A DNA stretch of 64,000 nt. It comes from an uncultured Halobacteria archaeon (GTDB lineage: Bacteria; Pseudomonadota; Gammaproteobacteria; UBA9214). Below the pieces are notes generated by a model that saw only the letters and a program-made list of their open reading frames with translations, was not told the DNA's origin and did no database searches. Numbering within the stretch: position 1 is the first letter of the stretch; the number at the start of each line of letters is the position of its first letter. Positions 1 to 64,000 of the stretch are shown piece by piece. The stretch spans positions 9,106 to 73,105 of the forward strand of contig CAVYIJ010000001.1 of the NCBI GenBank assembly GCA_963768575.1, written 5' to 3'. Both the position numbers and the translations under genes were made by a program.

Positions 1-1964
1 GCATTGCTGGGTTCGTCCATGACCAGTACGGGCGGATCCCGCAACAAGGCTCTCGCAACCGCAATACTTTGCCGTTGACCGCCTGAAAGTTGTTCGCCGC
101 GTTCGCCGACCTGCAGGTCGAAACCGGACGGATGTCGATTGACGAAGTCCGTCACGCCGGCAATGGATGCCGCTTCCAGCACGGTGTTGTTATTTTCATG
201 CGGGGAGCTCATCAGGATATTGTCCTTCACTGTGCCGTAAAACAGATAGGTGTCCTGCGGCACATACCCGATGTTTCTGCGCAGGTCAGTGGGGTCGAGT
301 TGCCTGATGTCGGCGCCATCCATCAATACCGACCCGGAATCCGGTTCATACAAACCGAGAATCATGCGCTCGATGGTGCTTTTTCCGGAGCCGATACGCC
401 CGATGATTGCCGTATGTTCTCCGGGCTTGATGCTGAATGACACACCATCCAGTGCTTCGACTGACTGTCCCGGGTAGGCAAATGTCACCTTTCTGAATTC
501 AATGTGTCCCTTGAGGACGGGGCGGTCGAGGAATTCCTTGTCGGCGGGACGCTCGACCGGTGCATTCATGATTGCATCCGTCGATGCATAGGCGGTACGC
601 GCCTGGTGGTAGCGCGTCAGCGTCCCGGCTAACTGACCAAGGGGCGCCAGCGCGCGACCGGTCAGGATCGTCGATGCAATAAGTCCGCCCATGCTCAGCT
701 CGCCTTCGGCAATCAAATACACTCCGAAAATGACAACGGCGACTGTTGCAACCTGTTGCAGGAACTGGGTGATGTTCACGGCACTGGATGACAGGAAGCG
801 TGTCTTCATGCTCAGCTGGGCAATGATCCCGGTAAGCTGCTCCCAACGTCTTTGCGTCGCACCTTCCGCACCCAGGCTCTTTACGGTTTCGAGACCGGTC
901 AGCACCTCGATCAGCGTTGCCTGTTTTTGCGATGAGTGTTGAAGCAGGGCATCGACCCTGGCGGCGAGCGCGCGCTGTATTGCGAGACCGGCAAGCAGTG
1001 ACAGCGGCAGGACTGTCAGCGGGACCAGTGCCAGTGGCCCGCCGAGCAGCCAGATAATGAAAATGAACAGAAAAACGAATGGCAGGTCGATTAATGAGGT
1101 CAGCGTAGCCGAGGTGAAAAATTCGCGGAAACTGTCGAATTCATGAAGGTTGTTTGCATAGGCGCCTACGGATGCAGGCCGTGCCGACATCCTGACGCCC
1201 AGAACGCGCTCAAACACCATGGCGGAAAGGATGATATCCGCGCGCTTGCCGGCGACATCGAGGAAGTAGCCGCGCAGGGTGCGCATGAACAAATCGAAGA
1301 TGAATACAATGATGACACCTATGCCGAGTACCCAGAGTGTTTCGATGGCATGGTTCGGCACCACCCGGTCGTAAACATTCATGATAAATAACGGTGAGGC
1401 GAGGGCGAACAGGTTGATCAGCAGCGCGGCAAGCATGACTTCGCTGTAAATGGGCCAGGACTCCAGGAAGGTATCCCTGAACCAGTGCTGCGGGCGGGTG
1501 ATGACCGCATCCTTTACCCGTTTGTCGAACTGGTAACTTTCCTGCACAAAGATCGCAAAACCGGAGTAATCGGCAGCGATCGTGTCCAGTGGTACTGTAC
1601 TCACGCCATCACCGCTGTCGGGGAAAATAATGCGCACGCTATCGTCGTCGTTAACGAGGTCAAGAACGCACGCACGTCCCTCGGTAAGCAACAAAACAGC
1701 CGGCAGAACGAGGTTGGAGATCTTTTCGAGCGGCCGCTTGACGACCCTGGCCGACATGCCGGTCCGCCGGGCTGCCCGTATGAACAGTTCGGGTGTCAGC
1801 CGGTTGTTGACCAGTGGCAATCCAGCTGTCAGTGCATCACTGGTGGTCGGATTATGCTGAATCCTGCACAGCGTCAACAGGCACCCCAGCAACGGGTCAT
1901 CCTGGGTGCTGGCGTCACCCGGGACCTCCCATTGCATGCTGGTTGCGTTTTCCTGTGCAGTCAT
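1..1964 (-). CDS. lapB: Type I secretion ABC transporter, LapB/HlyB family (N-terminal C39-like domain + TMD + NBD); the C-terminal end lies beyond the window's left edge
   Basis: Reverse-strand translation from ATG at 1964 gives MTAQENATSMQWEV..., six TM segments, a Walker A motif GRIGSGKST and the ABC signature LSGGQRQSIAVARALL followed by VLVMDEP at the window edge. It sits next to lapD/lapG/lapA. Confidence 0.85.
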   Translation of the reverse strand, partial: MTAQENATSMQWEVPGDASTQDDPLLGCLLTLCRIQHNPTTSDALTAGLPLVNNRLTPELFIRAARRTGMSARVVKRPLEKISNLVLPAVLLLTEGRACVLDLVNDDDSVRIIFPDSGDGVSTVPLDTIAADYSGFAIFVQESYQFDKRVKDAVITRPQHWFRDTFLESWPIYSEVMLAALLINLFALASPLFIMNVYDRVVPNHAIETLWVLGIGVIIVFIFDLFMRTLRGYFLDVAGKRADIILSAMVFERVLGVRMSARPASVGAYANNLHEFDSFREFFTSATLTSLIDLPFVFLFIFIIWLLGGPLALVPLTVLPLSLLAGLAIQRALAARVDALLQHSSQKQATLIEVLTGLETVKSLGAEGATQRRWEQLTGIIAQLSMKTRFLSSSAVNITQFLQQVATVAVVIFGVYLIAEGELSMGGLIASTILTGRALAPLGQLAGTLTRYHQARTAYASTDAIMNAPVERPADKEFLDRPVLKGHIEFRKVTFAYPGQSVEALDGVSFSIKPGEHTAIIGRIGSGKSTIERMILGLYEPDSGSVLMDGADIRQLDPTDLRRNIGYVPQDTYLFYGTVKDNILMSSPHENNNTVLEAASIAGVTDFVNRHPSGFDLQVGERGEQLSGGQRQSIAVARALLRDPPVLVMDEPSN

Positions 1965-2171
1965 AAGCCCGTCGAGCTCTCCGGAAGATAGTAGAAGATA
2001 CAATAAGATACTGTTTAAAGATAAGGTCTTTCACAGAAATCAGGCCGGTTTTACCGGTTCCTCGGAATGCATCGGCAATACAGCGCAGGAAATTGAATTT
2101 ACTGCCAATGCAATTTATTGATTTACAGCAGTTTAAAGCAATAACTCGCGCAAGCCGATGGGGTTGGTGTT

Positions 2172-2492
2172 ATGCCGTATGTAATCAGAGATGCCGACGG
2201 GCGTATCGTCGGGCTTGCCGATCAATCTCCGGCCGGCCCTGCCGAGGAGATGACACTTTCCGATCCGGAGGTGCAGGCGTTTTTGCGTGCAGCCAGGGCG
2301 CAATTGTCATCCTCGGATGCAGAGACCATTCGTGTCATCGAAGACCTGGTTGACGTTTTGATACAGAAGAAACTCATCCTGCCGACCGACCTGCCGGTCG
2401 CTGCACAGCAAAAACTCTCGGAACGCCAGCGCATGCGCAGTGAACTCAATGTGCTGGATAATCTCATGGTCGGCGAAGACGACATACTCTAG
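2172..2492 (+). CDS. Hypothetical protein, 106 aa
   Basis: ATG at 2172 preceded by GGGGTTGGTG; protein-like composition; convergent with lapD. No family recognised. Confidence 0.45.
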   Translation: MPYVIRDADGRIVGLADQSPAGPAEEMTLSDPEVQAFLRAARAQLSSSDAETIRVIEDLVDVLIQKKLILPTDLPVAAQQKLSERQRMRSELNVLDNLMVGEDDIL

Positions 2493-2536
2493 CGGGCTGA
2501 TGAAAAAGACCGCTTGCGGAATGCGCCCGCGGCGCG

Positions 2537-4507
2537 CTACTGAACGGCGCCGGTCAATGGCAGGGGTTTGCCGGTCAGATAACCCTGGATACCATCTACA
2601 TTGAGTGATTCGAGCATTTTACGTTCTGCGGGCGTCGCCACGGCCTGTGCAATCACCTTCACGTCGACACTGTGTGCAGTTTCTGTCAGTGCCTTGAGGA
2701 GAAACTGCTTGTCTTTGTCCGTGTCGATATTGCGTGTATAACTGCTGTCAACTTTCAGGTACTGTATCATCAGTGTTCGAAGATAGCCGAACGAATAAAA
2801 GCCGCTGCCAAAATGATCGATGCCGCAACGGCATCCCAGCGAGCCGAGCCGATCGACCAGGTTGCGGACATTCTGCATATTCATCATGGCTGCATACTCC
2901 GGGAATTCAATCAGCAAACGCCTCGCGAGAGACGAATGACTCTCCAGTTGACCGCATAGCCACTGGATAAATACGGCATCGTGGAGTGCGCCTGCAGACA
3001 GGTTAAAGGCGTATTTATCTGTACCATTGTCTTCACGGAGAAGCTCCAGCAGTCTTTTCGAAAAAAGCTTGTCCAGGCGGGATGACAGCTCCAGCCGTTC
3101 CGCCATCGGCATGAAAATGCCTGCCGCAATACCATTGCCGTTACTATCGGGAATCCTCGAGAGGATCTCCCTGTGGATGACGGATTTCGCGAATTTTCCC
3201 GTACCGTAGACTGGTTGTGCTTCAAGTATCACCTGTTCTGAATCAAGTACCTCGCGCAGTCGGGCGCGCCAGTGTTCCATGCCGAATATCCCGGACTGGT
3301 TTGCTGCGGGCGGGTTGAAATGTTGCCAGGTGTTGTGACCGGATGCCTGTGCAGCCCGTAACGCGGTGTCTGCCTCGGACAGCAATTCCGGGAGAGTCGT
3401 GCCGTGTTGCCACATGGCTACGCCGATATGCCCGATTTCGTTGGTTGTGACGAGTCCGTCTGCGCGGAGCTGGAAGAGTTCGCGGCACAGTGTCGCCGCG
3501 AGTGCATCGGCGCTTTCGTAGGCAAGGCCCGGAGCCACTATGCCGAAACTTGCTCCCGAGATTCTCGCCGCAACACAATGATCCAGGTCGTGGATCTGTG
3601 CCGTGATCAGCTCTGCTGTTCTGTGCAGAACTGCATCACCGGTAACGAAACCCGATCTTTCGTTGACCCGGGTGAAGTCGTGCAGCTCGAGTATTAACAA
3701 TGCGCCCTGTGTCGGGTCGTCGTTGCGCGAGAGCAGGGTTTCCATTCGGGAGTTGAAGAAACGCCGGTTTCCAAGTTCTGTCAATGTATCGCGGTAGGCC
3801 AGGTCACGCAGCTTCTCGGTCTGCGCCGATTGTTCGGAAAAGAATTTACCTACTTTCTCGGACAACCGGTTCATTGCAATGACGACACGCCGTAATTCGC
3901 GCGTACGCGGCAATGCGCGCTGTACTTCGTAATTCCTGTTACAGATGGCACTGGCCTGTAATTCAACCTTGCGCAGTGGCTGCAACAATACCCTCAGTGT
4001 AAAAAGGCCGATTATCAGCAATACAGTCGCGCAAGCCAGGAACAGCCAGAAGGTTTCGGTTGTATTTGCCCATAATTCCTGATTTGCGTTACCGGGATTA
4101 CTGGTGACGTGTATGCTGCCGGCCTGTTTCCAGCCGGCCATCACCAGCGCCTCTGCCACCGGCGCCTGCAACGAGACTGCGTCGATAAACCATTGCGGAA
4201 CGCTGTTTCCGGCGCTGGGGATCGACTTCTCCACCAGCGTTTCGCCGCTGATGGACAGCAATACGATTCTCTTGTAATCCCCGCGGTCGAAAATTGCATC
4301 GATCATGGTTTTGATGACTGAAAGGTCATTAGTCTGCATATGGGGTGATATTGACAAACCCAGCGAGGTTGCAGTGTCCTGGGCATGCGCGCCCAGCTGG
4401 GAGGAGAGGAACTGCTTCAGGTTGCCGGTGCTTATGTACACGGTACCGGTGAAGCAGATTACAAACAGGATGACAATGCTTGCTGATATCTGTTTGTATA
4501 GTGTCAT
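2537..4507 (-). CDS. lapD: LapD-like inner-membrane c-di-GMP receptor (periplasmic LapD/MoxY_N-like domain, HAMP, degenerate GGDEF, degenerate EAL)
   Basis: 656 aa. It has an N-terminal TM, a periplasmic segment, a second TM, an HAMP-like helix, a GGDEF-like region lacking the GGDEF motif (RISGASFGIV), and an EAL-like C-terminus lacking the catalytic EAL motif. It lies immediately downstream of lapG. Confidence 0.85.
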   Translation of the reverse strand: MTLYKQISASIVILFVICFTGTVYISTGNLKQFLSSQLGAHAQDTATSLGLSISPHMQTNDLSVIKTMIDAIFDRGDYKRIVLLSISGETLVEKSIPSAGNSVPQWFIDAVSLQAPVAEALVMAGWKQAGSIHVTSNPGNANQELWANTTETFWLFLACATVLLIIGLFTLRVLLQPLRKVELQASAICNRNYEVQRALPRTRELRRVVIAMNRLSEKVGKFFSEQSAQTEKLRDLAYRDTLTELGNRRFFNSRMETLLSRNDDPTQGALLILELHDFTRVNERSGFVTGDAVLHRTAELITAQIHDLDHCVAARISGASFGIVAPGLAYESADALAATLCRELFQLRADGLVTTNEIGHIGVAMWQHGTTLPELLSEADTALRAAQASGHNTWQHFNPPAANQSGIFGMEHWRARLREVLDSEQVILEAQPVYGTGKFAKSVIHREILSRIPDSNGNGIAAGIFMPMAERLELSSRLDKLFSKRLLELLREDNGTDKYAFNLSAGALHDAVFIQWLCGQLESHSSLARRLLIEFPEYAAMMNMQNVRNLVDRLGSLGCRCGIDHFGSGFYSFGYLRTLMIQYLKVDSSYTRNIDTDKDKQFLLKALTETAHSVDVKVIAQAVATPAERKMLESLNVDGIQGYLTGKPLPLTGAVQ

Positions 4508-4565
4508 TTATTATTCGTTTCCATGTGACAACGTATGCCGATCGTTGGTTGATTTTATAGTGATT

Positions 4566-5258
4566 CTACGGCATTTGTTCCGTACCGATCCTGGCGACGA
4601 CTTCTTTCCATCGGCTCAGGCGCTCCGGTTTGCCTACATGCTGTTCGTTGCCAGACGCACGCGAGAGCCATAAACCTTCGGCGTTGAAACTGTAAACCGG
4701 CAGCAAATCACTCCGGCTGGATGACGTCATAATCTCGGTGACGAGGTTATCGAGTACCAGCGGGTCTGCGTCAGGTGTCTGGAAGTAAGTTAACACCATA
4801 TGCGCCTGGTTCAACTTCAGGGCCTTTACATAGGTCATGCGCAGGTGGACCGCCGCAATACCCATCTCCCGCAAGGTGAAGTATTTTGCTATTGAGAAAT
4901 CTTCGCAGTCACCGCCATTGGATGCAAGTAGCTGCAGGGGGGTGGCCCAGTAATCTTCCACGCCCCAGTGATCGATATCATTGATGAATTCGACCCGGTT
5001 GAAAAAGGCATTGACGCGCTGAAGTTTTCCCAGGTCGTCGAGTTCCGAGCCTGACTGGATCAGGTCTTGCCATTCCTCGATTCTGGAGCGGGCCAGGCTG
5101 CCGTGTTCTTGCTCGATCGTACCGAGTGCATGCTGGCCGGGGGTAATATCGTCGCGCGCGAACGTGGTTGACATGCAGGTGACGTGCAGAACCATTACGA
5201 TGCAGTATTGCACCCATCTCGCGAGATTTCGTGATGGTAAATCGTTGTGCGCAGACAT
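4566..5258 (-). CDS. lapG: LapG-like periplasmic Ca-dependent cysteine protease (bacterial transglutaminase-like cysteine proteinase, C93)
   Basis: 230 aa with a signal-peptide-like N-terminus and the catalytic-Cys motif GGDCEDFSIAKY typical of LapG. lapG-lapD are arranged as an operon on the minus strand. Confidence 0.85.
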   Translation of the reverse strand: MSAHNDLPSRNLARWVQYCIVMVLHVTCMSTTFARDDITPGQHALGTIEQEHGSLARSRIEEWQDLIQSGSELDDLGKLQRVNAFFNRVEFINDIDHWGVEDYWATPLQLLASNGGDCEDFSIAKYFTLREMGIAAVHLRMTYVKALKLNQAHMVLTYFQTPDADPLVLDNLVTEIMTSSSRSDLLPVYSFNAEGLWLSRASGNEQHVGKPERLSRWKEVVARIGTEQMP

Positions 5259-5451
5259 AAACCATCCAGGCAGGTTTAACAGTGGTTCCCTGGCGGTTTA
5301 TCGGCATATAGGGCCGGTGCTTTGATAATTCGTAGCCGCTGGATAGTGCGCTACACTGGATAAGACAACCTTTACCAGTTGGTACCTAAGTCCAATTGCG
5401 GCACCTTCCGCAAGCCACTAGACTCTATAAAACATATAAAAACAAATAGTT

Positions 5452-5934
5452 ATGAAAAAAATCAGAATAACGCTAGTCTGCGCCGGCAAGGAGGACTACC
5501 CGGGTTGCGCGGACGTCCTGGCAACCTTCCACGAGTTCGAAATCATCGCCCGGCACCACAGCCTGACGACTGCCGGTATCTGGCGCGATCTGTCGAACAG
5601 TGATGTTGTCTTGCTGGATGAATCCGCGGTGATTCAGGATGGCAGCGACAGCGTGCGCGCGGTTCACGAAAGTTTTCCCTTTGCCAGAATCCTCCTGATT
5701 ATTGAAAAATCAAGCAAAAACAAGACAATAGAGGCATTATCCATGGGCATTACCGGGGTCATGGAGCGTGTCAACATGGTCGCCTCTATTCGCAAGGCAA
5801 TCCCTGTGCTGTACTCGGGCGAGACGTGGGTTTCGCGGGGATTGGTCGGTTCACTGCACAGCCAGCTTAAATATGCGGGCGATGACTCGCTGTTCCCGCA
5901 TGCCGCCGTGCGACCTCCGGACATAAAAAACTGA
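5452..5934 (+). CDS. Stand-alone atypical receiver (REC/CheY-like) domain protein
   Basis: 160 aa with a beta1-like KIRITLVCAGKEDY, a VVLLDES segment with an Asp at the phospho-acceptor position, and ILLIIEKSS. The upstream region 5380-5450 is AT-rich; the gene is on the same strand as and directly upstream of the adhesin gene. Confidence 0.5.
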   Translation: MKKIRITLVCAGKEDYPGCADVLATFHEFEIIARHHSLTTAGIWRDLSNSDVVLLDESAVIQDGSDSVRAVHESFPFARILLIIEKSSKNKTIEALSMGITGVMERVNMVASIRKAIPVLYSGETWVSRGLVGSLHSQLKYAGDDSLFPHAAVRPPDIKN

Positions 5935-6046
5935 GTCCTGCGTCGTACTTAAGTCCGATGGACTGCTTTTAAAGGGAATGTAATAGTTGAATCAGGCAGG
6001 CGCGCTCCCTGCCATTTCGATGGTCTCGAACAACAAGGACAACACC

Positions 6047-6700
6047 ATGGCAAGTACACAGATAGGTAGAGTAGAAACGGTTGATGGCAACCTCACCGTG
6101 ACGCAGGCGGGCGGCGCTGCGACACCCTTGCAAGAGGGTATGCCGGTCTACCTGAACGATGTCATCCTTGCCGATGGTAGTGCCCATGCACGTTTGCGCC
6201 TGAATGACGGTTCTGCGCTGGACATCAACCCCGGGCAAGTCATTACGCTGGACGCAAACATATTCGATGCTTCAGGTAGCTACGTACCTGTCACCGACGG
6301 CAGTGTCGCGGTCATCACTTTGAGCGGAATCGGTGTTGTCAGCCACGTGGAAGGCAAGGTGCAGGTTTTACGGGATGGTCAGCCGCGCGAGCTGGTGGTG
6401 GGCGATACCCTGTACCCGGGGGACATCATCCAGACCGGCACTGATGGCGCCGCGACCATTCGTTTGCCGGATGGCACTGACTCCGATATCGGACCGGGTA
6501 TTCAGGCCAGGCTGGGTGCCGGTCCGCTCCCGTCAAGTGAAAGTGATTTTCTCTCCAGCGGTATAGAGGATCCGGCCGAGATCCAGGCGGCGATCCTGGC
6601 AGGCCGTGACCCGTCACAGGACGCACCTGCCCCCGGTACCGGCGAGACGGCGGGCAACGAGGGACATACGCACATCCGCATTCTTCCTTCCGATCGGGCA
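6047..6700 (+). other. N-terminal retention module of the LapA-like adhesin, including the region homologous to the LapG processing site
   Basis: Sequence ...EIQAAILAGRDPSQDAPAPGTGETAGNEGHTH... aligns to Pseudomonas fluorescens LapA ...QQAIAAGADPTQDLEATAAGPSAGGGG... Confidence 0.6.
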
Positions 6701-9700
6701 GTCACTCCGGAAAGTGGACACGATACCCACGGGCAGTCACTGCCTATCCAGCCCCTTATCGAGGAACTGCTCCAGACCGAGGACTCCATACCCGTTATCG
6801 ACGTCACCTATGTAACCGGTGAACCGGGCGTGGTGGATGAAGCCGGCCTGCCGAATGGTTCGAGCAGCAACGACGGTTCCACCATCACAAGCGGTGCTTT
6901 CACGATCGACACGGGCAACGACAACATCGCCGGCCTGGAAGTACAGGACAAGGACGGTAACTGGATTGACGTAACAGCCGGCAACGTAATGGTGCAGGGC
7001 GTGAACGGAGTGCTGACGGTCACGGGCACTGGTGGTAACTACCAGTGGACGTATGAGCTGACGAACAACCTGACGACACATGCGGATAACGATACGCAGG
7101 ACGGCGACAGCGACCGGGGCACGGCAGACCAGGTGCCAGGCGAAGCGTTCGATGTGCGGGTTATTGATGATGACGGCGATATTTCCCCGCCGGCCACGAT
7201 TGATATCGTTGTCAACGATGACGGACCGACGGCGGTGGACGACACGAACGCGCTGGCCGAGGGGACGGTGGCGCCGGTGACGGGGGATGTGCTGCTCAAT
7301 GACACGACGGGAGCGGACGTACCGGCGGCGTTTGTGGACTGGGCGAGCACGGCGGCGAGCTACGGCACGTTTTCGGACACGGGCAACGGCAGCTACAGTT
7401 ATGTGCTGGACAACACCAATCCACTGGTGCAGGGGCTGGACGTTGGCGAGTCGCTGACGGAGACGTTTGATTACACCATGGTGGACGCGGACGGGGACAC
7501 CAGTCCGGCGACGCTGACGATCACCATCAACGGGGCCGATGACATTCCGACGATCGTGGTGGACCCGGGTAATCCGGGTGGCGCCAACGACCAGGTGTTC
7601 GAGGAAGCGCTGTCGCCGGACGGCAGCAACCCGGCCTCGAACGGCGAGTTTGCGACGGGCACGATCACGCTGGCGGATGCCGATGGTCTGGACGACCTGG
7701 TCTCGGTGACGATCAACGGCACCACGGTGGCGCTGGGCAGCCTGGCGGGTTCGGTCTTTGCGGGCACGAACGGCACGCTGACGGTGACGGCCTACGACGC
7801 GCTCACGGGAGTGGCCACGTACAGCTACGAGTTGACGGCGCCGGCCACGGATGTGGCGGGCATCGAGAGCGATGACTTTACGCTGACGGTGTCCGACGGC
7901 AGTACGGACTCGGCGCCGGTGAGCATCGTGATCGAGATTATCGATGATGTGCCGACGGCGGTGGACGACACGAACGCGCTGGCCGAGGGGACGGTGGCGC
8001 CGGTGACGGGGGATGTGCTGCTCAATGACACGACGGGAGCGGACGTACCGGCGGCGTTTGTGGACTGGGCGAGCACGGCGGCGAGCTACGGCACGTTTAC
8101 GGACACGGGCAACGGCAGCTACAGTTATGTGCTGGACAACACCGACCCGCTGGTGCAGGGGCTGGACGTTGGCGAGTCGCTGACGGAGACGTTTGATTAC
8201 ACCATGGTGGACGCGGACGGGGACACCAGTCCGGCGACGCTGACGATCACCATCAACGGGGCCGATGACATTCCGACGATCGTGGTGGACCCGGGTAATC
8301 CGGGTGGCGCCAACGACCAGGTGTTGGAGGAAGCGCTGTCGCCGGACGGCAGCAACCCGGCCTCGAACGGCGAGTTTGCGACGGGCACGTTCACGCTGGC
8401 GGATGCCGATGGTCTGGACGACCTGGTCTCGGTGACGATCAACGGCACCACGGTGGCGCTGGGCAGCCTGGCGGGTTCGGTCTTTGCGGGCACGAACGGC
8501 ACGCTGACGGTGACGGCCTACGATGCGCTCACGGGAGTGGCCACGTACAGCTACGAGCTGACGGCGCCGGCCACGGACGTGGCGGGCATCGAGAGCGATG
8601 ACTTTACGCTGACGGTGTCGGACGGCACCACGGACTCGGCGCCGGCGAGCATCGTGATCGAGATTATCGATGATGTGCCGACGGCGGTGGACGACACGAA
8701 CGCACTGGCCGAGGGGACGGTGGCGCCGGTGACGGGCGATGTGCTGGCCAATGACGTCAGCGGTGCGGACGTACCGGCGGCGTTTGTGAGCTTTGCGAGC
8801 ACGGCGGCGAGTTACGGCACGTTCACGGACACGGGCAACGGGACCTACAGTTACCTGCTGGACAACACCGACCCGCGGGTGCAGGGGCTGGACGTGGGCG
8901 AGTCGCTGACGGAGACGTTTGCTTACACCATGGTGGACGCGGACGGCGACACCAGTCCGGCGACGCTGACGATCACCATCAACGGGGCCGATGACATTCC
9001 GACGATCGTGGTGGACCCGGGCAATCCGGGTGGTGCCAACGACCAGGTGTTGGAGGAAGCGCTGTCGCCGGACGGCAGCAACCCGGCCTCGAACGGCGAG
9101 TTTGCGACGGGCACCTTTACGCTGGCGGATGCCGATGGTCTGGACGACCTGGTCTCGGTGACGATCAACGGCACCACGGTGGCGCTGGGCAGCCTGGCGG
9201 GTTCGGTCTTTGCGGGCACGAACGGCACGCTGACGGTGACGGCCTACGATGCGCTCACGGGAGTGGCCACGTACAGCTACGAGTTGACGGCGCCGGCCAC
9301 GGATGTGGCGGGCATCGAGAGTGATGACTTTACGCTGACGGTGTCCGACGGCAGTACGGACTCGGCGCCGGTGAGCATCGTGATCGAGATTATCGATGAT
9401 GTGCCGACGGTATCGGGCGCTAATCTCGGCGAATTCGATGAAGGCAGCGGGCCGCAAATAATCGGCCCGGTCGAGACGGTATTGAATATTACGCCGGGTG
9501 CCGACGGTCTGCAGAGCATTACCTTCACCAGCCTCAATTCACTCGGCGGGACACTCGAAGTCATCAATGGCCAGCTGGTGTATACACCCCCCGCGGATGT
9601 CGATAACGGGGATAGCGGCACCGATCTGCAGCTCGAAACCTTCCAGGTGACGGTGACTGACGGGGATGGCGATATCGCGGTATCGCAGGTGTCTGTCGAG

Positions 9701-11218
9701 GTTGTCAGCCCGGAACTCATTGTCGGCAGCAACAGCGATGATGACGGTCCGGACGACGGGATGGACCCGCATACGGTGAATACCACGCCGGCGGCCTCGG
9801 GTGCCATCGTCGGCACCGGTGGCGTGGATTTCCTGGCAGGTGATATTGGCGGTACTACCATCACGGCCACGAACGCCAACGTCATCCTGATACTCGATAC
9901 CTCGGGCAGCATGACCGCATCGATCAACTTTACCGACAGTAACGGCGTGACAACATCGATGTCCCGCATTGAAGCACAGAAGCTGGCGGTGAACAGCCTG
10001 CTGGGCGAGATGGCGGCAAGCGGTGCCAGCGAGGTGCGTGTGCACCTTGTTGAATTCAATACCGACGCTGCAAGTCTGGGTACCTTCGATCTCAAGAGCG
10101 GCGGCCTGCAGTCGGCAATCAATGCGGTCAATGCAACAACCGCCGGTGGATGGACCAACTACGAGGCGGCACTCCAGCAGGCGATAGACTGGTCCGCGGT
10201 GCCGGGCAACCTGTTGAGTGGCAGCAATACCGTCAATCAGGCCTTTTTTGTTTCCGATGGACAGCCGAACCGCTTCTTGCAGACTGATGGCACAGTCAGT
10301 CCCACCGTCTCGGCCGCAAGCGCCATGAGTCAGGTGTTGGGCACGGATACGTCCGGTTCCCAGCAGGACAACACCAACGAGGTCCTGATTCTTGAAGGCC
10401 AGTTCGGGCCCATCGAGGCGGTTGGTATTGCGCTCACCAGTCAGAGTGACATCAGTAACCTGGACCAGATCGAGGGCGAGGCCCGGGGTTCGGGTTCCGC
10501 GGATAACATATTCACGGCGAATGAGCTGATCACGACGCTGTCGGATCTCAATCCGTTGACACAGTTGACTGCGGCGGGTAACGACATTATCAATGGCGGC
10601 GACGGTGACGACATCATTTTCGGTGATTCAATGTTTACCGATGCGCTGGCAGTAAACCAGGGCCTGTCAACACCGGCCGGGTCAGGCTGGCAGGTTTTTG
10701 CCGACCTGGAAGCCACGCCGGGCTGGGGCCGTGAAGAAACTACCGATTACATTCGTGCCAACCACGCTGAACTGGCTGCGGAAGCGACACAGGGCCGCGG
10801 CGGCGGGGACGACATTATCGATGCCGGGGCCGGTAACGACATTGTCTACGGCCAGGAAGGCGACGATCGCATTTCCGGTGGTGCGGGCGATGACATCCTG
10901 TCCGGTGGCAGCGGTGCCGATACTTTCGTCTGGATAGCAAACGAGTCGGGTGCCGACGAGGTACTGGACTTCAATACCGGTGAAGGCGACGTGCTGGATA
11001 TTGCCTCCTTGCTGGTTGGCGAGAGCAATCCGACCGCGGCCGAACTGGACGGCACCTACATGAGTATTGCCTCGGGTGCTGACACGATCATCACCGTATT
11101 CGGCGATAGCGGCAATGCCGACCAGGTTATCCAGCTGACCGGATTCAATACGAGCGGTCTGGACAGCGTGCAGATCATCGAGAACCTGTTGACGAACGGC
11201 AATCTGGTAACGGACTGA
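6047..11218 (+). CDS. lapA: LapA-like giant RTX adhesin / biofilm-associated T1SS substrate (N-terminal retention module, Ig/cadherin-like extender repeats, VWA domain, RTX repeats, C-terminal secretion signal)
   Basis: The open frame runs 5987-11218, but AAGGA at 6034-6038 sits 8 nt before ATG 6047 (MASTQIGRVETVDG...), which matches the LapA-type N-terminus. The product has 3x242-aa repeats, a DTSGSM MIDAS motif, GGxGxD nonapeptide repeats (GGDGDDIIFGD, GGAGDDILSGGSGADTF), and an acidic C-terminal tail. Confidence 0.9.
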   Translation: MASTQIGRVETVDGNLTVTQAGGAATPLQEGMPVYLNDVILADGSAHARLRLNDGSALDINPGQVITLDANIFDASGSYVPVTDGSVAVITLSGIGVVSHVEGKVQVLRDGQPRELVVGDTLYPGDIIQTGTDGAATIRLPDGTDSDIGPGIQARLGAGPLPSSESDFLSSGIEDPAEIQAAILAGRDPSQDAPAPGTGETAGNEGHTHIRILPSDRAVTPESGHDTHGQSLPIQPLIEELLQTEDSIPVIDVTYVTGEPGVVDEAGLPNGSSSNDGSTITSGAFTIDTGNDNIAGLEVQDKDGNWIDVTAGNVMVQGVNGVLTVTGTGGNYQWTYELTNNLTTHADNDTQDGDSDRGTADQVPGEAFDVRVIDDDGDISPPATIDIVVNDDGPTAVDDTNALAEGTVAPVTGDVLLNDTTGADVPAAFVDWASTAASYGTFSDTGNGSYSYVLDNTNPLVQGLDVGESLTETFDYTMVDADGDTSPATLTITINGADDIPTIVVDPGNPGGANDQVFEEALSPDGSNPASNGEFATGTITLADADGLDDLVSVTINGTTVALGSLAGSVFAGTNGTLTVTAYDALTGVATYSYELTAPATDVAGIESDDFTLTVSDGSTDSAPVSIVIEIIDDVPTAVDDTNALAEGTVAPVTGDVLLNDTTGADVPAAFVDWASTAASYGTFTDTGNGSYSYVLDNTDPLVQGLDVGESLTETFDYTMVDADGDTSPATLTITINGADDIPTIVVDPGNPGGANDQVLEEALSPDGSNPASNGEFATGTFTLADADGLDDLVSVTINGTTVALGSLAGSVFAGTNGTLTVTAYDALTGVATYSYELTAPATDVAGIESDDFTLTVSDGTTDSAPASIVIEIIDDVPTAVDDTNALAEGTVAPVTGDVLANDVSGADVPAAFVSFASTAASYGTFTDTGNGTYSYLLDNTDPRVQGLDVGESLTETFAYTMVDADGDTSPATLTITINGADDIPTIVVDPGNPGGANDQVLEEALSPDGSNPASNGEFATGTFTLADADGLDDLVSVTINGTTVALGSLAGSVFAGTNGTLTVTAYDALTGVATYSYELTAPATDVAGIESDDFTLTVSDGSTDSAPVSIVIEIIDDVPTVSGANLGEFDEGSGPQIIGPVETVLNITPGADGLQSITFTSLNSLGGTLEVINGQLVYTPPADVDNGDSGTDLQLETFQVTVTDGDGDIAVSQVSVEVVSPELIVGSNSDDDGPDDGMDPHTVNTTPAASGAIVGTGGVDFLAGDIGGTTITATNANVILILDTSGSMTASINFTDSNGVTTSMSRIEAQKLAVNSLLGEMAASGASEVRVHLVEFNTDAASLGTFDLKSGGLQSAINAVNATTAGGWTNYEAALQQAIDWSAVPGNLLSGSNTVNQAFFVSDGQPNRFLQTDGTVSPTVSAASAMSQVLGTDTSGSQQDNTNEVLILEGQFGPIEAVGIALTSQSDISNLDQIEGEARGSGSADNIFTANELITTLSDLNPLTQLTAAGNDIINGGDGDDIIFGDSMFTDALAVNQGLSTPAGSGWQVFADLEATPGWGREETTDYIRANHAELAAEATQGRGGGDDIIDAGAGNDIVYGQEGDDRISGGAGDDILSGGSGADTFVWIANESGADEVLDFNTGEGDVLDIASLLVGESNPTAAELDGTYMSIASGADTIITVFGDSGNADQVIQLTGFNTSGLDSVQIIENLLTNGNLVTD
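7223..9400 (+). repeat. Three tandem near-identical 726-bp (242-aa) coding repeats inside the adhesin gene (7223-7948, 7949-8674, 8675-9400)
   Basis: The period is exactly 726 bp (the motif gtgccgacggcggtggacgacacgaac recurs at 7949 and 8675). Copies 1 and 2 differ at only a few codons; copy 3 is slightly more diverged. Each unit contains a VDDTNALAEG...GDVLLNDTTGAD cadherin/VCBS-like module. Confidence 0.9.
9875..10290 (+). other. von Willebrand factor A (VWA) domain of the adhesin
   Basis: ANVILILDTSGSM (MIDAS DxSxS) ... FFVSDGQPN. Confidence 0.7.
10590..10930 (+). other. RTX calcium-binding nonapeptide repeats followed by a C-terminal T1SS secretion signal (to 11218)
   Basis: GGDGDDIIFGD; GGGDDIIDAGAGNDIVYGQEGDDRISGGAGDDILSGGSGADTF. 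Confidence 0.75.
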
Positions 11219-11349
11219 CAAAACGCGGGGCAACGGTGGTCCGGGCCGCCGGGCTTACCGGCCCCGGACAGTATTTCGGGTAATACTCTTTCTCCGGGTG
11301 TGTAATAATCACGCCCTGTTCTCAGGGTGCCGGGGAAGGCAGTTAATCC

Positions 11350-12597
11350 ATGTATCGTCCACTCGAACTGTTTATTGGCCTGCGCTATACGCACTCCAAG
11401 CGACGGACACACTTCATTTCCTTTATTTCACTGACGTCCATGCTCGGCATTATGCTGGGTGTTATGGCGCTGATTACGGTGCTCTCCGTGATGAACGGTT
11501 TCGAGAAGGAGCTGCGCGCACGCATTCTCGGCATGGCATCGCATGCGACCATCACCTCGTTTGAAGGCCGCCTGGCTGACTGGGAGACTCTGGCGGAGAG
11601 CGTGATTGGTGAACCGCATGTGCTGGCGGTCGCGCCCTACGTGCGTGGCGAGACCATGTTGAGTTACAGCAAGCAGACGAGTGGTGCGATCCTGCGCGGT
11701 ATATTGCCCGGCGTCGAGAATAATGTCTCGGATGTAATCTCGCATATCATCGGCGGGGATGTCAGCCAGCTCAAGGAAGGTGGATACGGGATTATCCTCG
11801 GGAGTGAACTGGCGACAGCGCTGGGTGCAGGTATTGGTGACGCAGTAACCGTCGTAGCCCCACAGATCAGGGTTGGTCCGACCGGTATTATGCCCCGCCT
11901 GAGACGCTTTACCGTGGTTGGAATATTCGAGGTCGGGATGTACGAGTTCGACCGTGGCGTAGCCCTGGTGCACATACGCGATGCCGCACGCCTGTTCAGG
12001 CTGGAAGACAATGTATCCGGGCTGCGACTCAGGTTAGATGATGTCTTCGATGCGCCCACTGTAAGTCGACAGCTGGCTGGCAGGCTGCAGGGTGATTATC
12101 TCATTGAAGACTGGACACGGCGTCACGCGAACTTTTTCCGGGCGGTCAAGACCGAAAAGCGCGTTATGTTCATTATTCTTACACTGATTGTCGCGGTCGC
12201 CGCATTTAATATCGTGTCCACAATGATTATGGTGGTAACGGACAAGCGAGCGGATATTGCCATATTGAGGACACTGGGTGCGACGCCCGGGTCGATAATG
12301 TCGATTTTTATCATTCAGGGAGTGGTGATCGGCGTGCTCGGCACGGCGCTCGGCGTGGCAGGCGGCGTCGCGCTGGCGCTGAATATCGAGACGATCGTCC
12401 CGGCAATCGAGAGCTTTTTCAACGTTCAGTTCCTCGATGCCAATGTGTACTACATCAGCGATGTACCGTCCGAGTTGCGCTGGGATGATGTCTGGCTGAT
12501 GGCGGGCGTCGCGCTGGTTCTGAGTCTGCTTGCCACGTTGTATCCCGCCTGGCGGGCTGCGCGGACGCAGCCTGCGGAGGCCTTGCGTTATGAGTAA
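11350..12597 (+). CDS. lolC: Lipoprotein-release ABC transporter permease, LolC/LolE family
   Basis: 415 aa with an N-terminal TM, a large periplasmic loop and a C-terminal FtsX-like four-TM bundle. Its stop overlaps the lolD start (ATGAGTAA). Confidence 0.85.
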
Positions 12598-13273
12598 TGT
12601 GCTTGAATGCAGCGGGCTGCAAAAGAGTTTCCTGGAAGGCAGGGAGATGCTGCAAATATTGAAGAGTATCGACTTCGCTGTCGCGGCAGGCGAGCAGGTC
12701 GCCATCATGGGCGCATCAGGCAGTGGCAAAAGTACCTTGCTGCACCTGCTCGGCGGGCTTGACGAACCAACGGCGGGCACAGTTGCCATTAGCGGCCAGT
12801 CGCTGGCGAGCTTGTCGGCGGTGAAACTCGGCCGACTGCGCAACACGGCGCTGGGATTTATCTACCAGTTCCACCACCTGTTGCCCGAGTTCACGGCGCT
12901 GGAGAATGTCGCCATGCCATTGCTGGTCCGGGGGCTGCAACCGGCGGTTGCATGTGAGCAGGCAACCGGCATGCTTGAAAGGGTAGGCCTGTCCGGGCGC
13001 ATTACGCACAAGCCGGGGGAGCTGTCCGGTGGCGAACGGCAACGCGCGGCAGTTGCGCGTGCGCTGGTGGCGCGTCCGCAGTGCGTTATAGCTGATGAGC
13101 CGACCGGAAACCTGGACCGGCACAATGCCGGCCAGGTCTACCAGTTAATGCTGGAGTTGAACCAGGAACTGGGCACCAGCTTGCTGGTGGCAACACATGA
13201 CCCGTCAATCGCCGAGCGCATGGACCGTATCGTGCGCCTGGATGATGGTCATTTGTTTGACCACGAGGAGTAA
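12590..13273 (+). CDS. lolD: Lipoprotein-release ABC transporter ATP-binding protein LolD
   Basis: [14 protein letters not shown]..., Walker [10 protein letters not shown], signature LSGGERQR, Walker B VIADEP. Confidence 0.9.
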
Positions 13274-13311
13274 TACTTCTAAGGCAGATTATATTATGTT
13301 CAGGGAAGAAC

Positions 13312-15633
13312 ATGACTTTACAAGCAATTTCATTTATTGCCGGCGTCCTTTCCAGGCACTTGTACGATGTTCTTCCAGTAGTTTCGAGCTTGCTTGCGGC
13401 AGTGATTGCCGTGCCCATGCTGTGCTTCCCGCGCGGCCGCCTGTTGGCGATATACCTGCTTGGCTTCAGCTGGGCGGCCGTGCACGGCATGCCGCCGCTG
13501 GAGCCGGACCTGTTCGCGCGATTGCATGGCAAAACCGTCCTCATCGAGGGCACCGTTTTGCACCGACCGGAGCAGCGTAATAACCGCCAGATACGTTTCC
13601 TGTTCCAGGCTGAAAAACTCGATGACGGCTCAGGCTGGCAGGCGTTCGATTCACGCATTCGACTGGACTGGTTCGATAAGCATGCCAATCCCGCGGCAGG
13701 TGAGCGCTGGCAGTTCGCCGTTCGCCTGAAGGAGCCGCGTGGTTTTGCAAACCCGGGTGGTTTCGATTACGAATTGTGGTTGTTTCAACAGCGAATCCGC
13801 GCAACCGGTTATGTGCGCGCTGATAGCCGCAACCACAGGCAAGGCCGCGACCGCGTTTCACCGGTAACCAGGCTGCGTAACCGGCTGGCAGAATCCATCG
13901 ACAGGGAGGTCGATGCGGCACCGGCGATGGCGCTGGTGGCGGCCCTGACGATTGGTCAGCGTAACCACATCAGCAGCGATCAATGGCAGGTGTTGCGCGC
14001 GACCGGCACCAGCCACCTGATGGCGATTTCGGGGCTGCACATCAGCCTGGTTGCCGGGCTGGTGTTCGGGTGTGTGCGTTTTGCCTGGTCGCGGGTGGCG
14101 CGCCTGGCGGGCCTCGTTCCGGCGCCGCGCATGGCTGCGCTGGCCGCATTGCTGGCAAGCCTGTTGTATGCATTGTTGTCAGGATTCGCCATTCCCGCGC
14201 AGCGCGCACTGATCATGGTGGCTGCGCTCATGCTTGCCATTCTCTCGGGACGCAGTGTTTCTTTTCCGGCGATAATCAGCGTGGCGGCAATCGTCACCCT
14301 GCTGCTTGATCCCTTGTCGATTTTGTCTGCCGGCTGGTGGCTGTCATTCTGGGCGGTGACGGCAATCGCGTGGTTTTCGGTCGGACGCCGGGGTGGCCGT
14401 TGCAATCTCCGTCGCTGGGTCATCATGCCCGCAGTGCTGGCATTTTGCATGGCGCCGGTGTTGTTGTTGTTTTTCCAGCAAGTGTCGCTGATTGCGCCGC
14501 TGGCCAATATCATTGCAGTGCCCTGGGTCAGTTTCCTGGTCGTGCCACCGGCACTGGCGGGAACCGTATTGTTTGTCGTGAGCGAGCCGGCCGGGCTGCT
14601 GTTGATGAAGTTGTCGGCATGGCTGCTGGACAGCCTGTGGCAGGGCCTTGAATGGCTGGCGGATGTTGAATTTGCATTGCTGGGCTGGCCACAGCCGCCG
14701 ATCTGGGTGCTGTTGTTTGCCGTGATCGGCGTGGGGCTGCTGTGCGTCCCGCGCGGCCTGCCGGGCCGCTGGTCCGGCGCGCTGCTGTTGTTGCCACTGG
14801 TGCTGTTCGCGCGTCCGCAGCCTGCCGCGGGTGAGGCCTGGATTACGCTGCTGGATGTTGGCCAGGGCCTGGCCGCGGTTGTCAGGACTGCCACGCATAC
14901 CCTGGTTTACGATACCGGTCCCGCATTTGGCGCGGACTTCGATACCGGCCGCGCGGTTGTGGCACCTTACCTCCGCTACCAGGGCGTGCACGGCATTGAC
15001 CGGCTGATGATCAGCCATGGTGACAACGATCACATCGGCGGGGCCCGGTCGTTGCTGGATGACTACCCGGTGACCGATGTGCTCACCAGTGTACCGGGCT
15101 CATTCGCCGACAGGGAGCCGCTGGCGTGCCGGAGTGGCAGGCATTGGACATGGGACGGTGTCGAATTCACGGTTCTGCATCCATCCCGCGATGACGATTA
15201 TCAGGGCAATGACGCCTCCTGCGTATTGCGTGTCCAGGCCGCCGGCGGCCAGAGCCTGTTGTTGCCGGGCGATATCGAACAGTCAGGCGAGCGTGCCTTG
15301 CTGCACCGCTATGGTAATCGCCTTGCCTCGACGGTACTGGTGGTGCCGCACCATGGCAGCAAGACATCTTCATCGGCCGCGTTTGTCAGGGCAGTCAGTC
15401 CCGCAGTTGCACTGATTCCCGCCGGCTACCGGAACCGCTACCGCTTCCCACGCCCCGAGATTGTCGCCCGCTATGCGGCGGCAGGCAGCCGCATGCTGGA
15501 AACCGGTCGTTCGGGTGCCATTACCGTCAAATTGTCCCCGCAACCCGGTAATCTGAAGATAACCCGCTTCCGTGCGGAGCAGCCAAGGTACTGGCGCCGG
15601 CCGGAACAGGCGGCAGCGCGGTTTGGCTATTGA
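13312..15633 (+). CDS. comEC: DNA internalization/competence protein ComEC/Rec2 (multi-TM competence domain + metallo-beta-lactamase domain)
   Basis: 773 aa, polytopic N-terminal part, C-terminal HGDNDHIGG metallo-hydrolase motif. Confidence 0.85.
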   Translation: MTLQAISFIAGVLSRHLYDVLPVVSSLLAAVIAVPMLCFPRGRLLAIYLLGFSWAAVHGMPPLEPDLFARLHGKTVLIEGTVLHRPEQRNNRQIRFLFQAEKLDDGSGWQAFDSRIRLDWFDKHANPAAGERWQFAVRLKEPRGFANPGGFDYELWLFQQRIRATGYVRADSRNHRQGRDRVSPVTRLRNRLAESIDREVDAAPAMALVAALTIGQRNHISSDQWQVLRATGTSHLMAISGLHISLVAGLVFGCVRFAWSRVARLAGLVPAPRMAALAALLASLLYALLSGFAIPAQRALIMVAALMLAILSGRSVSFPAIISVAAIVTLLLDPLSILSAGWWLSFWAVTAIAWFSVGRRGGRCNLRRWVIMPAVLAFCMAPVLLLFFQQVSLIAPLANIIAVPWVSFLVVPPALAGTVLFVVSEPAGLLLMKLSAWLLDSLWQGLEWLADVEFALLGWPQPPIWVLLFAVIGVGLLCVPRGLPGRWSGALLLLPLVLFARPQPAAGEAWITLLDVGQGLAAVVRTATHTLVYDTGPAFGADFDTGRAVVAPYLRYQGVHGIDRLMISHGDNDHIGGARSLLDDYPVTDVLTSVPGSFADREPLACRSGRHWTWDGVEFTVLHPSRDDDYQGNDASCVLRVQAAGGQSLLLPGDIEQSGERALLHRYGNRLASTVLVVPHHGSKTSSSAAFVRAVSPAVALIPAGYRNRYRFPRPEIVARYAAAGSRMLETGRSGAITVKLSPQPGNLKITRFRAEQPRYWRRPEQAAARFGY

Positions 15634-15695
15634 CGCAAATACAGTATGATTCCCACCGGTTACACTTTCAGGCAGACAAAAAGGACGGTGACACA

Positions 15696-16322
15696 GTGCT
15701 GGAACTGGTGAAAGCAGGCGGCTGGCTCATGCTGCCTATCATTGCATGTTCGGTGATCGCGGTAGCCATTATCGCGGAACGGCTCTGGTCGCTGCGATTG
15801 CGGCGGGTACTGCCGAAACACCTGGTCTCCCAGGTCTGGCGCTGGGAGAAAATTCATCAACTCAATGACGAGCATATGCGGGAATTGCAGGCAAGCTCGC
15901 CACTGGGTTCCATTCTTGCGGCAGGTATCGCCAACCGTCACCAGGACCGCGCGGTCATGAAAGAGAGTATCGAGGATACCGGGCGGCATGTGGTCCATGA
16001 ACTCGAACGTTACCTCAATTCGCTGGGTACGATAGCCGCCATTACTCCCTTGCTCGGTTTGCTGGGTACCGTTATCGGCATGATCAAGGTGTTCTCGACG
16101 ATTACCACGCAGGGTGTCGGTAATCCCGGTGCGCTGGCGGGCGGTATTTCAGAGGCACTGTTGACGACGGCCGCAGGCATGTCCGTCGCAATTCCGACCC
16201 TGATGTTCTATCGCTATTTCAGGGGGCGGGTACGAATGCTGGTATTGCGCATGGAGCAGGAAGCCATGCTGATGGTTGAAATCATGCACGGGACGCGCAA
16301 AGCCGGAGGCCGAAACAAATGA
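15696..16322 (+). CDS. exbB: MotA/TolQ/ExbB-family proton channel protein
   Basis: Three-TM TolQ/ExbB-like sequence. GTG at 15696 lies 10 nt after AAGGA; the longer frame from 15630 overlaps the comEC end. Confidence 0.75.
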   Translation: MLELVKAGGWLMLPIIACSVIAVAIIAERLWSLRLRRVLPKHLVSQVWRWEKIHQLNDEHMRELQASSPLGSILAAGIANRHQDRAVMKESIEDTGRHVVHELERYLNSLGTIAAITPLLGLLGTVIGMIKVFSTITTQGVGNPGALAGGISEALLTTAAGMSVAIPTLMFYRYFRGRVRMLVLRMEQEAMLMVEIMHGTRKAGGRNK

Positions 16323-16738
16323 ACCTGCAACCCGGCGATACTGATGAACCGGACGTCAACCTGACGCCACTGATCGATGTCGTATTTCTGCTGCTGATTT
16401 TTTTCATGGTATCAACGACGTTTGAGCACCAGTCGCGCATACAGGTCGAGCTGCCCGAGGCCAGTGCAGAACCCACCACGCCGGAAGACGAGTCGCTGGA
16501 AATTATTATCGATGCACAGGGCCGGTATTTCATCGGAGAGCAGCAGGTCGTGAATTCGCAACTGAAAACCCTGAAAGGCGCGATAATGGAATTCATCGGT
16601 CATCGTGCCGATATGCCGGTCATTGTCCGCGCGGATGCCAATTCGCCACACCAGTCTGTCGTCACGGTGCTGGATGCAGCCAGCCAGCTCGGCCTGACGC
16701 GAATATCACTCGCGACCACCCAGACCCGGGAAGAATAG
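16319..16738 (+). CDS. exbD: ExbD/TolR-family biopolymer transport protein
   Basis: 139 aa, single N-terminal TM (LTPLIDVVFLLLIFFMV), overlaps the exbB stop. Confidence 0.8.
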   Translation: MNLQPGDTDEPDVNLTPLIDVVFLLLIFFMVSTTFEHQSRIQVELPEASAEPTTPEDESLEIIIDAQGRYFIGEQQVVNSQLKTLKGAIMEFIGHRADMPVIVRADANSPHQSVVTVLDAASQLGLTRISLATTQTREE

Positions 16739-16769
16739 GCCGCGCACAGGCGGTGCTGGTTCATCCCGA

Positions 16770-17771
16770 ATGAAGCGGCTCGATTATTACTGGTATGCAC
16801 GCAGTCCCTGGTTGCTGTTGCTGACGCCGCTGTCACTGATATTCCGTATTGCATCCGGGTTGCGCAGGTACGCATACCGGCGTGGCATCCTCCGCAGCCA
16901 CCGGTTATCGGTGCCCGTGATCGTGGTTGGTAATATCACGGTAGGCGGCACCGGCAAAACGCCACTGGTTGCCTGGCTGGCGGATTACCTGCGCAACAAG
17001 GGTTATCAGCCGGGAATTGTTGCGCGTGGTTATGGCGGTAAATCGAAGCAGTGGCCGCAACAGGTGCGCCCGGACAGTGACCCCGTTGCTGTCGGTGACG
17101 AGGCCGTTATGCTGGCCGGCAGGACGCGCTGTCCACTGGCGGTGGCGCCGGACCGCGTTGCTGCCGCCAATGCACTGGTACGGCATGGTGATTGTAATGT
17201 CATTATCAGCGATGATGGCCTGCAGCACTACGCGCTGCAACGTGATATCGAGATTGCTGTTATAGACGGTATACGCCGGTTCGGTTCCGGTTTTATGCTG
17301 CCGGCCGGTCCGTTGCGCGAACCCGTGAGCCGCCTGGCCCAGGTCGACCTGGTGGTCGTGAACGGCCTGGGGGCGAGCAGTGAACACCCGATGCGACTGT
17401 CTGTCGGGGATGCGCATAACCTGGTAGACGGCACGCGGCGTAAATTGTCCGACTTCCAGTCAGTACCTGTACACGCAGTAGCCGGTATCGGTAATCCGGA
17501 GCGCTTCTTCCGCGCGTTGCAACAATCGATCCGGTCGGTTGAAGCGCACTCGTTTCCGGACCATTACCGGTTTGCCCCGAACGATCTCGATTTCGGCGAT
17601 GACAGGGCAGTGCTTATGACCGAGAAGGATGCGGTAAAATGTCGTCACTTTGCCACGGGCAAGACGTGGTATGTGCCGGTCGAAGTGGATATGAAAGATG
17701 AATTCGTGGCCCGGCTTGACAAATTACTTGAACAGCGGATACCGCAGCATGCTGCCAGCCAGCTTGCATGA
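16770..17771 (+). CDS. lpxK: Tetraacyldisaccharide 4'-kinase LpxK
   Basis: P-loop [12 protein letters not shown], 333 aa, followed by ycaR and kdsB as in other gammaproteobacteria. Confidence 0.9.
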
Positions 17772-17793
17772 CGGGACTCGCCTGGAGACGGAT

Positions 17794-17973
17794 GTGGACA
17801 AGAAATTACTCGAAATTCTGGCCTGCCCGCTATGCAAGGGGCCGCTGCTCTACAACAAGGAGAGCCGGGAACTCATCTGCAAGGCAGACCGCCTTGCCTT
17901 TCCTGTCGAGGATGATATCCCGGTAATGCTGGCGGAAGCGGCACGGGAAATCCCTGCGGATGAAGAGCTCTGA
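17794..17973 (+). CDS. ycaR: Trm112/YcaR-like (UPF0434) small zinc-ribbon protein
   Basis: [18 protein letters not shown]...; GTG at 17794 lies 5 nt after GGAGA. The frame is open further upstream, overlapping the lpxK end. Confidence 0.6.
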
Positions 17974-17985
17974 TTGTCTATATAA

Positions 17986-18732
17986 ATGGGTGATAAATCC
18001 TTCAAGGTTGTTATACCGGCGCGTTATGGATCGACCCGCCTGCCGGGCAAGCCGCTGTTGCCTGTCGCCGGTAAACCCATGTTGCAGCATGTGTACGAGC
18101 GTGCAGTGCAAAGCGGCGCCGGCGAGGTGGTGATTGCTACCGATGATCAACGGATCGAGTCCGCGGCAGCCGGTTTTGGTGCGGTTGCCTGTCTGACCTC
18201 GGACTCACATGAATCAGGCACCGAGCGTATTGCGGAAATCGCGAGCAAGCTGGACTGGCATGACGAGACGGTGGTGGTCAATGTACAGGGTGACGAGCCG
18301 TTGATGCCGCCCGCGCTGATAGGCCAGGTGGCCGCAGACCTTTCACGGCATTCGCAGGCGGTAGTTGCCACCCTGGCTTGCCCGTTGACGGACAGGGCTG
18401 AGTGGCTGGATCCCAACGTCGTCAAGGCGGTGCTGGACCGCGATGGTTTTGCCCTGTATTTCAGCCGTGCGCCGGTGCCTTTTGCGCGTGATGCAAATGA
18501 AACGGACAGGCCCGCCGCGCTGCGGCATATTGGCCTGTACGCCTATCGAGCTGCCTTCCTGAAGCAATACAGTGTGCTTGAACCGTCACCGCTCGAAGCG
18601 CTGGAAAAACTCGAGCAGTTGCGGGTACTCTGGCACGGATTGAAAATTCACGTCGGTATTGCAGATGAACAACCGGGTCCCGGTGTGGACACGATAGAAG
18701 ATCTCGAGCGGGTCGCTGCCATACTGAAATGA
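17986..18732 (+). CDS. kdsB: 3-deoxy-manno-octulosonate cytidylyltransferase (CMP-KDO synthetase)
   Basis: VVIPARYGSTRLPGKPL ... NVQGDEPL. Confidence 0.9.
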   Translation: MGDKSFKVVIPARYGSTRLPGKPLLPVAGKPMLQHVYERAVQSGAGEVVIATDDQRIESAAAGFGAVACLTSDSHESGTERIAEIASKLDWHDETVVVNVQGDEPLMPPALIGQVAADLSRHSQAVVATLACPLTDRAEWLDPNVVKAVLDRDGFALYFSRAPVPFARDANETDRPAALRHIGLYAYRAAFLKQYSVLEPSPLEALEKLEQLRVLWHGLKIHVGIADEQPGPGVDTIEDLERVAAILK

Positions 18733-18763
18733 ATGGCGCCGGTCCGATCAGTGGACCTGCGGG

Positions 18764-19171
18764 CTAGTCGCGCGCGGCCAAAGCCTCCTCGATGTGGTCT
18801 TCTATACGGTTCGTGTCTGTCTTGCGCATGTTGGTGAACTGTATACCGATATGGTAACTGTCCTGGGCGAGCCTTTCCGAATGGACAATCATGGCTTCGA
18901 GTTGCAGGTTCATGCTGCGTCGACTGATCGGGCGCAGTGAAAATTTCACCGTCACGCGGACATCGCTGACCTGCCCTGGCACACGCTGATTATCGGGAAT
19001 GATTGCAATATATGTTGCGTGGTTGCATTCGAGTTTCAGGCCGCCAGCGGACAGGTTTAATATTGTTGCATCATACTGCTGACCGCCGGGCACGCCGAAT
19101 CGGCAGGGAATTTCCGTGTCGATCCGGTTATTTTTGCGGTCGATGGCGAAATGTTGTTTATCTGTTCCCAT
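18764..19171 (-). CDS. PilZ-domain c-di-GMP-binding protein
   Basis: RKNNRIDTEIPCRF (RxxxR) and ATILNLSAGGLKLE (D/NxSxxG) motifs; 135 aa. Confidence 0.8.
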   Translation of the reverse strand: MGTDKQHFAIDRKNNRIDTEIPCRFGVPGGQQYDATILNLSAGGLKLECNHATYIAIIPDNQRVPGQVSDVRVTVKFSLRPISRRSMNLQLEAMIVHSERLAQDSYHIGIQFTNMRKTDTNRIEDHIEEALAARD

Positions 19172-19428
19172 AGGGTATATGGCAAGGTGGGCGCTTCAGG
19201 CCCCTGCAGCGTGCAGTGTAACGTATTTAGCTGTTTTATTTATGTGTATTTGCAGTTCCGGCTGCTCCATAATGCCCGCGCTGATCATGCTCGCAGGATA
19301 AATTCAGCACCGTTATAATTGCAAGATTACCAGATAATCCCGGCGGTCTCGTCACCGGGGCCGCTATTTCGCCAGCAGGCAGGGGTATCTGCCAGCTGGC
19401 GCCACGACAGGGTGATAACCTCGAAAAT

Positions 19429-19911
19429 ATGAGTACTGTAAAAGTTCTGTTTGTTTGTATGGGTAATATCTGTCGCTCACCAACCGCTCAGGGCGTATTT
19501 GAGAAGCTGGTGGCGGAGCATGAACTGGCCGGGCTGATTCAGGTCGATTCGGCCGGCACGCACGCCTATCACATCGGTGAGGCACCCGATGCCAGGGCTG
19601 CAGAGGCGGCCAAACGGCGCGGGATCGATCTCGACAAGCAGCGGGCGCGACGTTTCAGCGCAGCGGATTTCGACGAATTCGATTATGTGCTGGCGATGGA
19701 CAGCAGTAATTTAGCTGATCTGGCGGAGATCTGCCCGCCGGAGCATAGCTCGCGGCTGCGACTGTTCCTGGAGTTTGCACCGATTTCCGGTATCACTGAT
19801 GTGCCGGACCCGTATTATGGCGGCGCCACCGGTTTCGAACGTGTTCTTGATATGATCGAAGAGGGAACAGCCGGGCTGCTGGCGGATATCCGTCAACAGC
19901 ACGGCATTTAG
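19429..19911 (+). CDS. ptpA: Low-molecular-weight protein tyrosine phosphatase
   Basis: VLFVCMGNICRSP P-loop motif; 160 aa. Confidence 0.85.
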   Translation: MSTVKVLFVCMGNICRSPTAQGVFEKLVAEHELAGLIQVDSAGTHAYHIGEAPDARAAEAAKRRGIDLDKQRARRFSAADFDEFDYVLAMDSSNLADLAEICPPEHSSRLRLFLEFAPISGITDVPDPYYGGATGFERVLDMIEEGTAGLLADIRQQHGI

Positions 19912-20032
19912 CCCCGTTATCGCAGCAGACCGGCCAGCGCACTGCCGGGCCGGTCGTGTTACCGGCTAGTCTGCATTCACGTTTTCCTTAACCGGAATCT
20001 TAACGTCACTGGTAACAGGCGGAGTGTTGCCG

Positions 20033-20686
20033 CTACTCCCCTGCGTGTGTCCATCTGTCCCGGTTGGCCTCTCGGCCGCGGCTTGTTGTGGTACAGGCTT
20101 TGACGGTGCTGTCGACAGACCCTTGTGCCGGTGACGGCCGTTCGGCGGGTGCCGGCGAGTCCGGGGCAGGGGTTTTGTCCCGGGACGCGGGGGTAGCCGT
20201 CTGCGAATTGCCCGGTTCCGACTGCGCCGGTTTTTGACTGTTTGCCGGACTGCCGGACGCAGCGGACTCCCTGCTGCCCTGTTCGCGATTTTGCCCGGAT
20301 GAGCGGCGTCTGCCACCCCGCCGTCCGCGCCTTGACCGCCGTTTCGGCTGGTCCTGCGCTTTTTCGTCCGCGCCACTGCCCTTGCTCTCGGGTGGAGTAC
20401 CGGCTGGTGTCGTCTGCTTCGGGGTTTCAGCGGGTTCCTGCCGGGCTGTTTGTGGCCGCGGACGGCTGGCGGCAGAGGACTGGCTGCCGCGCGCCGTGCC
20501 CTGGCGGTCATCCATGCGACGTCCGCTGCGGCTGCGATTACTGCTGCGACGTCCGCTGCTGCTTTTGCTACTGCTGCTAGTGCTGCTGCGCCGTTGACTC
20601 TGGGAGCGAGTGCCCTTGCTGACTGGCCGGCCAGCTGATTCACTCGGCCTCGGAACGGCCGGTACTGCCGCCAAACAGGCCGGCAA
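20033..20686 (-). other. rne: Arg/Ser/Pro/Glu-rich open frame that probably encodes the RNase E C-terminal scaffold (AR-rich RNA-binding region) in a shifted frame
   Basis: ...KRRSRRGRRGGRRRSSGQNREQG... in a frame offset from the catalytic ORF. Codon usage (AGC/CGC) fits this frame better than the Ala-rich alternative frame 19966-20643. Confidence 0.45.
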
Positions 20687-22391
20687 ACAGGCGCTTCAAC
20701 AGGCCGGGTTTGCCAGGTTTGCTTTTGCGGCGCACGACGGTCTTGCTGGCCGGTGCCGGCGCCGGCGCCGGTGCAGGCACCGATGCGGCTTGCCTGACAG
20801 ACTTGACCGCCGGGACTTCTGCAGTGGCGGTCGACTCCGCCAGTGTTGCCGCGGGTACGGTTTCCTCGGGAGTCATGGTCAGATCATAACTTGCGACATC
20901 CACGTCGCCGATGCTTTCATCCGTGCGAATGCGCTGTACGTCGAAATTGGGTGTTTCCAGGGCCGGTGACGGGATCAACATGACAGAAATTTTATGGCGT
21001 GCTTCAAGTTCGGCCAGCAGATCGCGCTTTTCATTCAACAGGTAGGTGCCGACATCGACCGGGACATGCGCAATGACTCGCTGCGTATTGTCCTTCATGA
21101 CCTCTTCCTCGATGATGCGTAATACCGACAGCGACAGTGATTCAACGCCGCGTATGGTGCCCTGGCCGGTACAACGCGGGCAGACGATCTGGCTGGATTC
21201 GCCAAGCGAGGGCCGGAGCCGCTGGCGTGACATTTCCAGCAGGCCGAAACGTGATATTCGCCCTATCTGCACGCGCGCACGGTCGACCTTGAGCGCATCA
21301 CGCAGGCGGTTTTCGACTTCGCGCAGGTTGCGGGCGGGTTGCATGTCGATGAAATCGATCACGATGAGGCCGCCTATGTCGCGGATACGCAGCTGGCGTG
21401 CCACCTCGTCAGCCGCCTCAAGGTTGGTATTCAGGGCGGTTTCCTCGATGTCGCTGCCCTTGGTGGCGCGCGCCGAGTTGACGTCAACGGAGATCAGTGC
21501 CTCGGTGTGGTCGATGACCACGGCGCCGCCGGAGGGCAGCCTGACTTCACGCTGAAACGCGGACTCGATCTGTGACTCGATCTGAAAGCGGCTGAAAAGC
21601 GGTATCCGGTCCTGGTAAAGTTTCAGCTTGCCGAGGTTGTGCGGCATCACGCGTTCCATGAACTCGCTGGCCTCGTCGAAGACCTCCTTGCTGTCGATCA
21701 GGATCTCTGTGACATCATTGCGCAGGTAATCACGCAGGGCGCGGATAATGACATTGCTTTCCTGGTAGACCAGGAAGGGGGCGGGTTTTTCGCTTGCGGC
21801 CTGGTCAATGACGGACCAGAGATGGACCAGGTAATCGAGGTCCCATTGCAACTCCTCGCTGCTGCGGCCGATGCCGGCGGTGCGTACGATCATGCCCATA
21901 TCTTCCGGGATGGTCATACTGCTGATGGCATCACGCACCAGGTTGCGGTCTTCGCCCTGGATACGGCGTGAAACGCCGCCGGCACGCGGGTTATTCGGCA
22001 TCAGGACCAGGTAGCGCCCGGCCAGGCTGATGAATGTGGTGAGCGCGGCGCCCTTGTTGCCGCGTTCTTCTTTCTCTACCTGGACGACCAGTTCCTGGCC
22101 CTCTCGCAGGGCATCCTTGATGCTGAGACGGCCACTTGCCTGGCGAGCTTCGTCGGTGAAATAGCTGCGGGCGATTTCCTTCAAGGGCAGGAAGCCATGA
22201 CGGTTGCCGCCGTAATCGACAAAGGCCGCTTCGAGACTGGGCTCGATGCGGGTTATTTTGCCTTTATATACGTTGGATTTTTTCTGTCCCCGGGCGGGTA
22301 CCTCAATATCGAGATCGTAGAGTTTCTGGCCATCGACCATGGCGACACGCAGCTCTTCGGGCTGCGAGGTATTGATCAGCATTCGTTTCAT
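20640..22391 (-). CDS. rne: Ribonuclease E, N-terminal catalytic half plus membrane-targeting helix. The in-frame stop falls right after the helix, which suggests a frameshift relative to the C-terminal scaffold region.
   Basis: Start [21 protein letters not shown] at 22391, S1/DNase I-like catalytic region; the frame ends ...[21 protein letters not shown] at 20640. Confidence 0.8.
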
Positions 22392-22807
22392 ATAATTTGT
22401 CTCTCGTCCGCTCAACCCGGTTACGCGTGCAGTCGGGTAGCCGACTGGCCCGTACAATGGCCATTTGCCAGTCAATGGGAATGAGAAATCCCATCAAGAG
22501 GGTGAGGCAGGTATTCACTGTGCTGGACGGTTGCTGTGCGTATTCCATGGGAGCGCTTGTTGATTATTTGATAGTATTGTTTACAACATACAGCTGGAAA
22601 TAATTGGGGATGCAGGTTGATACATGCGGCCAACAGCCCCGGCAAAAATGGTTTGCTCGGAATCGGTAATTTACGGCGGGTCGCCGGTTTATCTCAAAAT
22701 CCGAGGCAGCACTATAACAATCTTGTCCAATACCCGCAAACATGCGCGGTTATATGCCGTACAGGCATTGTGGTCATAATCACACCAACAGTCATTGGAA
22801 TTCCTTT
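22392..22807. promoter_or_regulatory. Divergent rne / rluC intergenic region including the long rne 5' UTR
   Basis: 416 bp between divergent starts. In enterobacteria the rne leader is an autoregulatory structured UTR; that has not been checked here. Confidence 0.4.
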
Positions 22808-23755
22808 ATGAACGAACGCGTTGCGCAAAATCATCCGCAGGTACGGCAGGTCAGCGTGTCGGCAGAGGAGGCGGGCCAACGAATTGACAATTTCCTGGCG
22901 CGTTACCTGAAGGGGGTGCCTCGCAGTCACATCTATCGCATCCTGCGGCGGGGTGAAGTCCGGGTCAACAGCGGGCGCATCAAGGCACAGTACAAGGTTT
23001 GCGCCGGCGACACGGTGCGCATCCCTCCGGTGCGGGTGTCCGCGGTCTCCGTGCAATCGGGCAAGGTACCGGGCGGTCTGGCGCAACACATCGTGTTCGA
23101 GAACGAGCGTTGGCTGGTCATCAACAAGCCGGCCGGTCTCGCCGTGCATGGCGGCAGCGGGCTGAGTCTCGGCCTGATCGAGGCGCTGCGTGCCGAGCGT
23201 CCCGCGGCGCCCTACCTGGAACTGGCCCACCGGCTGGACCGCGAGACGTCCGGTTGCCTGGTGATTGCCAAACGCCGCAGTTTTTTGCGTGCCTTTCACG
23301 AACAATTGCGGGCAGGCGAGGTCGAAAAATATTACCTGGCACTGGTCGCGGGCAACTGGTCCGGTGGCGAGCGGACGGTCGATGCGCCGTTGCGCAAGAA
23401 CACGCTGCAAGGCGGTGAGCGGGTTGTCCGCGTGGACGCGGGCGGCAAGACGGCCGTGACGCTGTTCAGGCCGGTGGACCGTTTTAACGGGGCGACCCTG
23501 GTGGAAGTGGACCTGCAGACCGGGCGGACCCACCAGATCCGTGTCCACGCTGCCCATATCGGTCATCCGCTGGCCGGTGACGGTAAATACGGTGACCCGG
23601 CGTTCAACGCGGACATGCGCAAACTGGAATTGCGCCGCATGTTCCTGCATGCGCACCGCGTGGTTTTCAATGACACGTCGGGCGCGGTGATCGATATCAG
23701 CGCGCCGCTTGATGACAAACTCAAGGCTGTTCTGGACCGGCTGGAGTCGTCATAA
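22808..23755 (+). CDS. rluC: 23S rRNA pseudouridine synthase RluC (S4 domain + RluA-family catalytic domain)
   Basis: MNERVAQNHPQVRQVSV..., HRLDRETSG catalytic motif; divergent from rne as in E. coli and Pseudomonas. Confidence 0.85.
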   Translation: MNERVAQNHPQVRQVSVSAEEAGQRIDNFLARYLKGVPRSHIYRILRRGEVRVNSGRIKAQYKVCAGDTVRIPPVRVSAVSVQSGKVPGGLAQHIVFENERWLVINKPAGLAVHGGSGLSLGLIEALRAERPAAPYLELAHRLDRETSGCLVIAKRRSFLRAFHEQLRAGEVEKYYLALVAGNWSGGERTVDAPLRKNTLQGGERVVRVDAGGKTAVTLFRPVDRFNGATLVEVDLQTGRTHQIRVHAAHIGHPLAGDGKYGDPAFNADMRKLELRRMFLHAHRVVFNDTSGAVIDISAPLDDKLKAVLDRLESS

Positions 23756-23818
23756 TCCTGTCTTGCATAACAGGGAATCGCCGATCGATCGGCAATTACC
23801 GCAGTTTCGATGTGAACA

Positions 23819-24484
23819 ATGACCAGTTCTATTAAATTTATCGTGTTTGACTGGGACGGGACGCTGATGGATTCGGAGGCGCAGATCGTTTCCTGCCTGC
23901 ATTCGTCCATCGCCGATATGGGCCTGGCGCCAATGGATGACGATACGGTGAAGAATATTATCGGGCTGGGCCTGCGCGAGGCCATCGATACACTGGTGCC
24001 GGGGCGGGATGCCGCTTTCCACCAGGCGTTCGTCGCGGCCTACCGCGAACACTGGTTTGCCTCGGAGGGCTCATCCCTGTTCGAGGGGGCCCGCGAGATG
24101 CTGGACCTGTTCAAATCGCACGATTTCCTGCTCGGTATCGCGACCGGCAAGGCGCGGCGCGGCCTGTTGCGGGTACTGGAGGAGACCGGGCTGAGCGATT
24201 ATTTCGACGCCACGCGCTGCTCCGACGAGGCACTGTCCAAGCCGCATCCGCAAATGTTGCTGGACTTGATGGATGAATTACGAATTTCACCACAGGAAAC
24301 GGTCATGGTGGGTGACACCGAGTACGATATGGAGATGGCAACCAATGCCGGGGCGGGTAAAATCGCGGTGCGTACGGGGGTGCATTCAGTCGAGCGGCTC
24401 AACCGGCACGACCCGCTGGTCTGCCTGGATGATGTAAGCAAGATGCCGGCCTGGATGGCCGATGCAGGACACATACCTGACTGA
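23819..24484 (+). CDS. HAD-superfamily hydrolase (phosphoglycolate phosphatase-like)
   Basis: FDWDGTLMDS motif I, GIATGK, VGDTEYD. Confidence 0.8.
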   Translation: MTSSIKFIVFDWDGTLMDSEAQIVSCLHSSIADMGLAPMDDDTVKNIIGLGLREAIDTLVPGRDAAFHQAFVAAYREHWFASEGSSLFEGAREMLDLFKSHDFLLGIATGKARRGLLRVLEETGLSDYFDATRCSDEALSKPHPQMLLDLMDELRISPQETVMVGDTEYDMEMATNAGAGKIAVRTGVHSVERLNRHDPLVCLDDVSKMPAWMADAGHIPD

Positions 24485-24613
24485 GAGACCGCATATACTT
24501 TATTAAATCATTTCATTTCGATAGCTGCGCGGCAACCTCGTAAACAGGATCATTTCTGATATTGCCGCGTCATATTGTTAACCGCGATGACGGCTAACCA
24601 GGGAGCACACTGG

Positions 24614-25588
24614 ATGTTTGACAAGAACCAATCTGATGAAATTGCACGCGAGGGTGATGGCTGGCCTCGTGACGTTATGGAACGCCTGGTGTTTGCCGCC
24701 GTTACCGAGCAGCGGCGTGCCCGCCGCTGGAGTGTCTTCTTCAAGATCCTGCTGGCACTGTACCTGCTCGCCTTGCTGTTCCTGTACACGCCGCGCGACT
24801 GGTCCTCGATGACGAAGGCCGGCGAAAAGCACACGGCACTGGTGGAGCTGTCCGGCCCGATATCCGACGCCGCCGAGGCCGGTGCCGATACGGTCATCAG
24901 CGGTTTGCGCGATGCCTTCGATGACGAGAAAACGGCCGGCGTCATTCTGCGCGCCAACTCGCCCGGAGGCAGCCCGGTGCAGTCCGCCTATATCTATGAC
25001 GAAATTCGCCGCTTGCGCGAGTTGCACCCGGACACGAAATTGTATGCCGTGGTGACCGATATCTGCGCGTCCGGTTGCTACTATATCGTCTCGGCGGCTG
25101 ACGAGATTTATGTGAACAAGTCCAGTATCGTCGGCTCGATCGGCGTGCGCATGGACAGCTTCGGTTTTGTCGATACCATGGAAAAACTGGGTATCGAGCG
25201 GCGGCTGTACACGGCCGGCGAAAGCAAGGGTTTTCTTGACCCGTTCACGCCGAGCAAGGAATCTGACGTCGTGCATGTCAAACAACTGCTGGGCGATATC
25301 CATGAAAAATTCAAGAGCGATGTGATGGCAGGGCGCGGCGACCGACTCAAGGAACAGCCGCAATTGTTCTCCGGCCTGGTATGGGCCGGCAGCGAGGGCG
25401 TCGAGATGGGACTGGCCGATCATTTCGGCAGTTCCGGCTACGTCGCACGCGAGGTCATCGGCGCGGAAGAGATCGTCGACTTCACGCAGAAACCGGACCT
25501 GCTGGAACGCATCAGCGACCGCATCGGCGTGGCCATGGCGCGCGCGATGAGTGAACTGGTTCTGGAAGGTACGGGGACGGTTAAATAA
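24614..25588 (+). CDS. sppA: Signal peptide peptidase SppA (S49 family, 36K type)
   Basis: TDICASGCYYIVSAADEIYVNKSSIVGSIGV; alternative upstream start at 24575. Confidence 0.85.
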   Translation: MFDKNQSDEIAREGDGWPRDVMERLVFAAVTEQRRARRWSVFFKILLALYLLALLFLYTPRDWSSMTKAGEKHTALVELSGPISDAAEAGADTVISGLRDAFDDEKTAGVILRANSPGGSPVQSAYIYDEIRRLRELHPDTKLYAVVTDICASGCYYIVSAADEIYVNKSSIVGSIGVRMDSFGFVDTMEKLGIERRLYTAGESKGFLDPFTPSKESDVVHVKQLLGDIHEKFKSDVMAGRGDRLKEQPQLFSGLVWAGSEGVEMGLADHFGSSGYVAREVIGAEEIVDFTQKPDLLERISDRIGVAMARAMSELVLEGTGTVK

Positions 25589-25683
25589 TTTGCTTTGCAG
25601 GAGCGCCTTTGCCTGCATGGACGTAAGTACATCGCGTAGCGCAGGGATGCGTGTGAGCGATGCAGGCGCGATAAGATAAAAAA

Positions 25684-25779
25684 ATATCTCACGCAGAGGC
25701 GCAAAGGCGCAGAGAAAAGATATAAATAATTGCCACAGAGAACACAGAGAAATTAAATTGCCTGGGTTGAGTGATAACA
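25684..25779 (+). repeat. REP/MITE-like element, copy 1 (~100 bp)
   Basis: Core ATATCTCACGCAGAGGCGCAAAGGCGCAGAGAAAA...GCCACAGAGAACACAGAGAAAT..ATTGCCTGGGTTGAGTGATAAC; related copies at 27060-27165, 30112-30207, 30365-30470, 37432-37484 and 63375-63402. Confidence 0.8.
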
Positions 25780-25825
25780 TTTAAGCCCAGTCGCGCGCGT
25801 TAGCGCATCTGACTGGGGCGACTTG

Positions 25826-26113
25826 TTATGCTGCTGATATTTTCTTCACATTCAATTTGTCACGTTTCTTTTCGGCTTCCCATAGATCGTACTGTGACTG
25901 CTGGTTCAGCCAGCTTTCGGAAGAGGTACCGAAAGCTAAGGAGAGACGTACTGCCATCTCAGGACTAATTCCAGAACGGCCATTAAGGATCGACGATAAC
26001 GTCTTACGGGTTACGCCCAGCGCTTCGGCAGCCTCAGTAATACTCAGCCCTAAAGGCTCAATACATAGTTCCCGCAGAACTTCACCTGGATGTGGGGGAT
26101 TGTGCATCTTCAT
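25826..26113 (-). CDS. higA: HigA antitoxin (HTH_XRE addiction-module antidote)
   Basis: 95 aa, [24 protein letters not shown]; downstream of higB, spaced by 9 bp. Confidence 0.8.
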
Positions 26114-26122
26114 CAGTACACC

Positions 26123-26401
26123 TCAATGATAGTCTTCATAATCTACTGTTTCTGCATCTTTGCCCTTAAAACGGAATGTCACGCGCCAGTTACCGCTCAC
26201 CCAAACTGACCAAATACTTTTACGTTTTCCACCCAACTCATGCAAATTGAGACCTGGCAGATCCATATCCTTGGGATTTGTTGATGCATTTAAACGGCCC
26301 AATATTAACTTCAGCCGATTAGCGTGCTTGGCCTGAATTCCTGACTTGGTTCCTTTCAAAAAGAATCTTTCAAGACCTTTGTGCTTGAAACTCCTTATCA
26401 T
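26123..26401 (-). CDS. higB: HigB toxin (RelE/ParE superfamily, HigB-like killer protein)
   Basis: 92 aa MIRSFKHKGLERFF...WRVTFRF; toxin-upstream-of-antitoxin order typical of higBA. Confidence 0.8.
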   Translation of the reverse strand: MIRSFKHKGLERFFLKGTKSGIQAKHANRLKLILGRLNASTNPKDMDLPGLNLHELGGKRKSIWSVWVSGNWRVTFRFKGKDAETVDYEDYH

Positions 26402-26529
26402 AGGCAGTAAGTGTAACCTATAACGTTACGGGTTACAAGCTGATGATTGTAGCATAACGACTGAAGTGAGCCGCGCCTGCGAAGCAGGCGTCGGGCCCGC
26501 CTGGAAGGCGGGCGTACTCGACTGACTTG

Positions 26530-26847
26530 TTATGTGTTTTCAATGTCACTGTTAGCTCTTAAATCAAATACTGTTACTGCATTTTGCGGAGAATTATATG
26601 GAAACTCATATAACAAACCTGCTTCAATCCCTTTACAGAACCACGAGAAACGAACGCCTGGAGGTGAGATGTATCTATCATTTGTTTTCCAATACTCTTC
26701 AGATGCTTCAAAGTTTCCACAGACATAGTTATTGCAAGTTCGAGATGGCAATTCAACGTCATGAAAGCTGCAGAACTCTATACCCTCTCTGATCTTCTTA
26801 TAATTTGCGCAATAAACGCAATCTAGAGAACCTTTACCATTAGCCAT
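26530..26847 (-). CDS. Cys-rich small hypothetical protein (105 aa), encoded in an AT-rich segment
   Basis: Seven Cys (CVYC...CSFH...C..C...C); local GC is about 40% against about 62% genome background; lies inside the repeat-bounded higBA cassette. Confidence 0.45.
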   Translation of the reverse strand: MANGKGSLDCVYCANYKKIREGIEFCSFHDVELPSRTCNNYVCGNFEASEEYWKTNDRYISPPGVRFSWFCKGIEAGLLYEFPYNSPQNAVTVFDLRANSDIENT

Positions 26848-27059
26848 AGCAATATTTACACATAACTACTATTGGGCGAACGAATGCTCGTTTTGTAAAG
26901 GATATGCATTGACCATAACTATAATCGATGATCCATCAGTTCAACAGCTTAAAGCGATTAATGCGTGTTATGGAGACCTAAATTACACGCAATAGCGTAC
27001 ATTCAACAGCACAGTTATTCGGAAGGATACGGTAATGTTCCAACATTTGCTGTTCTCGA

Positions 27060-27165
27060 CACGCCTGGCAAATAATTGGGGTCAGAGCACAATTGTTCCT
27101 ATGTGTTCTCGGTAGCAATTATTTGATCTTTTCTCTGCGCCTTGGCGCCTCTGCGTGAGGCGATT
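27060..27165 (-). repeat. REP/MITE-like element, copy 2 (inverted relative to copy 1)
   Basis: Reverse complement reads ...CTCACGCAGAGGCGCCAAGGCGCAGAGAAAAGATCAAATAATTGCTACCGAGAACACATAGGAAC... Confidence 0.7.
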
Positions 27166-27174
27166 TTAAGGTTG

Positions 27175-28458
27175 TTATCCAGGCCGGCGGAATTGCCTCA
27201 GCCAGTTACCGAACTTCTCGGCCGGCATCGGTTTGGCGACTATGTAGCCCTGGACCTTGTCGCAGTCCAGTTTTCTCAATGCCGCAAGGGTATCCGGGTC
27301 CTCGGCGCCTTCCGCCACCACGGAAAGTCCGAACTTGTGCGCCAGGTCAATGATCAGGGCAACGATCTTGGCGTTGGCCTCGTCTTCCAGGAGGCCGGCT
27401 ACAAATGAACGGTCGATTTTCAGTTCATCCGCCGGGATGTCCCGGAAATAGGACAGGCTGGAATAGCCCGTACCGAAATCATCAATCGATATCCTGATAC
27501 CCTCGCTGCGCAGCTCTTTGAGTTTTGCGAAACAATTCTCTACGTCCTCCACGAAGTTTTGTTCCAGAACTTCCAGTGAAAGCGTTATATTTCCGTTGCC
27601 CCATAAACCGTCGGAACTGAGGACAAGGTCGACAAAGTCAGGCTGCTCGAGCAGTTTCGTGGGGATATTGACCGAAACATCCAGTGCGCCCCATTGTTCC
27701 GTCCATTCGTTGCTCAAGCGCAATGCACTATTAAGCATCCAGACCGTGATTGGTTTTATCAGCCCCAGTTCTTCAGCAACCGGCAGAAAGATGCCCGGGG
27801 CGAGCAGGCCGCGTGAGGGACTGTTCCAGCGAATCAATGCCTCTGCGCCGGTTGGCTTTCCGGTGGACAGTGATATTTTAGGCTGGAAGTAGACGCACAG
27901 TTCCGAATTATCAATTGCCCTGGCCAGCTCGATCTCTATATCCCAGTTGCCTGAAATAATTAACTCTTCGGGGGCATCTGCGATACTGAAGAACTCCTCG
28001 GTACGTTTTGACTTGTCCAGTGCAGCCTCGGCCTGCTTGAGCATGTCATTTGCCTCGGAACTGTGTACAGGGCACAGGGCAATGCCGACATGGGCGCTAC
28101 AGGCCAGTTTTCCGCTATCCAGCTCGACCGGGAGGTCGAGCAGCCGCTGTATCTTGAATGCGGCAAGAGTTGCATGACCTTCATTGACAATGCCGGATAG
28201 CAGCAGGGCAAATTCATTATCACCAATTCTGGCGATGTAATCCCCTTGCCGCTTGACCTTGCCCAGTATATCTGCAAATGAGCGCAGCACGCGGTCGCCG
28301 GCTTCATGGCCATACGTGCTGTTTATCCTGCGAAAGCGATCGATCTTGATGATGAATAACGCGATCATTATCGCGTGCTCGTTGGATTCCTTTACTTGCC
28401 CGCTAAGGATTTCCATGAACTGCTGGCGATCGGGTAACCCGGTAATGGTGTCGGTCAT
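27175..28458 (-). CDS. Degenerate-GGDEF / EAL protein (predicted c-di-GMP phosphodiesterase)
   Basis: 427 aa. The GGDEF position reads RIGDNEF (degenerate). The EAL domain has EALIRW, DDFGTGYSSL and the QGY motif intact. Confidence 0.85.
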   Translation of the reverse strand: MTDTITGLPDRQQFMEILSGQVKESNEHAIMIALFIIKIDRFRRINSTYGHEAGDRVLRSFADILGKVKRQGDYIARIGDNEFALLLSGIVNEGHATLAAFKIQRLLDLPVELDSGKLACSAHVGIALCPVHSSEANDMLKQAEAALDKSKRTEEFFSIADAPEELIISGNWDIEIELARAIDNSELCVYFQPKISLSTGKPTGAEALIRWNSPSRGLLAPGIFLPVAEELGLIKPITVWMLNSALRLSNEWTEQWGALDVSVNIPTKLLEQPDFVDLVLSSDGLWGNGNITLSLEVLEQNFVEDVENCFAKLKELRSEGIRISIDDFGTGYSSLSYFRDIPADELKIDRSFVAGLLEDEANAKIVALIIDLAHKFGLSVVAEGAEDPDTLAALRKLDCDKVQGYIVAKPMPAEKFGNWLRQFRRPG

Positions 28459-28485
28459 GATATCAACACAACGGATATCCGGGGA

Positions 28486-29907
28486 CTATAAAAACAGTTC
28501 GTTCATGTCTATGCCAAAGGCACCGACAGGCAGTCCGCGAGCCACTGTTATTTCCTCGCTCGTCATTGAAAGATCCATCGGCACGAACTGTGGCAGGGGT
28601 TCCTTGTTTTTATCCAGCAACAGGATGATCGATGGCCGCAGACGCCTGAGACCGTTGATCGCCACGACCGCGCCCACTTCACCGGTACTCAACTCGATCA
28701 GGGAGCCCGTAGGGTACAGGCCGATTGCCTGGATGAATTGCTCGATAAGTTCGGCCTGGTACTTTTCTCCGCGCAGGTTGTACAGTTCGGCAATGGCTTC
28801 GTGCGCAGACATCGGTTCGGCATCAATATAAACGCGTTTATTGTTCATCGCATCGTAACTGTCGACAATACCGGCGATTCTGCCAAACAGCGGTATTTCG
28901 TTATTTGACAGGCGCTGCGGATATCCGCTGCCGTCTGCACGCTCATGGTGGGTTGCCACCATTTGCATAACTTCTACCGGCAACGTTTCACCTGAGGAAT
29001 CTCTCGAGGTGTTGGCGAGGATTTTCACGCCGATGTCCACGTGCGAGCGCAATTGCTGCATTTCTTCCGGACTCAGCTGCCCGGTTTTAAGCAGCAATTC
29101 CCTGGGCAGCCTGGTCTTGCCAACATCCAGCAGCAACCCGCCGAGCGCAAGATTCTCGATCGCCGGTTTTTCCAGTCCCAGGTGCCGACCAAAGGTCGCA
29201 CACCATACGGAGGTGCTAAGGGACCTCGTATATGAATAATCATCTACCTCCCTGAGGCTGATGATCCACATCATCGCCGACGGGTTCCTGATGATGCTGT
29301 CCGTCATGTAGGTAATGCCCTTCTTCACGGCGGCCACATCCAGTACCCCGCCACGCTCGAGGTTGGACAGCATGTTGTTCAGGTCAACGCTGATATTCTT
29401 GTGAATGTCCTTTGCTGTATCCAGTTCATTGGTGAACTTCGTTTCAGTCGAGTAGTGCTGTTTCCTGAGATGACTGAAATCATCCTTTGTCTGGTTGTCT
29501 GCCGATGATTTTGTTTGTGCCCGGGCCCCGTTTTTGCGTGTGTAGTCCCGCGGAGCTTCCCTTAGAACCCAGAACCGTGGATCGGGTGACGAGCCTTTTT
29601 CTACATCGACGTAGACATAATTGCAGTACTTCCTCAATTTCTCGATGTCACTCGAAGTTTTTATCTGGATACCCTGCAGCATGAAGGGCGTCTTCAGCCA
29701 CGGACGGTCCAGGCGGGACACGTACATCCCGATTTCGAGACCTTCGATACTGGTTTTTATTTCTGTTTTCACTAAACAATCCCTGCTTGAAATTACTCGA
29801 TGACCTGTCAACGAAATAACAGTGACCCGGGCTCTTTTTACATCGCCTGATGTATCTCGTTGCCGTTGGCCAGGCACACCTGAAATAAATGCCTGGTCGA
29901 CCAGCAA
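28486..29907 (-). CDS. HD-GYP phosphodiesterase with N-terminal DUF3391-like domain
   Basis: HHERADGSGYP (HD...GYP) and N-terminal GMYVSRLDRPWLKTPF. The likely start is GTG 29772, which has AGGGA 7 nt upstream; the frame is open to 29907. Confidence 0.8.
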   Translation of the reverse strand: MLVDQAFISGVPGQRQRDTSGDVKRARVTVISLTGHRVISSRDCLVKTEIKTSIEGLEIGMYVSRLDRPWLKTPFMLQGIQIKTSSDIEKLRKYCNYVYVDVEKGSSPDPRFWVLREAPRDYTRKNGARAQTKSSADNQTKDDFSHLRKQHYSTETKFTNELDTAKDIHKNISVDLNNMLSNLERGGVLDVAAVKKGITYMTDSIIRNPSAMMWIISLREVDDYSYTRSLSTSVWCATFGRHLGLEKPAIENLALGGLLLDVGKTRLPRELLLKTGQLSPEEMQQLRSHVDIGVKILANTSRDSSGETLPVEVMQMVATHHERADGSGYPQRLSNNEIPLFGRIAGIVDSYDAMNNKRVYIDAEPMSAHEAIAELYNLRGEKYQAELIEQFIQAIGLYPTGSLIELSTGEVGAVVAINGLRRLRPSIILLLDKNKEPLPQFVPMDLSMTSEEITVARGLPVGAFGIDMNELFL

Positions 29908-30111
29908 ATAATCGGCTGATCAGGGAGTTACTTGAAAACCGGTATTGCAGGGGGCAGGGCACAGAACGGGCCGCCTTGAGCGTCATTCCGGCAGGCTGGC
30001 GGGCGATTTCAGCACACCCTGCATTGGTCGATGCCGCTACATTGATCTCCCCGAACTATCAGGGGCGCGGTTTGGAACATGCGGAAATATGTATATTAAA
30101 CAAAAAGATAA

Positions 30112-30207
30112 AAGAATATCACGCAGAGGCGCAAAGGCGCAGAGAAAATATAGCCACAGAGAACACAGAGAACACAGAGAAATAAGATTGCCTGGATTAA
30201 GTGTTAA
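30112..30207 (+). repeat. REP/MITE-like element, copy 3
   Basis: AATATCACGCAGAGGCGCAAAGGCGCAGAGAAAATATAGCCACAGAGAACACAGAGAACACAGAGAAATAAGATTGCCTGGATTAAGTGTTAAC. Confidence 0.8.
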
Positions 30208-30296
30208 CGGTTGAATTGAGCGGCGCGCGTCAACGCGTCCGGCCCCGAAGGAGAGTACTCGAATGATTTATTATGCCTTGAGGTCATCCTCCAACA

Positions 30297-30358
30297 TCTT
30301 CAAGGGGTCAGGTCTGAGCTTATTGTCGTGTGGCTCAAGTACTCTGACCCCTTGAAGG
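30297..30358. repeat. 14-bp perfect-stem hairpin between inverted repeat copies 3 and 4
   Basis: CTTCAAGGGGTCAG ...34 nt... CTGACCCCTTGAAG. Confidence 0.7.
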
Positions 30359-30364
30359 CAGTAT

Positions 30365-30470
30365 CTATGGCATATTTTATCTCTGTGTCCTCTGTGTTCT
30401 CTGTGGCAATTATTTTATGTTTTCTCTGCGCCTTGGCGTCTTTGCGCGAGGCGGTTTCAAGGCAAAACAA
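30365..30470 (-). repeat. REP/MITE-like element, copy 4 (inverted; with copy 3 forms a MITE-like inverted pair)
   Basis: Reverse complement: CGCGCAAAGACGCCAAGGCGCAGAGAAAACATAAAATAATTGCCACAGAGAACACAGAGGACACAGAGATAAAATATGCC. Confidence 0.75.
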
Positions 30471-31047
30471 CCCCCGCATTCCCCAGCATGGCCGTCAACC
30501 GGATCAGCGGCAGCCCGATCAGTGCCGTCGGGTCATCACCGATCATCTTTTCGAACAGCGTGATGCCGAGTCCCTCGGACTTGAAGCTGCCGGCGCAGTT
30601 ATAGGGCTGCTCTGCACGCAGGTAACGCTCGATCTGTTCGGCGGTCAAATCCCTGAACTGCACCGTGAAGATGACAACATCGACCTGCGCTTCATGGTGC
30701 CGTGTGTCCAGCAGGCAGAGTCCCGTGTAAAAGCTGACGCGGTTGCCGGACAGCCTTCCCAGTTGCGCGACGGCATTTTCATGGTTGCCGGGCTTGCCGA
30801 GTATTTCATCATCGACAGTGGCGACCTGGTCAGAGCCGATAATCAGGCCGGCGTGCGTGTTACCCACGGCACGCGCCTTGTGCTCGGCGAGACGCTCGAC
30901 CAGGCCGGCCGGTTTTTCGCCGGGCAGGGCGGTTTCATCGATATCGGGGCTGACCGTCGTGTAGTCAAGGCACAGCCGGTCGAGCAGTGCTTTTCGATAG
31001 GGTGAGGAAGAGGCCAGGATGATCGGCGGCGTGTCAACTCCCGGCAT
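30457..31047 (-). CDS. maf: Maf-like nucleoside triphosphate pyrophosphatase (YceF type)
   Basis: IILASSSPYRKALL...; 196 aa. Note it lies on the strand opposite the rluC-sppA block, unlike Pseudomonas. Confidence 0.8.
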   Translation of the reverse strand: MPGVDTPPIILASSSPYRKALLDRLCLDYTTVSPDIDETALPGEKPAGLVERLAEHKARAVGNTHAGLIIGSDQVATVDDEILGKPGNHENAVAQLGRLSGNRVSFYTGLCLLDTRHHEAQVDVVIFTVQFRDLTAEQIERYLRAEQPYNCAGSFKSEGLGITLFEKMIGDDPTALIGLPLIRLTAMLGNAGVVLP

Positions 31048-32854
31048 CGATTACCACCAGCGTTTCGTCGGGGTTGACCGTATCGCCCTTGGCGACATAA
31101 ACGGCCGTGACGCGGCCGGCGATGGGTGCCGTTATTTCGGTTTCCATTTTCATCGCCTCGGTGATCAGCACCGGGGTGCCGGCCTCGACCCGGTCGTCGA
31201 CCTGCACCAGTACCTCGATAATAGTGCCGGGCATGGAGGCCGTGACATGTCCGGGTTCGGTTGCGCGCGGCCGCTGGCTGCCCTTGGCGGATGTTGCCGT
31301 GTCCTTGTCGCCGACCGTTATCTCGTCCAGCGTCTCCACCAGGACTTCCTCGGGGACGCCGTCGACGGTCATGTAAAACGGCCGGTTATCCAGCGTGCGG
31401 TGACCGGTGCCGGTGATCTTTATGTGATACCGCTCGCCGTGCAGGGCGACATTGAACTCGGTCGGCCGCGTGCTCGTATCGGCGCTGTCGCTGACGGGTT
31501 CCAGTTGTTCGGGAACGAGCGCATTGTCTCTGCGCTGCTCCAGGAAAGTCTTGCCGATCTCCGGGAACATGGCGTAGGTGAGGACATCGGCTTCATTTTC
31601 CGCCAGCGCGCCGACCTCCTCACGCAAGCGGTCCATTTCATTCGCCAGCAAATCCGCCGGGCGTACGTCGATCACCTGCTCCTTGCCGATGGCCTGCTGC
31701 TGCACTGCCGGGTCGACCGCGGCGGGCGCCTTGCCATAACGGCCCTGCAGATACATTTTCACCTCGTTGGTGATGGTCGAGTAGCGCTTGCCGGTGAGTA
31801 CGTTCAGCATGGCCTGTGCACCGACGATCTGCGAGGTCGGGGTCACCAGGGGTGGATAGCCGAGGTCTTTCCTGACCGCCGGGATCTCGGCAAAGACATC
31901 CTCGATGCGGTCCAGGGCGCCCTGTTCGCGCAGTTGTGCATACAGGTTGGAGATCATGCCGCCGGGCACCTGGTAGACCTGCACGCGCGTATCCGGCCCG
32001 AGATAGTCATTCTCGTACTGGTGATACTTCTTGCGCACGTCACGAAAATGCAGGCCGATTTCCTGCAACGCATCGAGGTCGAGGCCGGTATCGTATTCCG
32101 TGCCGCGCAATGCAACGACCATGCTCTCGGTCGGCGCATGGCTGGTGCTGCCGGAGAACGATGAAATGGCCGTATCGATATGGCGGCAGCCGTTCTCGAT
32201 GGCCTTCAGCAGGCACATCTCGGCCGTGCCGGAGGTGGTGTGGGTATGTAGATGGACAGGCAGCCGGGTTGCCCGGGTGATTTCACCGACAAGTTCGGAC
32301 GTCACCCTGGGTGTCATCAGGCCGGCCATGTCCTTGATGACAATACTGTCGCAGCCCATGCCTTCCAGTTCACGGGCCATCGCGACGAAGGTGTCCGTGT
32401 TATGTACCGGGCTGGTCGTGTAGCAAATGGTGCCCTGGGCATGTTTGCCGACATTACGGACCGCCTTGATTGCGGTTTGCAGGTTACGCGTGTCATTGAG
32501 TGCATCGAAAATGCGGAATACATCGATACCGGCGTCGGCCGCCTGCTTGATAAAGGCCTCGACAACATCATCGGAGTAGTGGCGGTAACCCAGCAGGTTC
32601 TGACCGCGCAACAGCATTTGCAGGCGGGTATTCGGCAGTGCGACGCGCAATTCCTTCAGTCGCAGCCAGGGATCCTCCTTCAGGTAGCGCAGACAGGCGT
32701 CGAAAGTCGCGCCGCCCCAGACCTCCAGAGACCAGTAACCGATCCGGTCCAGGCGTTCACAGGCCGGCAGCATGTCTTCGGTGCGCATGCGCGTGGCAAT
32801 CAGCGATTGGTGCGCATCGCGCAGGATGACATCCGTGATATGTACCTTTGTCAT
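31034..32854 (-). CDS. Pyruvate carboxylase subunit B / oxaloacetate decarboxylase alpha-like (carboxyltransferase + C-terminal biotinyl domain)
   Basis: MTKVHITDVILRDAHQSL..., C-terminal EAMKMETEI biotinylation motif. Confidence 0.85.
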   Translation of the reverse strand: MTKVHITDVILRDAHQSLIATRMRTEDMLPACERLDRIGYWSLEVWGGATFDACLRYLKEDPWLRLKELRVALPNTRLQMLLRGQNLLGYRHYSDDVVEAFIKQAADAGIDVFRIFDALNDTRNLQTAIKAVRNVGKHAQGTICYTTSPVHNTDTFVAMARELEGMGCDSIVIKDMAGLMTPRVTSELVGEITRATRLPVHLHTHTTSGTAEMCLLKAIENGCRHIDTAISSFSGSTSHAPTESMVVALRGTEYDTGLDLDALQEIGLHFRDVRKKYHQYENDYLGPDTRVQVYQVPGGMISNLYAQLREQGALDRIEDVFAEIPAVRKDLGYPPLVTPTSQIVGAQAMLNVLTGKRYSTITNEVKMYLQGRYGKAPAAVDPAVQQQAIGKEQVIDVRPADLLANEMDRLREEVGALAENEADVLTYAMFPEIGKTFLEQRRDNALVPEQLEPVSDSADTSTRPTEFNVALHGERYHIKITGTGHRTLDNRPFYMTVDGVPEEVLVETLDEITVGDKDTATSAKGSQRPRATEPGHVTASMPGTIIEVLVQVDDRVEAGTPVLITEAMKMETEITAPIAGRVTAVYVAKGDTVNPDETLVVIDAGS

Positions 32855-32878
32855 GAGCTGTCCGTTCGTTCCCTTTTG

Positions 32879-34297
32879 TTACATGCCCAGGTGGGCCGAA
32901 ATTGCCGCGGTTATCGCGGCCGTCAATTCCCGTGTGGGGCGGCTGGTTTTGTAGTTCACCAGTTCCGGGTGGTCTTCCACGAACCCGGTATTGAAATTAC
33001 CTTGCCTGAAGGCAGGCACTTTCAGAATTTCCATGTAATAAGGGATCGTCGTACGCACCCCGTACACGCCGGTATCCTGCAGTGCACGACTGGCGCGGTT
33101 CAATAAATCCTCCCAGGTCAGCGCCCACACCGTCAGCTTGGCGCACATGGAATCATAGCAGGGTGGAATTTCATAGCCGGTATAAATCGCGGCATCCGTG
33201 CGCACGCCGGGACCGCCGGGCGCGAAATAACGCGTGATTTTTCCGAAACTCGGCAGGAAATCGTTCTTCGGGTCTTCGGCATTGATGCGCAGTTCCATGG
33301 CAAAACCGCGCCGCTGGATATCGGACTGTGCATAGCGCAGCGGTTGATCGTTCGCGATATTGATCTGTTCCTGCACGATATCGATGCCGGTGATTGCCTC
33401 GGTCACGGTGTGCTCAACCTGCAGGCGGGTATTCATTTCCATGAAGTAGAAATTGCCTTCATCGTCGAGCAGGAATTCCACGGTACCCGCATTTTCGTAA
33501 TGCACGGCTTTGGCGGCCCGCACGGCCATTTCGCCCAGGTGTTCACGTTGCGCCTCGTCCAGTTGCGGCGAGGGTGCGATCTCGATCAGTTTCTGGTGGC
33601 GGCGCTGGATCGAGCAGTCGCGCTCGAACAGGTGGATGCAGTGGCCGTGGGAGTCTGCCAGCACCTGGACCTCGATGTGACGCGGCCGGACGATGCATTT
33701 TTCCATGAAGATGTCGGCCTGGCCGAAGGCCTTGGCTGCCTCGGACAGTACCCGGTCATAATATTTGCGCAGTTCCAGCTCCGAGTTGCAGCGGCGGATC
33801 CCGCGGCCGCCACCGCCGGAGGTGGCCTTCAGCATCACCGGGTAGCCGATTTTCATTGCCAGGCTGACGGCGGCATCGAGATTTTCGAGATTGCCGTCAC
33901 TGCCGGGCACGACCGGAATGCCCGCTTCGATCATGGCCTTGCGGGCTTCCACCTTGTTACCCATTCGGCTGATGACGCGTGCGTCCGGGCCGATGTAACG
34001 CACGTGCCGCAAGCGGCATATCTCCGCCAGCAGCGGATTTTCGGAGAGAAAGCCGTAACCGGGGTGCAGTGCGTCACAGCCGGCGGCCACCGCCAGGTTG
34101 ACGATGCGGTGTGCGTTCAGGTAGCCGGCGATGGTTTCCGGCCCGATGTTGTAGGCCTCATCCGCTTTTTTGACATGCAGGGCATGGCGATCGGCGTCCG
34201 CGTAGATGGCCACGGAGGTGATGCCGGCCTCGGCGCAGGCACGAATAATGCGAACAGCGATTTCACCGCGGTTCGCTATCAGTATTTTCTTGATCAA
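32879..34297 (-). CDS. Biotin carboxylase (pyruvate carboxylase subunit A / AccC-like)
   Basis: MIKKILIANRGEIAVRIIRAC..., ATP-grasp, 472 aa. Confidence 0.85.
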   Translation of the reverse strand: MIKKILIANRGEIAVRIIRACAEAGITSVAIYADADRHALHVKKADEAYNIGPETIAGYLNAHRIVNLAVAAGCDALHPGYGFLSENPLLAEICRLRHVRYIGPDARVISRMGNKVEARKAMIEAGIPVVPGSDGNLENLDAAVSLAMKIGYPVMLKATSGGGGRGIRRCNSELELRKYYDRVLSEAAKAFGQADIFMEKCIVRPRHIEVQVLADSHGHCIHLFERDCSIQRRHQKLIEIAPSPQLDEAQREHLGEMAVRAAKAVHYENAGTVEFLLDDEGNFYFMEMNTRLQVEHTVTEAITGIDIVQEQINIANDQPLRYAQSDIQRRGFAMELRINAEDPKNDFLPSFGKITRYFAPGGPGVRTDAAIYTGYEIPPCYDSMCAKLTVWALTWEDLLNRASRALQDTGVYGVRTTIPYYMEILKVPAFRQGNFNTGFVEDHPELVNYKTSRPTRELTAAITAAISAHLGM

Positions 34298-34451
34298 GTG
34301 GATACCCGGTTGCCAGATGGCGAAGCACCTTAACTACGTAATTTCCATTGCCCTGTCAATAGCAGGGCAGCCGCACAAGCGCTGGAAAATACAGACTTAT
34401 CAGTGTTTCCCTTTTGACACGGGCAGGGACAGTCGATAGTATAAGCAGGTT

Positions 34452-34967
34452 ATGATAGACCACCTGCCAGAGCGCCTCGATCTGCTGGCGACAGCCGGGG
34501 CCGGGCGTGTGTTGAGAGGCAGCCTGCAACTCGCGCAACTCGAGCGGGTAGTGCCGGTGCTGGCGTCGAGCGAAGGTGAATTGCAGGTGATGTTCGAGCT
34601 GGGCAAGGACCCTGCCGGTATTCACTACCTGGCCGGCAGCATTCAGGGTGAGGTTGTGCTGAATTGCCAGCGTTGCCTGGAGCCGGTGGCAACGCAGCTG
34701 GACGTGAAGTTACGGCTCGGCCTGGTGCGCGACGAAACGGCTGCGGCCGGTTTGCCGGAAAAATATGAGCCGCTGGTCGTCACGAGTGAGCCGGCCAGCA
34801 CCGCGGATATTGTGTCAGACGAGGTATTGCTGGCCTTGCCGCTGGTACCGATGCATGTTGAAGACAGCCGGTGCCTGGATTTTACAAAAGATTATCAATT
34901 GCCGGAAAGTGAATTACGCGAGAATCCGTTCGCGGTACTGGCGGGGTTAAAACAGAAACAGCAGTAA
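34452..34967 (+). CDS. yceD: YceD/DUF177 large-ribosomal-RNA accumulation protein
   Basis: Conserved position upstream of rpmF-plsX; CQRC Cys pair. Confidence 0.75.
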   Translation: MIDHLPERLDLLATAGAGRVLRGSLQLAQLERVVPVLASSEGELQVMFELGKDPAGIHYLAGSIQGEVVLNCQRCLEPVATQLDVKLRLGLVRDETAAAGLPEKYEPLVVTSEPASTADIVSDEVLLALPLVPMHVEDSRCLDFTKDYQLPESELRENPFAVLAGLKQKQQ

Positions 34968-34982
34968 AGAGGAGTAAGCAAC

Positions 34983-35162
34983 ATGGCCGTACAGAAGAGT
35001 CGCAAGACGCCGTCCCGTCGTGGCATGCGTCGTTCACACGACAAGCTGACAGCAAGCACGCTTTCAATCGAGCCGACAACCGGCGAGACACACCTGCGTC
35101 ATCACATCAGTGCTGACGGTTTCTACAAGGGTCGCAAGGTTATAGACAAAGACCTGGACTGA
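34983..35162 (+). CDS. rpmF: 50S ribosomal protein L32
   Basis: [22 protein letters not shown]...; 59 aa, below the ORF-track length cutoff. Confidence 0.85.
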
Positions 35163-35242
35163 TTGTCCTGCATCCTGTTGAATCCAGTGGGCGTCTTTTC
35201 CGATGCTGTCTGCAGCCAGCCGGCTGACTATGCAGTATCTTC

Positions 35243-36280
35243 ATGCGCCGCGTGAGTAACCGCATCACGATTGCGCTGGACGCGATGGGCGGCGATTTCG
35301 GTGCCAGCGTCGTCGTGCCTGCGGCCGTGCTGGCCGCCAGGGAAAATCCGGATATAGACTTCATACTGGTCGGCGACGAGGCCGAACTGGGCAAGGCGCT
35401 CGACCGGGAATCGGCCGCCGGGGACAGCCAGTTGCGCATTCGGCATGCGAGTCAGAAAGTAGAGATGGACGAAGCACCGTCCAGCGCGCTGCGTAACAAG
35501 AAGGATTCTTCCATGCGCGTTGCCCTCAACCTGGTCAAGGACGGTGCAGCGGATGCCTGTGTGAGCGCGGGCAATACCGGCGCGCTGATGGCGACGTCAC
35601 GATTTGTGCTGAAGATGTTGCCGGGTATTGACCGGCCGGCCATTTGCACCGCGCTGCCCTCCGAGAAAAGTCATACCTGGATGCTGGATCTCGGCGCCAA
35701 CGTGGATTGCGATGCCGAACACCTGCTGCAGTTCGCGCTCATGGGGTCGGAACTGGCAGGCGCGGTGGATGGCAACCGGCACCCGTCAGTCGGCGTGCTG
35801 AATATCGGCGAAGAGGAGATCAAGGGCAATGAGCAGGTCAAGGAAGCGGCGCGGTTGATTTCGGAAAGCAGCCTGAACTATGCCGGTTTTGCCGAGGGCG
35901 ATGATATCTACAAGGGTAATTTCGACGTCATTGTCTGCGATGGTTTTATCGGTAATGTTTCGCTGAAGACCAGCGAGGGCGTGGCAAGGATGATCGCCAC
36001 GTTTATTAAACAGGAATTTACCCGTAATATCGCTACCAGGCTTGCTGCGCTGGTTGCCATGCCGGTATTGAAGGCGTTCCGGCGCAGGATCGATCCGCGG
36101 CTTTATAATGGAGCAAGTCTGCTCGGCTTGCGCGGTATCGTCATCAAGAGTCATGGCAGTGCCGATGCAATATCGTTCAGGAATGCGATCAAGGTCGCGA
36201 TTGTCTCGGTTCGGGAAGCTGTGCCCGACCGCATCAGCGCCAGGTTGCAGTCCTTTCAGGAAAACAGGCAGGTCACATGA
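35243..36280 (+). CDS. plsX: Phosphate acyltransferase PlsX
   Basis: 345 aa, [14 protein letters not shown]-terminus. Confidence 0.9.
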
Positions 36281-37245
36281 TCTACTCGCGAATTACAGGT
36301 ACCGGCAGCTATTTGCCCGAAAAGATTCTCTCGAACCAGGATCTGGAAAAGATCATGGATACCACGGACGAGTGGATCCGCGAGCGGACCGGCATCGCCG
36401 AACGGCATATCGCTGCCGGTGATGAGACGACTTGCGACCTGGCCGAGATTGCCGCTACTCGCGCCATGGAGGCGGCGGGCAAGACACCGCGCCAGGTCGA
36501 TCTGATCGTGTTTGCAACGACCACGCCTGACCGGGTGTTTCCGAGCACGGCCTGCCTGCTGCAGCAACGACTCGATATTCACGGTACGGCTGCGTTCGAC
36601 ATCCAGGCCGTATGTACCGGTTTTATTTATGCCATGGGTGTGGCCGACAAGTTCATCAAGACCGGTTCTGCAAAATGCGCGCTGGTCGTGGGTGCCGAAA
36701 CGCTGTCGAGAATTGTCGACTGGAATGACCGCAATACAGCCATCCTGTTCGGTGACGGTGCCGGCGCGATCATACTCGAGGCCAGTGATGAGCCCGGCAT
36801 CCTGTCCACGCACCTGCACGCCGATGGCAGCTATGAACACCTGCTGACCGTACCGGCCGGTATTTCACAGGGCTACGATAAAGTGCAGGCCGGGCAGGCC
36901 TACGTGCAAATGCAGGGTAACGAGGTATTCAAGATGGCGGTGAATACCCTTGGCCGCATCGTCGATGAAACGCTTGCGGCCAATGACATGAGCAAGTCCG
37001 AAATCGACTGGCTGATTCCGCATCAGGCAAATATCCGCATCATCCAGGCGACAGCGAGGAAACTGCGTATGTCCATGGATCGTGTGGTCGTGACGGTGGG
37101 CGAGCATGGCAATACGTCGGCAGCTTCGGTGCCGCTTGCGCTGGATGTCGCCGTGCGTGACGGACGCATACAGCGCGGCGAGACGCTTCTCCTGGAGGCC
37201 TTCGGCGGCGGCTTCACCTGGGGCTCTGCGCTGGTGAAATATTGA
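36277..37245 (+). CDS. fabH: 3-oxoacyl-ACP synthase III
   Basis: [14 protein letters not shown]..., active-site C ([11 protein letters not shown]), H, N. Confidence 0.9.
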
Positions 37246-37261
37246 TCAGGATTTTTATTCA

Positions 37262-37489
37262 CCGCTCTACATAATAATTTTCCCTCCCCCCCGGGACGAC
37301 TACATGGATGTAGGAGGTAGAGTAACGCATGGAGCAGTTACCGAGAGGGACAGTGAGAGGAGATATAAACAGGCAGTTAGGATTTTTTGATCCCCTCTCC
37401 CCAACCCTCCCCCTGAGGGGGAGGGGGTTCAGGAATAATTGATTTTCTTGGCGCCCTTCGCGCCTTTGCGGTGAGAAAGAATATTTACC
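37262..37489. repeat. fabH-fabD intergenic insertion containing a perfect G/C hairpin (37405-37425 CCCTCCCCC-TGA-GGGGGAGGG) and a diverged REP/MITE core copy (37432-37484)
   Basis: fabH and fabD are normally adjacent. Here they are separated by 244 bp of palindromic/repeat DNA. Confidence 0.7.
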
Positions 37490-38443
37490 ATGACAGCTGT
37501 AAACGAAAATATTGACAAGTCTTTAGCCATTGTATTTCCCGGCCAGGGATCACAGTCCGTCGGCATGCTGGGCGAGCTGTCTGCTGACAGTCCGCAGGTT
37601 GGTGAAACGTTCGCCGATGCCAGCGATGTGCTGCAATATGACCTGTGGAAACTGGTGCAGGATGGGCCCGAGGTCGATCTTAACCGGACCGACAGGACGC
37701 AACCGGCGATGCTGGCTGCCGGGGTGGCTGTCTGGCGTGCATGGCAGGCGCATGGCGGCGCGCTGCCAGCGGTAATGGCCGGACACAGCCTGGGTGAATA
37801 CACGGCGCTGGTGAGTGCCGGCGCGCTGGAATTCCGGGAAGCGATCGCGCTGGTTGCCGAACGAGGACGTTTAATGCAGGACGCGGTACCGGCCGGTACC
37901 GGCGCCATGGCCGCCATACTGGGGCTTGATGATGCGCTGGTTACGGATGTTTGCAGTCGGGCGTCCGGTGACGAGATCGTCGAACCGGTTAACTACAATT
38001 CACCTGGCCAGGTAGTGATCGCAGGCAATGCGGCTGCCGTGGAGCGTGCGATTTCACTCGCCAAAGAGGCCGGGGCAAAACGTGCCGTTACATTACCGGT
38101 GAGTGTACCGTCCCATTGTGCATTGATGCGGCCGGCTGCTGAAAAATTTGCATCGCATCTCGATAAAGCGAACTTTCAACAACCCGCCATGCCGGTTATA
38201 CAGAACGTCGATGCAGTACCACAGACAGACCCTGCAGTTATACGCGACAACCTGGCCAGGCAATTGTATAGCCCGGTGCAGTGGGTCAGGTCTGTGCATG
38301 CCATGCAGACACTGGGCGTCACACGCCTGGTCGAAGCCGGTCCCGGCAAGGTGCTTGCCGGTTTGTGCAAGCGCATCGACAAGTCAATCGACAATGTGGC
38401 TGTGTATGATCCGGCATCGCTGCAAGCGGCACTGTCAGGCTGA
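37490..38443 (+). CDS. fabD: Malonyl-CoA:ACP transacylase
   Basis: GQGSQ, GHSLGEY active-site motif. Confidence 0.9.
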   Translation: MTAVNENIDKSLAIVFPGQGSQSVGMLGELSADSPQVGETFADASDVLQYDLWKLVQDGPEVDLNRTDRTQPAMLAAGVAVWRAWQAHGGALPAVMAGHSLGEYTALVSAGALEFREAIALVAERGRLMQDAVPAGTGAMAAILGLDDALVTDVCSRASGDEIVEPVNYNSPGQVVIAGNAAAVERAISLAKEAGAKRAVTLPVSVPSHCALMRPAAEKFASHLDKANFQQPAMPVIQNVDAVPQTDPAVIRDNLARQLYSPVQWVRSVHAMQTLGVTRLVEAGPGKVLAGLCKRIDKSIDNVAVYDPASLQAALSG

Positions 38444-38497
38444 TCCTGTAATGACGGATTCAGGGCTTCCAGTAAATCGAAAGGACAGGAAAAAATC

Positions 38498-39241
38498 ATG
38501 CCGCTAACCAACGAAATTGCACTCGTGACCGGCGCCAGCCGCGGAATAGGCAAGGCTATTGCAACGGTATTGGGTCGCAAGGGCGCGACCGTAATCGGCA
38601 CCGCGACTTCGAGTAAAGGCGCTGAAACCATTTCCGCGACTCTGGCAGATGCGGGCATCGAGGGTGCGGGCGAGGTCCTGGATGTAACCGATCCGGATTC
38701 AATTGCGGCGCTGCTGAAGTCCGTGCAGGACCGGTTCGGTGCGCCGACGGTGCTGGTCAATAATGCCGGTATTACGCGTGACAACCTGATGATGCGTATG
38801 AAGGACGAGGAGTGGAATGAAGTTATCGAGACCAACCTGACATCCGCGTTTCGCATGAGCAAGGCCTGTCTGCGCGGCATGATGAAAGCCAGGCACGGCC
38901 GCATTATCATGATCTCGTCGGTGATTGGCGCGACCGGTAATCCCGGCCAGGCGAACTATGCAGCGACCAAGGCGGGCGTGATCGGCTTTGCCAAGTCGCT
39001 GGCCCGTGAAATCGGCTCGCGCGGCATTACCGTGAACGCAGTCGCACCCGGGTTTATCGATACCGACATGACGCGTGCCCTGCCCGAAGAACAACGCGAC
39101 GCATTGCTCGGACAAATTGCACTGGGCCGTCTGGGTGAGGTGGAGGATATCGCCAATGCGGTAGCCTTCCTCGCATCTGCCGATGCGGCCTACATCACCG
39201 GTGAAACCATTCATGTCAACGGTGGCATGTACATGGGCTAG
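38498..39241 (+). CDS. fabG: 3-oxoacyl-ACP reductase
   Basis: TGASRGIG Rossmann motif, YxxxK; 247 aa. Confidence 0.9.
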   Translation: MPLTNEIALVTGASRGIGKAIATVLGRKGATVIGTATSSKGAETISATLADAGIEGAGEVLDVTDPDSIAALLKSVQDRFGAPTVLVNNAGITRDNLMMRMKDEEWNEVIETNLTSAFRMSKACLRGMMKARHGRIIMISSVIGATGNPGQANYAATKAGVIGFAKSLAREIGSRGITVNAVAPGFIDTDMTRALPEEQRDALLGQIALGRLGEVEDIANAVAFLASADAAYITGETIHVNGGMYMG

Positions 39242-39570
39242 TGATGGTGCGGGTAACGGGGGCGCATCGAAAAAGGCAGGGCAGTCACCCCTTTTGTACA
39301 TCCAGGGCGGGGACTGCCTGCCGGGGTTATTCGTCGATCGGGCTGCCGGGCTGCATGGGCAACACTGCCCCCGCCAATTAAACATCCATAACGCATTGTT
39401 ATTGAAGGCTATAATATTTTATCGGGCCGGCCGGGCATGGATGAGCGCCGCCATGCGTGGCGTTGCAGTTGCCACTGTCCGGGCCGTGACTTGTAACTTG
39501 TCAGTAGCATTCACTACAATACCGTCGCAGCCACGGCTGCCATCCATTGAACCGAGAGGAAATTCCCGAA

Positions 39571-39808
39571 ATGAGCAATATTGATGAGCGCGTCAAGAAG
39601 GTTGTTGTTGAGCAGTTGGGGGTGAAGGAAGACGAAGTCAACAACAGTGCTTCTTTTGTTGACGACCTTGGCGCAGATTCGCTTGATACGGTTGAACTGG
39701 TTATGGCGCTCGAAGAGGAATTCGAATGTGAAATTCCTGACGAAGAAGCTGAAAAGATTACGACCGTCCAGCAGGCAATCGACTACGTTAACGCCAACCA
39801 GGGATAAT
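39571..39808 (+). CDS. acpP: Acyl carrier protein
   Basis: [12 protein letters not shown]...[19 protein letters not shown] (phosphopantetheine Ser in DSLD). Confidence 0.9.
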
Positions 39809-39912
39809 CTTTTTCCTCAAGTATCCCGGCCGCGCCTTAATTCACTAATGGTGCGGCCTTTTAATATGTTGGTAATATCCGATCTGATCTGGCCACTGGC
39901 AGGAGTAGTGCG

Positions 39913-41151
39913 TTGGCGAAAAGGCGTGTTGTCGTAACCGGGCTGGGCATTATTTCGCCAGTCGGTAACAGCGTGGCGGCAGCCTGGGAAAATATCCTGG
40001 CCGGTAACAGCGGTATCGGTCCAATCACCAATTTCGATGTCGCGGATTTCCCGGTCCGTTTCGGCGGTGAAATCCGGAATTTCGATGCTACGCAGTACAT
40101 TCCCGCAAAGGATGCACGCCGAATGGGCGAGTTTATCCACTATGGCATTGCGGCGGCCAATGACGCGATCAGTGATTCGGGTATCGAGATCACCGGGGCC
40201 AATGCTGCCCGTGCCGGTATTGCCATCGGTTCGGGTATTGGCGGGCTGCATGGTATCGAGGAAGCCTACCAGGCCTGGCTGGACGGTGGCCCGCGCAAGA
40301 TCTCGCCGTTTTTTGTGCCCGGCAACATCATCAACATGATTGCAGGCAACCTCTCGATCGTGCACGGCATGAAAGGGCCGAATATCGCCGTTGTCACGGC
40401 ATGCACCACGTCGACGCACAATATCGGTATTGCGGCACGCACCATCGCCTACGATGATGCGGACATCATGGTGGCCGGTGGCGCGGAAATGACAACCTGC
40501 CCGACCGGCATCGGCGGCTTTGCCGCTGCGCGTGCATTGTCCACGCGTAATGACGACCCGGCCGCGGCCAGCCGTCCCTGGGACAAGGACCGTGACGGGT
40601 TCGTGCTGAGTGACGGTGCCGGTATCCTGGTGCTGGAGGAATACGAGACGGCACGCAAGCGCGGCGCTGACATTTATTGCGAGATTACCGGTTTTGGCAT
40701 GAGCGGTGACGCCTACCACATGACCCAGCCCTCGGTGGGTGGCGAGGGCCCGGCACAGTGCATGGACGCTGCGCTGAGGGATGCCGGCATCGATCATGCG
40801 GACGTCGATTATATCAATGCACACGGGACTTCAACTCCGGCGGGTGATGTGGCCGAGACGCTGGCGATCAAGCGATCGTTTGCCGATCATGCCGGCAAGG
40901 TCGCAATCAGCTCGACCAAGTCCATGACGGGCCACTTGCTGGGCGCGGCCGGCGGCGTGGAGGCCGTGTTTACCGTGCTTGCCCTGCGTGACCAGAAGGC
41001 ACCCGCTACCATTAATCTCGATAACCCGGATCCCGAGTGTGATCTGGACTATGTGCCGAATATTTCACGTGACATGAAGATCGATACGGCAATATCGAAT
41101 TCATTCGGCTTCGGTGGCACTAACGGTACGCTGGTCTTCAGGCGGCTGTAG
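39913..41151 (+). CDS. fabF: 3-oxoacyl-ACP synthase II
   Basis: KRRVVVTGLG..., active-site CTTSTH; 412 aa. Confidence 0.9.
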   Translation: MAKRRVVVTGLGIISPVGNSVAAAWENILAGNSGIGPITNFDVADFPVRFGGEIRNFDATQYIPAKDARRMGEFIHYGIAAANDAISDSGIEITGANAARAGIAIGSGIGGLHGIEEAYQAWLDGGPRKISPFFVPGNIINMIAGNLSIVHGMKGPNIAVVTACTTSTHNIGIAARTIAYDDADIMVAGGAEMTTCPTGIGGFAAARALSTRNDDPAAASRPWDKDRDGFVLSDGAGILVLEEYETARKRGADIYCEITGFGMSGDAYHMTQPSVGGEGPAQCMDAALRDAGIDHADVDYINAHGTSTPAGDVAETLAIKRSFADHAGKVAISSTKSMTGHLLGAAGGVEAVFTVLALRDQKAPATINLDNPDPECDLDYVPNISRDMKIDTAISNSFGFGGTNGTLVFRRL

Positions 41152-41175
41152 GCTGGACGTGCCGGCTGACAAAGC

Positions 41176-41243
41176 GTAGGAGCGCCTTGCAGGCGCGAAC
41201 AGATTCAGTACTGGATTCAATCGCGCCTGCAAGGCGCTCCTAC
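41176..41243. terminator. Long near-perfect palindrome downstream of fabF (23-bp stem; REP-like, likely terminator)
   Basis: GTAGGAGCGCCTTGCAGGCGCGA ...22 nt... TCGCGCCTGCAAGGCGCTCCTAC. Confidence 0.6.
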
Positions 41244-41257
41244 AGGTCTTCTCGAAC

Positions 41258-42613
41258 ATGGCCGCGATAGTCAGGGAATGCAGACAGGCGATTGAGTTGC
41301 TGGCACTCCACCGCGCAAATCCCGCACGCTACCCGCATCTGTTGCAAAGCGTGGCGCTTGGCCGCCATGACATCCTGTTCGCCTGTCCCGGCGACAGCCT
41401 GGTACTGCAGCAGGATATCCTGCTGCAGCCTGATGGCAGGCGCGTACCGGATGGTGATTTTCTGGATGGACTGGATGCCTGGTGGCAGCGGTCCTCAACA
41501 AGGTCTGCCGACAGCAGCTTGCCGTTCAGCGGCGGCTGGTTCGTTTATCTCGGTTATGAACTGGCTGCCCAGATTGAACCAACCCTGCAGCTCGAATATA
41601 CAGACCCGTATCTGCCGGTTGCTTTCGCAACCCGTTTCGCCACCGCTGTTGTCCACGATCGTGACAGCGACACTGTATTTATCGCCGGTGAACCGGGTAC
41701 CGAAGACGATATAGCCGTTATCGAGGCGGATATTGCCAGGCTGTCAGAAACAGGCGCACCGGTAAAACAGACTGTGCGCGCCACCCGTATTGCAGAGCAG
41801 CCTGACAGCGACTACCTGCAGGCGGTTGCACGTATCAAGGACTATATCGTTGAAGGTGATGTGTTCCAGGTCAACCTGTCCAGGGAGTGGAATATCCGGC
41901 TTGCGGACCGGGCTGACGCGGCTGCACTGTACAGCAATCTGTGCTGGCACAACCCGGCGCCGTTCAGCGGCCTCGCGAACTGGCAGGACGCGGCCATAAT
42001 CAGTTCATCGCCCGAACGGCTGGTCAGCGTGCGGGCGGGTATTGTCGAGACGCGGCCCATTGCAGGCACGCGCCCGAGGAGCAACACGCTTGCGCGTGAT
42101 GAGGAATTTTCGGCGGAATTGATGTCGCATCCCAAGGAACGTGCCGAGCACATCATGTTGATCGACCTCGAGCGCAACGACCTCGGGCGATTGTGCGTGC
42201 CGGGCAGTATCGAGGTGAACGAGTTCATGAAGCTCGAGTCCTATGCGCACGTGCACCACATCGTTTCCAACGTGCGCGGGCGGTTGCGGGAATCGATGAC
42301 ACCGGGTGCGGTACTCCGCGCGGTATTTCCGGGTGGTACCATTACCGGGTGCCCAAAGGTGCGTTGCATGGAAATTATCGCCGAACTGGAACAGGCGGCG
42401 CGCGGGGCCTATACCGGTTCCATGGGATATCTCAATTGTGACGGCAGTATGGATATGAATATCCTGATACGCACCATGGTCAGTCAGGGCGACAGGCTGG
42501 TGCTGCGTGCAGGTGCCGGTATCGTCGCCGACTCGGTGGCGGATGCGGAACTGGAAGAGACACGCGCCAAGGCGCGCGGCTTGTTAAGGTCGCTCGGGAT
42601 CGAGAGCGCATGA
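41258..42613 (+). CDS. pabB: Aminodeoxychorismate synthase component I (chorismate-binding enzyme, PabB-like)
   Basis: 451 aa; chorismate-binding C-terminal region PGGTITGCPK, SMGY; stop overlaps pabC start. Confidence 0.75.
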   Translation: MAAIVRECRQAIELLALHRANPARYPHLLQSVALGRHDILFACPGDSLVLQQDILLQPDGRRVPDGDFLDGLDAWWQRSSTRSADSSLPFSGGWFVYLGYELAAQIEPTLQLEYTDPYLPVAFATRFATAVVHDRDSDTVFIAGEPGTEDDIAVIEADIARLSETGAPVKQTVRATRIAEQPDSDYLQAVARIKDYIVEGDVFQVNLSREWNIRLADRADAAALYSNLCWHNPAPFSGLANWQDAAIISSSPERLVSVRAGIVETRPIAGTRPRSNTLARDEEFSAELMSHPKERAEHIMLIDLERNDLGRLCVPGSIEVNEFMKLESYAHVHHIVSNVRGRLRESMTPGAVLRAVFPGGTITGCPKVRCMEIIAELEQAARGAYTGSMGYLNCDGSMDMNILIRTMVSQGDRLVLRAGAGIVADSVADAELEETRAKARGLLRSLGIESA

Positions 42614-43465
42614 GCAGTCAGGCGCTGAAGGTCCTTGTGAACGGGCGCGCAACGGATTGTGTGCCGGGCACGGACCGCGGCCTGCTGTTCGGCGATGGCG
42701 TATTTGAAACGATCGCCCTTGCGGACGGTAAACCGCGTTACTGGGGCAGGCACATGGCACGCCTGCAAACAGGCTGCCACCGGCTAGGCATCGCGCAGGC
42801 CGACGAACAGCAGCTGCTACAGGACGTACATTCACTGGTGCGTGATGTGGAGAAAAGTGCGCGGCATGTCGTCAAGATTATCATCACGCGCGGACCGGGC
42901 GCTCGTGGTTACCGCCCGGACCCGGCTGCAAAGCCGACCCGTATCGTGCAATTGCATCCATGGCCCGGTTTACCAGGCGGGCGAGGAGGGCGTCCGCGCA
43001 ACGCTATGTTCGCTGCGTCTCGGTCATAACCCCTTGCTGGCCGGCATCAAGCACCTCAACCGGCTGGAGCAGGTCATGGCTCGCTCGGAGTGGGATAATG
43101 CGGATATTCGCGAGGGCCTGTTGCTGGACCAGGCCGGGCATATTATTGAAGGGACCATGAGCAACCTGTTTCTCGTTTTCAAAGGCGACCTGGTGACGCC
43201 GGACCTGTCGCGCTGTGGCGTGGCCGGCATTATGCGTGACATTGTGCTGCATGTCGCAGAGCAACAGGGCCTGTCGGTGAGTGTGCGCGACGTCAGCAAG
43301 GCTGAATTGTTTCAGGCCGATGAATTGTTCGTATGTAACAGCCTCATTGGCATCTGGCCGGTTGTATCACTGGACAGTAACCGCTATCCGCGAGGGCCGG
43401 TAACGACCGGGCTGCAATCGTTACTGGTTGATCATGACGATAACAGTCATAGCTGGCGATCATGA
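42610..43465 (+). pseudogene. pabC: Aminodeoxychorismate lyase (class IV aminotransferase fold) interrupted by a +1 frameshift near 42961-42972
   Basis: Frame 1 reads ...KIIITRGPGARGYRPDPAAKPTRIVQLHPWP then terminates. Frame 2 resumes ...VYQAGEEGVRATLCSLRLGHNPLLAGIKHLNRLEQV... through to the C-terminus. The switch is at TGGCCCGGTTTAC. Confidence 0.7.
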
Positions 43466-43477
43466 CAGACACTGACC

Positions 43478-44548
43478 ATGACTGAGAAGCAAACAAGCAC
43501 AACACCCGGGCGTATCCTGGTCCGCCTGTTGATTATCTTCGGCGTGCTGGGAGTGGTCGCTGCCGCGTATTTGCTGGTGTCGTATCAAAGGTTCCAGCAC
43601 GCAGCTGTGACCCTGGCGGGAGAAACCCGGGTGGTCATCGTTCCCGCCGGCTCCTCACTGCTGCAACTGGCGCAAGATCTGCATGACCAGGGCATTATCG
43701 GGCAGCCACGATTTTTCGTCATGCTCGGGCGCGAACTGGATGCCGCGCATCGCCTGCAGGCCGGAGAGTACACGCTGCGCAAGGGCATGTCGCCACGAGA
43801 CGTACTGGCGCTCATGACGGATGGCAAGGTGGTGCAGCATGGCCTGACGCTGATAGAAGGGCATACCTTCCACGAAATGCTGGCACGCATTCGCGCACAC
43901 CCGGTGATCGGCAAGACGCTTGATGGTATGGATGATGCGGCAATCATGGAAAAACTGGGCCATGCCGGTGAGCACCCCGAGGGACGTTTTCTCGCCGATA
44001 CTTACCATTTCCCGCGTGAGACGACGGACGTGGAGTTCCTGCGGCGCGTCTACCGGGCGATGGAACAGCAACTGGCGCGTGCATGGGAGGCGCGTGCAGA
44101 GGGCCTGCCGTTTGCCGACCCTTATGAAGCACTGATTCTTGCCTCGATCGTGGAGAAAGAAACGGGCAGGGCGGACGAACGACCGCTGATTGCCGGTGTA
44201 TTTGTCCGTCGACTGCAAAAAGGGATGCGTCTGCAGACCGATCCGACGGTTATTTACGGTTTGGGCGAAGCTTTCGACGGAAATCTGCGCCGAAGCGACC
44301 TGTTAAAGGATACGCCGTACAATACCTATACAAGGCACGGGTTGCCGCCGACACCCATCGCGATGCCCGGTGTGGCTGCCATACAGGCAGTGATGCACCC
44401 GGCCGGTGGCGACAGTCTGTATTTCGTGTCGCGGGGTGATGGCAGTCATTATTTTTCGAGCACACTGAAAGAACACGAGCGCGCCGTGGATAAATTTCAG
44501 CGGGGAAAAAAAGGTATCACATTGCCGCAGGAGAAACGGGGGCCGTGA
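43478..44548 (+). CDS. mltG: Endolytic murein transglycosylase MltG (YceG)
   Basis: N-terminal TM, YceG domain; conserved position before tmk. Confidence 0.85.
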
Positions 44549-45162
44549 GCGGAAAGTTCATTACCGTCGAAGGGATAGAGGGCGTCGGCAAGACCACCAA
44601 CATCGAGTTCATCCGGCGCCAGTTGCAGGCTGCGGGGCGGGATGTGGTGGATACTCGTGAACCTGGCGGTACGCCACTGGGTGAGGCGATTCGTGGCCTG
44701 TTGCTGGACCCGCACTACACCGGCATGGATTCGACCTGCGAACTGGCGCTGATGTTTGCAGCACGCGCCGAGCATCTTGCGCGCATCATTCGGCCGGCGC
44801 TGGAGCAGGGCCAGTGGGTGCTGTGTGACCGCTTTACCGATGCCACCTATGCCTACCAGGGTGGCGGCAGGGGAATTGATACCGGAATCATCGCCAGGCT
44901 TGAAGCGCTGGTGCAGGGCGATTTTCGTCCCGACCTGACACTGCTGCTGGATGTGCCGGTCGAGGTCGGCCTGGCGCGCGCCGGCAACCGCAGCGACCCG
45001 GACCGCTTTGAGCGGGAACAGGTTGATTTTTTCGAGCGTGTGCGGCGCGCCTATCTCGAGATGGCCGGTGCGGAACCGGGGCGCTACCGGGTGATCGATG
45101 CAGCTCAGCCCCTGGACAACGTTCAGCAGCAACTCACGGCCGTACTTGCGGAAATGGTCTGA
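44545..45162 (+). CDS. tmk: Thymidylate kinase
   Basis: [15 protein letters not shown]-loop; DRF motif. Confidence 0.9.
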
Positions 45163-45352
45163 AACGGTGCGCTGGATGTTAAATCCACGACAGGGAATTA
45201 AATCGGCCCTCTATACGTCTTAGACAGGAGGGAGTGCAGATCAGGCATTTCCACAGCGACTGTGTGATTTTGATAATCCCCGGACGCGGCTAACGATCAT
45301 CTCTGTGTATAGAGATTCGGGATGGTTAACTTCTTTTTTCAGGAGGACAGAA

Positions 45353-45832
45353 ATGAAAACAATGAAATTGTGGGTGTCGCTGCTGGCCGCTGTTGCCTTG
45401 CTGACCGGCATGAATGCAATGGCGGGCGACCGGTACGGGAAACAGAAAGTGGTTTACCATATCAACTATGACGACCCGAATGCCCAGGCTGGCGCATTGA
45501 GGAATATCCAGAACCATATCAATGCAGTCGGCGCAGAGAACCTGGACCTGAAGGTGGTCATGCACGGCAAGGGGCTGACCATGTTGCTGACACCGGATGC
45601 TGCCGAGCGTACCAAGCTCAAGAAGGGCAATGCGACCGATGAGATACAGGCAAAAATAACCGGTCTCAAGGACCAGGGTGTCGGTTTTGAGGTCTGTTCA
45701 AATACACTGAAGGGAAAGAAAGTCGACTACATGCACGATCTGTACGACGTGGATGATGCCGATATCGTACCCAGCGGGGTCGCCGAGGTTGCGCGTCTGC
45801 AGGCAATGGGCTATGCGTACATCAAGCCCTGA
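45353..45832 (+). CDS. Secreted DsrE/DsrF/YchN-like (sulfur-relay fold) protein
   Basis: AGGAGG 6 nt before ATG 45353; signal peptide MKTMKLWVSLLAAVALLTGMNAMA; KVVYHINYDDP...VVMHGKGLTMLL...FEVCSNTL. Confidence 0.65.
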   Translation: MKTMKLWVSLLAAVALLTGMNAMAGDRYGKQKVVYHINYDDPNAQAGALRNIQNHINAVGAENLDLKVVMHGKGLTMLLTPDAAERTKLKKGNATDEIQAKITGLKDQGVGFEVCSNTLKGKKVDYMHDLYDVDDADIVPSGVAEVARLQAMGYAYIKP

Positions 45833-45850
45833 GCAAACATGCAGAGCATA

Positions 45851-45880
45851 AAAAAACCGGCCAGTCGGCCGGTTTTTTTT
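45851..45880. terminator. Bidirectional rho-independent terminator
   Basis: AAAAAA-CCGGCC-AGTC-GGCCGG-TTTTTTTT between convergent genes. Confidence 0.8.
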
Positions 45881-45903
45881 AGTCCTGTATCGCTCAGACT
45901 CGA

Positions 45904-46266
45904 ATATACACCCAGCCCTGCTGCATGCGGTCGACAATTTCCTCGAGTGCGCCGGGTATGACACGGGCCTCCGGCAGCAGGTGAACGTCGATGCCGCGCA
46001 AATGCAGCTTCTCGATCGTGCGGCTGCAGGCCAGGAAGCTGATGTTGTTGAACTGTTGTGCCAGGCGCTTGATGCGATCCGGGTAAGGCGACGTATCGGC
46101 ACGCAGCAGTGCGAGTCCATCCGCGTTGGCGACGACTTCCAGCTGTACCTGCTCCGGGTGGTCTTTATAGCTGCCGAGCAGCTCCTCGGCATCAGACAGC
46201 GCCTGGTCAAGGCGCTGTTCCTCGGCGCTGCTGATATGGATGACGACCCGTTTCAGTTCCGGCCTG
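45904..46266 (-). pseudogene. DsrE/YchN-like domain ORF lacking a canonical start. It probably was the periplasmic C-terminal domain of the adjacent anti-sigma factor and is now separated by a 1-nt frameshift near 46264-46276.
   Basis: Translation reads ...ELKRVVIHISSAEEQRLD...VQLEVVANADGLALL...ISFLACSRTIEKL...VYIRV*. No ATG/GTG/TTG start gives a product of 60 aa or more. It overlaps the anti-sigma stop (46207) by 60 nt in a different frame. The paralogous gene 47223-48063 has exactly this fused architecture. Confidence 0.5.
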
Positions 46267-46623
46267 ATTGCCGCCGTATTCGTCCAGTACGCTACTGCCT
46301 GATGATGGCGTGTCTGCCTTGTGCGACTGCAGCGATGTGCCGGTCAGGGTGCCGAGCGCGAAGATCAGTACGGCCGCGGCAGCCCTGGCCGGGGAGCGTG
46401 CCCACCAGCCGTGATTCCAGCGTAACTGTTGGGGAACTGGCTGCTCGATCTCGCGATAGGCCAGGCGCAGGGAGTCCTTGATCTGCAGCAGTTCGCAAAC
46501 GCGGCAGGCCAGTTCGTCATCCTGGCGCACGGCTTCCATGATCTCGGTGCGTTCGGCGACGTCGATTTCGTCATCGACAAATGCCTGCAGTTGCTCGTCG
46601 GAATAGCTGTCGCGGGTGCTCAT
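46207..46623 (-). CDS. Membrane-anchored anti-sigma factor (N-terminal anti-sigma domain, one TM, short periplasmic tail as currently framed)
   Basis: EQLQAFVDDEIDVAERTEIMEAV...CRVCELL; TM AAAVLIFALGTLTG; start overlaps the upstream ECF sigma stop. Confidence 0.7.
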   Translation of the reverse strand: MSTRDSYSDEQLQAFVDDEIDVAERTEIMEAVRQDDELACRVCELLQIKDSLRLAYREIEQPVPQQLRWNHGWWARSPARAAAAVLIFALGTLTGTSLQSHKADTPSSGSSVLDEYGGNQAGTETGRHPYQQRRGTAP

Positions 46624-47192
46624 TTGATTCTCCGTAATTTGGCGCGTACCAGGTCATGGCGCGGATCGAATTCCGCCAGTGCTGTTTTCAGCGCCTTTCG
46701 GGCGCGACAGATGCGGCTCATGACTGTACCGATCGGTATATCGAGGATCTCGGCGATTTCCGCATAGGAAAAGCCGGCCAGGTCGACCAGCGTGATGACC
46801 TGGCGCTGACCGTCCGGCAGTTGTGCGATCATTTGCCGCACCCGGTCAACGATGTCCTGGCGTTCGTTGCCATCCTCTGTCCATGGCTGACTTTCCGCGG
46901 GCAGGTTATCGATGTCGGCCATGTTGCGGTTGCTGCGCAGGTGATCGTACCAGCAGTTTGCGAGAATGCGTGTCAGCCAGGACTTGATGGCCTTGGTATT
47001 GTGCAACTGCTTGGCATTACGCAACGCCTTGACCATCGTGTCCTGCACCAGGTCATCGGCCAGTGCCGGCTGGTGACACCAGGAATAGGCCAGCTGGTAC
47101 AGCATTTGACGTCGTTGTTCCAGCTCGTGGCGGATTAATCGTGTGTTTTTGAACATCAGCGCAGCCCGTGGTGAATTTAACAGTATAATCAT
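46620..47192 (-). CDS. ECF (RpoE-like) RNA polymerase sigma factor
   Basis: Region 2 LVQDTMVKALRN, region 4 SYAEIAEILDIPIGTVMSRICRAR; AAGGAAAG 7 nt before ATG 47192. Confidence 0.85.
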   Translation of the reverse strand: MIILLNSPRAALMFKNTRLIRHELEQRRQMLYQLAYSWCHQPALADDLVQDTMVKALRNAKQLHNTKAIKSWLTRILANCWYDHLRSNRNMADIDNLPAESQPWTEDGNERQDIVDRVRQMIAQLPDGQRQVITLVDLAGFSYAEIAEILDIPIGTVMSRICRARKALKTALAEFDPRHDLVRAKLRRIK

Positions 47193-47222
47193 AACTATAA
47201 CTTACTTTCCTTATTGATGTCT

Positions 47223-48063
47223 TTAATCAGGACGGTATGTATGCTGCCTTTTATAAGACGGTATGCAGGCGGAATTTATTCCCGCGGCGGCGGAGGCAAT
47301 TCGGCTGCGACTGGAGGTGGACCAGGCCTCGGGCAGGGATTCGACCTTGATGTACTTCCAGTTCCCGCTCTGCAAGCGGTTGACGATGTGGTCAAAGGCA
47401 GTGGAGTCGGTGCTGACGCCCTGAATGATGGCGGGTTCGATGCCTTTCTTGCGGAGCATGCTGATGGCATTGGCGCAGCCAATGAAATGCACATTGTCGT
47501 ATTTCGCGAGCATCTCGACCATCTGCTGTTTGAGTGGAGAGACATCCTCGCGCATGATGTCCAGGCCGCTGGCGTGTGCGACCACGTCGATCTGATACCC
47601 CTGCGACTGGTGTTCCTGCAGGAATTTTTCAGCATAGGTAATGGCGGCGGTAAATTGCTGCGGGTTTGACTCGCTGATGTGCAGAATCACGTTGTTCTTG
47701 TCTGACTGCAGCTGACCGGACGAGGCGAGTAACTGGCCGGTGACGCCCGGTTGTCCCTGAAAGTACATGTGGCCCAGCATGCCGGCGCCGAAACTGATGG
47801 CCAGTGCAGCGATCGAGGCGGCCAGCCTGGGCGAGAACGGGAGCCAGCGCCGGCGTTTCTGTTTTGTCCGGCTGGACGGGGGGGAGGCGTCGCCGAAGCC
47901 CAGCTTCATCAGGTCCCGGGAACGACGCAGGCGATAGATGCGCTCGACGCAGTTCGGGATCGGTTTCCATGGCCTGGATGATTGCCTCACGATTGCCGGC
48001 ATCCACTTCGCCGTCAACGAACGCGCCCAGGATCTGATCGTTAAAATTGTTTGTGTCTTTCAT
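47223..48063 (-). pseudogene. Anti-sigma factor with periplasmic DsrE/YchN-like C-terminal domain (fusion), interrupted by a 1-nt frameshift near 47941-47955
   Basis: Frame A reads MKDTNNFNDQILGAFVDGEVDAGNREAIIQAMETDPEL... and parallels the 46623 anti-sigma N-terminus. Frame B continues ...CVERIYRLRRSRDLMKLGF...TM...KNNVILHISESNPQQF...HFIGCANAI..., a DsrE-like domain. The switch is at GAACTGCGTCGAGCG. Confidence 0.6.
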
Positions 48064-48068
48064 AATCT

Positions 48069-48614
48069 TTACTTCACCAGATAAACAGGGTCTTTGCGGG
48101 CCGGTGCAACATTTGACTGGTTTTCCATCCGCGCCAGAAGGTGCTTGCGTGCCCGGTGCAAACGACTCATGACAGTACCTATCGGTATTTCAAGTGCCAT
48201 TGCAACTTCGCAGTAGGACATCTCCTCAAGGTTGACCAGCGAAATTACCTGTCGTTCAATGACCGGCAGTGTCGCAACGGCCTGGCGTACCCGCTTTACA
48301 ATATCCGACTGTTCACAGTCCTCGACCGGTCCCGTTGCCTCGCTGGGCAGTTGTTCATCCAGCTCCACATGGTTTTTCTTGCTGCGCAAATAACTGTTCC
48401 ACTGATTATTCAGGATACTGTACAACCATGCGAATAATCGTTTCTCATCCCGTAATTGGGCTCGTTTGGCAATGCCGGTGGACAGGGTTTCCTGCACCAG
48501 GTCATCGGCCAGCATCTCATCGCCGCACCAGGCGAGCGCCACCCGATACAAACGGTCGCGACTGTCCACGATCCGGCAAGTCAATGACTTCGCCGGACAA
48601 TAGGGTATTTTCAT
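48069..48614 (-). CDS. ECF sigma factor, paralog of 46620-47192
   Basis: AGGAGAG 6 nt before ATG 48614 (MKIPYCPAKSL...); region 4 SYCEVAMALEIPIGTVMSRLHRAR. Confidence 0.85.
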   Translation of the reverse strand: MKIPYCPAKSLTCRIVDSRDRLYRVALAWCGDEMLADDLVQETLSTGIAKRAQLRDEKRLFAWLYSILNNQWNSYLRSKKNHVELDEQLPSEATGPVEDCEQSDIVKRVRQAVATLPVIERQVISLVNLEEMSYCEVAMALEIPIGTVMSRLHRARKHLLARMENQSNVAPARKDPVYLVK

Positions 48615-49103
48615 GACGCTCTCCTGTAATAGATGCTGCAAGCAGCCTGTTTATTCGCTTTATCAATCATTATTGTATGGACTGTCTCAGTATAACCACT
48701 GTGAATGCGATAATCCTTGTATTTTGATGTTCGGTATTTGTTATTTGTTGATCATAATAAAAGTACTGGCCGAATTGCCTGTTTCCCGGCCGGATGGAGT
48801 CCGGGGACGGTTTAATGGCCTGTTTCCCGTCTGATGGTTACCACACAAATACCGGAACTCGCTGCTTTCCACGCGTAAAGAGCTACTTGGTTGGCGTTCG
48901 CTGTGGAGCATCATCACTAAAATCGAATATCCTTATGTGCTGAAATTTATTTCTTCATGGTCTGACAAAGACTGAGAAATAAATGAATAAGTACACGGTG
49001 AGTTACCTCTACAAGTATACGGCGCACTCCGCGTGGAGGGTTTCCGTGTATGGAAATGAATTTCGAAATTTATTATTCACAATAAAATTAGGGGTGAGAT
49101 CTC

Positions 49104-50706
49104 ATGAAGAAATGTAATTTAACTGTAACCGCGCTTGCGGCGAGCATGGCCATGCTCGCCGGGAGCGCCATCGCGCACTCCAGGCTCAACAGGGCCCGGT
49201 ACACCGACCTGTATCGAGTCCAACATCATGATGGCCGATGCCGAGAACGCGCCGTTTTCGAACGACCCGGGGCTCGGCCGTGTGCTGGAGATGAATACCA
49301 CCACCGGTGAACGGGGTATCACGGTCGAAAGCCCGTTTTCAGACCCGCCTTGCGACTCCCCTCTGTCCTGACCATGTGACCTGCCCGGGTCCCTTCAAAC
49401 CCACGGGGAACGTATCCGGTGGCGAGGACGGTCATGCCTACCTGGTCAGTGCCGCCCAGCATGCGCTGATCGAGCACCATCGTGACGGCACGCCCATCAA
49501 GACGAGTCCCGCTCTGGCCGACATCGCCGTCCCCGGACGGTGGCAATTTCGGTTATGTGCCACGCCTGCTCGGTAACGGCTTCATGCCGAACGGCAACAT
49601 CGCGCAGACGGTCTGTGACGCCAACTTCTTCAATGCGGCGAATTCTGATTCGGTGAGCCCGAACGGCAACACCCATGTCAGCGGCAACGCTTCCAACCTG
49701 TTCTTCCCGCCGGTGTATGGCACCACCGACACGGGCCGCCAATGGCCGTGTTGTCATCGTCGACCAGGACACGATGGAGCTCGTCGACGAGTACAGCAAG
49801 CCCACCAAGGGACCCTATGCCAATGACCCGCGCTGGAGTTGCCCGGCAGGTGTCCTCTTCACCTCCGAGGGAATGTACGTGAGTATGTTCCACGGCGATG
49901 CGGTGTTCGTCATCGACTGGCGGGCTGGTATGGACAACGAGAAGAGTGAAGGGGTCGGTTCCAACAGCACGGCGGGCTTCAAACTCGGCAAGAAGAAGAA
50001 CGAGGCCAAGGTCATTCGCGTGATCGACCTGCAGGACACCACCGATAACGGTATCTCGGATGCTCCGGATGCACCCCTTTACAATTCCGGGAACCGCCGT
50101 GACAACCTGCGTGCCATCCGGATGTCCGAGGACGGCACCCTGTACGGTACCCGCCGCAGCCGTTCCCAGGAGTGTAATGAGAGGTGATGCCGGTTGTAAC
50201 CCGGGTGTGTTTCGCCAACATATCTTCATCGTGCACGAAGGTGAAAATAACAACTCCGGCGATACCATCGCCCTGGATCCGGGTGTGAACATCATCGCCG
50301 GTATCACCGTCAACCGCATGTCCGCACCGGGTTGCAAATTTGTCTCGGGAGGTTTGGATCCGACCACGGTGACCGGTGACATTTGTGACGTAGAGACCCT
50401 CTATGTCGGCGTCGTCCGCCGGTAACGCCGGTTGTGTCGCTACTGGTCCTGTAGGCGGCCAATCCTTGCTTCAAACCTGGCGGTACCTTGTATGAGTACC
50501 GCATTGATGCGGCGTCTCTCGACGGTGCGACCGGTCTATGTACAGGTAATCCGCTCGTTCCGGCCGAGAACGTGGGCTGTGCCATGCCGATTGCGCAGTT
50601 TGATTTCGTCAAGCAATCAGATAGCGGCGGAACGCTGCCAGATGGCACCATCGAGACGCTCGACCCGCGGATGGTGATGACGATCCACGAGGCGTTCGTT
50701 CAGTAG
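49104..50706 (+). pseudogene. Secreted protein gene of unknown function (possibly beta-propeller-like) fragmented by at least 5 frameshifts
   Basis: Signal peptide MKKCNLTVTALAASMAMLAGSAIA after GGGGTGAG. The coding signal continues through consecutive overlapping ORFs in alternating frames (49135, 49307, 49482, 49675, 50060, 50488) up to ...MVMTIHEAFVQ*. It has repeated V-I/F-V-I-D blade-like motifs. Confidence 0.5.
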
Positions 50707-50770
50707 AATGAACCCACGATCAGCCGGAGCCTTTAGTAAACCGGCTGAAACGTGGTAGTAAGCAGTGATA

Positions 50771-50806
50771 CCCGGTGGGCATGTATTGCCCGCCGGGTTT
50801 TTTTTG
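50771..50806 (+). terminator. Rho-independent terminator
   Basis: CCCGGTGGGC-ATGTATT-GCCCGCCGGG-TTTTTTTTT. Confidence 0.75.
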
Positions 50807-51003
50807 TACGGCGCATGAACATGCACCAATAAAAACGTACCGATCATGGTTTGCGCTACGTAGTCTTGCAGGGCGTGTACTTGTGCCCGGAACGGGTATA
50901 AATACCTCTTGACTATATTGTGCGCCGAATTGAGCTGGATGGGTTGCCAAAGAGATCAAACCCACGCTAGTATTTTAAAACCTGGTAATTGGAGTTTTAC
51001 CCA

Positions 51004-51747
51004 ATGAAGTACCTGATTCCTTTTTTATTTCTACTCACGCTGTGCGGCTGTGACAATCAAATCCGCGTGGGTCACAAGACAGCAACAAGGTGGCTCCTGA
51101 GAAGACCGAGAGCTATCTCGATAAACCCGTCAAGGGGCAGGTAAACCAGCGCGGCCTGTACAAGTTGCTACGCAGTGGCGGGGTGGTTGACGATCCCAAC
51201 ACCAGTACCGGCAAGGCGGTCGCGAACCCGGTGATTCAACAGGTCAAGTCGACGGAGCGAATCCCCCTGATCAAGGGCGCCCAGATGTACCTGCAGTACC
51301 GGATCTGGCCTCTCCCGGACCAGCCGGTCCTATATCGACCTCAGGCGGGTGTTGAAGCACCCCGAAATGACCCTGCCCGATGGGTCGGTCTCCACCGGCT
51401 CCGACTCTCCGATGAAGGGCAAGGTCAGTGTCAACCAGGCCATCGGCTATACCGGGTACGGCTTCGACGAGGACTACGAACTGGTCGAGGGTGACTGGAT
51501 CTTTGAGATCTGGTACCAGGATAAAAAGCTGATTGAACAGAAATTCACGACCTACTGGCCGGATGAAGAAGAGGTAGCCGAATTGAAGCAGATGCTGGCG
51601 CCACAAAAGAGCCTGGTGAAAATGGCTTCACCGGACGATAAAGGGGATCCCAGATTAAATTGGCCCAGGGTAACGATAGATATTGGAGAAGACCCGGTCA
51701 CGGAACCAACAGTGTCATCGAGCAATTCTTCAGACAACTCTGATTAA
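51004..51747 (+). pseudogene. Lipoprotein gene of unknown function with two frameshifts (about 51085 and about 51335)
   Basis: MKYLIPFLFLLTLCGC lipobox; the body continues in frame 0 (VAPEKTESYLDKP...) and then in frame 1 (...GYTGYGFDEDYELVEGDWIFEIWYQDKKLIEQKF...). Confidence 0.5.
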
Positions 51748-52588
51748 TTTGTGCATTTTGTCATTGCGAGCGCAGTATAGCAATCTCATAAATCGTGAGG
51801 CATTCTCTAACAATCTATACAACAATCGTATGGGATTGCGGCGTAGCTTACGCTCCTCTCAATGACGGCCTGTACACACCGTGTCATCACAATCATTAAT
51901 ACCGTAGCGTGATGGTGCGAAAGCTTCGCGTCAGGTGACCCAGGAGTACCACCAGGAACAGCATCATCTCGAGCATCTCCAGGCTTTTCTCCAGAGATTT
52001 TGCAAAATTTAGAATTGCACAGGCTTCATTCCGCAGGTCGCTTCAAACCAGTCATACTCTTCAATGATGCCTTCTATGAAGTTCTTTTCTTACGGAAAAT
52101 GTGAAACAGAAAAAGGTCGCAAGAACGGCTAATTTCTCATTGCGGGGAGATAGCTCCGTCTAAAATATAGTACAGGATGTCAACAATGCTCGATAGTCTT
52201 TACAACTGGCTACTACTGGCTGATAAATATTTTTCTTTACAAGCAAGCCATGCATGCGAGATTTATATGTTCAACTATCAAGTAAATACCCTGGAAAGTG
52301 TTTATGATCTATTTGAATATATAACACCTGCTCTGATCTTCCGGCAGCGTGACTAAAACGCTTCTGTCTTAATATCTGCCGTCCGCGTGTGCCAGTCGGA
52401 GAATAAAACTACCCGTGCTGGACGTCTGCAAGATAGGTGAAAAACAGGTCCGTCAGCTTTGTATGACGCGAATTAGACAGTTCTCTTCGACTTGCCGCAA
52501 GCAACTACAACAATCGAGCGCAATATACCAAGTAGAAAGATTATGCATCTTGTATAAGAGACGGGTACATCAATTGGAGGAAGTAATA

Positions 52589-53309
52589 ATGAAACGATTA
52601 TCCAAATCTAAAAACAATTACCACGCTGATCGGGGGGCTTACGCTTTCAGGCGTTGTCTGCGCCGGCGCGGTTGTCATTAATGATGAAATGCCCAGAAGA
52701 GCGCCGGGCAGCACCAGCGGTAGTGGCGACACGGTTGAAGCCAACTGCCCGACCGATCCCAGTGGCAATGACTGGCAGGGTGCCACGGCTGAACTCATGG
52801 TCCGGCAGGTCGGCGGTGGCAGCACCGTGGATATCGACGTGAAGAATGCAGTGCCCAACACGGTGTTCACTGTCTGGATGCGTATGGCAAGGGCGGTGCC
52901 GGGTTCAATGACGATCGGCAGTCCCATGACCGGTGGTGGCGCGACGCCACTGGCTGCCGGGAACTGCCTGGATGGTGCTGCTTCAACTACCGCCTCCGGT
53001 TCCAGCCGGCAGGCAGCGCCAATCCGACCAACGGCTTCACCACGAATGCCAATGGCACAGGTCACTTCAGTATCGATCTGGATTTCCCGGTCGTTGGTGG
53101 CGCCTATCCATTCCAGAAGGCAAGCGACGCCGCTGGCAGGCCTGATCAATGCTGAAGCCTGGCTCCAGAATGTACCCACACCGATCGTCAACCCGGCAGA
53201 TCGCAATATCGGTGGACCGTTCCTGCTCCGCGTGATTTCGCACTGCACGGACCAGCAGGGTCATGGCCTGTCCCCGGGTGTACGTGAAGCCTGGTTCCAG
53301 TATCCGTGA
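52589..53309 (+). pseudogene. Secreted protein gene of unknown function with frameshifts (A-run 52610-52614 and about 2 more internally)
   Basis: GGAGGAAG 5 nt before ATG 52589. MKRLSKSK then a shifted frame gives a signal peptide ITTLIGGLTLSGVVCAGAVV. The middle part is protein-like only in a different frame (FNYRLRFQPAGSANPTNGFTTNANGTGHFSIDLDFPVVGG). Confidence 0.5.
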
Positions 53310-53765
53310 GTGGATTTGAGTTATTGTTAGCTAAGTAACAATAAAGTCGTTTGTAACAGCAAAGGGTGCTGCCTTGCAGGCAGCGCCCTTTTTATTACGG
53401 TTGTACAGGGCCGGGAGGGAAGTACTTGCGGCCGTGCGAAGCATGATAATAGCCATGCTGTTGGTCCGGAGCATTAAACCCGAATGAATCCGGTCGGCAA
53501 CAGATATTATTTATTAGGGTAAACCCTGAGTGAATTCGAGCTCATTCCCTGGTTATGTTATGCATCTCCTCGAAATGTTCATGTATTAATTCACAGCAGC
53601 AAGGCATCACACCGCTCAAATATCACATCGTTCATAAATTATTTGGAATAAATCGACCCTGCTTTCCATCTACTATAAGCGGCAAGACGACGGCCATAAG
53701 AATATCAGCCAATTATTATAGCTATTAACGGCTGGTGGGAGATTCAGCGTCGACAGGGGGGGGTA

Positions 53766-55204
53766 GTGGAGGCACCTAGAATATTGTGTGTCGATCTACG
53801 GCATGGCAGGGAGTCGCCGTGTGCGCAATATACACTGGGCAGTGCCTACCACACGGAAGTCGTCGATAACCATTGTGTTATTGATAGTTACATTGAAAGG
53901 TTTCAGCCCGGTATATTGTGTTTCGATTACGATCTGCCTGATCAAACGGGACTGATGGCGCTGGAGCAAACCCGTTCCCGGCATCCGATGGTTACCAATA
54001 CTGATGCTAACCACGGGATCACTCCGTGGAGTTGGCGATCTGGGCCCTGAGGTTACGCGTGTGGGACTACTTCACGAAGCCGGTGGGGATCGATGAGTTG
54101 GTCAATAGTATTGCCGGATTGCCTGAAATGAAACCAGGCACCTGCAAGCATGGAGGAGACTACTGGGCGATTCAGCCTCTTGATCTTCCAGAATCCCGCT
54201 CGTTCGGGACCACTATAAAGAAAATACCAACAGCGCTAGCGACGACCTATGTTCGGGAACACCTGGACAAGAAAATCAGCCTGGAAATCGTGTCCAAACT
54301 ATGCGGCATGAGCAAATCCCATTTCAGCCGGTCATTCAAGAACGACCACGGGATTACATTTCAGAATTATCTCGCCCAACAGAGGATAGATAGGGCATTA
54401 GCCCTGCTGAAAGATTCCGATATGCAAGTAACCCAGGTGGCCTTTGCAGTTGGATTCACTGAACTTTCCAACTTTACGCGGACATTTCAACGTCATATCG
54501 GCATGAGTCCTTCATATTATCGCAAGGCGATCACTTCCCGGCTATTACAGATAAAAGACCGAAGAAGCCAGTCTACGAAATTCCCGAAGGCAAATCCGAA
54601 CCCGGTACTTTCCGTTGGCCCGGATGGTTTGCCGGATTTTGTGAATCCTGCCGCGTCATATTTGCTTAAAGAGATCGGCCTGGAGAATGTTGAATACATC
54701 TTGCCAACCAATCACCGGGTGCTGGTAAAAACATCCCTGGATACCAACATGCCGATGAGTGAAGAACGCAGGATCGCGGGTCGGACCATTGTATGGTCGT
54801 ACTGCCCGATCGATGATAGTGAAACAGTTCACCTCTATGGCAATGATGTATCCGATTATGTTTCTGATAGCCCCGGTGTTGAAAGTATTTCCAGGGAAAG
54901 CACGAACCCGGTGCTTTCGCTGGAGCCGGACGGTGAGCCGCGATTTATGAATTCGGCAACATGCCAGTTACTTGAAGAATTGAAACTGGAAAATATCGAG
55001 GAAATTTTGCCTTCCAACCATACAAGCCTTTTGAAAGCCTGCCTGAAAACCAGCACGCCACTGGCTGAAGAGTGCAGAGCGGCAGGCAGAACAATAATCT
55101 GGTCGTATCATCCTGCCAACAGTAATGACGTGATTTATGTCTATGGGCAGGAAGTGTCCGGTTGCGCCGGCAAAAGTAGCAGCAACAAAGTTTCAGTCAT
55201 CTAG
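53766..55204 (+). pseudogene. Response-regulator-type transcription factor with the architecture REC - AraC/XylS HTH - two tandem PAS-like repeats; the REC domain is broken by two frameshifts within about 45 nt (53975-54020)
   Basis: REC reads ILCVDLRHG...ILCFDYDLPDQTGLMALEQTRSRHP (frame 0), then LPILMLTTGSLRG (frame 1), then SVELAIWALRLRVWDYFTKP (frame 2). AraC HTH: ISLEIVSKLCGMSKSHFSRSFK...VTQVAFAVGFTELSNFTRTFQR. The C-terminus has two ~100-aa repeats NPVLSxxPDGxPxFxNxA...AGRTIxWSY. Confidence 0.6.
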
Positions 55205-55743
55205 CCGATCCAGTGAACGGTCATTATCGGATTAATCATATGACAGTATCCATAGATTATTATTCCGCTCCTGTCTGTTCAATTTGAAGAATTCAGGACA
55301 GGAAGAAGCAGCCAGTGGTTCAAAGTGGCGATAATGGCTTAACGGTCGGGCTATACTCAGCGGAGATGTAGACAAGCCATAACTAGAGCGCAGCAATTCT
55401 GCGCCAGGAAGTAATATCAACAAAATAATCAATATATTTAGTTAGATGCAGATTAATTATCATGTTGTTTATAACAAATAAACAATCGTGGCGGTTACCG
55501 GGGGCAAATCAGTATCTGAATAATGAAGTAGCGTCGCTGTGCAATGACGGAATAAAAAGCAGGACAAAAGAGTCTTATTTTAATAACAAATATAACGAAC
55601 CGGGTGCCAGGGGTATAAAAAACACTTGCAGAGGCATGGTGAAAACCTGCGCCGGCGCGTCCTGTGCCACGCATATATTGTGCTGACCCATAGCAACAAC
55701 CCTCACATCAGGCGCATAACATGGCTGGAACGAAACGATAAAT

Positions 55744-58196
55744 GTGACGGTACGGTGGACAATTAATCTGCAATACCCGTTATCAATTCCGGCTCTGTGG
55801 TCGATACTGCTGCTGGTCATGGTCGTGCTCAAGCCGGCGCCATGTATGGCAGCAGATCCGGAGATGAAAATAGGCGTGCTTGCATTTCGTGGCGCACAGG
55901 CGGCCCGCGAAATGTGGCAACCCACGGCGGATTATCTCTCCAGCAGTATCTCAGGATACCACTTCAGGATTATTCCTCTGGACCTGCAAGGCATGCGCCA
56001 GGCAGCCCGGGAGCGCAGCATAGACTTTGTATTGACCAACCCCGGAAACTACGTAGACCTGGAAGCCCGCTATGGCGCCTCACGTCTTGCGACGTTGCGC
56101 AATTTTCGCCAGGGAAAGCCCTACACTGTATTTGGCGCCGTAATTTTCACGAGCGCCGGCCGTGCCGACATAAATACCTTGCGGGACCTGAAGGGAAAAT
56201 CGTTCATGGCTGTAGGCGAGAATGCCTTTGGTGGTTTCCAGATGGCCTGGCGGGAACTCGAGGAGGTGGGTGTCGATCCTTTCGGTGATTTCAGCCGTAT
56301 AGAATTCTCCGGTTTCCCGCAGGATAACATCGTGTATGCCGTAAGGGATGGAAAAGTGGATGCGGGAACTGTTCGCAGCGATACGCTTGCCCGCATGGCG
56401 CAGGAGGGAAAGATCGAACTTTCCGGTTTTCGCGTCCTTAACGAACGCAGCAGTCCGGGTTATCCCTTCTCTCTCAGTACCCGCATTTACCCGGAATGGC
56501 CCTTTGCCAGGTTGGGCCATACGTCCGAGGAACTGGGACAACTGGTAGCGATAGCGCTGTTGACGCTGCCGGCCGATAGCGCGGCGGCAATAGCGGGGAA
56601 GTCGGCGGGATGGACAATCCCGCTTGACTACGGACCGGTACACGATCTTTTCCGCACGCTGCAAATCGGTCCATACGAGACCATGGGCGAGGTCACACTC
56701 GCCAGGGTACTGGCTCAATATTGGCGCTGGTTATTGGCGGGCCTGGTTGTACTCATGGTCATGGGGCTGGTCATCACTTATGTGTTGCGTATCAATCGGC
56801 GGCTTGGCTTGTCGAAACGGGTGCTGCAAAGGGAGGTGGCAGAACGCAAACAGGCCCAGACACAACTGGCGCGTCACCGGGACACACTGGAACAGGAGGT
56901 ACAGGCGCGCACGCAGGAATTACAGGAAGACATTCGAGCGCGCAAGCAAGCTGAGGAAACACTGCGCCGCAGTGAATCAGCCCTGCGCCGGTTGCATGAA
57001 ATAACGACGTCGGCTGATCTGGATTTCCAGGGTAAATTGCGTGAGCTTCTGGAAATGGGCTGCGAGCATTTTGAGTTGACGACCGGCCTGTTCTCCCGGA
57101 TCCACGAGAAAAGCTATGAGATCGTCGAGGTAGTTTCACCCGATGCGCGTTTTGTAAAGGGCGGACTAATGTCGTTAAAGGATACTTTTTGCCAGGTTGT
57201 TCTAGCCTCGCGGGGAACTGTTGCCATTAAGGATATTGGGCAATCGGCGTATCGGGATCTGCCGGTAGTTCAGCACATGGGGCTGGAAACCTATTTCGGT
57301 GCAGCGGTGCAGGTGGCCGGTGATATCTTCGGGACGCTGTGTTTTTTCAGCACTGATCGCCGCGAGACGCCGTTCTCATCAGTGGACAAGGATATCCTGC
57401 AACTCGTGGCCCAATGGATAGGCGAGGAAGTCGAGCGCCGGAATACCCAGGACCAGGCGCGCCGGCATCAGGATGCGCTGGCCCACGTATCGCGGCTTGG
57501 CGCCATGGGTCAAATGGCTTCGGCACTGGCGCATGAACTCAATCAACCGTTAACCGCGGTAGTTAACTATACCCGGGGATGTATTCGGCGACTGCAAACC
57601 CGTAGCGAAGATGCCGGGGCGCTGGTGGGGGCAATGGAGCAAGCGGTAGCCGAAGCCGAGCGGGCAGCGGAAATCATTCGCGGACTGCGCGAGTTCGTCC
57701 GCAAGGACGAGTCACAACGGGCGCTGATCGCAATCAATACAGCAGTTCACGAGGTAGTCAACATCGCCGAGGTCGAGGCCCGGCAGCAGGGAATAGCCCT
57801 GGATCTGGACCTGCAGGATTCCCTGCCTGGAATTGCGGAGATATGATCCAGATACAACAGGTCATCCTGAATCTTGTTCGCAACGGTCTGGAAGCCATGG
57901 CCAATGAAAGCCTGGAGGACAAATGCCTGTATATAAGTACGGCAATGTCGGACGATGAGACGGTTGAAGTGGTCGTCAGGGACACGGGATGCGGATTGCC
58001 TGCAGTGCCCGTAGAAGATGTGTTCCATCCATTTTACACCACCAAAAAGGGGGGCATGGGCATGGGGCTGTCCATCAGTCGATCCATCATCGAGGCGCAT
58101 GGCGGCCGGTTGCATGCCGAGCCAGCCAGGGGTGGCGGCAGTATCTTTCTTTTTACCCTGCCGGCTCTCATGGAGAAACTTGAATATGGGTCGTGA
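55744..58196 (+). pseudogene. Sensor histidine kinase with periplasmic PhnD/SsuA-like solute-binding domain (TtrS-like) plus GAF, HisKA and HATPase_c. A 1-nt deletion in a G-run (57835-57846) splits off the HATPase_c domain.
   Basis: Periplasmic KIGVLAFRGAQAAREMWQPTADYL...; TM; coiled coil; GAF; H-box HVSRLGAMGQMASALAHELNQPL. The frame stops at ...LPGIAEI* and the N-box IQIQQVILNLVRNGLEAM plus GMGMGLSI continue in the next frame. Confidence 0.65.
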
Positions 58197-58812
58197 ACCT
58201 ACCGTGTATGTGGTGGACGATGACCAGGCAGTGGGAGATTCACTCAGCTGGTTGATCGGGTCCATCAATCTCAATGTAGAGATGCACGGGTCGGCCCGGT
58301 CATTTCTCGAGGCCTGTGATCCGGCGCATTCCGGATGCCTGGTACTGGATGTAAGAATGCCTGGCATGAGCGGCCTCGACCTGCAAGAGGAACTGGTCAA
58401 CCATGGCATTACCCTGCCAGTCATTATTATCACCGGTCATGCGGACGTACCCATGGCAATTCGGGCAATGAAAGCAGGTGCATTCGATTTCGTGGAGAAG
58501 CCTTTCAATGACCAGGTATTGCTGGAACGTATTCAGGAAGCCATCAAGCGCGACGCCGACGCCCGCCAGCATGCCGCGCAATGGTTGGCCATAGACTCCC
58601 GCATTGCAACATTGACCAGGCGCGAACGGGAAGTCATGGATTGCGTGGTGGCGGGTAAATCCAACAGGCAGATTGCTGATGAGCTGGGGGTGAGTATGAA
58701 AACCGTGGAAGCCCATCGTGCCAACATGATGGTGAAGATGTCAGCGGACAGCCTGTCTAATCTCGTGGAAATGGTCGTGCTGTGGCGCGAAAACAGGAAA
58801 AGCCGCGCCTGA
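58186..58812 (+). CDS. FixJ/NarL(LuxR)-family response regulator (TtrR-like), cognate to the upstream kinase
   Basis: MGREPTVYVVDDDQAVGDSL...LDVRMPGMSGLDL...; C-terminal LuxR HTH REREVMDCVVAGKSNRQIADELGVSMKTVEAHRANMMVKM; start overlaps the kinase stop by 11 nt. Confidence 0.85.
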   Translation: MGREPTVYVVDDDQAVGDSLSWLIGSINLNVEMHGSARSFLEACDPAHSGCLVLDVRMPGMSGLDLQEELVNHGITLPVIIITGHADVPMAIRAMKAGAFDFVEKPFNDQVLLERIQEAIKRDADARQHAAQWLAIDSRIATLTRREREVMDCVVAGKSNRQIADELGVSMKTVEAHRANMMVKMSADSLSNLVEMVVLWRENRKSRA

Positions 58813-59210
58813 AGCCGCTAATCCGGGAATCGCGCCTTAAACGAGGCTGCCTGGCTATCTGCATCCCAATCCAAGATCTTTTCCGGCCGGCAATTGGAAC
58901 CTGACTCAAAATCCTGCATGCCCTTATCGGACCTCTTTGTCGTCGTTCCCGCAGAGGCGGGAATCCGGGAGTGCATGAAATGAACCGTGGATGCCATGCC
59001 TTCGCAGGCTAACGGCATATTGATGCTGGGCCAATGTAGAGACGGGTTCTAGTGGAAACAGACGCTTGTATCTGGGCCCTGCTCTAGATCCTGAAGTTAG
59101 GGAATCCCCGACATGATAGCTGCCCGCTAATATGAATAGCGGTAGACGGTTGCCGTACGCAAGCTCAGGTATTTGCCTGAATTGAGGAGGAAGCATTCAT
59201 ATTTGCTTAA

Positions 59211-60715
59211 TTGACCAAGCTAAAAACTGCCGTTTATCAGGAAGCTGCTGGTTGCAGCTTCGGCGGCGACACTGGCCATGTCTTCCGCAGCATTCGCCAA
59301 TGACTCAGATAGTGATAGCCTGGTCGGGCTTGCCATCACGTGATCGTGATCGTGATCGTGATCGTGATCGCACGTCGTACACTCTGCAAGGACCGTGCGC
59401 GTTCCTGCCCGCAGACCGGGCAACCGAGTTTCACGGTAATCCCGACCGGTCCAGGTTGAACCTGGGTATGGCGGGTAACCAGTGGGTGGTGTTCGAGAAA
59501 GCCATGCAGGAGTTTAATGTTTACATCGGCAAGGGTGACGGCAGTGAGCCGGCATACCGACCCAACGATGCGAACCGCTTTACACTGGCCGATCTGAATG
59601 TTAAGGCAAACCGCTACTTTATCGAGCTGATTCCGCCCGGCCAGATCCGCGCGCAAATCAAATCCGGCTGCATGTTGCTCGGCAATGATGAAGACCGCAA
59701 CTTCCTGCCCGGAAATTTCCAGGTGGATTTCGACGTGTTCGCATCTACCAACTACAACCTGATGCAGGACCTGGCGAATAACGGTTTCATCGACGAGGCC
59801 GTCCCCTATATCAGTAACCGCCTCGACCTGATGGTCGCTGTCGGCAATCCCAAAGGCATTGGCAACACTGTGCATACCGGTAATGCCGACTTCGATACCC
59901 AGTTCGACATCATCATGGACCTGTTGTCCGGCGATGTGATTGCATCATCGCTTGATCACATCAACGAAGGTATCCATAACGCCGCCAACAATTACATGAA
60001 GAACGCGCATACCTGGGTCAAGGCCAATGATCCCGGGACACTCATTCCCATGACGTACACCTATGCAGATGGCAGCGTAGATACCACTTCCAAGACGGCT
60101 TCAGACTGGATCCAGGCCGCCCTGGCAAAGGTTGCCACACCGATGGCGGGGTCACCGGGTGAACTGCGTTTGATCAGTGGGGATGCAGGTGAGAATCATA
60201 CCTCGCATGACCTGGTTGACCAGGGCTGCGGTACTGCGGGTGACCTGCAGTTCTGCGAATATGCCGTCCTGAACAAGGCCAATACCCATGAGTCCCGCGT
60301 ACACCACGTGGAAACTCCAGGCGGCATCGTGGGCGACCCCGGTTTTGTGCCTGTGGATGTAGGTTATGTCTGGATCACCGAGCTTGCCTTCCAGTTGAAT
60401 AACGGTAATTTCGCTGTGCAGGGCATGGTGGGTGACCAGAATATCGCTGACCTGGGAATTCCCCGTCCGGCCGGTTCAACGAATGTCAACAATGACATTA
60501 CCTACTCGCTGGCCTTACTGGCAACTTCCAAACACAAGAAACGTGGACGCCAGTTCATTGATTTCCTCCGCAGCCCGCAGGGACAGCAAGTGTATACGGA
60601 TGGTGGCTTCACCGGCCTGACGTCAACCCAGCTGGATGAAGGCAGATGTTATGCCAAACCTGTAGCCGGTGTTTCTGTTGCCACAATCCGGAACGGCGAT
60701 CGTTCGTGTCGATGA
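59211..60715 (+). pseudogene. Secreted protein of unknown function; the signal-peptide region is out of frame with the body (at least 2 frameshifts near 59240 and 59335-59375)
   Basis: GAGGAGG at 59185. A signal-peptide-like KLLVAASAATLAMSSAAFANDSDSDS sits in one frame and terminates in the hexanucleotide repeat. The 470-aa body (59252 frame) is in another frame. Confidence 0.5.
59340..59372 (+). repeat. Hexanucleotide microsatellite (GATCGT) x5.5 encoding (DR)n at the signal-peptide / mature-protein junction
   Basis: CGTGATCGTGATCGTGATCGTGATCGTGATCGC; translates to RDRDRDRDRDR in the long ORF frame and to TGA-containing codons in the signal-peptide frame. Confidence 0.85.
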
Positions 60716-60765
60716 TTGGCTTAGAAACAATTAAACACATCGCCTTGTTTTAATTGATTGTCCTG

Positions 60766-60797
60766 AAGGGCCGGTACTTACCGGCCCTTTTTTATTA
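60766..60797 (+). terminator. Rho-independent terminator
   Basis: AGGGCCGG-TACTTA-CCGGCCCT-TTTTTATT. Confidence 0.8.
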
Positions 60798-61462
60798 CTC
60801 TGAATTTTAACCTTCAGATGACTATTAATATCCCGGCGTTGACTTGCTTGATCAATGCCTTCAAAGTGTTGAGAAAATGCAGTCAAACTATAATAAAAAT
60901 ATGACATTCACAGTGGCGGATAAATTCATGCATCCGTTAACAGGTTGGCAGGGAAGCCAAAGGGATGGCGCCCTAAGTTATGAGTACTAACTTGCCAAGA
61001 TACCACCCATCAGATCCTTGCCGAGGACTTCGTCGATGGCGGATTCAGTGCTCTTACCGGCAGCGAGCCGGGTGAGCGTTATTCACTGGACAGAAATGGT
61101 GATCTCGTTATAGAGACCTTCACGCCCTGATACAGTTTGTATATCTCGCGGCCTGCCCGGTTTTACCGGGCAGGCCTTTTTAATGCCCTGTTCGACGCAC
61201 TTTATCAGTAAAGTCAATTACCTGCATCGACATTGTCTGCTTGCCCGGAGACTGTATCGCAGGTGTCATGACGGTTTTCCAAAGATTTATATTCGTCGTG
61301 TTCGGAGCAGCAAAACATAAATATCAGGCATGAAAAGACAAACTATTCAGTGATTGCAAGGAATGTTAAATATCAAGCGCAATATGCCAAGTATTTCGCA
61401 TGTATAAAACATATAAATGACCAGTATGCAGAAAACGTATCGCACTTAAATGGAGGGACTTT

Positions 61463-62986
61463 TTGATGAATATAAAAATAGTATTATTGCCCGTTGTGCT
61501 CGGCCTGGCCTGTGCACCTTTGAGTGCGTTTGCGGCAACGCCAAAGGAGTGCCCGCCTGGACTCGAAGCGGATGCTCCGACTGTTCCCCTGTCAATGGAA
61601 CAGGCAGACATCAACAGCGGCGCGCTCAGCTTCGACGAGATCAACGATCACGGTAAAGCACTGTTCGTCGCCAAGTTCAACACCTGCGACGGTCGGGGCC
61701 GTCCGGAGACCACCGGTGGCGGCGCCAAACGTGCGGTGCCAACCTTCGACGAAGAAGGTGAACCTGTAGACGCCGGGCCAGATAGCCAAGCTGCGCACCT
61801 CGGCGCCGGATTCCGACGCCTGTGCCGGCTGCCACAATGATCCCGAGGTCGGCGGTGCCGGTGATTTCGTCGCCAACGTGTTCGTACTGGCGCAGACGCT
61901 CGATCCGGTCACCCTCTCGGTGAGCCCCTCGAGAAGCAACAGCCGCAATACGCTGGGCATGCACGGCGCTGGCCCGATCGAAATGCTGACCCGCGAAATG
62001 ACCACGGATCTGCAGGCCCAGTTCGCCGCCCTGCCGGCCGTTGCCGGCACGTATACGCTCACCACCAAGGGCGTGGACTTCGAGGTCGATATCGACGGTG
62101 GCAAGAATGTCGTTGAAGCCGAGGGCGTCGATCCCGACCTGGTCGTCAAGCCGTTCCACCAGGCCGGCAAGGTCATCTCGCTGCGCGAGTTCTCCACCAA
62201 TGCCATGAACCACCACCACGGCATGCAGGCCGAAGAGCGTTTCGACCTGAACCCCGCCAAGGGTTTTGATCCGGACTTCGACAACGACGGGTACGAGCGC
62301 GAGCTGACCATCGGTGATCAGACCGCGGTCTCCATCTGGCAGGCGCAGCTGTCCACCCCGACCCAGGTGATGCCCAAGAAGAAGGCTGATCGCGAGCATG
62401 GTCGAGCACGGCGAACAGGTGTTCGACGATGTCGGCTGCACCTCCTGCCACGTACCCGGAAATGGTGCTGAACACCCGTGACTTTGTCGAGCCCAACCCG
62501 TTCAACCCGCCGGGCACCTGTGCCAGCGCCGCCGATGGTTGTCCTGATTACTCCTTCGACATGACCAAAACCGGCGACAAGCCGCGTCTGGAGAAAGGCC
62601 CGAACGGTACCGCCATTGTCCGTGCCTACACCGACCTGAAGCGTCACAACCTGTGTGACGATCCGGGACCGGGTGCCATCCGCTGGTTCTGTAACGAGCA
62701 GCTGGCGCAGGGACGTGCAGACCAGGACGGCAAGCCGGGTACCGAGTTCTTCCTGACCCGCAAGCTGTGGGATGTCGGCAATACCGCGCCTTACGGTCAC
62801 CGCGGTGACGTCACCACCATCACCGAAGCCATTCTGCTGCACGGTGGCGAGGGACGTGCCTCGCGCGATGCGTTCGAAGCGAGTTCTGCTGACGATCAGA
62901 AAGCACTGGTGGCGTTCCTGAAGACCCTGCAGATCGTGCCCCAGAGTGCTGCTGGTAACGGTGGTAACAATGGTAACAATAGATAA
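61463..62986 (+). pseudogene. DUF1111-type di-heme cytochrome c peroxidase-like / 'thiol oxidoreductase' family protein, broken by about 4 frameshifts
   Basis: Signal peptide MMNIKIVLLPVVLGLACAPLSAFA. Two CxxCH motifs are found in different frames (DACAGCHNDPEV at about 61815-61850; DVGCTSCHVP at about 62440). The C-terminal part ...TAPYGHRGD...LLHGGEG... is in a third frame. Confidence 0.6.
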
Positions 62987-63048
62987 CGACAACTGAGTAC
63001 AAAGGAGTCTGGAACAACCAGATTTACCTTGATTATTTACTGATGGAT

Positions 63049-63080
63049 GGCCGGCCCCTGAGGGGGCCGGCCTTTTTTCT
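63049..63080 (+). terminator. Rho-independent terminator
   Basis: GGCCGGCCCCT-GAG-GGGGCCGGCC-TTTTTTCT. Confidence 0.8.
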
Positions 63081-63436
63081 GTACAAAACTTCGCAGGGTG
63101 CGCGCGGTACACCCCGTCTTGTCCAGGTACACCACTCTAAATAAACGAATACCCCTCTCCCTTACGGGAAGAGGGCAGGGTGAGGGGGGCTTGAACAGGC
63201 CGTGCACTTTGGATAGCACTCCGAACGGCAATGAAAAACATTCCCGGGATAACGGCAGATTTGATTGGGTGATGCAGGGTCTCGGTGCGCACGCCACCCT
63301 CCATAAGGTTAATTTACTGGTTTTCTTTACGGCCCCGGCGTCTTCCTGGTAATTGATCCATGCAGTTGTGTAATAAATATGCTCTGTCTCTGCGCCTTAT
63401 CAGACAGAATTTCCATATCAGTCTGTCTGCCCGGCA

Positions 63437-63994
63437 TTACTCTGTTTTTATCGCCCTCAACTCGGTGGCTTTCAGTTCGAAAAGACTCGCCAGTTCCGCT
63501 TGATCGGTATCCCGAAGCCGCGAGGCATAATGTTTGAGGGTATTTGCCGCTGTAAGCCGTTCCCGTTGCGGAAACTGGTCAACTGTCTTTAGCATACCTG
63601 TGAGTAATTCAGCTCCCTCTGCCCACGTCTCCTGTCCGGCCATCACCAGCGATAGTTCCATTCGGCGCAGGCCACTGGCCATGCTGACGGGACCGGAAAC
63701 GGCTTCTTCGATAGCAAGGGCCTGCCTTAGCAAGGGCTCTGCTTCGGCGTATTTACCGCTTTGACGTTTGATGCGCCCGAGATCATACAGCCGTTGTGAT
63801 CGAATCTCCGGGCCAAGGCGGTTGTTATCCACATCCACCCATGCGTTCTGACAAAGCTGCTCGGCGGCTTCGAGAAACCCTTTTCGTTCAGCCTCTTTAC
63901 ACTTTTCTGCATAGACAGCAGAACGATGGTCTTCGCTTTCGCAGGCGCTGACCAGCAGGGACAGGATTACAGCCAGTGATGTTAATGATTTCAT
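63437..63994 (-). CDS. TPR-like repeat lipoprotein of unknown function
   Basis: MKSLTSLAVILSLLVSAC lipobox; helical-repeat composition; 185 aa. Confidence 0.55.
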   Translation of the reverse strand: MKSLTSLAVILSLLVSACESEDHRSAVYAEKCKEAERKGFLEAAEQLCQNAWVDVDNNRLGPEIRSQRLYDLGRIKRQSGKYAEAEPLLRQALAIEEAVSGPVSMASGLRRMELSLVMAGQETWAEGAELLTGMLKTVDQFPQRERLTAANTLKHYASRLRDTDQAELASLFELKATELRAIKTE

Positions 63995-64000
63995 TTGCAG

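Follow-up and report, generated by a model that had tools for sequence, protein, structure and literature searches.

The Lap-type locus and its adhesin gene

[quoted passage not shown] The features on which the argument rests are the following.

3..1964, minus strand: LapB-type ABC transporter of a type I secretion system (T1SS), with ABC_membrane and ABC_tran domains; about 70 C-terminal aa are cut off by the window start
2537..4507, minus strand: LapD-like c-di-GMP receptor, 656 aa, with LapD_MoxY_N, GGDEF and EAL domains
4566..5258, minus strand: LapG-like Ca-dependent cysteine protease (BTLCP), 230 aa; matches to PF06035, NF045674 and 4u65_E
5452..5934, plus strand: receiver-like ORF, 160 aa, between lapG and the adhesin gene
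6047..11218, plus strand: LapA-like RTX adhesin, 1723 aa, from the ATG at 6047 to the stop at 11218; profile matches
6059..6490, plus strand: two tandem beta-rich retention domains, aa 5-67 and 88-148; AF2 strands, pLDDT 70-86
6572..6604, plus strand: predicted LapG 'targeting helix', P176-AEIQAAILAG-186, invariant in the four-sequence alignment A1
6608..6613, plus strand: conserved DP motif, D188-P189, setting the register of the cleavage site (alignment; PMC13090378; bioRxiv 10.1101/198937)
6632..6643, plus strand: homologue of the LapG motif by alignment register, P196-G197-T198-G199, CCC GGT ACC GGC
6644..6655, plus strand: E-T-A-G (GAG ACG GCG GGC), four residues downstream of PGTG; variable linker, not the homologue of the site
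6656..6736, plus strand: linker NEGHTHIRILPSDRAVTPESGHDTHGQ, conserved (many invariant columns) and predicted to be unstructured (AF2 pLDDT <50)
7188-9365: 726-nt (242-aa) tandem repeat in three copies, starting at 7188, 7914 and 8640; repeat search

By profile score and architecture, the adhesin is a member of the retention-module adhesin family. Its retention module scores 87.4 bits against NCBIfam NF033682 (retention_LapA, cutoff 50) over aa 95-230, and profile searches identified, in addition, the three 242-aa VCBS/cadherin-like repeats (TIGR01965), a VWA domain (PF13519, VWA_2), RTX repeats (PF00353) and a T1SS C-terminal signal (TIGR03661, T1SS_VCA0849, at aa 1637-1720). The protein therefore exceeds 1000 aa and ends in RTX repeats and a T1SS signal. 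Translation of its N-terminus in the frame opened by the ATG at 6047 includes EIQAAILAGRDPSQDAPAPGTGETAGNEGHTH. The retention beta domain is duplicated—a self-comparison of aa 5-78 with aa 97-170 (6059-6556) gave 34% identity (E 4e-6)—and most relatives contain the second domain only, their alignments starting at about residue 94 of the query. As many as six matched stretches were observed in one representative, P0014.

An AF2 model of aa 1-260 was confident for the two beta domains only; it placed a low-confidence helix at aa 176-184 and left the remainder, linker included, disordered. As modelled, the N-terminus matches the published substrate layout of a retention domain, a targeting helix, a DP turn, the scissile motif and an unstructured linker (PMC13090378). 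The helix is followed by the DP motif (PAEIQAAILAG-R-DP), which recurs in 139/143 aligned relatives drawn from the best 150 of 406 database matches. By analogy with the published model, the segment P176-186 is predicted to target LapG (PMC13090378), and the linker NEGHTHIRILPSDRAVTPESGHDTHGQ presumably threads the outer-membrane channel, as in the LapA model (bioRxiv 10.1101/198937).

Further downstream, the copies of the 726-nt repeat show 86-94% identity in their first 300 nt and encode the VCBS/cadherin-like units; they also generate a spurious, Arg-rich antisense ORF of 906 aa (6737-9457). Such repeats probably account for the fragmentation of the homologous genes in metagenome contigs, where short ORFs take their place, as in P0001 (331 aa) and P0002 (343 aa), each with a separate gene after it.

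Partner genes and gene order

The Cys-His-Asp triad and the Ca-binding D-x-E motif are present in the LapG of the window (D117-C118-E119, H153 and D170 are intact), which scores 61 bits against PF06035 (cutoff 27) and matches chain 4u65_E of P. fluorescens LapG with an E-value of 1.8e-57; its GGDCEDF, NQAHMVL and LVLDN segments align with the LapG structures of P. fluorescens and Legionella pneumophila. LapD carries the three expected domains (PF16448, PF00990 and PF00563) and matches NF045673 over its full length. Both proteins fall below the NCBIfam equivalog cutoffs—248 bits against 320 for LapG (NF045674) and 537 against 1020 for LapD—although their sequences make them clear homologues. 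The lower scores, together with the receiver-like ORF between lapG and the adhesin gene, distinguish the locus from that of Pf0-1.

The ABC transporter is 82% identical to that of the syntenic locus L001 over residues 1-654 of 724. Genes for the membrane fusion (MFP) and outer-membrane (OMP) components of the secretion system would fall beyond the window start; in the syntenic loci L001 and L002 they are present alongside the ABC gene and a GerE-type regulator. The order lapD-lapG-REC-adhesin is retained in all nine related loci (8 distinct contigs, since L007 is L004), with the receiver-like ORF in the same place at 50-68% identity; this ORF has weak response-regulator matches and no Pfam match. 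At the corresponding position, and by position only, ORFs of 152 and 146 aa were seen in L011 and L014. A small ORF on the plus strand between the ABC transporter gene and lapD (approximately 2130-2489) is 72% identical to a 134-aa ORF at the same position in L001, for which no Pfam domain is recorded. Scanning the window for Rfam families and tRNAs gave no matches.

Register of the cleavage site

To place the cleavage site, the 248-aa N-terminus was searched against 1.84 billion cluster representatives, which returned 406 matches at E<=1e-3; the best 150 were fetched and aligned to the query with phmmer. The informative set comprised those 137 representatives, the window itself included, that carry the DP motif. 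In this set, drawn from the best 150 of the 406 matches, 119/137 contain [T/A/P]AA[G/V] in the phmmer alignment, and the motif starts at the seventh residue after DP in 114 of these 119 canonical sequences. The spacing agrees with that of LapA, in which 'DPxxxLxx' is followed by TAAG (bioRxiv 10.1101/198937), and a LapA-like representative, P0116 (DPTQDLEATAAG), shares the register: DPTQDLEA-TAAG there corresponds to DPSQDAPA-PGTG in the window. PGTG is almost certainly the homologous site, arisen by substitution, and the scissile bond in the window would be G197|T198.

An earlier note on this DNA had equated the E-T-A-G at nt 6644-6655 with the TAAG of LapA and proposed, among other options, that 3 nt were missing. 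On retranslation, its peptide and codons (GAG ACG GCG GGC) proved right. The equation with TAAG does not hold, as the alignment puts the slot at PGTG, four residues upstream, and the ETAG region is variable, reading TAG, TES, TDS, RAD or SAG in the alignment of close relatives. The register is settled by locus L009, which reads DAPAPAAGE-SAG-NEGHTH and thus combines the canonical motif, as PAAG, with an xAG at the ETAG position; the same sequence, along with the lack of any gap against the nearest relatives, refutes the idea of missing nucleotides. The alignment for which the note had called, with the prospect of a di-alanine slot elsewhere, relocated the position and left the oddity standing, given that the slot is not di-alanine in the lineage of the window. 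Hence, the two remaining readings of the note—a non-canonical site, or an adhesin that is not released—concern PGTG (aa 196-199) rather than ETAG.

No canonical [T/A/P]AA[G/V] was found anywhere in the adhesin N-terminus, and a regular-expression search for DP-x-[TAP]AA[GV] found none in any of the six frames of the 64-kb window. Adjacent alanines occur just three times within aa 1-260, as two GAAT tetrapeptides belonging to the beta domains and one QAAI belonging to the helix, which confirms the statement that no di-alanine follows the DP motif. The canonical site is truly absent through a two-residue substitution, not through a missing alanine. Because [T/A/P]AA[G/V] is among the features by which LapG substrates are defined, the adhesin cannot be asserted to be one.

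Inheritance of the substitution

PGVG occupies the slot in L001/P0001, L003, L004 (the same contig as L007) and P0004, all from other metagenomes or MAGs. These relatives share 61-63% identity with the window and 86-96% among themselves; on these sequences, they and the window group as one clade, next to a sister clade (P0002/L002, L005, L008, L009 and P0003) that reads PAAG. Over the site segment, the window is exactly as long as its nearest relatives. The P1 glycine codon, GGT, is common to the window and to L001, L003 and L004, the PGVG contigs for which the DNA was read. At P1', the codon is ACC in the window, GTC in L001 and L003, GTA in L004 and GCC in the sister clade. ACC and GTC are each one transition away from GCC, whereas a direct exchange of Thr for Val takes two changes, which suggests a PGAG ancestor. 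Most parsimoniously, the common ancestor would have replaced PAAG by PGAG, and the alanine left at P1' would later have given way to Thr and to Val independently.

These observations bear on the possibility that the alanines were altered or lost through faulty sequencing or assembly or through the deletion of 3 nt. Long, near-identical repeats such as those of the adhesin gene could trouble assembly, yet they start about 550 nt downstream of the site. Moreover, two separate codons differ (GGT ACC against GCC GCC), the length equals that of the nearest relatives, the GGT at P1 recurs in three independent PGVG contigs from other samples, and PAAG and xAG coexist in L009. An artefact has next to no probability, and sequencing error is, for practical purposes, excluded.

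One of the PGVG contigs, L003 (CAWKAE010000011.1), is titled as a MAG of an 'uncultured Halobacteria archaeon'. It carries the lapD-lapG-REC-adhesin block as in proteobacterial loci, together with large ORFs where L001 has its T1SS genes, and is probably mis-binned or mislabelled.

Site variation across the family

Departures from di-alanine extend beyond the clade of the window. Among the 137 representatives (from the best 150 of 406 matches), 13 (9.5%), the window included, lack Ala-Ala at the site: PGAG occurs five times and PGVG twice, with single cases of PGTG (the window), PVAG, PTAG, TASG, IASG and PATG. A further five of the 137, within the same best 150 of 406, keep Ala-Ala and have N, S or A at P2', and locus L010 provides an additional PGAG. 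Only in the clade of the window is there no Ala at either P1 or P1' (137 representatives; best 150 of 406 matches).

The replacements at P1 and P1' are confined to G, V, T or S in this set of 137 (best 150 of 406 matches). Pro, Asp and Glu, which are equally one nucleotide away from GCN, never occur at the site among the same 137 representatives from the best 150 of 406. Assuming 12 independent events at equal rates, a rough estimate for this outcome is (4/6)^12, or ~0.008; with about 12 independent events, the restriction to small residues makes free drift unlikely.

Several variant adhesins lie beside Peptidase_C93 genes: L010 (PGAG) and L014 (PVAG), both with lapD-lapG, and L013 (PGAG). No lapG or lapD was found within 8 kb upstream of the PGAG adhesin gene of L011 (Ga0224511_10000600), where a molybdopterin oxidoreductase operon lies instead. 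At L011 there are also genes for the T1SS ABC and MFP components and for a GerE regulator, as well as a small ORF upstream, and the adhesin of this locus is a possible natural parallel to PA1874 of Pseudomonas aeruginosa, discussed below.

Constraint on the recognition element and on LapG

Between the window and L001, synonymous sites are near saturation (pS ~0.7). Across the helix-DP-site segment (aa 174-199), pN/pS is 0.07 at a pS of 0.71, as compared with 0.32 for aa 1-250, and the two proteins differ at two residues of the segment only, aa 174 (E/D) and P1' (T/V). Comparisons inside the PGVG group gave 7 synonymous and 0 non-synonymous differences for the same segment, among them a silent GTC/GTA exchange in the Val codon itself. 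From these values and counts it follows that the best-conserved part of the N-terminus is the LapG-recognition element, in a clade without di-alanine. On the side of the protease, the GDCED, H and D positions are intact in the LapG of every related locus.

No LapG residue was found to co-vary cleanly with the site, as all 15 positions specific to the clade without di-alanine vary in other LapGs. Any tolerance would therefore be intrinsic rather than the result of a re-tuned pocket. A K-to-E exchange at LapG residue 212, the only charge reversal, was considered as a candidate and set aside, since it does not track the site across L009, L010, L013 and L014.

Does LapG cut the Gly-Thr site?

In the published mechanism, the retention module stalls the adhesin in the outer-membrane channel, LapD holds LapG while c-di-GMP is high, and LapG, once free, cuts between two alanines so that the adhesin slips out (PMC3032545; bioRxiv 10.1101/198937; PMC13090378). 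The locus described here would encode a system of this c-di-GMP-controlled type: the T1SS would export the adhesin, the folded N-terminal retention module would stall it in the outer-membrane channel, LapD would hold LapG at high c-di-GMP, and free periplasmic LapG would cut between the retention module and the linker, thereby releasing the adhesin. What differs is the scissile dipeptide, which, in the register DP-x6-[T/A/P]-A|A-G, has changed from Ala-Ala to Gly-Thr in the window and reads Gly-Val in its nearest relatives. The best reading, on which we are evenly divided, is that LapG still cuts here by tolerating small residues: it would dock on the unchanged helix-DP element and then cleave the G197|T198 bond. 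The true requirement of LapG might then be two small, uncharged side chains and not strictly Ala-Ala, and cutting could be slower, so that the adhesin would be held more firmly.

Continued cleavage is favoured by the register, the inheritance of the substitution, the intact partner genes, the constraint on the module, the restriction of the variation to small residues and the variant adhesins linked to lapG. The small number of protease contacts beyond the scissile bond in published modelling (PMC13090378) counts in the same direction. Several points weigh against it. Thr or Val, both beta-branched, takes up more room at P1' than Ala; the lack of any LapG residue changing cleanly with the site means that no re-tuned pocket is seen; and the PGAG adhesin of L011 lacks a lapG gene within 8 kb upstream. 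In addition, every characterised LapG or DvhG substrate carries Ala-Ala (LapA, MapA, FrhA, CraA, RtxA, BrtA, DvhA and DVU1545), and cleavage in vitro is lost on an AA-to-RR exchange (PMC3032545). P. fluorescens LapG also leaves the degenerate AAAIG of PA1874 uncut (bioRxiv 10.1101/198937), which indicates that the LapG site is not freely tolerant.

The latter observations are also the core of the main rival explanation, namely that the site is dead: the retention module would anchor the adhesin and LapG could not release it, as for PA1874. We regard this as a rather unlikely, if serious, possibility. On this view, lapG and lapD would be kept for another substrate encoded elsewhere in the genome, and the conserved helix-DP element would serve anchoring or a non-productive binding of LapG. 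Besides the exclusive presence of Ala-Ala in proven substrates and the uncut RR and AAAIG variants, a dead site would fit with the position of the window clade as the only one lacking Ala at both P1 and P1' (among the 137 representatives from the best 150 of 406), with the two independent changes at P1' (T and V), as expected under relaxed constraint, and with the fact that LapG systems often serve two or more adhesins, some of them encoded elsewhere (PMC13090378). On the other hand, P2 Pro, P2' Gly, P3' Glu and the whole helix-DP segment are invariant at saturated synonymous divergence; the main substrate is normally the operon-encoded adhesin; the lapD-lapG-adhesin order is found in all five subclade-A loci; and replacements across the family are small residues only (137 representatives; best 150 of 406). 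No second LapG substrate was detected in the 64-kb window: a profile built from the best 150 of 406 relatives revealed no further retention module, and the six-frame search yielded no DP-x-[TAP]AA[GV].

A third explanation is that LapG or another periplasmic protease cuts at another bond—in the APAP stretch, at T-A|G, or at QA|AI in the helix. LapA with the AA-to-RR exchange is partly released in vivo, an effect attributed to nearby di-alanine-like sites (PMC3032545; PMC10990149), and the window does have an A-G at aa 202-203. However, TAG is already replaced by TES or TDS in the relatives nearest to the window, QAAI lies within the docking helix and looks like the AAAI that goes uncut in PA1874, and the spacing of the site from DP is very tightly fixed across the family. 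Ala-Pro bonds, moreover, are poor protease substrates. Cleavage at another bond thus appears very improbable.

Returning to cleavage at the Gly-Thr site, the family-wide pattern raises a more general proposal. Provided that helix-DP docking and the P2/P2' context are in place, LapG may tolerate any of Gly, Ala, Val, Thr and Ser at the two positions P1 and P1', in which case the di-alanine rule would be too narrow; we advance this tentatively, as a proposition somewhat short of an even chance. If it holds, the Gly-Thr/Gly-Val clade could conceivably represent the extreme of a series—PGAG, PVAG, PTAG, TASG and PATG—that sets the release rate, a suggestion we put forward with similar reserve.

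Relation to known systems and implications

The adhesin resembles LapA of P. fluorescens Pf0-1 in its retention module, helix, DP motif, C-terminal RTX repeats and T1SS signal. It differs from LapA in its Gly-Thr scissile pair, in the duplicated retention beta domain and in its smaller size of 1723 aa. Other T1SS adhesins controlled by LapG or DvhG are FrhA and CraA of Vibrio cholerae, RtxA of L. pneumophila, BrtA of Bordetella bronchiseptica, and DvhA and DVU1545 of Desulfovibrio vulgaris; BrtA and DvhA also share a VWA domain with the adhesin of the window. The motif in these proteins varies at P2 (PAAG, AAAG, TAAG), but, unlike that of the window, it always keeps Ala-Ala.

The closest parallel in another respect is the BapA-type adhesin PA1874 of P. 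aeruginosa, which likewise has a retention module of the LapA kind and a LapG site that departs from the canonical motif. In the published record it is the precedent for retention without cutting by LapG, its retention module being functional (bioRxiv 10.1101/198937). PA1874 keeps Ala-Ala in the wrong context (AAAIG) and was found by its proximity to lapEBC homologues, not beside lapDG, whereas in the window the context (P2 Pro, P2' Gly, helix and DP) is perfect, P1 and P1' alone differ, and lapG and lapD are adjacent. In the literature searched, no report was found of a lapG-linked adhesin with a non-alanine scissile pair; a mutagenesis study of the LapG site, reportedly by Cooley et al., lay outside that search.

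The locus thus presents an apparently complete, strongly constrained Lap module whose own adhesin departs from [T/A/P]AA[G/V], the motif used for genome-wide prediction of LapG substrates (bioRxiv 10.1101/198937), and ~9% of related clusters depart from it too. If the di-alanine rule is too narrow, screens based on this motif would miss about one in ten clusters of retention-module adhesins. If LapG cuts Gly-Thr, both the specificity rule and the substrate catalogues would need widening, and the chemistry of the site would be a plausible evolutionary dial for the firmness of cell adhesion. If LapG does not cut, the window would hold a natural lapDG-linked adhesin that escaped from c-di-GMP-controlled release, raising the question of what LapG and LapD do here. 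In each case, the gain for the field is incremental, consisting in a clade-level departure from the di-alanine rule within the known Lap system and not in a new kind of system.

Elsewhere in the window, the local G+C content dips to 0.47-0.50 at 26001-28000 and 52001-56000, against ~0.58 for the window; these segments may be islands.

Follow-up and report, generated by a model that had tools for sequence, protein, structure and literature searches.

A probable three-layer mosaic in a variable sppA–maf spacer: a c-di-GMP operon and two palindromic elements, one with cargo

REP, BIME and REPIN sequences are short, intergenic, hairpin-forming and multi-copy, often lie at gene 3′ ends, have been proposed to stabilise mRNAs or terminate transcription, and mark variable spacers in which toxin–antitoxin (TA) genes occur as well. 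The two palindromic elements described here (E1 and E2), which lie between sppA and maf in a 64-kb stretch of DNA (hereafter the window), share these traits, but their arms are tandem 8–9-mers behind a TCAC-type terminus and lack the GTAG or CGTC head by which the large REP super-families are defined (PMC3733652). They further differ in nesting two arm types, in a loop that can hold 0.4–1.4 kb of genes and in belonging to an arm family that spans phyla (near-identical arms on gammaproteobacterial Thiodictyon and cyanobacterial Nostoc plasmids and, in four more phyla, arms of related octamers); no RAYT gene was seen. In MITE-bracketed gene capture, the cargo has a complete MITE copy on each side; here a single element encloses it between its two arms. 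Otherwise the element resembles MITEs (integron mobilisation units, Tn3-derived TIMEs; PMC4133298) in being non-autonomous, with terminal inverted repeats and no transposase, and in having full and empty versions with the same ends (E1 and E2), but neither a clear target-site duplication nor a cognate transposase was identified here. Compared by layout, the 23S rRNA intervening sequences of Coxiella and Leptospira (PMC4990558) likewise hold a small ORF within terminal inverted repeats (about 28-bp stem), are sporadic, have GC below that of the host and are suspected of horizontal spread; they are located in rRNA helices, RNase III cuts them out and their ORF is of the S23p type, whereas the present element, with its TA genes, occupies an mRNA spacer. 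Those genes are ordinary for type II HigBA systems (HigB upstream of HigA, a palindromic operator, a 9-nt intergenic gap), and close homologues sit on plasmids and in TA islands; their packaging alone differs. The pdif (Xer) modules of Acinetobacter plasmids are small, often carry higBA or brnTA and are bounded by inverted short sites; the likeness is that of a small TA-bearing module between inverted sites, but the arms here are octamer repeats of 30–75 nt and no dif-like sites are present.

We consider it fairly probable that the variable sppA–maf spacer is a three-layer mosaic, an old c-di-GMP operon joined by two young palindromic elements, one with cargo. The first layer would be a self-contained operon at about 27168–29965 (upstream region, DUF3391 'LD-GYP' gene and degenerate-GGDEF/EAL gene), unrelated to the repeats and either at the site already in the common ancestor with the lineage of loci L206 and L207 or the product of long-ago exchange among relatives. 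The second and third would be the same palindromic element, non-autonomous and nested, in two copies: E2 an empty hairpin that directly adjoins the maf stop codon, and E1, with the same asymmetric ends, a version whose centre holds two horizontally acquired units, a higBA operon that includes an operator of its own, and a Cys-rich ORF that is rare.

The site is anchored on the left by sppA (signal peptide peptidase, S49; 24614–25588, plus strand; PF01343, 88 bits), which encodes a 324-aa protein identical to that called by JGI in contig L002, and on the right by maf (30457–31047, minus strand; PF02545, 179 bits). Immediately 3′ of the sppA stop lies a short imperfect hairpin (25597–25616) resembling one arm of a GTAG-type palindrome at 41176–41243; given its weak fold (z = −0.9), it is no more than a candidate for a terminator or a REP remnant. 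The original prediction assumed a Pseudomonas host and an inverted maf. The closest SppA relatives are instead uncultured Gammaproteobacteria MAGs (71–80% identity, against 52–55% for pseudomonads), and sppA and maf are convergent here and in every relative compared, including the Pseudomonas, Stutzerimonas and Halopseudomonas loci. The gene content described there (higA, higB, a Cys-rich ORF, degenerate-GGDEF/EAL and DUF3391-HD-GYP) is confirmed, with profile matches for every gene but the Cys-rich ORF, and the higBA/Cys-ORF block is indeed an insertion relative to relatives: in the ten closest loci without it (L003–L010, L012 and L013), sppA directly faces maf across gaps of 70–355 bp.

Four copies of one repeat, at 25673–25809 (+), 27097–27171 (−), 30105–30239 (+) and 30363–30462 (−), exist and look element-like as had been claimed (a 29-nt core has three matches at up to one mismatch against none in 100 shuffles, the fourth copy being more diverged). 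On sequence grounds two long palindromes, each with two arms, account for them in place of four MITEs partitioning the region: the first copy pairs with the second and the third with the fourth, with the same asymmetric ends. Each arm consists of a TCAC-type terminus and tandem octamers, module A (CGCAGAGG type) followed by module B (CACAGAGAA type). E1 (25673–27171) is a split palindrome with cargo in its loop and arm pairs complementary over 34 nt (97%) and 29 nt (86%). Its left end runs AAGATAAAAAAATATC, module A (25690–25718, plus strand; CACGCAGAGG CGCAAAGG CGCAGAGA AAA, the minus strand of which scores as a small hairpin and T run), module B (25734–25751, plus strand; CACAGAGAA twice) and a 'tail' (25752–25810, minus strand); its right arm (27097–27171, minus strand) runs B′ (27097–27124), A′ (27129–27159) and GGCGATTTTAAGG to 27171. 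The tail is common to E1 and E2 (78% over 76 nt), forms a GC hairpin on the minus strand (z = −2.8) directly 3′ of the higA stop and lies outside the higBA homology found in other contexts. E1 begins 3 nt past the stop codon of the EAL gene; since the TAACA.CCTT after that stop is also present in L229, the element starts just past this motif. E2 (30105–30456) is an empty 352-bp copy (DNA fold −89.9 kcal/mol, z = −11.5) with A at 30120–30148, B at 30155–30181, the tail to about 30240, the predicted hairpin between the third and fourth copies at 30298–30357 (z = −6.2), B′ at 30380–30407 and A′ at 30420–30450. The Maf C-terminus (...VLP-stop) is native, LP and stop being kept in six relatives, so the boundary of E2 falls at the maf stop codon. 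On the minus strand its RNA folds at −162.6 kcal/mol (z = −13.0) and is followed by AUAUUCUUUUAUCUUUUUGUUU. The ends of the two elements are homologous (left, 83% over 106 nt; right, 87% over 75 nt). CTT flanks both, and no unambiguous target-site duplication was found at either; reading CTT as one would remove maf's conserved stop codon. Counting copies, as had been proposed, gave no further full copy of the repeat within the 64-kb window, and one solitary diverged A′-type arm between fabH and fabD (37444–37476, minus strand), which shows the arm family elsewhere in this genome.

The cargo of E1 is foreign in composition. GC, about 0.60 in the flanking DNA, falls to 0.38–0.45 over 26.05–27.1 kb, matching the dip foreseen around 26.1–27.1 kb, and GC3 is 0.46 in higA, 0.41 in higB and 0.31 in the Cys-rich ORF against 0.71–0.77 in core genes. 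The higBA unit (25811–26457, minus strand) comprises higA (25826–26113; TIGR02607, 113 bits), higB (26123–26401; PF05015) and an operator palindrome (26412–26438), TTGTAACC.GTAACG..A..GGTTAC, common to the unit and its homologues in other contexts; its nucleotide identity to higBA genes in contexts unrelated to this one (L211–L228) is 78–81% across some 630 bp, and HigB shares 90% identity with homologue P0125. A second, separate unit is the 105-aa Cys-rich ORF (26530–26847, minus strand) with a 228-nt AT-rich upstream region (26848–27075). It matches no family in Pfam, NCBIfam or PADLOC, and only three homologues were found, one adjoining a PIN-type TA pair (L210) and one between octamer palindromes (L209). 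Only this TA/Cys cargo looks recently foreign; of the insertion originally envisaged, this block inside inverted repeat arms stands, and capture of the c-di-GMP pair is not supported.

Elsewhere, arms of the same type surround TA pairs of the ParE family or genes for GxxExxY nucleases. A split copy with 45-nt arms lies 8 nt past the sppA stop in L018, its cargo a ParE toxin and an 86-aa ORF; another (L153) encloses a ParE-family toxin and an RHH protein, and those in L130, L161, L204 and L221 enclose GxxExxY/PDDEXK_3 genes. Such arms bracket four of the five GxxExxY genes annotated on replicons from cultured Sphingomonas, Bernardetia, Gemmatirosa and Bacteroides. The 19-mer core of module A occurs on at least 120 metagenome contigs, mostly as arm, 4–142-nt loop, arm, and in the outer flanks of the family A is enriched upstream (0.41) and T downstream (0.40) over backgrounds of 0.24 and 0.23. 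Ordinary module-A palindromes neighbour housekeeping genes of many kinds (148 ORFs with 173 Pfam families). Most copies are plain intergenic repeats, and they show no significant bias to convergent gene pairs (15 against 8). The family to which the repeat belongs (TCAC plus tandem octamers) is widespread, and we found no published description of it; the gene islet itself is ordinary. Searches of the 64 kb, of relatives' loci totalling 1.4 Mb and of viral contigs found no further full copy of the element, so its mobility is inferred from two copies only; the 64 kb held no transposase, integrase or GxxExxY gene (integrase families sought among ORFs of at least 180 aa).

A tentative alternative is that E1 was not the vehicle: an E2-like palindrome would have stood after the EAL gene, with higBA and the Cys-rich ORF dropping in later, one by one. 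The separate origins of the cargo (higBA alone in L211–L228, the Cys-rich ORF apart in L209 and L210) point this way, as do a tail that belongs to the element and not to the higBA beside it, the weak but collinear matches between the E2 interior and E1, and the bracketing of the same higBA in L211 by a different, GTAG-type, repeat. The palindrome loops would then serve as landing pads, a role that REPs play for some insertion sequences. No relative supplies an empty copy at the EAL stop, however, and we know of no mechanism by which TA cassettes insert without a recombinase. Such a history is a variant of the three-layer mosaic and does not contradict it.

The operon of the oldest layer encodes a 427-aa GGDEF-EAL protein (27175–28458, minus strand; PF00563, 221 bits; PF00990, 114 bits) that appears active in its EAL domain, with all catalytic motifs located (EALIR, SVNIP, EVLE, DDFGTGYSS, KID, EGAE and QG), and degenerate (GDNEF) in its GGDEF domain; its orthologues (69–80% identity) are all 427 aa. 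The 428-aa DUF3391-'LD-GYP' protein (DUF3391-HD_5 in Pfam; 28486–29772, minus strand; probable GTG start at 29772) retains the HHE and GYP motifs and has Leu in place of the HD-dyad His (LLLDVGK opposite LLHDIGK/PMHDIGK of PA4781, 4r8z, and PmGH, 4mcw), as do five of five orthologues. One of the two supposed phosphodiesterases is thus degenerate at a metal-binding residue, and the proposed tie to LapD comes down to co-occurrence in the 64-kb window: LapD, LapG and an RTX adhesin are encoded at 2.5–11.2 kb, and the pair, said to lie next to the Lap machinery, has its EAL gene over 22 kb from the end of LapD at 4507. A conserved upstream region (29773–29965, minus strand; block ...TGCAAT.CCGG..CAAGTAAC..CTGATYAGCCGA...) is alignable with L206 and L229. 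In two related MAG lineages, the gene order is pycA–pycB–maf–HDGYP–EAL–sppA in L206 and HDGYP–EAL–(two ORFs)–sppA in L207; inverted repeats are absent from both junctions of the pair in L206, and octamer-type arms are absent downstream of EAL in L207, whose contig covers only 76 nt upstream of HD-GYP. About 2.8 kb of the supposed 4.9-kb insertion (operon and upstream region) therefore sits at the same site in relatives without repeats found. The pair is 72–77% identical to that of L206/L207 (flanking core genes, 69–84%), and its GC3 (0.63–0.65 here, 0.64–0.66 in L206, core 0.71–0.77) has the same small offset in both lineages. With its site shared, its divergence core-like and its GC3 nearly host-like, the pair, judged from these comparisons, was not captured by repeats; it alone of the gene content recurs in relatives without repeat boundaries, the outcome that the original prediction had equated with ancestry.

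It is possible, if rather unlikely, that the operon reached a hot-spot spacer independently in the window and L206/L207 lineages, by insertion not mediated by repeats. The pair is missing from L003/L004, the sister lineage nearest to the window (86% core identity), so ancestral presence requires a loss; two gains are as parsimonious as one ancestral gain plus a loss, on a tree whose deeper branching has only 59% bootstrap support. The pair is found in at least four contexts, and because the closest EAL homologue (L229, 80%, not syntenic) and those of L208 and L230 sit in other contexts, it does relocate. The spacer, too, is highly variable, with different palindromic elements in L004, L006, L007, L008 and L013 and EAL-HDOD genes in L052 and L080. 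Against two gains, position, orientation and upstream block are identical in layout in both lineages, and the pair has diverged as much as core genes.

That MITE copies captured the TA cassette and the c-di-GMP pair in a single 4.9-kb insertion, as first proposed, is very unlikely and already largely refuted. Arms do lie on both sides of the pair (the second copy abuts the EAL stop and the third is 330 nt upstream of HD-GYP), and the closest sister, L003, lacks the entire block, but L206/L207 hold the pair in the same orientation, its divergence and GC3 are as given above, and the second and third copies are half-elements partnered by the first and fourth. An assembly artefact, a chimeric join at repeats, is highly improbable: the window is apparently a metagenome-derived contig and repeats are classic misassembly points, but separately recorded JGI contigs (L001 and L002) span sppA–E1–EAL and HDGYP–E2–maf with identical sequence and break inside the HD-GYP gene, not at repeats. 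TA genes between short inverted sites are a hallmark of pdif modules and TA cassettes are frequent in chromosomal integrons, but a Xer-dependent module or integron cassette is the least credible reading, as the best dif-like 11-6-11 site matches 15 of 22 arm positions (13–17 in shuffles), the repeat copies alternate in orientation and no integrase family occurs among the scanned ORFs of at least 180 aa.

Under the three-layer mosaic, cargo may enter or spread via the arms, by double crossover between arm-bearing DNAs or through a nuclease encoded elsewhere, for which GxxExxY is the obvious candidate, and HigBA would act as a self-stabilising addiction module. By its pattern, the long hairpin and U-rich run on minus-strand transcripts may serve as a terminator or 3′-end stabiliser. 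If it is a terminator, E2 would insulate pycAB–maf from the HD-GYP/EAL promoter, and higBA would be insulated from sppA.

A palindromic element is present as two inserted copies between the convergent genes sppA (24614–25588, +) and maf (30457–31047, −), one at the 3′ end of maf and the other at that of a GGDEF–EAL gene (27175–28458, −), and one of the two encloses foreign toxin–antitoxin (TA) and orphan genes. Repeat searches confirm the four repeat copies of the original prediction, within about 40 nt of the positions proposed; these had been taken for independent elements and are instead paired arms, c1 (25673–25809, +) and c2 (27097–27171, −) forming E1 (25673–27171), and c3 (30105–30239, +) and c4 (30363–30462, −) forming E2 (30105–30456). 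E2 is a single 352-bp palindrome, formed by a left end AAGATAAAAGAATATC, module A (CGCAGAGG CGCAAAGG CGCAGAGA), module B (three copies of CACAGAGAA), a tail of ~60 nt, a central hairpin with a 22-bp stem and the complementary modules B′ and A′. Its DNA folds as a single hairpin (−89.9 kcal/mol, z = −11.5) and its minus-strand RNA reaches −162.6 kcal/mol (z = −13.0). Separated by 1.3 kb, c1 and c2 pair over stretches of 34 nt (97% complementary) and 29 nt (86% complementary) and bear the left- and right-specific sequences of E2 (83% over 106 nt and 87% over 75 nt, respectively), from which E1 reads as the same element with cargo at its centre.

The 29-nt repeat core occurs three times in the window at one mismatch or fewer (zero in 100 shuffles), the fourth copy being more diverged in this stretch. 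A repeat search across all 64 kb yielded no further full copy, and a looser pattern search gave the two element copies plus one solitary arm. A solitary, diverged module A′ arm lies between fabH and fabD (37444–37476), in a region (37385–37476) that also contains a CCCTC/GAGGG-type palindrome, seen too in the sppA–maf spacer of a close relative (L008). The same genome carries a different, REP-like repeat family, represented after fabF by a perfect-centred GTAG-type palindrome (41176–41243; GTAGGAGCGCCTTGCAGGCGCGAA..., 34-nt arms, 85% complementary). Further on, a pair of 190-aa paralogues, both ECF-type sigma factors, is encoded at 46620–47192 and 48069–48641, ~0.9 kb apart, each followed by ORFs that match no Pfam family.

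The maf stop codon is the exact boundary of E2, and its bases are native, since the Maf C terminus (...VLP-stop) is conserved in relatives. E1 borders the EAL gene 3 nt from its stop, and the TAACA.CCTT that follows this stop is likewise native, being common to the window and to a contig titled 'Desulforhopalus sp.' (L229). Both right-end junctions read CCTT-R-A then AA-Y-CGCC, which may reflect a site preference. CTT/AAG borders E1 and E2 on both sides; taken as a duplication made by E2, it would remove the conserved LP-stop of maf, and this interpretation is not a secure one for either element. Two JGI contigs (L001 and L002) run across both junctions without a sequence difference and have their breaks at other places, which argues against misassembly.

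The predicted gene content (HigA, HigB, a 105-aa Cys-rich ORF, GGDEF–EAL and DUF3391–HD_5) holds, as does the low-GC stretch, at 0.38–0.45 across 26.05–27.1 kb against ~0.60 in flanking genes. GC3 values of 0.31–0.46 in the cargo genes indicate that the higBA unit and the Cys-rich ORF are both recent arrivals. The higBA unit (25811–26457: operator palindrome, higB and higA) is 78–81% identical in nucleotides to higBA of unrelated contexts (L211–L228); the homology reaches from the tail of the element to a point ~55 nt upstream of higB. HigB (PF05015, 71.8 bits) is 90% identical to homologues of other metagenomes, exceeding any core protein compared with its nearest relative; HigA matches TIGR02607 (113.5 bits, cut-off 47.7), and the operator (26412–26438) is conserved in two of the other contexts (L211 and L221). 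On these features the unit is a HigBA type II TA system of putative activity, with a HigB-family toxin, an HTH HigA antitoxin and a palindromic operator. The Cys-rich ORF, which belongs to no family, is a cargo unit separate from higBA. Of its only three homologues, one neighbours a PIN-type TA pair and another lies between octamer palindromes; an AlphaFold2 model made with these three (pLDDT 55) was too poor for a fold search.

Between the elements lies a c-di-GMP pair, the GGDEF–EAL gene and a DUF3391–HD-GYP gene (28486–29772, −). The original prediction was framed on Pseudomonas, but SppA is 71–80% identical to proteins of uncultured Gammaproteobacteria MAGs and only 52–55% to those of pseudomonads; maf, thought to be inverted, lies on the strand opposite sppA in every locus with both genes, pseudomonads included, so the convergent arrangement is normal. 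At ten close loci (L003–L010, L012 and L013) sppA and maf face each other across 70–355 bp and pycB and pycA come next, an order shared with the window, which has extra DNA between the two genes relative to these loci. MITE-mediated capture had been proposed for all of this DNA. The TA and Cys-rich cargo does lie inside the element arms; for the pair the proposal fails by the refuting condition that the original prediction itself had set, since the pair occupies the same site without repeat boundaries in other lineages. There, a 245-kb contig (L206) has the order pycA–pycB–maf–HDGYP–EAL–sppA(−)–HAD–rluC–rne, with inverted repeats absent from both junctions, and a second contig (L207) reads HDGYP–EAL–two small ORFs–sppA–HAD–rluC–rne, with no octamer-type arms downstream of EAL and just 76 nt of contig upstream of HD-GYP. 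The pair is 72–77% identical between the window and these two contigs, and flanking core proteins are 69–84% identical. Its GC3 (0.63–0.65 in the window, 0.64–0.66 in L206) is near that of core genes (0.71–0.77 in both), so the pair is largely ameliorated, the offset being equal in the two lineages. In a core-protein tree (1,271 columns) the window groups with L003 and L004 (100%) and L206 with L207 (100%), the deeper order being unresolved (59%); by this tree, ancestral presence of the pair with one loss would be as parsimonious as two separate gains. Orthologues of the EAL protein are numerous (69–80% identity, 427 aa in all), and a deposited variant of the window's own protein differs by about 1%. 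The pair is also found in three other contexts (L208, L229 and L230) and so does move as a unit, and ~190 nt upstream of HD-GYP are alignable among the window, L206 and L229, so this unit brings its own upstream region. For an integrase-like 5′ flank in L229, Pfam gives no support. Overall, the pair appears to be an older resident of the sppA–maf site.

Quick turnover of this spacer is shown directly by L003 and L004, whose core proteins are 95% identical and whose sppA–maf spacers differ: that of L004 (10990–11245) has a ~200-bp palindromic element of CGTCATTGCGAG type, and at that place L003 has 37 bases unrelated to it. The spacer of two gammaproteobacterial MAGs further removed from the window (L052 11030–12232 and L080 11037–12239) contains a different gene of c-di-GMP type, for a 401-aa EAL+HDOD protein and with a low GC (0.44–0.45); c-di-GMP genes recur here in unrelated forms. 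The rne–rluC–HAD–sppA–maf–pycBA locus of L003 (CAWKAE010000011.1) is gammaproteobacterial and 78–91% identical to the window; this record, titled 'uncultured Halobacteria archaeon', is probably a mislabelled or mis-binned MAG, and the label of L229 may be a similar case.

The pair had also been described as two c-di-GMP phosphodiesterases. In the 427-aa EAL protein the catalytic motifs of the EAL family are all located (EALxR, N, ExxE, DDFG(T/A)GYSS, KxD, EGxE and QG), and its GGDEF domain is degenerate (GDNEF). In the HD-GYP protein, LLLDVGK stands opposite LLHDIGK of PA4781 and PMHDIGK of PmGH; this Leu for the HD-dyad His is invariant in five of five orthologues, and the HHExxDGxGYP motif is kept (HHERADGSGYP, residues 275–285). 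On this alignment the phosphodiesterase label is unsafe for the second protein. The DUF3391–HD-GYP group (window, L206, L207, L208 and L229) has GGLLLD(V/I)GK in place of HD and Y(S/T)RSL at the position of the first His of HD-GYP enzymes, with HHERADGSG(Y/F)P retained, and is a conserved 'LD-GYP' subfamily whose members may bind c-di-GMP instead of hydrolysing it. Nor is the pair next to the Lap machinery: LapD (LapD_MoxY_N + GGDEF + EAL), LapG (Peptidase_C93) and an RTX adhesin (2537–11218) are more than 22 kb away, with unrelated housekeeping genes between, and nothing links them to the pair except a common messenger. The adhesin has 1,743 aa and is RTX/VWA/cadherin-like, with three 726-bp tandem repeats (7188–8939). 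The idea that mobile repeats connect the Lap adhesin circuit to a pair of c-di-GMP-degrading genes does not hold, and no regulatory story follows from it. The earlier observation is real and its interpretation correct only in part; as a locus, this is an ordinary mosaic islet.

Which class of element E1 and E2 belong to was judged against known repeat types. As in a MITE, terminal inverted repeats are present in both; no transposase or integrase family, as an autonomous partner, was found among the window ORFs scanned, and the gene-bearing relatives found so far carry only GxxExxY or TA genes. A REP mobilised by a RAYT is rejected, as the arm heads are (T)TCAC/TCGC followed by octamers, without a GTAG or CGTC tetranucleotide. 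An integron gene cassette is contradicted by the +,−,+,− alternation of the copies, instead of one orientation, and by the lack of an integrase in the ORFs scanned. A pdif/Xer module (inverted pairs of 28-bp XerC–spacer–XerD sites) can be dismissed, the best dif-like match to the consensus sequences not rising above shuffles. An Rfam scan of 24–32 kb (E ≤ 1) returned no family, and PADLOC gave no defence-system match apart from weak HTH matches. The A–spacer–B junction pattern had no copy beyond the sppA–maf locus in viral contigs and all collected loci; blastn of E1 and E2 against 2 Mb of collected loci found module A only as common sequence, plus module B in L013. Intended to reveal other composite copies, a phmmer search with the ORF reading through the right arm of E2 gave a single spurious match among 1.8 billion representative proteins. 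E1 and E2 are a variant of known non-autonomous repeat elements.

Their arms belong to a family without a formal name, defined here by a TCAC-type terminus and 2–4 tandem octamers C(A/G)C(A/G)(A/G)AG(A/G) in inverted pairs; by comparison, the window arms fit the design seen in L018, L130, L153, L161, L204, L221 and L233–L236. At least 120 metagenome contigs contain the 19-nt module-A core, among those listed mostly as arm, 4–142-nt loop and arm; it is also found on plasmids of Ca. Thiodictyon and Nostoc. Outer flanks of the palindromes are A-rich on the 5′ side (0.41) and T-rich on the 3′ side (0.40), the background values being 0.24 and 0.23. Beside ordinary module-A palindromes no gene family is enriched, and with such ordinary, diverse neighbours most copies behave as REP-type intergenic repeats; a bias towards convergent gene pairs at these palindromes (15 versus 8) is not significant. 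One contig (L099 12604–13320) has a tandem array of seven units of ~92–158 bp, each combining the module-A core with an adjacent GACCCTTCGTTCCTCAGGGTGACAAACGG motif.

Arm pairs 0.4–1.4 kb apart nearly always have a TA pair or a GxxExxY/PDDEXK_3 gene between them. The latter is seen in L130, L161, L204 and L221, and among five GxxExxY genes annotated in replicons from cultured organisms, four have tandem-octamer inverted arms of this design on either side: Sphingomonas (L233 1144–1580), Bernardetia (L234 1163–1613), Gemmatirosa (L235 1003–1677, an unannotated record) and Bacteroides (L236 731–1202). The Sphingomonas, Bernardetia and Bacteroides elements sit between housekeeping genes (fabD and fabG; ade and mannose-1-phosphate guanylyltransferase; radA and an FAD protein, respectively). 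A Prevotella copy (L237) has no such arms, and short GxxExxY remnants adjoin some palindromes. The window itself has no GxxExxY gene (TIGR04256/PF13366) by tblastn with three GxxExxY proteins; E1 holds TA genes in its place, like L018, with a ParE-family toxin and an 86-aa ORF in the loop, and L153, with a ParE-family toxin and an RHH protein inside the arm pair. The split octamer-arm palindrome of L018 (4659–5446) has 45-nt arms, 87% complementary, and starts 8 nt past the sppA stop; the E1 architecture recurs at this gene in a remote relative, whose SppA is 54% identical. In L221 (400–5400), module-A-like and module-B-like arms are interleaved through a small-gene island of yefM–yoeB, higBA, brnTA and a GxxExxY gene, with a palindrome of 36-nt arms around a 74-aa ORF; downstream of its higA the sequence resembles the left end of E1 and E2 plus module B (AAGATAAAAAC...CCACGGAATCCACGG...AAATTAAAT). 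Literature text searches with the repeat sequences and with GxxExxY, PF13366 and TIGR04256 found no description, an absence that is not proof of novelty.

All genes from pycA to higA are encoded on the minus strand, and there the elements end in a hairpin and U-rich run: the left ends of E1 and E2 show a terminator pattern (stable hairpin, U run and upstream A run), and a similar pattern marks the octamer-arm family at large, with stems far longer than those of canonical terminators. E2 would probably terminate or stabilise the pycAB–maf transcript ahead of the HD-GYP promoter region, and the left end of E1 could do the same for higBA against convergent sppA, with HigBA acting as a self-stabilising toxin–antitoxin pair. 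Candidate mobility routes are a double crossover through the conserved arms or a GxxExxY nuclease acting in trans. We tentatively entertain, as the less probable case, a joint reading in which E1 and E2 are widespread small selfish elements. Their ends would be tandem-octamer inverted arms (TCAC plus CGCAGAGG- or CACAGAGA-type units); gene-bearing forms would carry the GxxExxY PD-(D/E)XK nuclease, and the abundant short palindromes would be gene-less derivatives. Loop contents would pass into empty palindromes through the nuclease or by a simple double crossover via the conserved arms, and TA cassettes (HigBA here; the ParE-family pairs of L018 and L153) would be another kind of cargo, one that retains the copy at its site.

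To our knowledge the GxxExxY family is uncharacterised, and a literature text search found no functional study of it. The locus is useful in that it offers a single palindromic element in clean full and empty forms, with a stop codon at both junctions, and ties this pair to a widespread family of octamer-arm palindromes around TA or GxxExxY genes; arms of this type surround such genes in Alpha- and Gammaproteobacteria, Bacteroidota and Gemmatimonadota. Should the pattern reflect a mechanism of mobility, it would account together for where a common class of intergenic palindromes comes from, what the GxxExxY family does and one route by which recombinase-less TA cassettes spread.

Follow-up and report, generated by a model that had tools for sequence, protein, structure and literature searches.

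Genes and features of the segment

The stretch of DNA analysed here (the window, 64,000 nt) carries between 45 and 64 kb a block of genes in which the short ones are intact and the long ones are broken into several reading frames. The intact genes, recognized from the ORF list, Pfam and blastx against relatives, are those that the initial annotation had listed as such: a DsrE-family protein (45305..45832, + strand), two ECF-type sigma factors (46620-47192 and 48069-48641, - strand), a LuxR-type response regulator (within 58018-58812, + strand; 93.5% identical to that of contig L163, with 0 gaps) and a TPR lipoprotein (63437-63994, - strand).

The broken genes were examined by frameshift-aware alignment to homologues, from which the per-gene counts of disruptions are taken. 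The first anti-sigma factor, with a DsrE-like C-terminal domain (45897..46623, - strand), is a 242-aa gene split by an extra base at 46284-46285, and the second anti-sigma/DsrE-like gene (47223..48063, - strand) has one +1 near 47949, placed alike by six of six different homologues. The secreted beta-propeller-like gene g49 (49104..50706, + strand; about 532 aa) contains seven +1 shifts, near 49182, 49348, 49508, 49725, 50182, 50414 and 50454, and aligns from start to stop with the intact 535-aa protein P0001 (442 of 524 residues identical) once these are allowed for, with no stop. More than 100 full-length homologues of g49 (487-610 aa) were found among the matches listed. A DUF3859 lipoprotein (51004..51747, + strand), aligned to homologues from L161 and L025, has two shifts, one near 51055 that is a -1 (or two +1 in a variable linker) and a +1 near 51330. 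The gene for a secreted protein of about 238 aa (52589..53309, + strand) carries four +1 shifts, at 52610 (in an A5 run), ~52974, ~52999 and ~53130, according to alignment with a 251-aa L161 protein and the three-frame view.

Among the regulators, the REC-AraC gene (53766..55204, + strand) has two +1 shifts, with extra bases at ~53994 and ~54013, only 19 nt apart, located by three-frame reading of the PILMLT ... WDYFTKP motif; the repaired protein matches Pfam Response_reg across the junction (E = 1e-11), and the unrepaired fragment gives no Pfam match. The sensor kinase (Phosphonate-bd, GAF, HisKA, HATPase_c; 55744..58196, + strand) has its Pfam domains divided between two frames by one -1 at ~57836, which alignment to the L001 and L061 homologues puts between HisKA and HATPase_c. 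The gene for a periplasmic solute-binding protein (SBP_bac_11; 59211..60715, + strand), which contains an in-frame (GTGATC)5 repeat, is intact in its mature part (59357-60712), with homologues aligning without a shift from 59357 onward. Its signal-peptide-like sequence lies in frames other than that of the mature protein, from which we infer two +1 shifts in the signal-peptide region (~59245 and ~59320). The di-haem oxidoreductase (DHOR/DUF1111; 61466..62986, + strand) contains three extra bases, at 61779 (C), 62396 (G) and 62458 (G), and is followed by a terminator hairpin (63040..63075).

These counts agree with the initial annotation in splitting both anti-sigma/DsrE genes, in giving the lipoprotein two shifts, REC-AraC two within 45 nt and the kinase one, and in its figure of at least five for the 49.1-50.7 kb secreted gene. 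The secreted gene at 52.6 kb and the DUF1111 gene are split as it had said, with four shifts instead of about three and three instead of about four, respectively; for the SSR-containing solute-binding gene, credited with at least two, the two counted here are read from the signal peptide only.

Extent of the frame disruptions

In total, about 27 single-base frame disruptions fall within 45.16-63.1 kb (21-23 of them inside coding sequence), against one to three in the first 45 kb (hereafter the core). The block exceeds the core rate by 17.6x in the most conservative count and by 68x in the most liberal (p between 3e-9 and 4e-14), and the earlier description of frameshift density as jumping about 20-fold is therefore fair. 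Stop-free stretches of at least 250 codons make up 33-97% of every 4-kb bin up to 44 kb and cover 1% of 48-52 kb, and frame tracking with a Markov model (frame-specific, core-trained) finds that every long gene beyond 45.9 kb hops between frames of one strand. Gene fragmentation at 45-63 kb is thus present in the deposited sequence and is local.

The distribution inside the block is patchy, with no events over the 3.8 kb upstream of the kinase lesion (54.0-57.8 kb; p = 0.007 if the rate were uniform). Events are densest at 49-54 kb, where the best protein match is 78%, and at 61.8-63.1 kb (87% nt), that is, in zones that have no close public relative or where the co-occurring population is divergent, and they are sparse where other samples reach 99.5-99.8% identity.

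Only two indels, in rne and pabC, had been noticed in the core. The sole proven frameshift of the first 45 kb is the one in pabC (42610-43465, + strand), an extra C (C to CC) at 42973..42974: Logan contigs L168 and L169 (98.0-98.6% nt) encode an intact 284-aa PabC with this base as the only gap against the window, and protein-guided alignment likewise gives +1. A probable +1 shift is found in rne (- strand) at 20640..20690, beyond the catalytic half. Pfam places RNase_E_G, S1 and Thio domains within 20640-22475, the Arg-rich C-terminal half goes on in the +1 frame (ORF 20033-20686), and the next frame reads RRSRRGRRGGRRR-type sequence in the three-frame view; no close comparator was found for rne.

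Type and context of the extra bases

Nearly all events are of one kind, 25 of 27 being +1, i.e. an extra base in the window (two-sided binomial p = 6e-6). This bias, the strongest regularity in the data, is absent from the initial annotation. Similarly, in ~11.5 kb aligned to the same-species contigs L164-L170, five of five distinct gaps are extra window bases and none is a deletion. The earlier remark that several shifts fall in homopolymer runs holds for three of the ten exactly mapped events, which lie in runs of at least five bases; few are in long homopolymers, and such runs are about equally dense in core and block (2.04 vs 2.17 per kb).

Four extra bases are found in non-coding DNA, at 45162, 45171, 45334 and ~63061. 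Three of them (A, G and a T5 to T6 change, respectively) lie in the tmk-DsrE spacer (45162..45334) and are the only gaps in the alignment to the same-species JGI contig L165 (98.3%), the 2 kb further left being free of gaps. On its left side the error-dense block begins with these three bases, which could also be true differences between strains. The fourth is in the terminator, where the window has G5 and L163 has G4 (GGCCGGCCCCTGA-GGGGCCGGC in L163 vs ...TGAGGGGGCCGGC in the window), so that the 3' arm exceeds the stem by one base.

Phase variation driven by simple sequence repeats was considered for these events and rejected: the repeat units are 6 nt and 3 nt, and only three of ten mapped events lie in runs of at least five.

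Independent assemblies

The comparison with a closely related genome, proposed earlier as a check, was made against five comparators, of which L167 (99.75%), L170 (98.9%) and L168/L169 (98-98.6%) represent the same population and L163 (87%) is a close relative only. In these independent public assemblies pabC, anti-sigma and DHOR are intact, and the bases that break the frame in the window (46285, 42974, 61779, 62396 and 62458) are exactly what sets them apart from it, none of the five tested lesions being present. L163, for instance, encodes an intact 505-aa DHOR, and the only CDS gaps in the nucleotide alignment are the three window insertions.

Position 46285 has alleles of different length. 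L167 (99.75% nt) has an intact 242-aa anti-sigma gene with one gap against the window, at 46285, and L170 has a 243-aa allele with an additional GAC/ACG triplet there, so that the window is +1 relative to the former and -2 relative to the latter. Between window and L167 there is one indel per two substitutions, a ratio well outside any natural spectrum.

The densest part, 49.1-54.0 kb, lacks a near-identical comparator, and the genes of this particular strain are only probably intact there; the best 120 listed homologues each of g49, DHOR and anti-sigma are single full-length ORFs. The frameshifted g49 homologue of another MAG (L033), also with +1 shifts, is described below. The label 'accessory block' used earlier is partly right: the left part (tmk-DsrE-anti-sigma-sigma) occurs in other samples at 98-99.7% identity, and a relative keeps the gene order of the right part (RR-SBP-DHOR-TPR).

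Coding constraint in the repaired genes

Eight repaired CDS (10,032 nt), including the second anti-sigma, DUF3859 and 238-aa secreted genes, read from start to stop with no internal stop and match full-length homologues, at 84-98% identity in three of the eight. About six internal stops are expected for 21 indels at a substitution:indel ratio of 10:1 (P(0) = 0.002). Across these 10 kb of repaired CDS we found no nonsense mutations, truncations or IS elements, and neither relaxed selection nor a significant excess of window-unique residues (DHOR: 6 window-unique vs 22 sister-unique; g49: 15 vs 10, n.s.). Had six indels built up neutrally in g49, ~43 extra changes would be expected. Repaired DHOR, which has no internal stop, gives a dN/dS of 0.14, vs 0.09 in the intact response regulator.

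Interpretation

We consider it highly probable (about 0.9) that the frameshift-dense block is a consensus or polishing artefact of a strain-heterogeneous region and not a decaying island. Of the two alternatives left by the initial annotation, a low-quality or strain-heterogeneous assembly region is the one favoured by the data, given extra bases absent from near-identical assemblies, a single error type, no decay and the polymorphism at 46285. The frame breaks would then be caused by bases that assembly introduced, and the organism itself probably has intact genes. Those most likely intact are DsrE, the two ECF-sigma/anti-sigma(DsrE-like) pairs, the secreted beta-propeller, the DUF3859 lipoprotein, the 238-aa secreted protein, REC-AraC, the SBP-GAF sensor kinase with its LuxR-type regulator, the solute-binding protein and the di-haem oxidoreductase.

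Construction of the 428-kb contig probably left or introduced single surplus bases, along with one or two losses, in the consensus. The sequenced population would have been heterogeneous across the block, and polishing therefore ineffective; the technical route was probably a long-read or hybrid metagenome assembly in which short reads or mixed haplotypes failed to correct the segment. At 46285 the window resembles a blend of two alleles differing by one GAC/ACG triplet, and a length intermediate between them is what a mixed consensus should give. Errors of the same +1 type appear at a low rate in core housekeeping genes (pabC, and probably rne). To account for the sharp contrast between core and block, one further assumption is required, about local coverage, heterogeneity or polishing that failed. 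Long-read (meta)genome assemblies are known to suffer from false frameshifts caused by indels (bioRxiv 10.1101/2021.08.23.457338; see also PMC9262707, PMC12007338); localized intra-population heterogeneity can make regions unpolishable, and raw PacBio errors are dominated by insertions (bioRxiv 10.1101/2021.08.23.457338).

Genuine and very recent pseudogenisation, the other alternative, would mean ~23 real frameshifts and dead regulators and secreted proteins, and we regard it as improbable. The shifts do stand in the deposited sequence, for which the depositor called the fragments as genes, the g49 homologue in L033 is also frameshifted, and the region is strain-variable, with a real scar of recombination: replacement of the SBP allele left a 3' remnant at 61028-61127, and the block is therefore a truly dynamic region. 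However, the repaired CDS are free of nonsense, truncation and IS elements, with no excess of lineage-specific amino-acid changes. Natural indel spectra, as known from mutation-accumulation studies, are deletion-biased and run-dependent, the opposite of events that are nearly all 1-nt insertions outside long runs. Seven events in one gene need long neutral evolution, yet no other trace of it is seen; near-identical strains are intact, and pabC shows the same error type. In a pseudogene cluster we looked for mixed lesions with elevated dN/dS and for lesions common to close relatives, and found only 1-nt indels under normal constraint, with none of five lesions in the comparators.

It is less probable still that the contig is correct for a minority sub-population (e.g. 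a local hypermutator lineage) and its differences are true strain polymorphisms. The three extra bases of the tmk-DsrE spacer (45162-45334) fall within a hot spot of substitutions relative to L165 and could be of natural origin, and the population is polymorphic in length at 46285, but frame-breaking insertions in about nine purifying-selected genes and the ~1:2 indel:substitution ratio against L167 would be left unexplained; moreover, mutators of the mismatch-repair type hit long runs, which are not enriched here. Equally doubtful is that a natural strain underwent a recent, regionally confined burst of single-base insertions, at ~1.4 per kb across 18 kb, with almost no substitutions; if true, this would point to a local mutagenic process, biased toward insertions and so far unknown, at work on a variable block of regulatory and secretory genes. 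Recoding (programmed ribosomal frameshifting, transcriptional slippage or editing), with genes functional as written, would suit the strong +1 bias and the +1 shifts of the L033 homologue but has next to no probability, as neither a shared motif nor an adjoining 0-frame stop or slippery sequence is seen at the sites, the shifts lack conservation, being missing from near-identical and related genes, extra bases of the same kind are present in non-coding DNA as well, one of them in a terminator stem, and intact orthologues effectively refute it.

The artefact has no wider biological significance. Annotation of the deposited sequence as it stands would make the block a dead island, together with its di-haem oxidoreductase, its two-component system and its putative sulfur-linked ECF sigma/anti-sigma(DsrE-like) system, and would lead to wrong metabolic or regulatory inferences. 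The artefact reading would rescue about nine genes, and it is as functional genes that sigma/anti-sigma, kinase and DHOR should be treated. Where reads are lacking, false pseudogenes can be separated from true ones by the direction and type of indels, by the lack of nonsense codons or relaxed selection and by short-read contigs of the same population.

Comparison with known systems

The block shares with phase-variable contingency loci the (GTGATC)5 repeat of the SBP gene and the varying copy number of the GAC/ACG triplet at 46285; these length changes come in multiples of three and are therefore in frame, whereas the frame-breaking events lie outside repeat tracts. Programmed +1 frameshifting (of the prfB/RF2 type) and transcriptional slippage in A/T runs are known recoding systems, and the shifts resemble these in being +1. 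They differ in having several shifts per gene, in lacking a conserved slippery site or adjoining stop, in being absent from orthologues and in occurring also in non-coding DNA. Pseudogene-rich decaying regions, exemplified by Mycobacterium leprae, Shigella and recently host-restricted symbionts, likewise hold many adjacent frameshifted genes in a compositionally distinct, strain-variable block; nonsense codons, deletions, IS elements, relaxed selection and sharing with relatives are all missing here, and the indel spectrum is the wrong one.

The closest likeness is to the indel errors of long-read or hybrid assemblies that proovframe, Kastor and short-read polishing address. Residual nanopore consensus errors are typically deletion- and homopolymer-biased, and an insertion-only pattern outside long runs is atypical; the events of the block differ from the usual errors in being almost purely insertions, mostly outside long homopolymers. 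Like such errors, they are 1-nt indels without substitutions, with split calls that together span a full-length homologue, and they combine a low genome-wide background with local, unpolishable, strain-heterogeneous segments for which short-read assemblies from the same population have intact genes.

Extent and direction of the frame disruptions

The segment of the window at 45.16-63.1 kb (hereafter the block) is best explained, with a probability of about 0.9, by a series of spurious insertions in the consensus, in a part of the assembly that is heterogeneous in strains and was poorly polished. The sharp rise in frameshifts past ~45 kb, pointed out in the initial annotation, is real in the sequence: we count ~27 single-base events in the block, including four extra bases in non-coding DNA near 45162, 45171, 45334 and 63061, versus 1-3 across the core (the first 45 kb), which amounts to an 18-68-fold difference in rate (p <= 3e-9). 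Their direction is strongly biased, as 25 of the 27 are +1, meaning one extra base in the window (p = 6e-6). Up to 44 kb, stop-free stretches of at least 250 codons make up 33-97% of each 4-kb bin; their share is 1% at 48-52 kb and 37% at 52-56 kb. Likewise, a three-periodic Markov coding model trained on the long core ORFs resolves the core into a succession of single-frame genes, and finds, in all long genes from 45.9 kb on, coding segments that jump from frame to frame on one strand.

The events are also unevenly spread: 49.18-54.01 kb contains 16, and the 3.8 kb that come next are free of them (p = 0.007 for a constant rate). They are dense where a close public relative is absent or the co-occurring population is divergent (top protein match 78% at 49-54 kb; 87% nucleotide identity at 61.8-63.1 kb), and sparse where other samples are at least 99.5% identical. 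Of the 10 exactly mapped events, only 3 are located in homopolymer runs of at least five bases. An excess of homopolymers was rejected as the cause, their density being the same in core and block, and so was low G+C, since 25-30 kb has a G+C of 0.47-0.53 with intact genes. No consistent association of substitutions with insertion sites was seen in comparison with close contigs.

Gene-by-gene anatomy

The genes were analysed with a protein-to-DNA aligner tolerating frame shifts, guided by homologues from related loci and a large protein collection. In some low-similarity linkers the aligner produced spurious paired shifts (-1/-1 plus a stop at 53133/53171, -1/+1 at 46448/46393 and +1/-1 at 47888/47829), each of which was exchanged for a single +1 backed by open frames. 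The clearest case is a secreted beta-propeller-like gene (49.1-50.7 kb, forward strand), which aligns from Met to stop with an intact homologue of 535 aa (442 of 524 residues identical) and takes exactly seven shifts, all +1, with no in-frame stops; the extra bases lie near 49182, 49348, 49508, 49725, 50182, 50414 and 50454. A single ORF is the rule in this family, as the repaired protein has over 100 full-length homologues (487-610 aa). Two shifts were found in the DUF3859 lipoprotein gene (a missing base near 51055, an extra one near 51330), four (all +1, near 52610, 52974, 52999 and 53130) in the secreted gene at 52.6 kb, and two +1 shifts 19 nt apart (near 53994 and 54013) in REC-AraC, where a Pfam Response_reg match spans the repaired junction and is missing from the unrepaired fragment. 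Both anti-sigma/DsrE-like genes carry one +1 each (near 46285 and 47949), the di-haem oxidoreductase (DHOR/DUF1111) gene three (near 61779, 62396 and 62458), and the sensor kinase one -1, near 57836, between HisKA and HATPase_c. The gene for a solute-binding protein (SBP) is intact in its mature part and has its signal peptide in different frames, from which we infer two +1 shifts in that region. Within the core, pabC contains one +1 and rne probably one +1 past its catalytic half.

Elsewhere in the core, a 5.2-kb gene (5987-11218, 1743 aa) has internal tandem repeats, with antisense ORFs at a period of ~726 nt at 6.7-9.5 kb and a local G+C of up to 0.65.

Independent assemblies

Proteins of the window's core are found on a 428,483-bp contig in NCBI/ENA, and the genes deposited for the block correspond to the fragments. 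Independent assemblies are devoid of the extra bases that were tested, and thus bear out the second of two initial proposals, a region assembled with locally low quality or from heterogeneous strains. Contigs of JGI metagenome 3300045962 match 38.1-42.8 kb at 99.5-99.8% identity without gaps, and 43.2-46.2 kb at 98.3%, where the only gaps are three extra window bases, all directly past tmk. An intact PabC of 284 aa is encoded on two Logan contigs (98-98.6%), neither of which has the extra C seen in the window at 42974. A third Logan contig, L167, matches 45889-47081 at 99.75% identity; its anti-sigma gene is intact (242 aa), and the sole gap is one extra window base at 46285. Across ~11.5 kb of same-species alignment, all gaps are window insertions. 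Aligned to a close relative (contig L163), the DHOR gene has no gaps other than three single extra window bases. One more extra base makes an arm of the terminator hairpin downstream longer.

Position 46285 is itself polymorphic in length. Another contig of this population, L170 (98.9%), has a 243-aa anti-sigma allele with an additional GAC/ACG triplet exactly at this spot, so the alleles are 3 nt apart; one or two copies of the triplet give the 242- and 243-aa forms (window 46284-46285 corresponds to L167 797 and L170 669-670). The window exceeds the shorter allele by one base and falls two short of the longer one, an intermediate length that a mixed-haplotype consensus would give.

Exact-protein look-ups with the TPR lipoprotein, a sigma factor and mltG gave no match, and kinase-based scans of genome and metagenome contigs recovered only relatives of at most 54% identity, which served as a blastx database but provided no close comparators. 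Besides JGI 3300045962, this population is present in the public short-read data sets ERR12040029, SRR28061007, SRR28061021 and SRR28061035. A literature search identified ERR14888714 as an EMO BON marine metagenome. Near-identical C-terminal DHOR fragments of 128-208 aa, including one from a 54-kb contig, are all that several other public assemblies hold (cluster query, window 62429-62986); truncation at contig ends or frameshift artefacts of a similar kind may explain them. Substitutions relative to the same-species contig L165 are concentrated at 45139-45410 (24 mismatches in ~270 nt; flanks ~1%), a tract that takes in the tmk stop codon, the intervening spacer and the beginning of the DsrE gene.

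Tests for decay

Genuine recent pseudogenisation, the other initial proposal for the split genes, is unlikely, as it conflicts with several independent tests: the stop codons and the constraint described here, and the independent assemblies. Eight genes totalling 10,032 nt were repaired by deleting the extra bases, or by inserting one N per -1 event, and contain no internal stop codons. With a chance of 0.03 that a random substitution in them makes a stop, ~6 nonsense codons are expected for 21 neutral indels at a substitution:indel ratio of 10:1 (probability of none, 0.002). The dN/dS of DHOR is 0.14 against L163, its closest relative (intact, 87% nucleotide identity), and that of the adjacent intact response regulator is 0.09. 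In a comparison that included eight outgroups, 6 DHOR residues are unique to the window lineage (two of these fall at a hand-made junction) and 22 to the intact sister. For the beta-propeller-like gene the numbers are 15 in the window and 10 in the sister, and ~43 extra changes are expected had six indels followed an inactivating one. Two further readings also conflict with several independent tests: a real minority or hypermutator haplotype, in which the indels would be true bases, is still less probable, and recoding, by which the shifted frames would be read as they stand, is highly improbable.

Gene content of the block

Most likely, the block encodes an intact gene set. The predicted order is tmk, DsrE and two tandem ECF-type sigma/anti-sigma pairs; then the beta-propeller-like secreted protein, the DUF3859 lipoprotein and a 238-aa secreted protein; and finally REC-AraC, a Phosphonate-bd/GAF kinase with a LuxR-type regulator, SBP, DHOR and a TPR lipoprotein. 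The sigma/anti-sigma pairs are paralogous (45897-47192 and 47223-48641). Their anti-sigmas, from a conserved family of 240-243 aa, combine an anti-sigma segment at the N terminus, a single membrane span and a DsrE-like C-terminal domain, which is periplasmic. The family has more than 100 members, mostly without a Pfam match, and is widespread in sulfur-oxidiser-like Gammaproteobacteria, suggesting an uncharacterised signal-sensing module.

A structure model of the beta-propeller-like family (pLDDT 70, pTM 0.75) gave only generic beta-propeller matches in a fold search (TM 0.35/0.53) and no function. The protein (~535 aa) forms a conserved exported trio with the DUF3859 lipoprotein and a protein of ~240-250 aa, none with an assigned function. 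The trio is linked in unrelated contigs with differing gene order (window 49104-53309; L161 313-3558; L162 10001-14144). In a further MAG (L033, CBDTYI010000017.1, 7253-8841) the beta-propeller-like homologue is spread over three frames among intact neighbours; it shows at least two +1 shifts and matches poorly in its middle. A true pseudogene or another artefact of this sort may underlie it. REC-AraC has an unusual C-terminal extension of ~220 aa past the HTH (54540-55204), made of two ~100-aa repeats (NPNPVLSVGPDG.../TNPVLSLEPDG...) without a Pfam match.

Genuine variation

The description of the block as an island stands only in part. At 45.2-55.5 kb the content is variable, and in more distant relatives the kinase module directly follows tmk. 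Yet this is not a classical island, because tRNA, integrase and IS are absent. The right-hand part of the block is syntenic in L163. No Rfam families were found across the whole window, so the block is not bordered by tRNA or other signs of integration.

Between the response regulator and DHOR, 58792-61127 is a recombination scar, a true structural difference independent of base-level accuracy. The window's allele of the SBP gene (59211-60715) is divergent from that of L163, sharing only scattered patches of 74-80% nucleotide identity. Downstream lie its own terminator, ~310 nt of AT-rich DNA and, at 61028-61127, a 3' remnant comprising the final ~33 codons of an SBP gene of the L163 type (~94% identical). 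A perfect (GTGATC)5 at 59340-59370, in frame directly past the SBP signal peptide, codes for (Asp-Arg)5; homologues have Asp/His/Ser-rich linkers there.

Possible origin of the extra bases and comparison with known assemblies

Consensus errors of this kind could have arisen if contig correction leaned on reads mapping well to conserved parts only, a scenario that would match the distribution of the events. An insertion bias outside homopolymers differs from the usual nanopore signature. Among raw PacBio errors insertions dominate, and consensus polishing requires coverage (bioRxiv 10.1101/2021.08.23.457338). Small-indel frameshifts are known to linger in long-read genome and metagenome assemblies (bioRxiv 10.1101/2021.08.23.457338; also PMC9262707, PMC12007338), parts of which may be made unpolishable by localized intra-population heterogeneity (bioRxiv 10.1101/2021.08.23.457338).

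Follow-up and report, generated by a model that had tools for sequence, protein, structure and literature searches.

Two sigma/anti-sigma modules lie in tandem on the minus strand

The window, the whole 64,000-nucleotide stretch of DNA that was analysed, contains two paralogous sigma/anti-sigma modules on its minus strand, sigma2 with anti-sigma2 followed by sigma1 with anti-sigma1. Every element that an earlier reading made from the DNA alone (hereafter the sequence-only reading) had described for these modules was found. A secreted DsrE-like gene is convergent with them, and an operon predicted to be a module-2 target is divergent from sigma2. The features are as follows.

45194-45219, plus strand: ECF-type candidate promoter of the secreted DsrE-like gene, GGAATTAAATCGGCCCTCTATACGTC (PWM score 21.4)
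45353-45832, plus strand: stand-alone secreted DsrE-like (COG1416) protein, 159 aa (Pfam DsrE E=3.9e-10, 40.4 bits, cut-off 22.7)
45850-45880, both strands: bidirectional intrinsic terminator between the convergent genes, A8-CCGGCC-GACT-GGCCGG-T7 (sequence and terminator scan)
45904-46623, minus strand: anti-sigma1, N-terminal anti-sigma domain, transmembrane helix (about residues 76-97) and periplasmic DsrE-like domain, as predicted; 1-nt insertion (extra G at 46285/46284)
46620-47156, minus strand: sigma1, ECF sigma factor, 178 aa (Sigma70_r2 E=1e-15, Sigma70_r4_2 E=8e-21)
47223-48063, minus strand: anti-sigma2, N-terminal anti-sigma domain, one transmembrane helix and periplasmic DsrE-like domain, as predicted; extra T at 47947
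47257-47282, minus strand: ECF-type candidate promoter of the sigma1 operon, GGAATAAATTCCGCCTGCATACCGTC (sole exact motif match in the window; top PWM score, 28.4)
48069-48614, minus strand: sigma2, ECF sigma factor, 181 aa (Sigma70_r2 E=3e-10, Sigma70_r4_2 E=6.5e-14)
48632-48657, minus strand: candidate sigma2 promoter, CGAATAAA-N14-GCATCTA, a variant of the family motif (PWM score 15.3)
48984-49009, plus strand: candidate promoter of the divergent beta-propeller gene, TGAATAAG-N14-CCTCTAC (matching element in relatives)
49104-50706, plus strand: secreted beta-propeller protein, rich in Cys and about 530-555 aa long, outside any Pfam family (predicted module-2 target; model and Foldseek)
51004-51747, plus strand: DUF3859 lipoprotein gene, second in the divergent operon; 2 frame changes here

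The sigma1 stop and the anti-sigma1 start overlap by 4 nt (ATGA, 46623-46620), and a 5-nt gap separates sigma2 from anti-sigma2. The sigma1 ORF extends without a stop to an upstream ATG at 47192, where the sequence-only reading had placed the start; its 178-aa relatives point to 47156 instead. The convergent DsrE-like protein has a signal peptide ending AMA, followed by GD, and its orthologues occupy the equivalent position in loci L003, L005, L006, L009-L011, L072 and L086. The beta-propeller family has 374 homologues, each annotated 'hypothetical'.

ECF sigma factors and predicted membrane anti-sigma factors

Both sigma proteins lie above threshold for Sigma70_r2 and Sigma70_r4_2, and they score 85.9 bits (sigma2) and 92.5 bits (sigma1) against the TIGR02937 sigma70-ECF model (cut-off 42.9). 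They are 49% identical, have sigma2 and sigma4 domains only and fall within about 170-200 aa. The neighbouring cognate anti-sigma gene and a candidate promoter with an AAC-type -35 and a CGT-type -10 are also consistent with ECF (group 4) factors. Their best NCBIfam matches (PRK12511 and sigma_PG0214) fall below those models' own cut-offs. Alphaproteobacterial sigmas that have the same promoter motif and non-DsrE anti-sigmas are only 32-41% identical to them.

The repaired anti-sigmas align with each other along their whole length at 29% identity (E=3e-31). The model of P0001, an intact twin of anti-sigma1, shows three N-domain helices (pLDDT about 88-90), then a hydrophobic segment and a confidently predicted alpha/beta C-domain (pLDDT >88). 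Among 24 members, RseA_N matches 10 (best E=0.0035) and zf-HC2 matches 6 (best E=0.0013), all under the gathering score, and a search of the N-domain against the PDB places MucA and RseA N-domains at the top at E about 0.4 only. It is thus mainly context, together with the predicted helices, that supports the anti-sigma label of the N-domain. The sigma gene lies immediately upstream of the anti-sigma gene in 70 of the 71 loci where a long match placed that gene. Gene order and domain architecture are established directly; sigma binding and membrane topology we infer.

Membership of the zinc-binding anti-sigma (ZAS) subfamily was rejected, as the H-x3-C-x2-C motif is absent from both modules. 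Module 1 reads D-ELA-C-RV-C at this position, with no His, and module 2 reads R-ERI-Y-RL-R, with no Cys.

The predicted periplasmic domain belongs to the COG1416 branch of the DsrE fold

The sequence-only reading had called the C-terminal domains DsrE-like. A search with Pfam DsrE (PF02635) bears this out for the secreted protein and not for the fused domains, which give 14.3 bits in module 1 and nothing in module 2. Other comparisons do identify the fused domain. The family profile searched against the PDB finds 1L1S (MTH1491) at E=7e-16, covering 109 of its 113 residues, and 2PD2 at E=4e-6. Foldseek of the model also returns 1L1S (TM 0.89, rmsd 1.9, 35% identity in the structural alignment), followed by the DsrE-like 3PNX and 2QS7 and then by DsrEFH (2HY5). 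By profile and predicted fold, the domain belongs to the MTH1491/COG1416 branch, and BLASTP links it to the secreted paralogue at E=9e-6.

Fold and residue conservation are likewise established directly. All three cysteine motifs picked out by the earlier reading (FLACSRT, FIGCANAI and FEVCSNT) are present. Cys199 is kept in 375 of 376 full-length members and aligns with the MTH1491 Cys, while His129 is kept in 369. The Cys is placed at a strand-to-helix junction; a Cys after a beta-strand, at the start of a helix, is what we take to be the position of the persulfide-carrying Cys78 of DsrE/TusD. To our knowledge, no function has yet been demonstrated for the COG1416 branch of the superfamily.

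Frame breaks in the window

Anti-sigma1 runs in one frame from 46623 to about 46285 and then in another to its stop at 45904. Metagenome contig L001, which is 99.7% identical, has one G fewer at 46285/46284, and its anti-sigma1 gene is an unbroken reading frame of 242 aa. Together with P0001, this intact single ORF proves that module 1 was originally a fusion too, as had been proposed. Anti-sigma2 switches frame at 47947, where the window has an extra T compared to L002 (94% identical DNA), so the earlier report of a 1-nt frameshift in each fusion gene holds. The usual anti-sigma2 stop, TAG in L002, reads TGG in the window (47324-47322), and the frame therefore extends 34 codons, to 47223. Intact anti-sigma2 homologues have about 245 aa (e.g. 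P0121, 93% identical to the repaired protein).

At least 12 further frame breaks occur from 42.6 to 63 kb, which favours an error of assembly or general decay over a cause peculiar to these genes. We consider it more likely that the single-base insertions in both anti-sigma genes are sequence errors or general decay than a feature of the system. As both sensors are broken in the window, the modules may not function here. A doubtful, though still serious, possibility is that both anti-sigmas and the module-2 targets are true pseudogenes, leaving the sigmas unregulated (constitutive or silent) in a decaying locus. Such a reading would account for an insertion in each anti-sigma gene, the lost anti-sigma2 stop, the 2 frame changes in the DUF3859 gene and at least 6 in the beta-propeller gene, for which a tblastn search with the unbroken proteins of L083 and L084 yields HSPs in frames 1, 2, 3, 1, 2, 3 and 1. 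Breaks are also more closely spaced at 45.9-51.7 kb than across the 37.7-45.2 kb housekeeping block, and loss of an anti-sigma through frameshift is known from S. meliloti 1021 (PMC3511301). However, pabC, a histidine kinase gene and a DHOR gene are split as well, which points to a general sequence-quality problem. Furthermore, anti-sigma1 is intact in L001, and both sigma genes, the DsrE-like gene and all candidate promoters are intact in the window. Metagenome contig L086 has the identical tandem arrangement with all genes intact.

The fusion family is widespread in sulfur oxidisers

A database search showed fused homologues to be abundant and intact in other genomes, with more than 200 intact homologues for one paralogue and more than 130 for the other; the fused family has at least 519 cluster representatives at 50% identity (E<=1e-30). 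Taxonomic distribution, which is observed directly, places nearly all carriers among sulfur-oxidising Gamma- and Betaproteobacteria (Ectothiorhodospiraceae, Thiogranum, Thiohalophilus, Thiohalomonas, Sedimenticola, Halothiobacillus, Sulfuriferula, Sulfuritalea and Thiobacillus). The family is large and is labelled 'hypothetical' or 'DsrE family protein' in databases, and is therefore undescribed rather than rare; our literature search found no published description of an anti-sigma–DsrE sulfur switch.

We favour, with some confidence, the view that the two neighbouring modules are paralogous members of one large, uncharacterised ECF sigma/anti-sigma family in which periplasmic reduced sulfur at the DsrE-like Cys frees sigma. 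Besides DsrE-like and porin genes, nearby genes include soxYZ, soxB-like, TauE, Sulf_transp, DsbC/DsbD and TlpA-like genes. Could the conserved His and Cys instead bind a metal (Cu, Zn) or an unrelated ligand, making the sulfur association coincidental? The near invariance of both His129 and Cys199 would suit such a sensor, and COG1416 is without proven function; against it, the conserved neighbours include no metal-homeostasis genes and both distribution and targets are sulfur-related, so that we regard it as very improbable.

Among the 46 loci with enough flanking sequence, a stand-alone DsrE-like gene lies nearby in 31 and a porin gene in 17. Sensor domain and main predicted target are paralogues, in those 31 loci encoded side by side, and the closest structural relatives of the domain are oligomeric DsrE-fold proteins (by general knowledge of the fold, which forms trimers or hexamers). 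These observations are compatible with feedback in which the periplasmic domain binds the secreted paralogue or takes sulfur from it, the signal being the amount or loading state of the carrier and not a free small molecule. We think this unlikely, as about a third of the loci (15 of 46) are without a nearby stand-alone paralogue, and the module-2-type loci L083 and L084 have none adjacent.

A shared promoter motif precedes sigma operons and predicted sulfur-handling targets

The motif GGAATAAA-N16-CGTC lies upstream of the sigma operons of the family. It has 134 matches where 4.1 +/- 2.1 are expected (0.98 Mb), and both motif and positions are direct observations. Matches precede the sigma gene in 59 loci, as well as in the window, and lie ahead of 44 genes of ORF cluster 1, which merges stand-alone DsrE-like genes with anti-sigma ORFs; almost all of these 44 genes are short ORFs of the stand-alone DsrE-like type. 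The secreted DsrE-like genes behind the motif are often accompanied by a porin gene. The motif is also found ahead of soxY (L050), SoxB-like genes (L005 and L009) and a YeeE-like gene (L015).

In the window, sigma1 is predicted to transcribe its own operon and the secreted DsrE-like gene at 45353-45832, whose upstream element is conserved in 9 of 9 relatives compared. In other genomes, the predicted targets of sigma1-type factors are Porin_O_P-type porins, soxYZ, SoxB-like phosphoesterases and a YeeE-like transporter. Sigma2 may recognise a slightly different -10, its predicted targets being its own operon and the divergent beta-propeller/DUF3859 operon. The CGAATAAA-N14-GCATCTA variant is also upstream of the module-2-type sigma genes of L083, L084 and L086, and in these loci GAATAA[AT]-N14-C[CA]TC[TC]A occurs in the place equivalent to the element ahead of the beta-propeller gene. 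The family probably switches on periplasmic sulfur-handling genes.

Motif-preceded genes also include several thiol-disulfide enzymes, and DsbC and DsbD behind the motif fit a redox reading equally well. The invariant Cys could form an intermolecular or mixed disulfide under an oxidising periplasm or with thiol-reactive compounds, and the regulon would then restore periplasmic thiol homeostasis instead of responding to sulfur substrates. The single invariant Cys of the sensor domain is in keeping with this, as are DsbC-like, DsbD and TlpA-like redoxins that are motif-preceded or neighbouring and the Cys-rich secreted protein predicted as module-2 target. We nevertheless judge an envelope redox sensor improbable: the family is concentrated in sulfur oxidisers, its commonest target is the DsrE-like paralogue, several genomes adding soxYZ, SoxB-like and YeeE-like genes, and where DsbD is preceded by the motif, the -35 is weaker (GGAATACC) and the distance to the gene is 246 nt.

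A proposed sulfur-responsive switch

A sulfur-responsive switch is, as a prediction, well supported by context, because the hosts are sulfur oxidisers, the Cys is invariant and a shared promoter lies ahead of DsrE-like, soxY, SoxB-like and YeeE-like genes. From here we infer the chemical nature of the signal, the way in which sigma is released and the use of the promoters. The anti-sigma would be a single-pass membrane protein whose cytoplasmic N-terminal helical domain holds sigma and whose periplasmic DsrE-fold domain, with its invariant Cys and near-invariant His, acts as the sensor. A reduced-sulfur species in the periplasm would react with the Cys; candidate signals are sulfane sulfur, polysulfide, thiosulfate or sulfur passed on by a carrier. 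Inactivation of the anti-sigma could follow through a conformational change or through regulated proteolysis of the kind that RseA/MucA undergo, and released sigma would transcribe from the GGAATAAA-N16-CGTC promoters.

More tentatively, and with rather less than even confidence, we suggest that this is a route by which sulfur oxidisers sense periplasmic sulfur, in which the sensor is a paralogue of the carrier and becomes persulfidated, directly or via the carrier or SoxYZ, to free the ECF sigma. The freed sigma would activate the genes for the carrier and an anion porin, joined in some lineages by soxYZ, SoxB-like and YeeE-like genes. If true, sulfur-oxidising Gamma- and Betaproteobacteria would have a widespread signalling route that had so far escaped notice, and the COG1416 branch of the DsrE superfamily would gain its first function.

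Comparison with known systems

Like E. coli sigmaE-RseA and P. aeruginosa AlgU-MucA, the modules are predicted to be co-transcribed sigma/anti-sigma pairs in an autoregulated operon. The anti-sigmas share with RseA and MucA a single-pass N-in layout, in which a short sigma-binding domain of helices faces the cytoplasm and the sensor part the periplasm, and the best N-domain sequence matches, though sub-threshold, are to RseA_N and to MucA/RseA in the PDB. In contrast, the periplasmic domain here has a DsrE-type fold unrelated to theirs, no rseB/mucB-like gene is present at this locus and the promoter motif is GGAATAAA-N16-CGTC. With RIP-controlled anti-sigmas of the RseA type the common feature is the single-pass N-in architecture only, and proteolytic release here is presumed.

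The ECF26-type sigmas RpoE1/RpoE4 of S. meliloti and RpoE of Starkeya novella, which lies next to sorAB, are sulfite/thiosulfate-responsive (PMC3511301). Each pairs a sigma with a membrane anti-sigma, responds to an inorganic sulfur signal and controls periplasmic sulfur-oxidation enzymes (PMC3511301). Autoregulation, small local regulons and paralogous pairs with overlapping promoter specificity are further likenesses, as is an anti-sigma frameshift in a laboratory strain (PMC3511301). However, their anti-sigma C-terminal domain is COG5662-type, not DsrE-like, and their hosts are Alphaproteobacteria.

The domain shares its fold, and in alignment the His (HI motif) and Cys (aC motif), with MTH1491 and ST0148 (1L1S and 2PD2). 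Those are small stand-alone archaeal proteins without signal sequence or known function, whereas the domain here is predicted to be periplasmic and is fused to an anti-sigma module. DsrEFH and TusBCD also have the DsrE-superfamily fold but are distant (TM 0.54-0.58, 10-12% identity); they are cytoplasmic heterohexamers from dsr/tus operons that pass sulfur to DsrC or TusE. Membership of that relay was rejected for the domain here, which follows the transmembrane helix of an N-in protein and has no dsr or tus genes among the neighbours of family loci; its paralogues carry signal peptides.

In Methylovirgula thiovorans HY1, a gene for a periplasmic DsrE-like protein, MHY1_00068, lies inside the sox operon (PMC9371685). 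By its description, this secreted, Sox-linked DsrE-like protein resembles the stand-alone targets here, although a sigma/anti-sigma link is not reported for it (PMC9371685). The membrane-bound DsrE-like protein in the same paper is DsrE2A, a different family (PMC9371685).

Two sigma/anti-sigma modules and a stand-alone DsrE-like gene

Reading 45200–48900 in six frames gave four minus-strand genes, sigma2, anti-sigma2, sigma1 and anti-sigma1, and a gene for a secreted DsrE-like paralogue convergent with them.

48614–48069, minus strand: sigma2 (six-frame reading)
Starts at 48063, minus strand: anti-sigma2 (six-frame reading)
47156–46620, minus strand: sigma1 (six-frame reading), with the ORF open back to 47192
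Starts at 46623, minus strand: anti-sigma1 (six-frame reading), with a 4-nt overlap with the sigma1 stop
Between anti-sigma1 and the DsrE-like gene: terminator, A8-hairpin-T7
45353–45832, convergent: stand-alone DsrE-like gene, 159 aa with a signal peptide, passing the Pfam DsrE model (40.4 bits)

Sigma1 and sigma2 are 49% identical; each has both Sigma70_r2 and Sigma70_r4_2 and scores above the cut-off of the ECF superfamily model. For both, the closest proteins of solved structure are unexceptional ECF sigmas, among them SigH, SigE and RpoE. Once repaired, anti-sigma1 and anti-sigma2 align over their full length (29% identity, E = 3e-31). The leader of the DsrE-like gene (45243–45277) contains a conserved element, GGCATTTCCAnnGCGnCTGTGTGATTTTGA, found also in the metagenome contig L086 and partly in another relative, L003. 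Overlapping this element are a sigma70-like match (TTTCCA-N18-GATAAT) and a short hairpin with a T-run after it.

Domains of the anti-sigma factors

The sequence-only reading had described the C-terminal domains as DsrE-like. This holds for fold and family profile, while for Pfam the fused domains fall below the DsrE threshold. Pfam and NCBIfam scans returned nothing above threshold for the repaired anti-sigmas, so the assignment called for a family profile and a structure model. A profile of 29 members matched the PDB entries 1L1S (MTH1491; E = 7e-16, nearly the whole chain) and 2PD2 (E = 4e-6). The AlphaFold model of P0001, an intact twin of anti-sigma1, has high confidence for the N-terminal helices and for residues 121–242, and Foldseek matched its C-terminal domain to 1L1S (TM 0.89, rmsd 1.9 Å, 35% identity), followed by 2PD2, by 3PNX and 2QS7, both DsrE-like, and by DsrEFH. 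From the profile, the predicted model and the Foldseek matches, we place the C-terminal domain in the COG1416/MTH1491 branch of the DsrE superfamily. Many members are labelled 'intracellular sulfur oxidation DsrE/DsrF family protein' in JGI. Among 376 full-length members, Gly169 and Trp237 are invariant, Cys199 is found in 375 and His129 in 369, and both window copies keep all four residues.

The N-terminal domain gave sub-threshold matches to RseA_N (10 of 24 members), zf-HC2 (6 of 24) and, in the PDB, MucA/RseA (E ~0.4), and it has no ZAS zinc motif. We assign it as an anti-sigma domain because weak matches of this kind recur consistently, three helices are predicted, an Asp is invariant in the L-x-A-F-V-D-x-E-L helix, and, of the 71 loci where a long match placed the anti-sigma gene, 70 have an ECF sigma gene immediately ahead of it. 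The DsrE-like domain is predicted to be periplasmic, given the positive charges ahead of the hydrophobic segment and the signal peptides of the stand-alone paralogues.

Distribution of the fusions

Fused homologues exist elsewhere, in keeping with the earlier reading, which their absence would have refuted. Word-seeded searches gave more than 200 for anti-sigma1 and more than 130 for anti-sigma2, most of them full-length, intact and of ~240 aa. When 1.84 billion cluster representatives were searched exhaustively with a profile, 519 matched at E ≤ 1e-30 and 1021 at E ≤ 1e-10. Among species-representative genomes, searched with a 10-sequence alignment as query, the hosts are Ectothiorhodospiraceae, Thiogranum, Thiohalophilus, Thiohalomonas, Thiohalobacter, Sedimenticola hydrogenitrophicus (isolates), Halothiobacillus (including one complete genome), Sulfuriferula, Sulfuritalea, Thiobacillus, Methyloversatilis, Woeseiaceae and Arenicellales; sulfur oxidisers dominate the distribution. 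L086 has exactly the window arrangement with all genes intact (558-aa protein / sigma2, anti-sigma2, sigma1, anti-sigma1 / DsrE, tmk, yceG, pabC, pabB, fabF, acpP).

It should also be noted that in three alphaproteobacterial loci (L078, L080 and L082) related ECF sigmas adjoin anti-sigmas whose N-terminal domain is 33–38% identical to those of the window and whose C-terminal domain is not DsrE-like. This suggests that the sensor domain has been swapped within one sigma/anti-sigma lineage. A GGAATAA-N-CGTC promoter lies upstream of the sigma gene in L078 and L082, with no match in L080.

Frame breaks in the window

As read from the sequence alone, anti-sigma1 and anti-sigma2 each switch frame once, by 1 nt. 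A Logan contig, L001, is identical to the window at 1190 of 1193 positions, lacks one G at 46285/46284 and encodes the intact 242-aa P0001. An intact one-frame gene in so close a relative bears out the proposal that module 1 was originally a fusion. A second relative (L002, 94% identical) lacks the T at 47947; at 47324–47322 it has a TAG stop where the window has TGG. Both lesions are therefore single-base insertions specific to the window. Programmed frameshifting was ruled out because the extra bases are absent from L001, L002 and L086.

Other genes in the window are also broken. pabC (aminodeoxychorismate lyase, 42610–43465) is in two frames with a break at ~42963 and is a single 284-aa gene in five relatives. 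The Cys-rich secreted protein gene at 49104–50706 has at least six frame changes, all in the same direction, and the DUF3859 lipoprotein gene that follows it (51004–51747) has two; where these two genes are unbroken, in other genomes, they make up the operon divergent from module-2-type sigma genes. In the histidine kinase gene, a frame change parts HisKA (55744–57846) from HATPase_c (57843–58196). The DHOR gene (61463–62986) consists of three consecutive ORFs in different frames, apparently pieces of one gene. The last alone matches the DHOR di-haem oxidoreductase profile, at the profile's C-terminal end (positions 418–499 of 499). The locus may be dead in the source genome; fabG, fabF, pabB, mltG, tmk, sigma1, sigma2 and the DsrE-like gene are unbroken. 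Overall we lean towards assembly error or general decay, not specific to the sigma/anti-sigma system; for the two anti-sigma frameshifts, a problem of sequence quality is more probable than a biological cause. G+C is 0.48–0.54 over 48001–56000, compared to 0.57–0.60 in the flanking housekeeping block, and frame breaks are densest at 48–52 kb, within this stretch.

Promoter motif and gene neighbours

In 0.98 Mb there are 134 copies of the ECF-type motif GGAATAAA-N16-CGTC(tta), where 4.1 ± 2.1 would be expected. With the window included, 59 of 135 matches lie just upstream of sigma genes and 44 upstream of genes of ORF cluster 1, which merges stand-alone DsrE-like genes with anti-sigma ORFs; nearly all of the 44 precede short stand-alone DsrE-like ORFs. 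The motif is also found ahead of soxY (L050), SoxB-like (L005, L009), YeeE-like (L015) and DsbC-like genes. Two copies in the window belong to this type.

47282–47257: exact motif, upstream of sigma1
45194–45219: motif altered once in the −35 element, ahead of the DsrE-like gene, kept in 9 of 9 relatives compared

PWM matches at 55543 and 53639 were set aside, as they have GAGTC and CCATC, respectively, in place of CGTC, which hardly varies elsewhere. A weak match with CCATC at 53645–53670 is upstream of an AraC-type regulator (54026–55204) with two copies of a ~100-aa C-terminal repeat (…NPVLS..PDG.P.F.N.A….LLKE.GLENVE.ILP.NH…).

When ORFs of 80 loci were clustered, 46 loci had flanks long enough for this count, and 31 of these have a stand-alone secreted DsrE-like gene close by (divergent from the sigma gene in 25, downstream in 7). 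A Porin_O_P-type porin occurs in 17 loci, and tblastn did not find it in the window. Other recurrent neighbours are soxY and soxZ (9 loci), a SoxB/SoxB-like phosphoesterase cluster (12 loci), TauE (7 loci), TlpA-like redoxins and a YeeE-like Sulf_transp gene.

Proposed switch and relation to known systems

The architecture, fold, conservation, distribution and promoter placement of the modules are established, and a periplasmic sulfur-responsive ECF switch is the best-supported reading. A reduced sulfur species would react with Cys199 of the periplasmic domain, the sigma factor would be released from the anti-sigma, and it would then transcribe from the family promoter. The anti-sigma may instead be a thiol-redox sensor acting through the same conserved Cys, or it may sense the paralogous DsrE-like carrier so often encoded nearby.

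The sulfur-responsive switch would follow the logic of the RseA/MucA type, a standard ECF sigma with a single-pass anti-sigma, and its closest counterparts in physiology are the S. meliloti ECF26 pairs that respond to sulfite (PMC3511301). Its sensor domain is unlike that of either. A link to ECF26 was not established: no informative family matches came from the alphaproteobacterial relatives whose anti-sigmas are not of the DsrE kind, and those of their sigmas that have the common promoter motif are only 32–41% identical. A periplasmic DsrE-like gene inside a sox operon has been noted (PMC9371685), and the 'membrane-bound DsrE-like' protein of Methylovirgula is DsrE2A, outside this family. 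In agreement with the earlier statement that no example was known, literature searches on anti-sigma/ECF and DsrE gave nothing relevant; the main texts of the ECF reclassification and class I anti-sigma papers mention neither DsrE nor sulfur.

The family is abundant, uncharacterised and testable in cultured hosts. To our knowledge, little is known of the regulation of lithotrophic sulfur oxidation beyond SoxR-type repressors and a few two-component systems. If correct, the reading would add a new, directly testable regulatory route: an ECF switch whose periplasmic sensor has a DsrE fold, found across hundreds of sulfur-oxidiser lineages and linked to DsrE-like, porin and Sox genes through a shared promoter. 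It would also offer a first way into the function of periplasmic COG1416 DsrE-like proteins, and the tight motif would allow regulon prediction in uncultured sulfur oxidisers.

Module 2 and nearby genes

Module-2-type systems (L083, L084, L086 and L087) differ from module 1 in their divergent operon, which encodes a 520–570-aa Cys-rich secreted protein with no Pfam family, a DUF3859 lipoprotein and sometimes a porin. Both promoters of this type have the variant GAATAA[AT]-N14-C[ACG]TCTA, and each of the two is retained in the window.

48657–48632: variant promoter copy
48984–49009: variant promoter copy

The 555-aa protein has 374 homologues, all 'hypothetical', Thiogranum longum DFR30_1891 among them. 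The protein is modelled as a beta-propeller, for which Foldseek returned only generic beta-propellers and no specific structural relative.

At 55744–58812, a histidine kinase with a periplasmic Phosphonate-bd domain, together with GAF and HisKA domains, is followed by a LuxR-type response regulator; a kinase and regulator of the same types lie near the module-2-like system of L087, with two SoxB-like phosphoesterases. A 9-mer repeat (62953–62980) ends the DHOR fragment. Near the start of the ORF at 59252–60715 (solute-binding protein), a perfect hexamer repeat, (CGTGAT)5.3 at 59339–59370, encodes DRDRDR.
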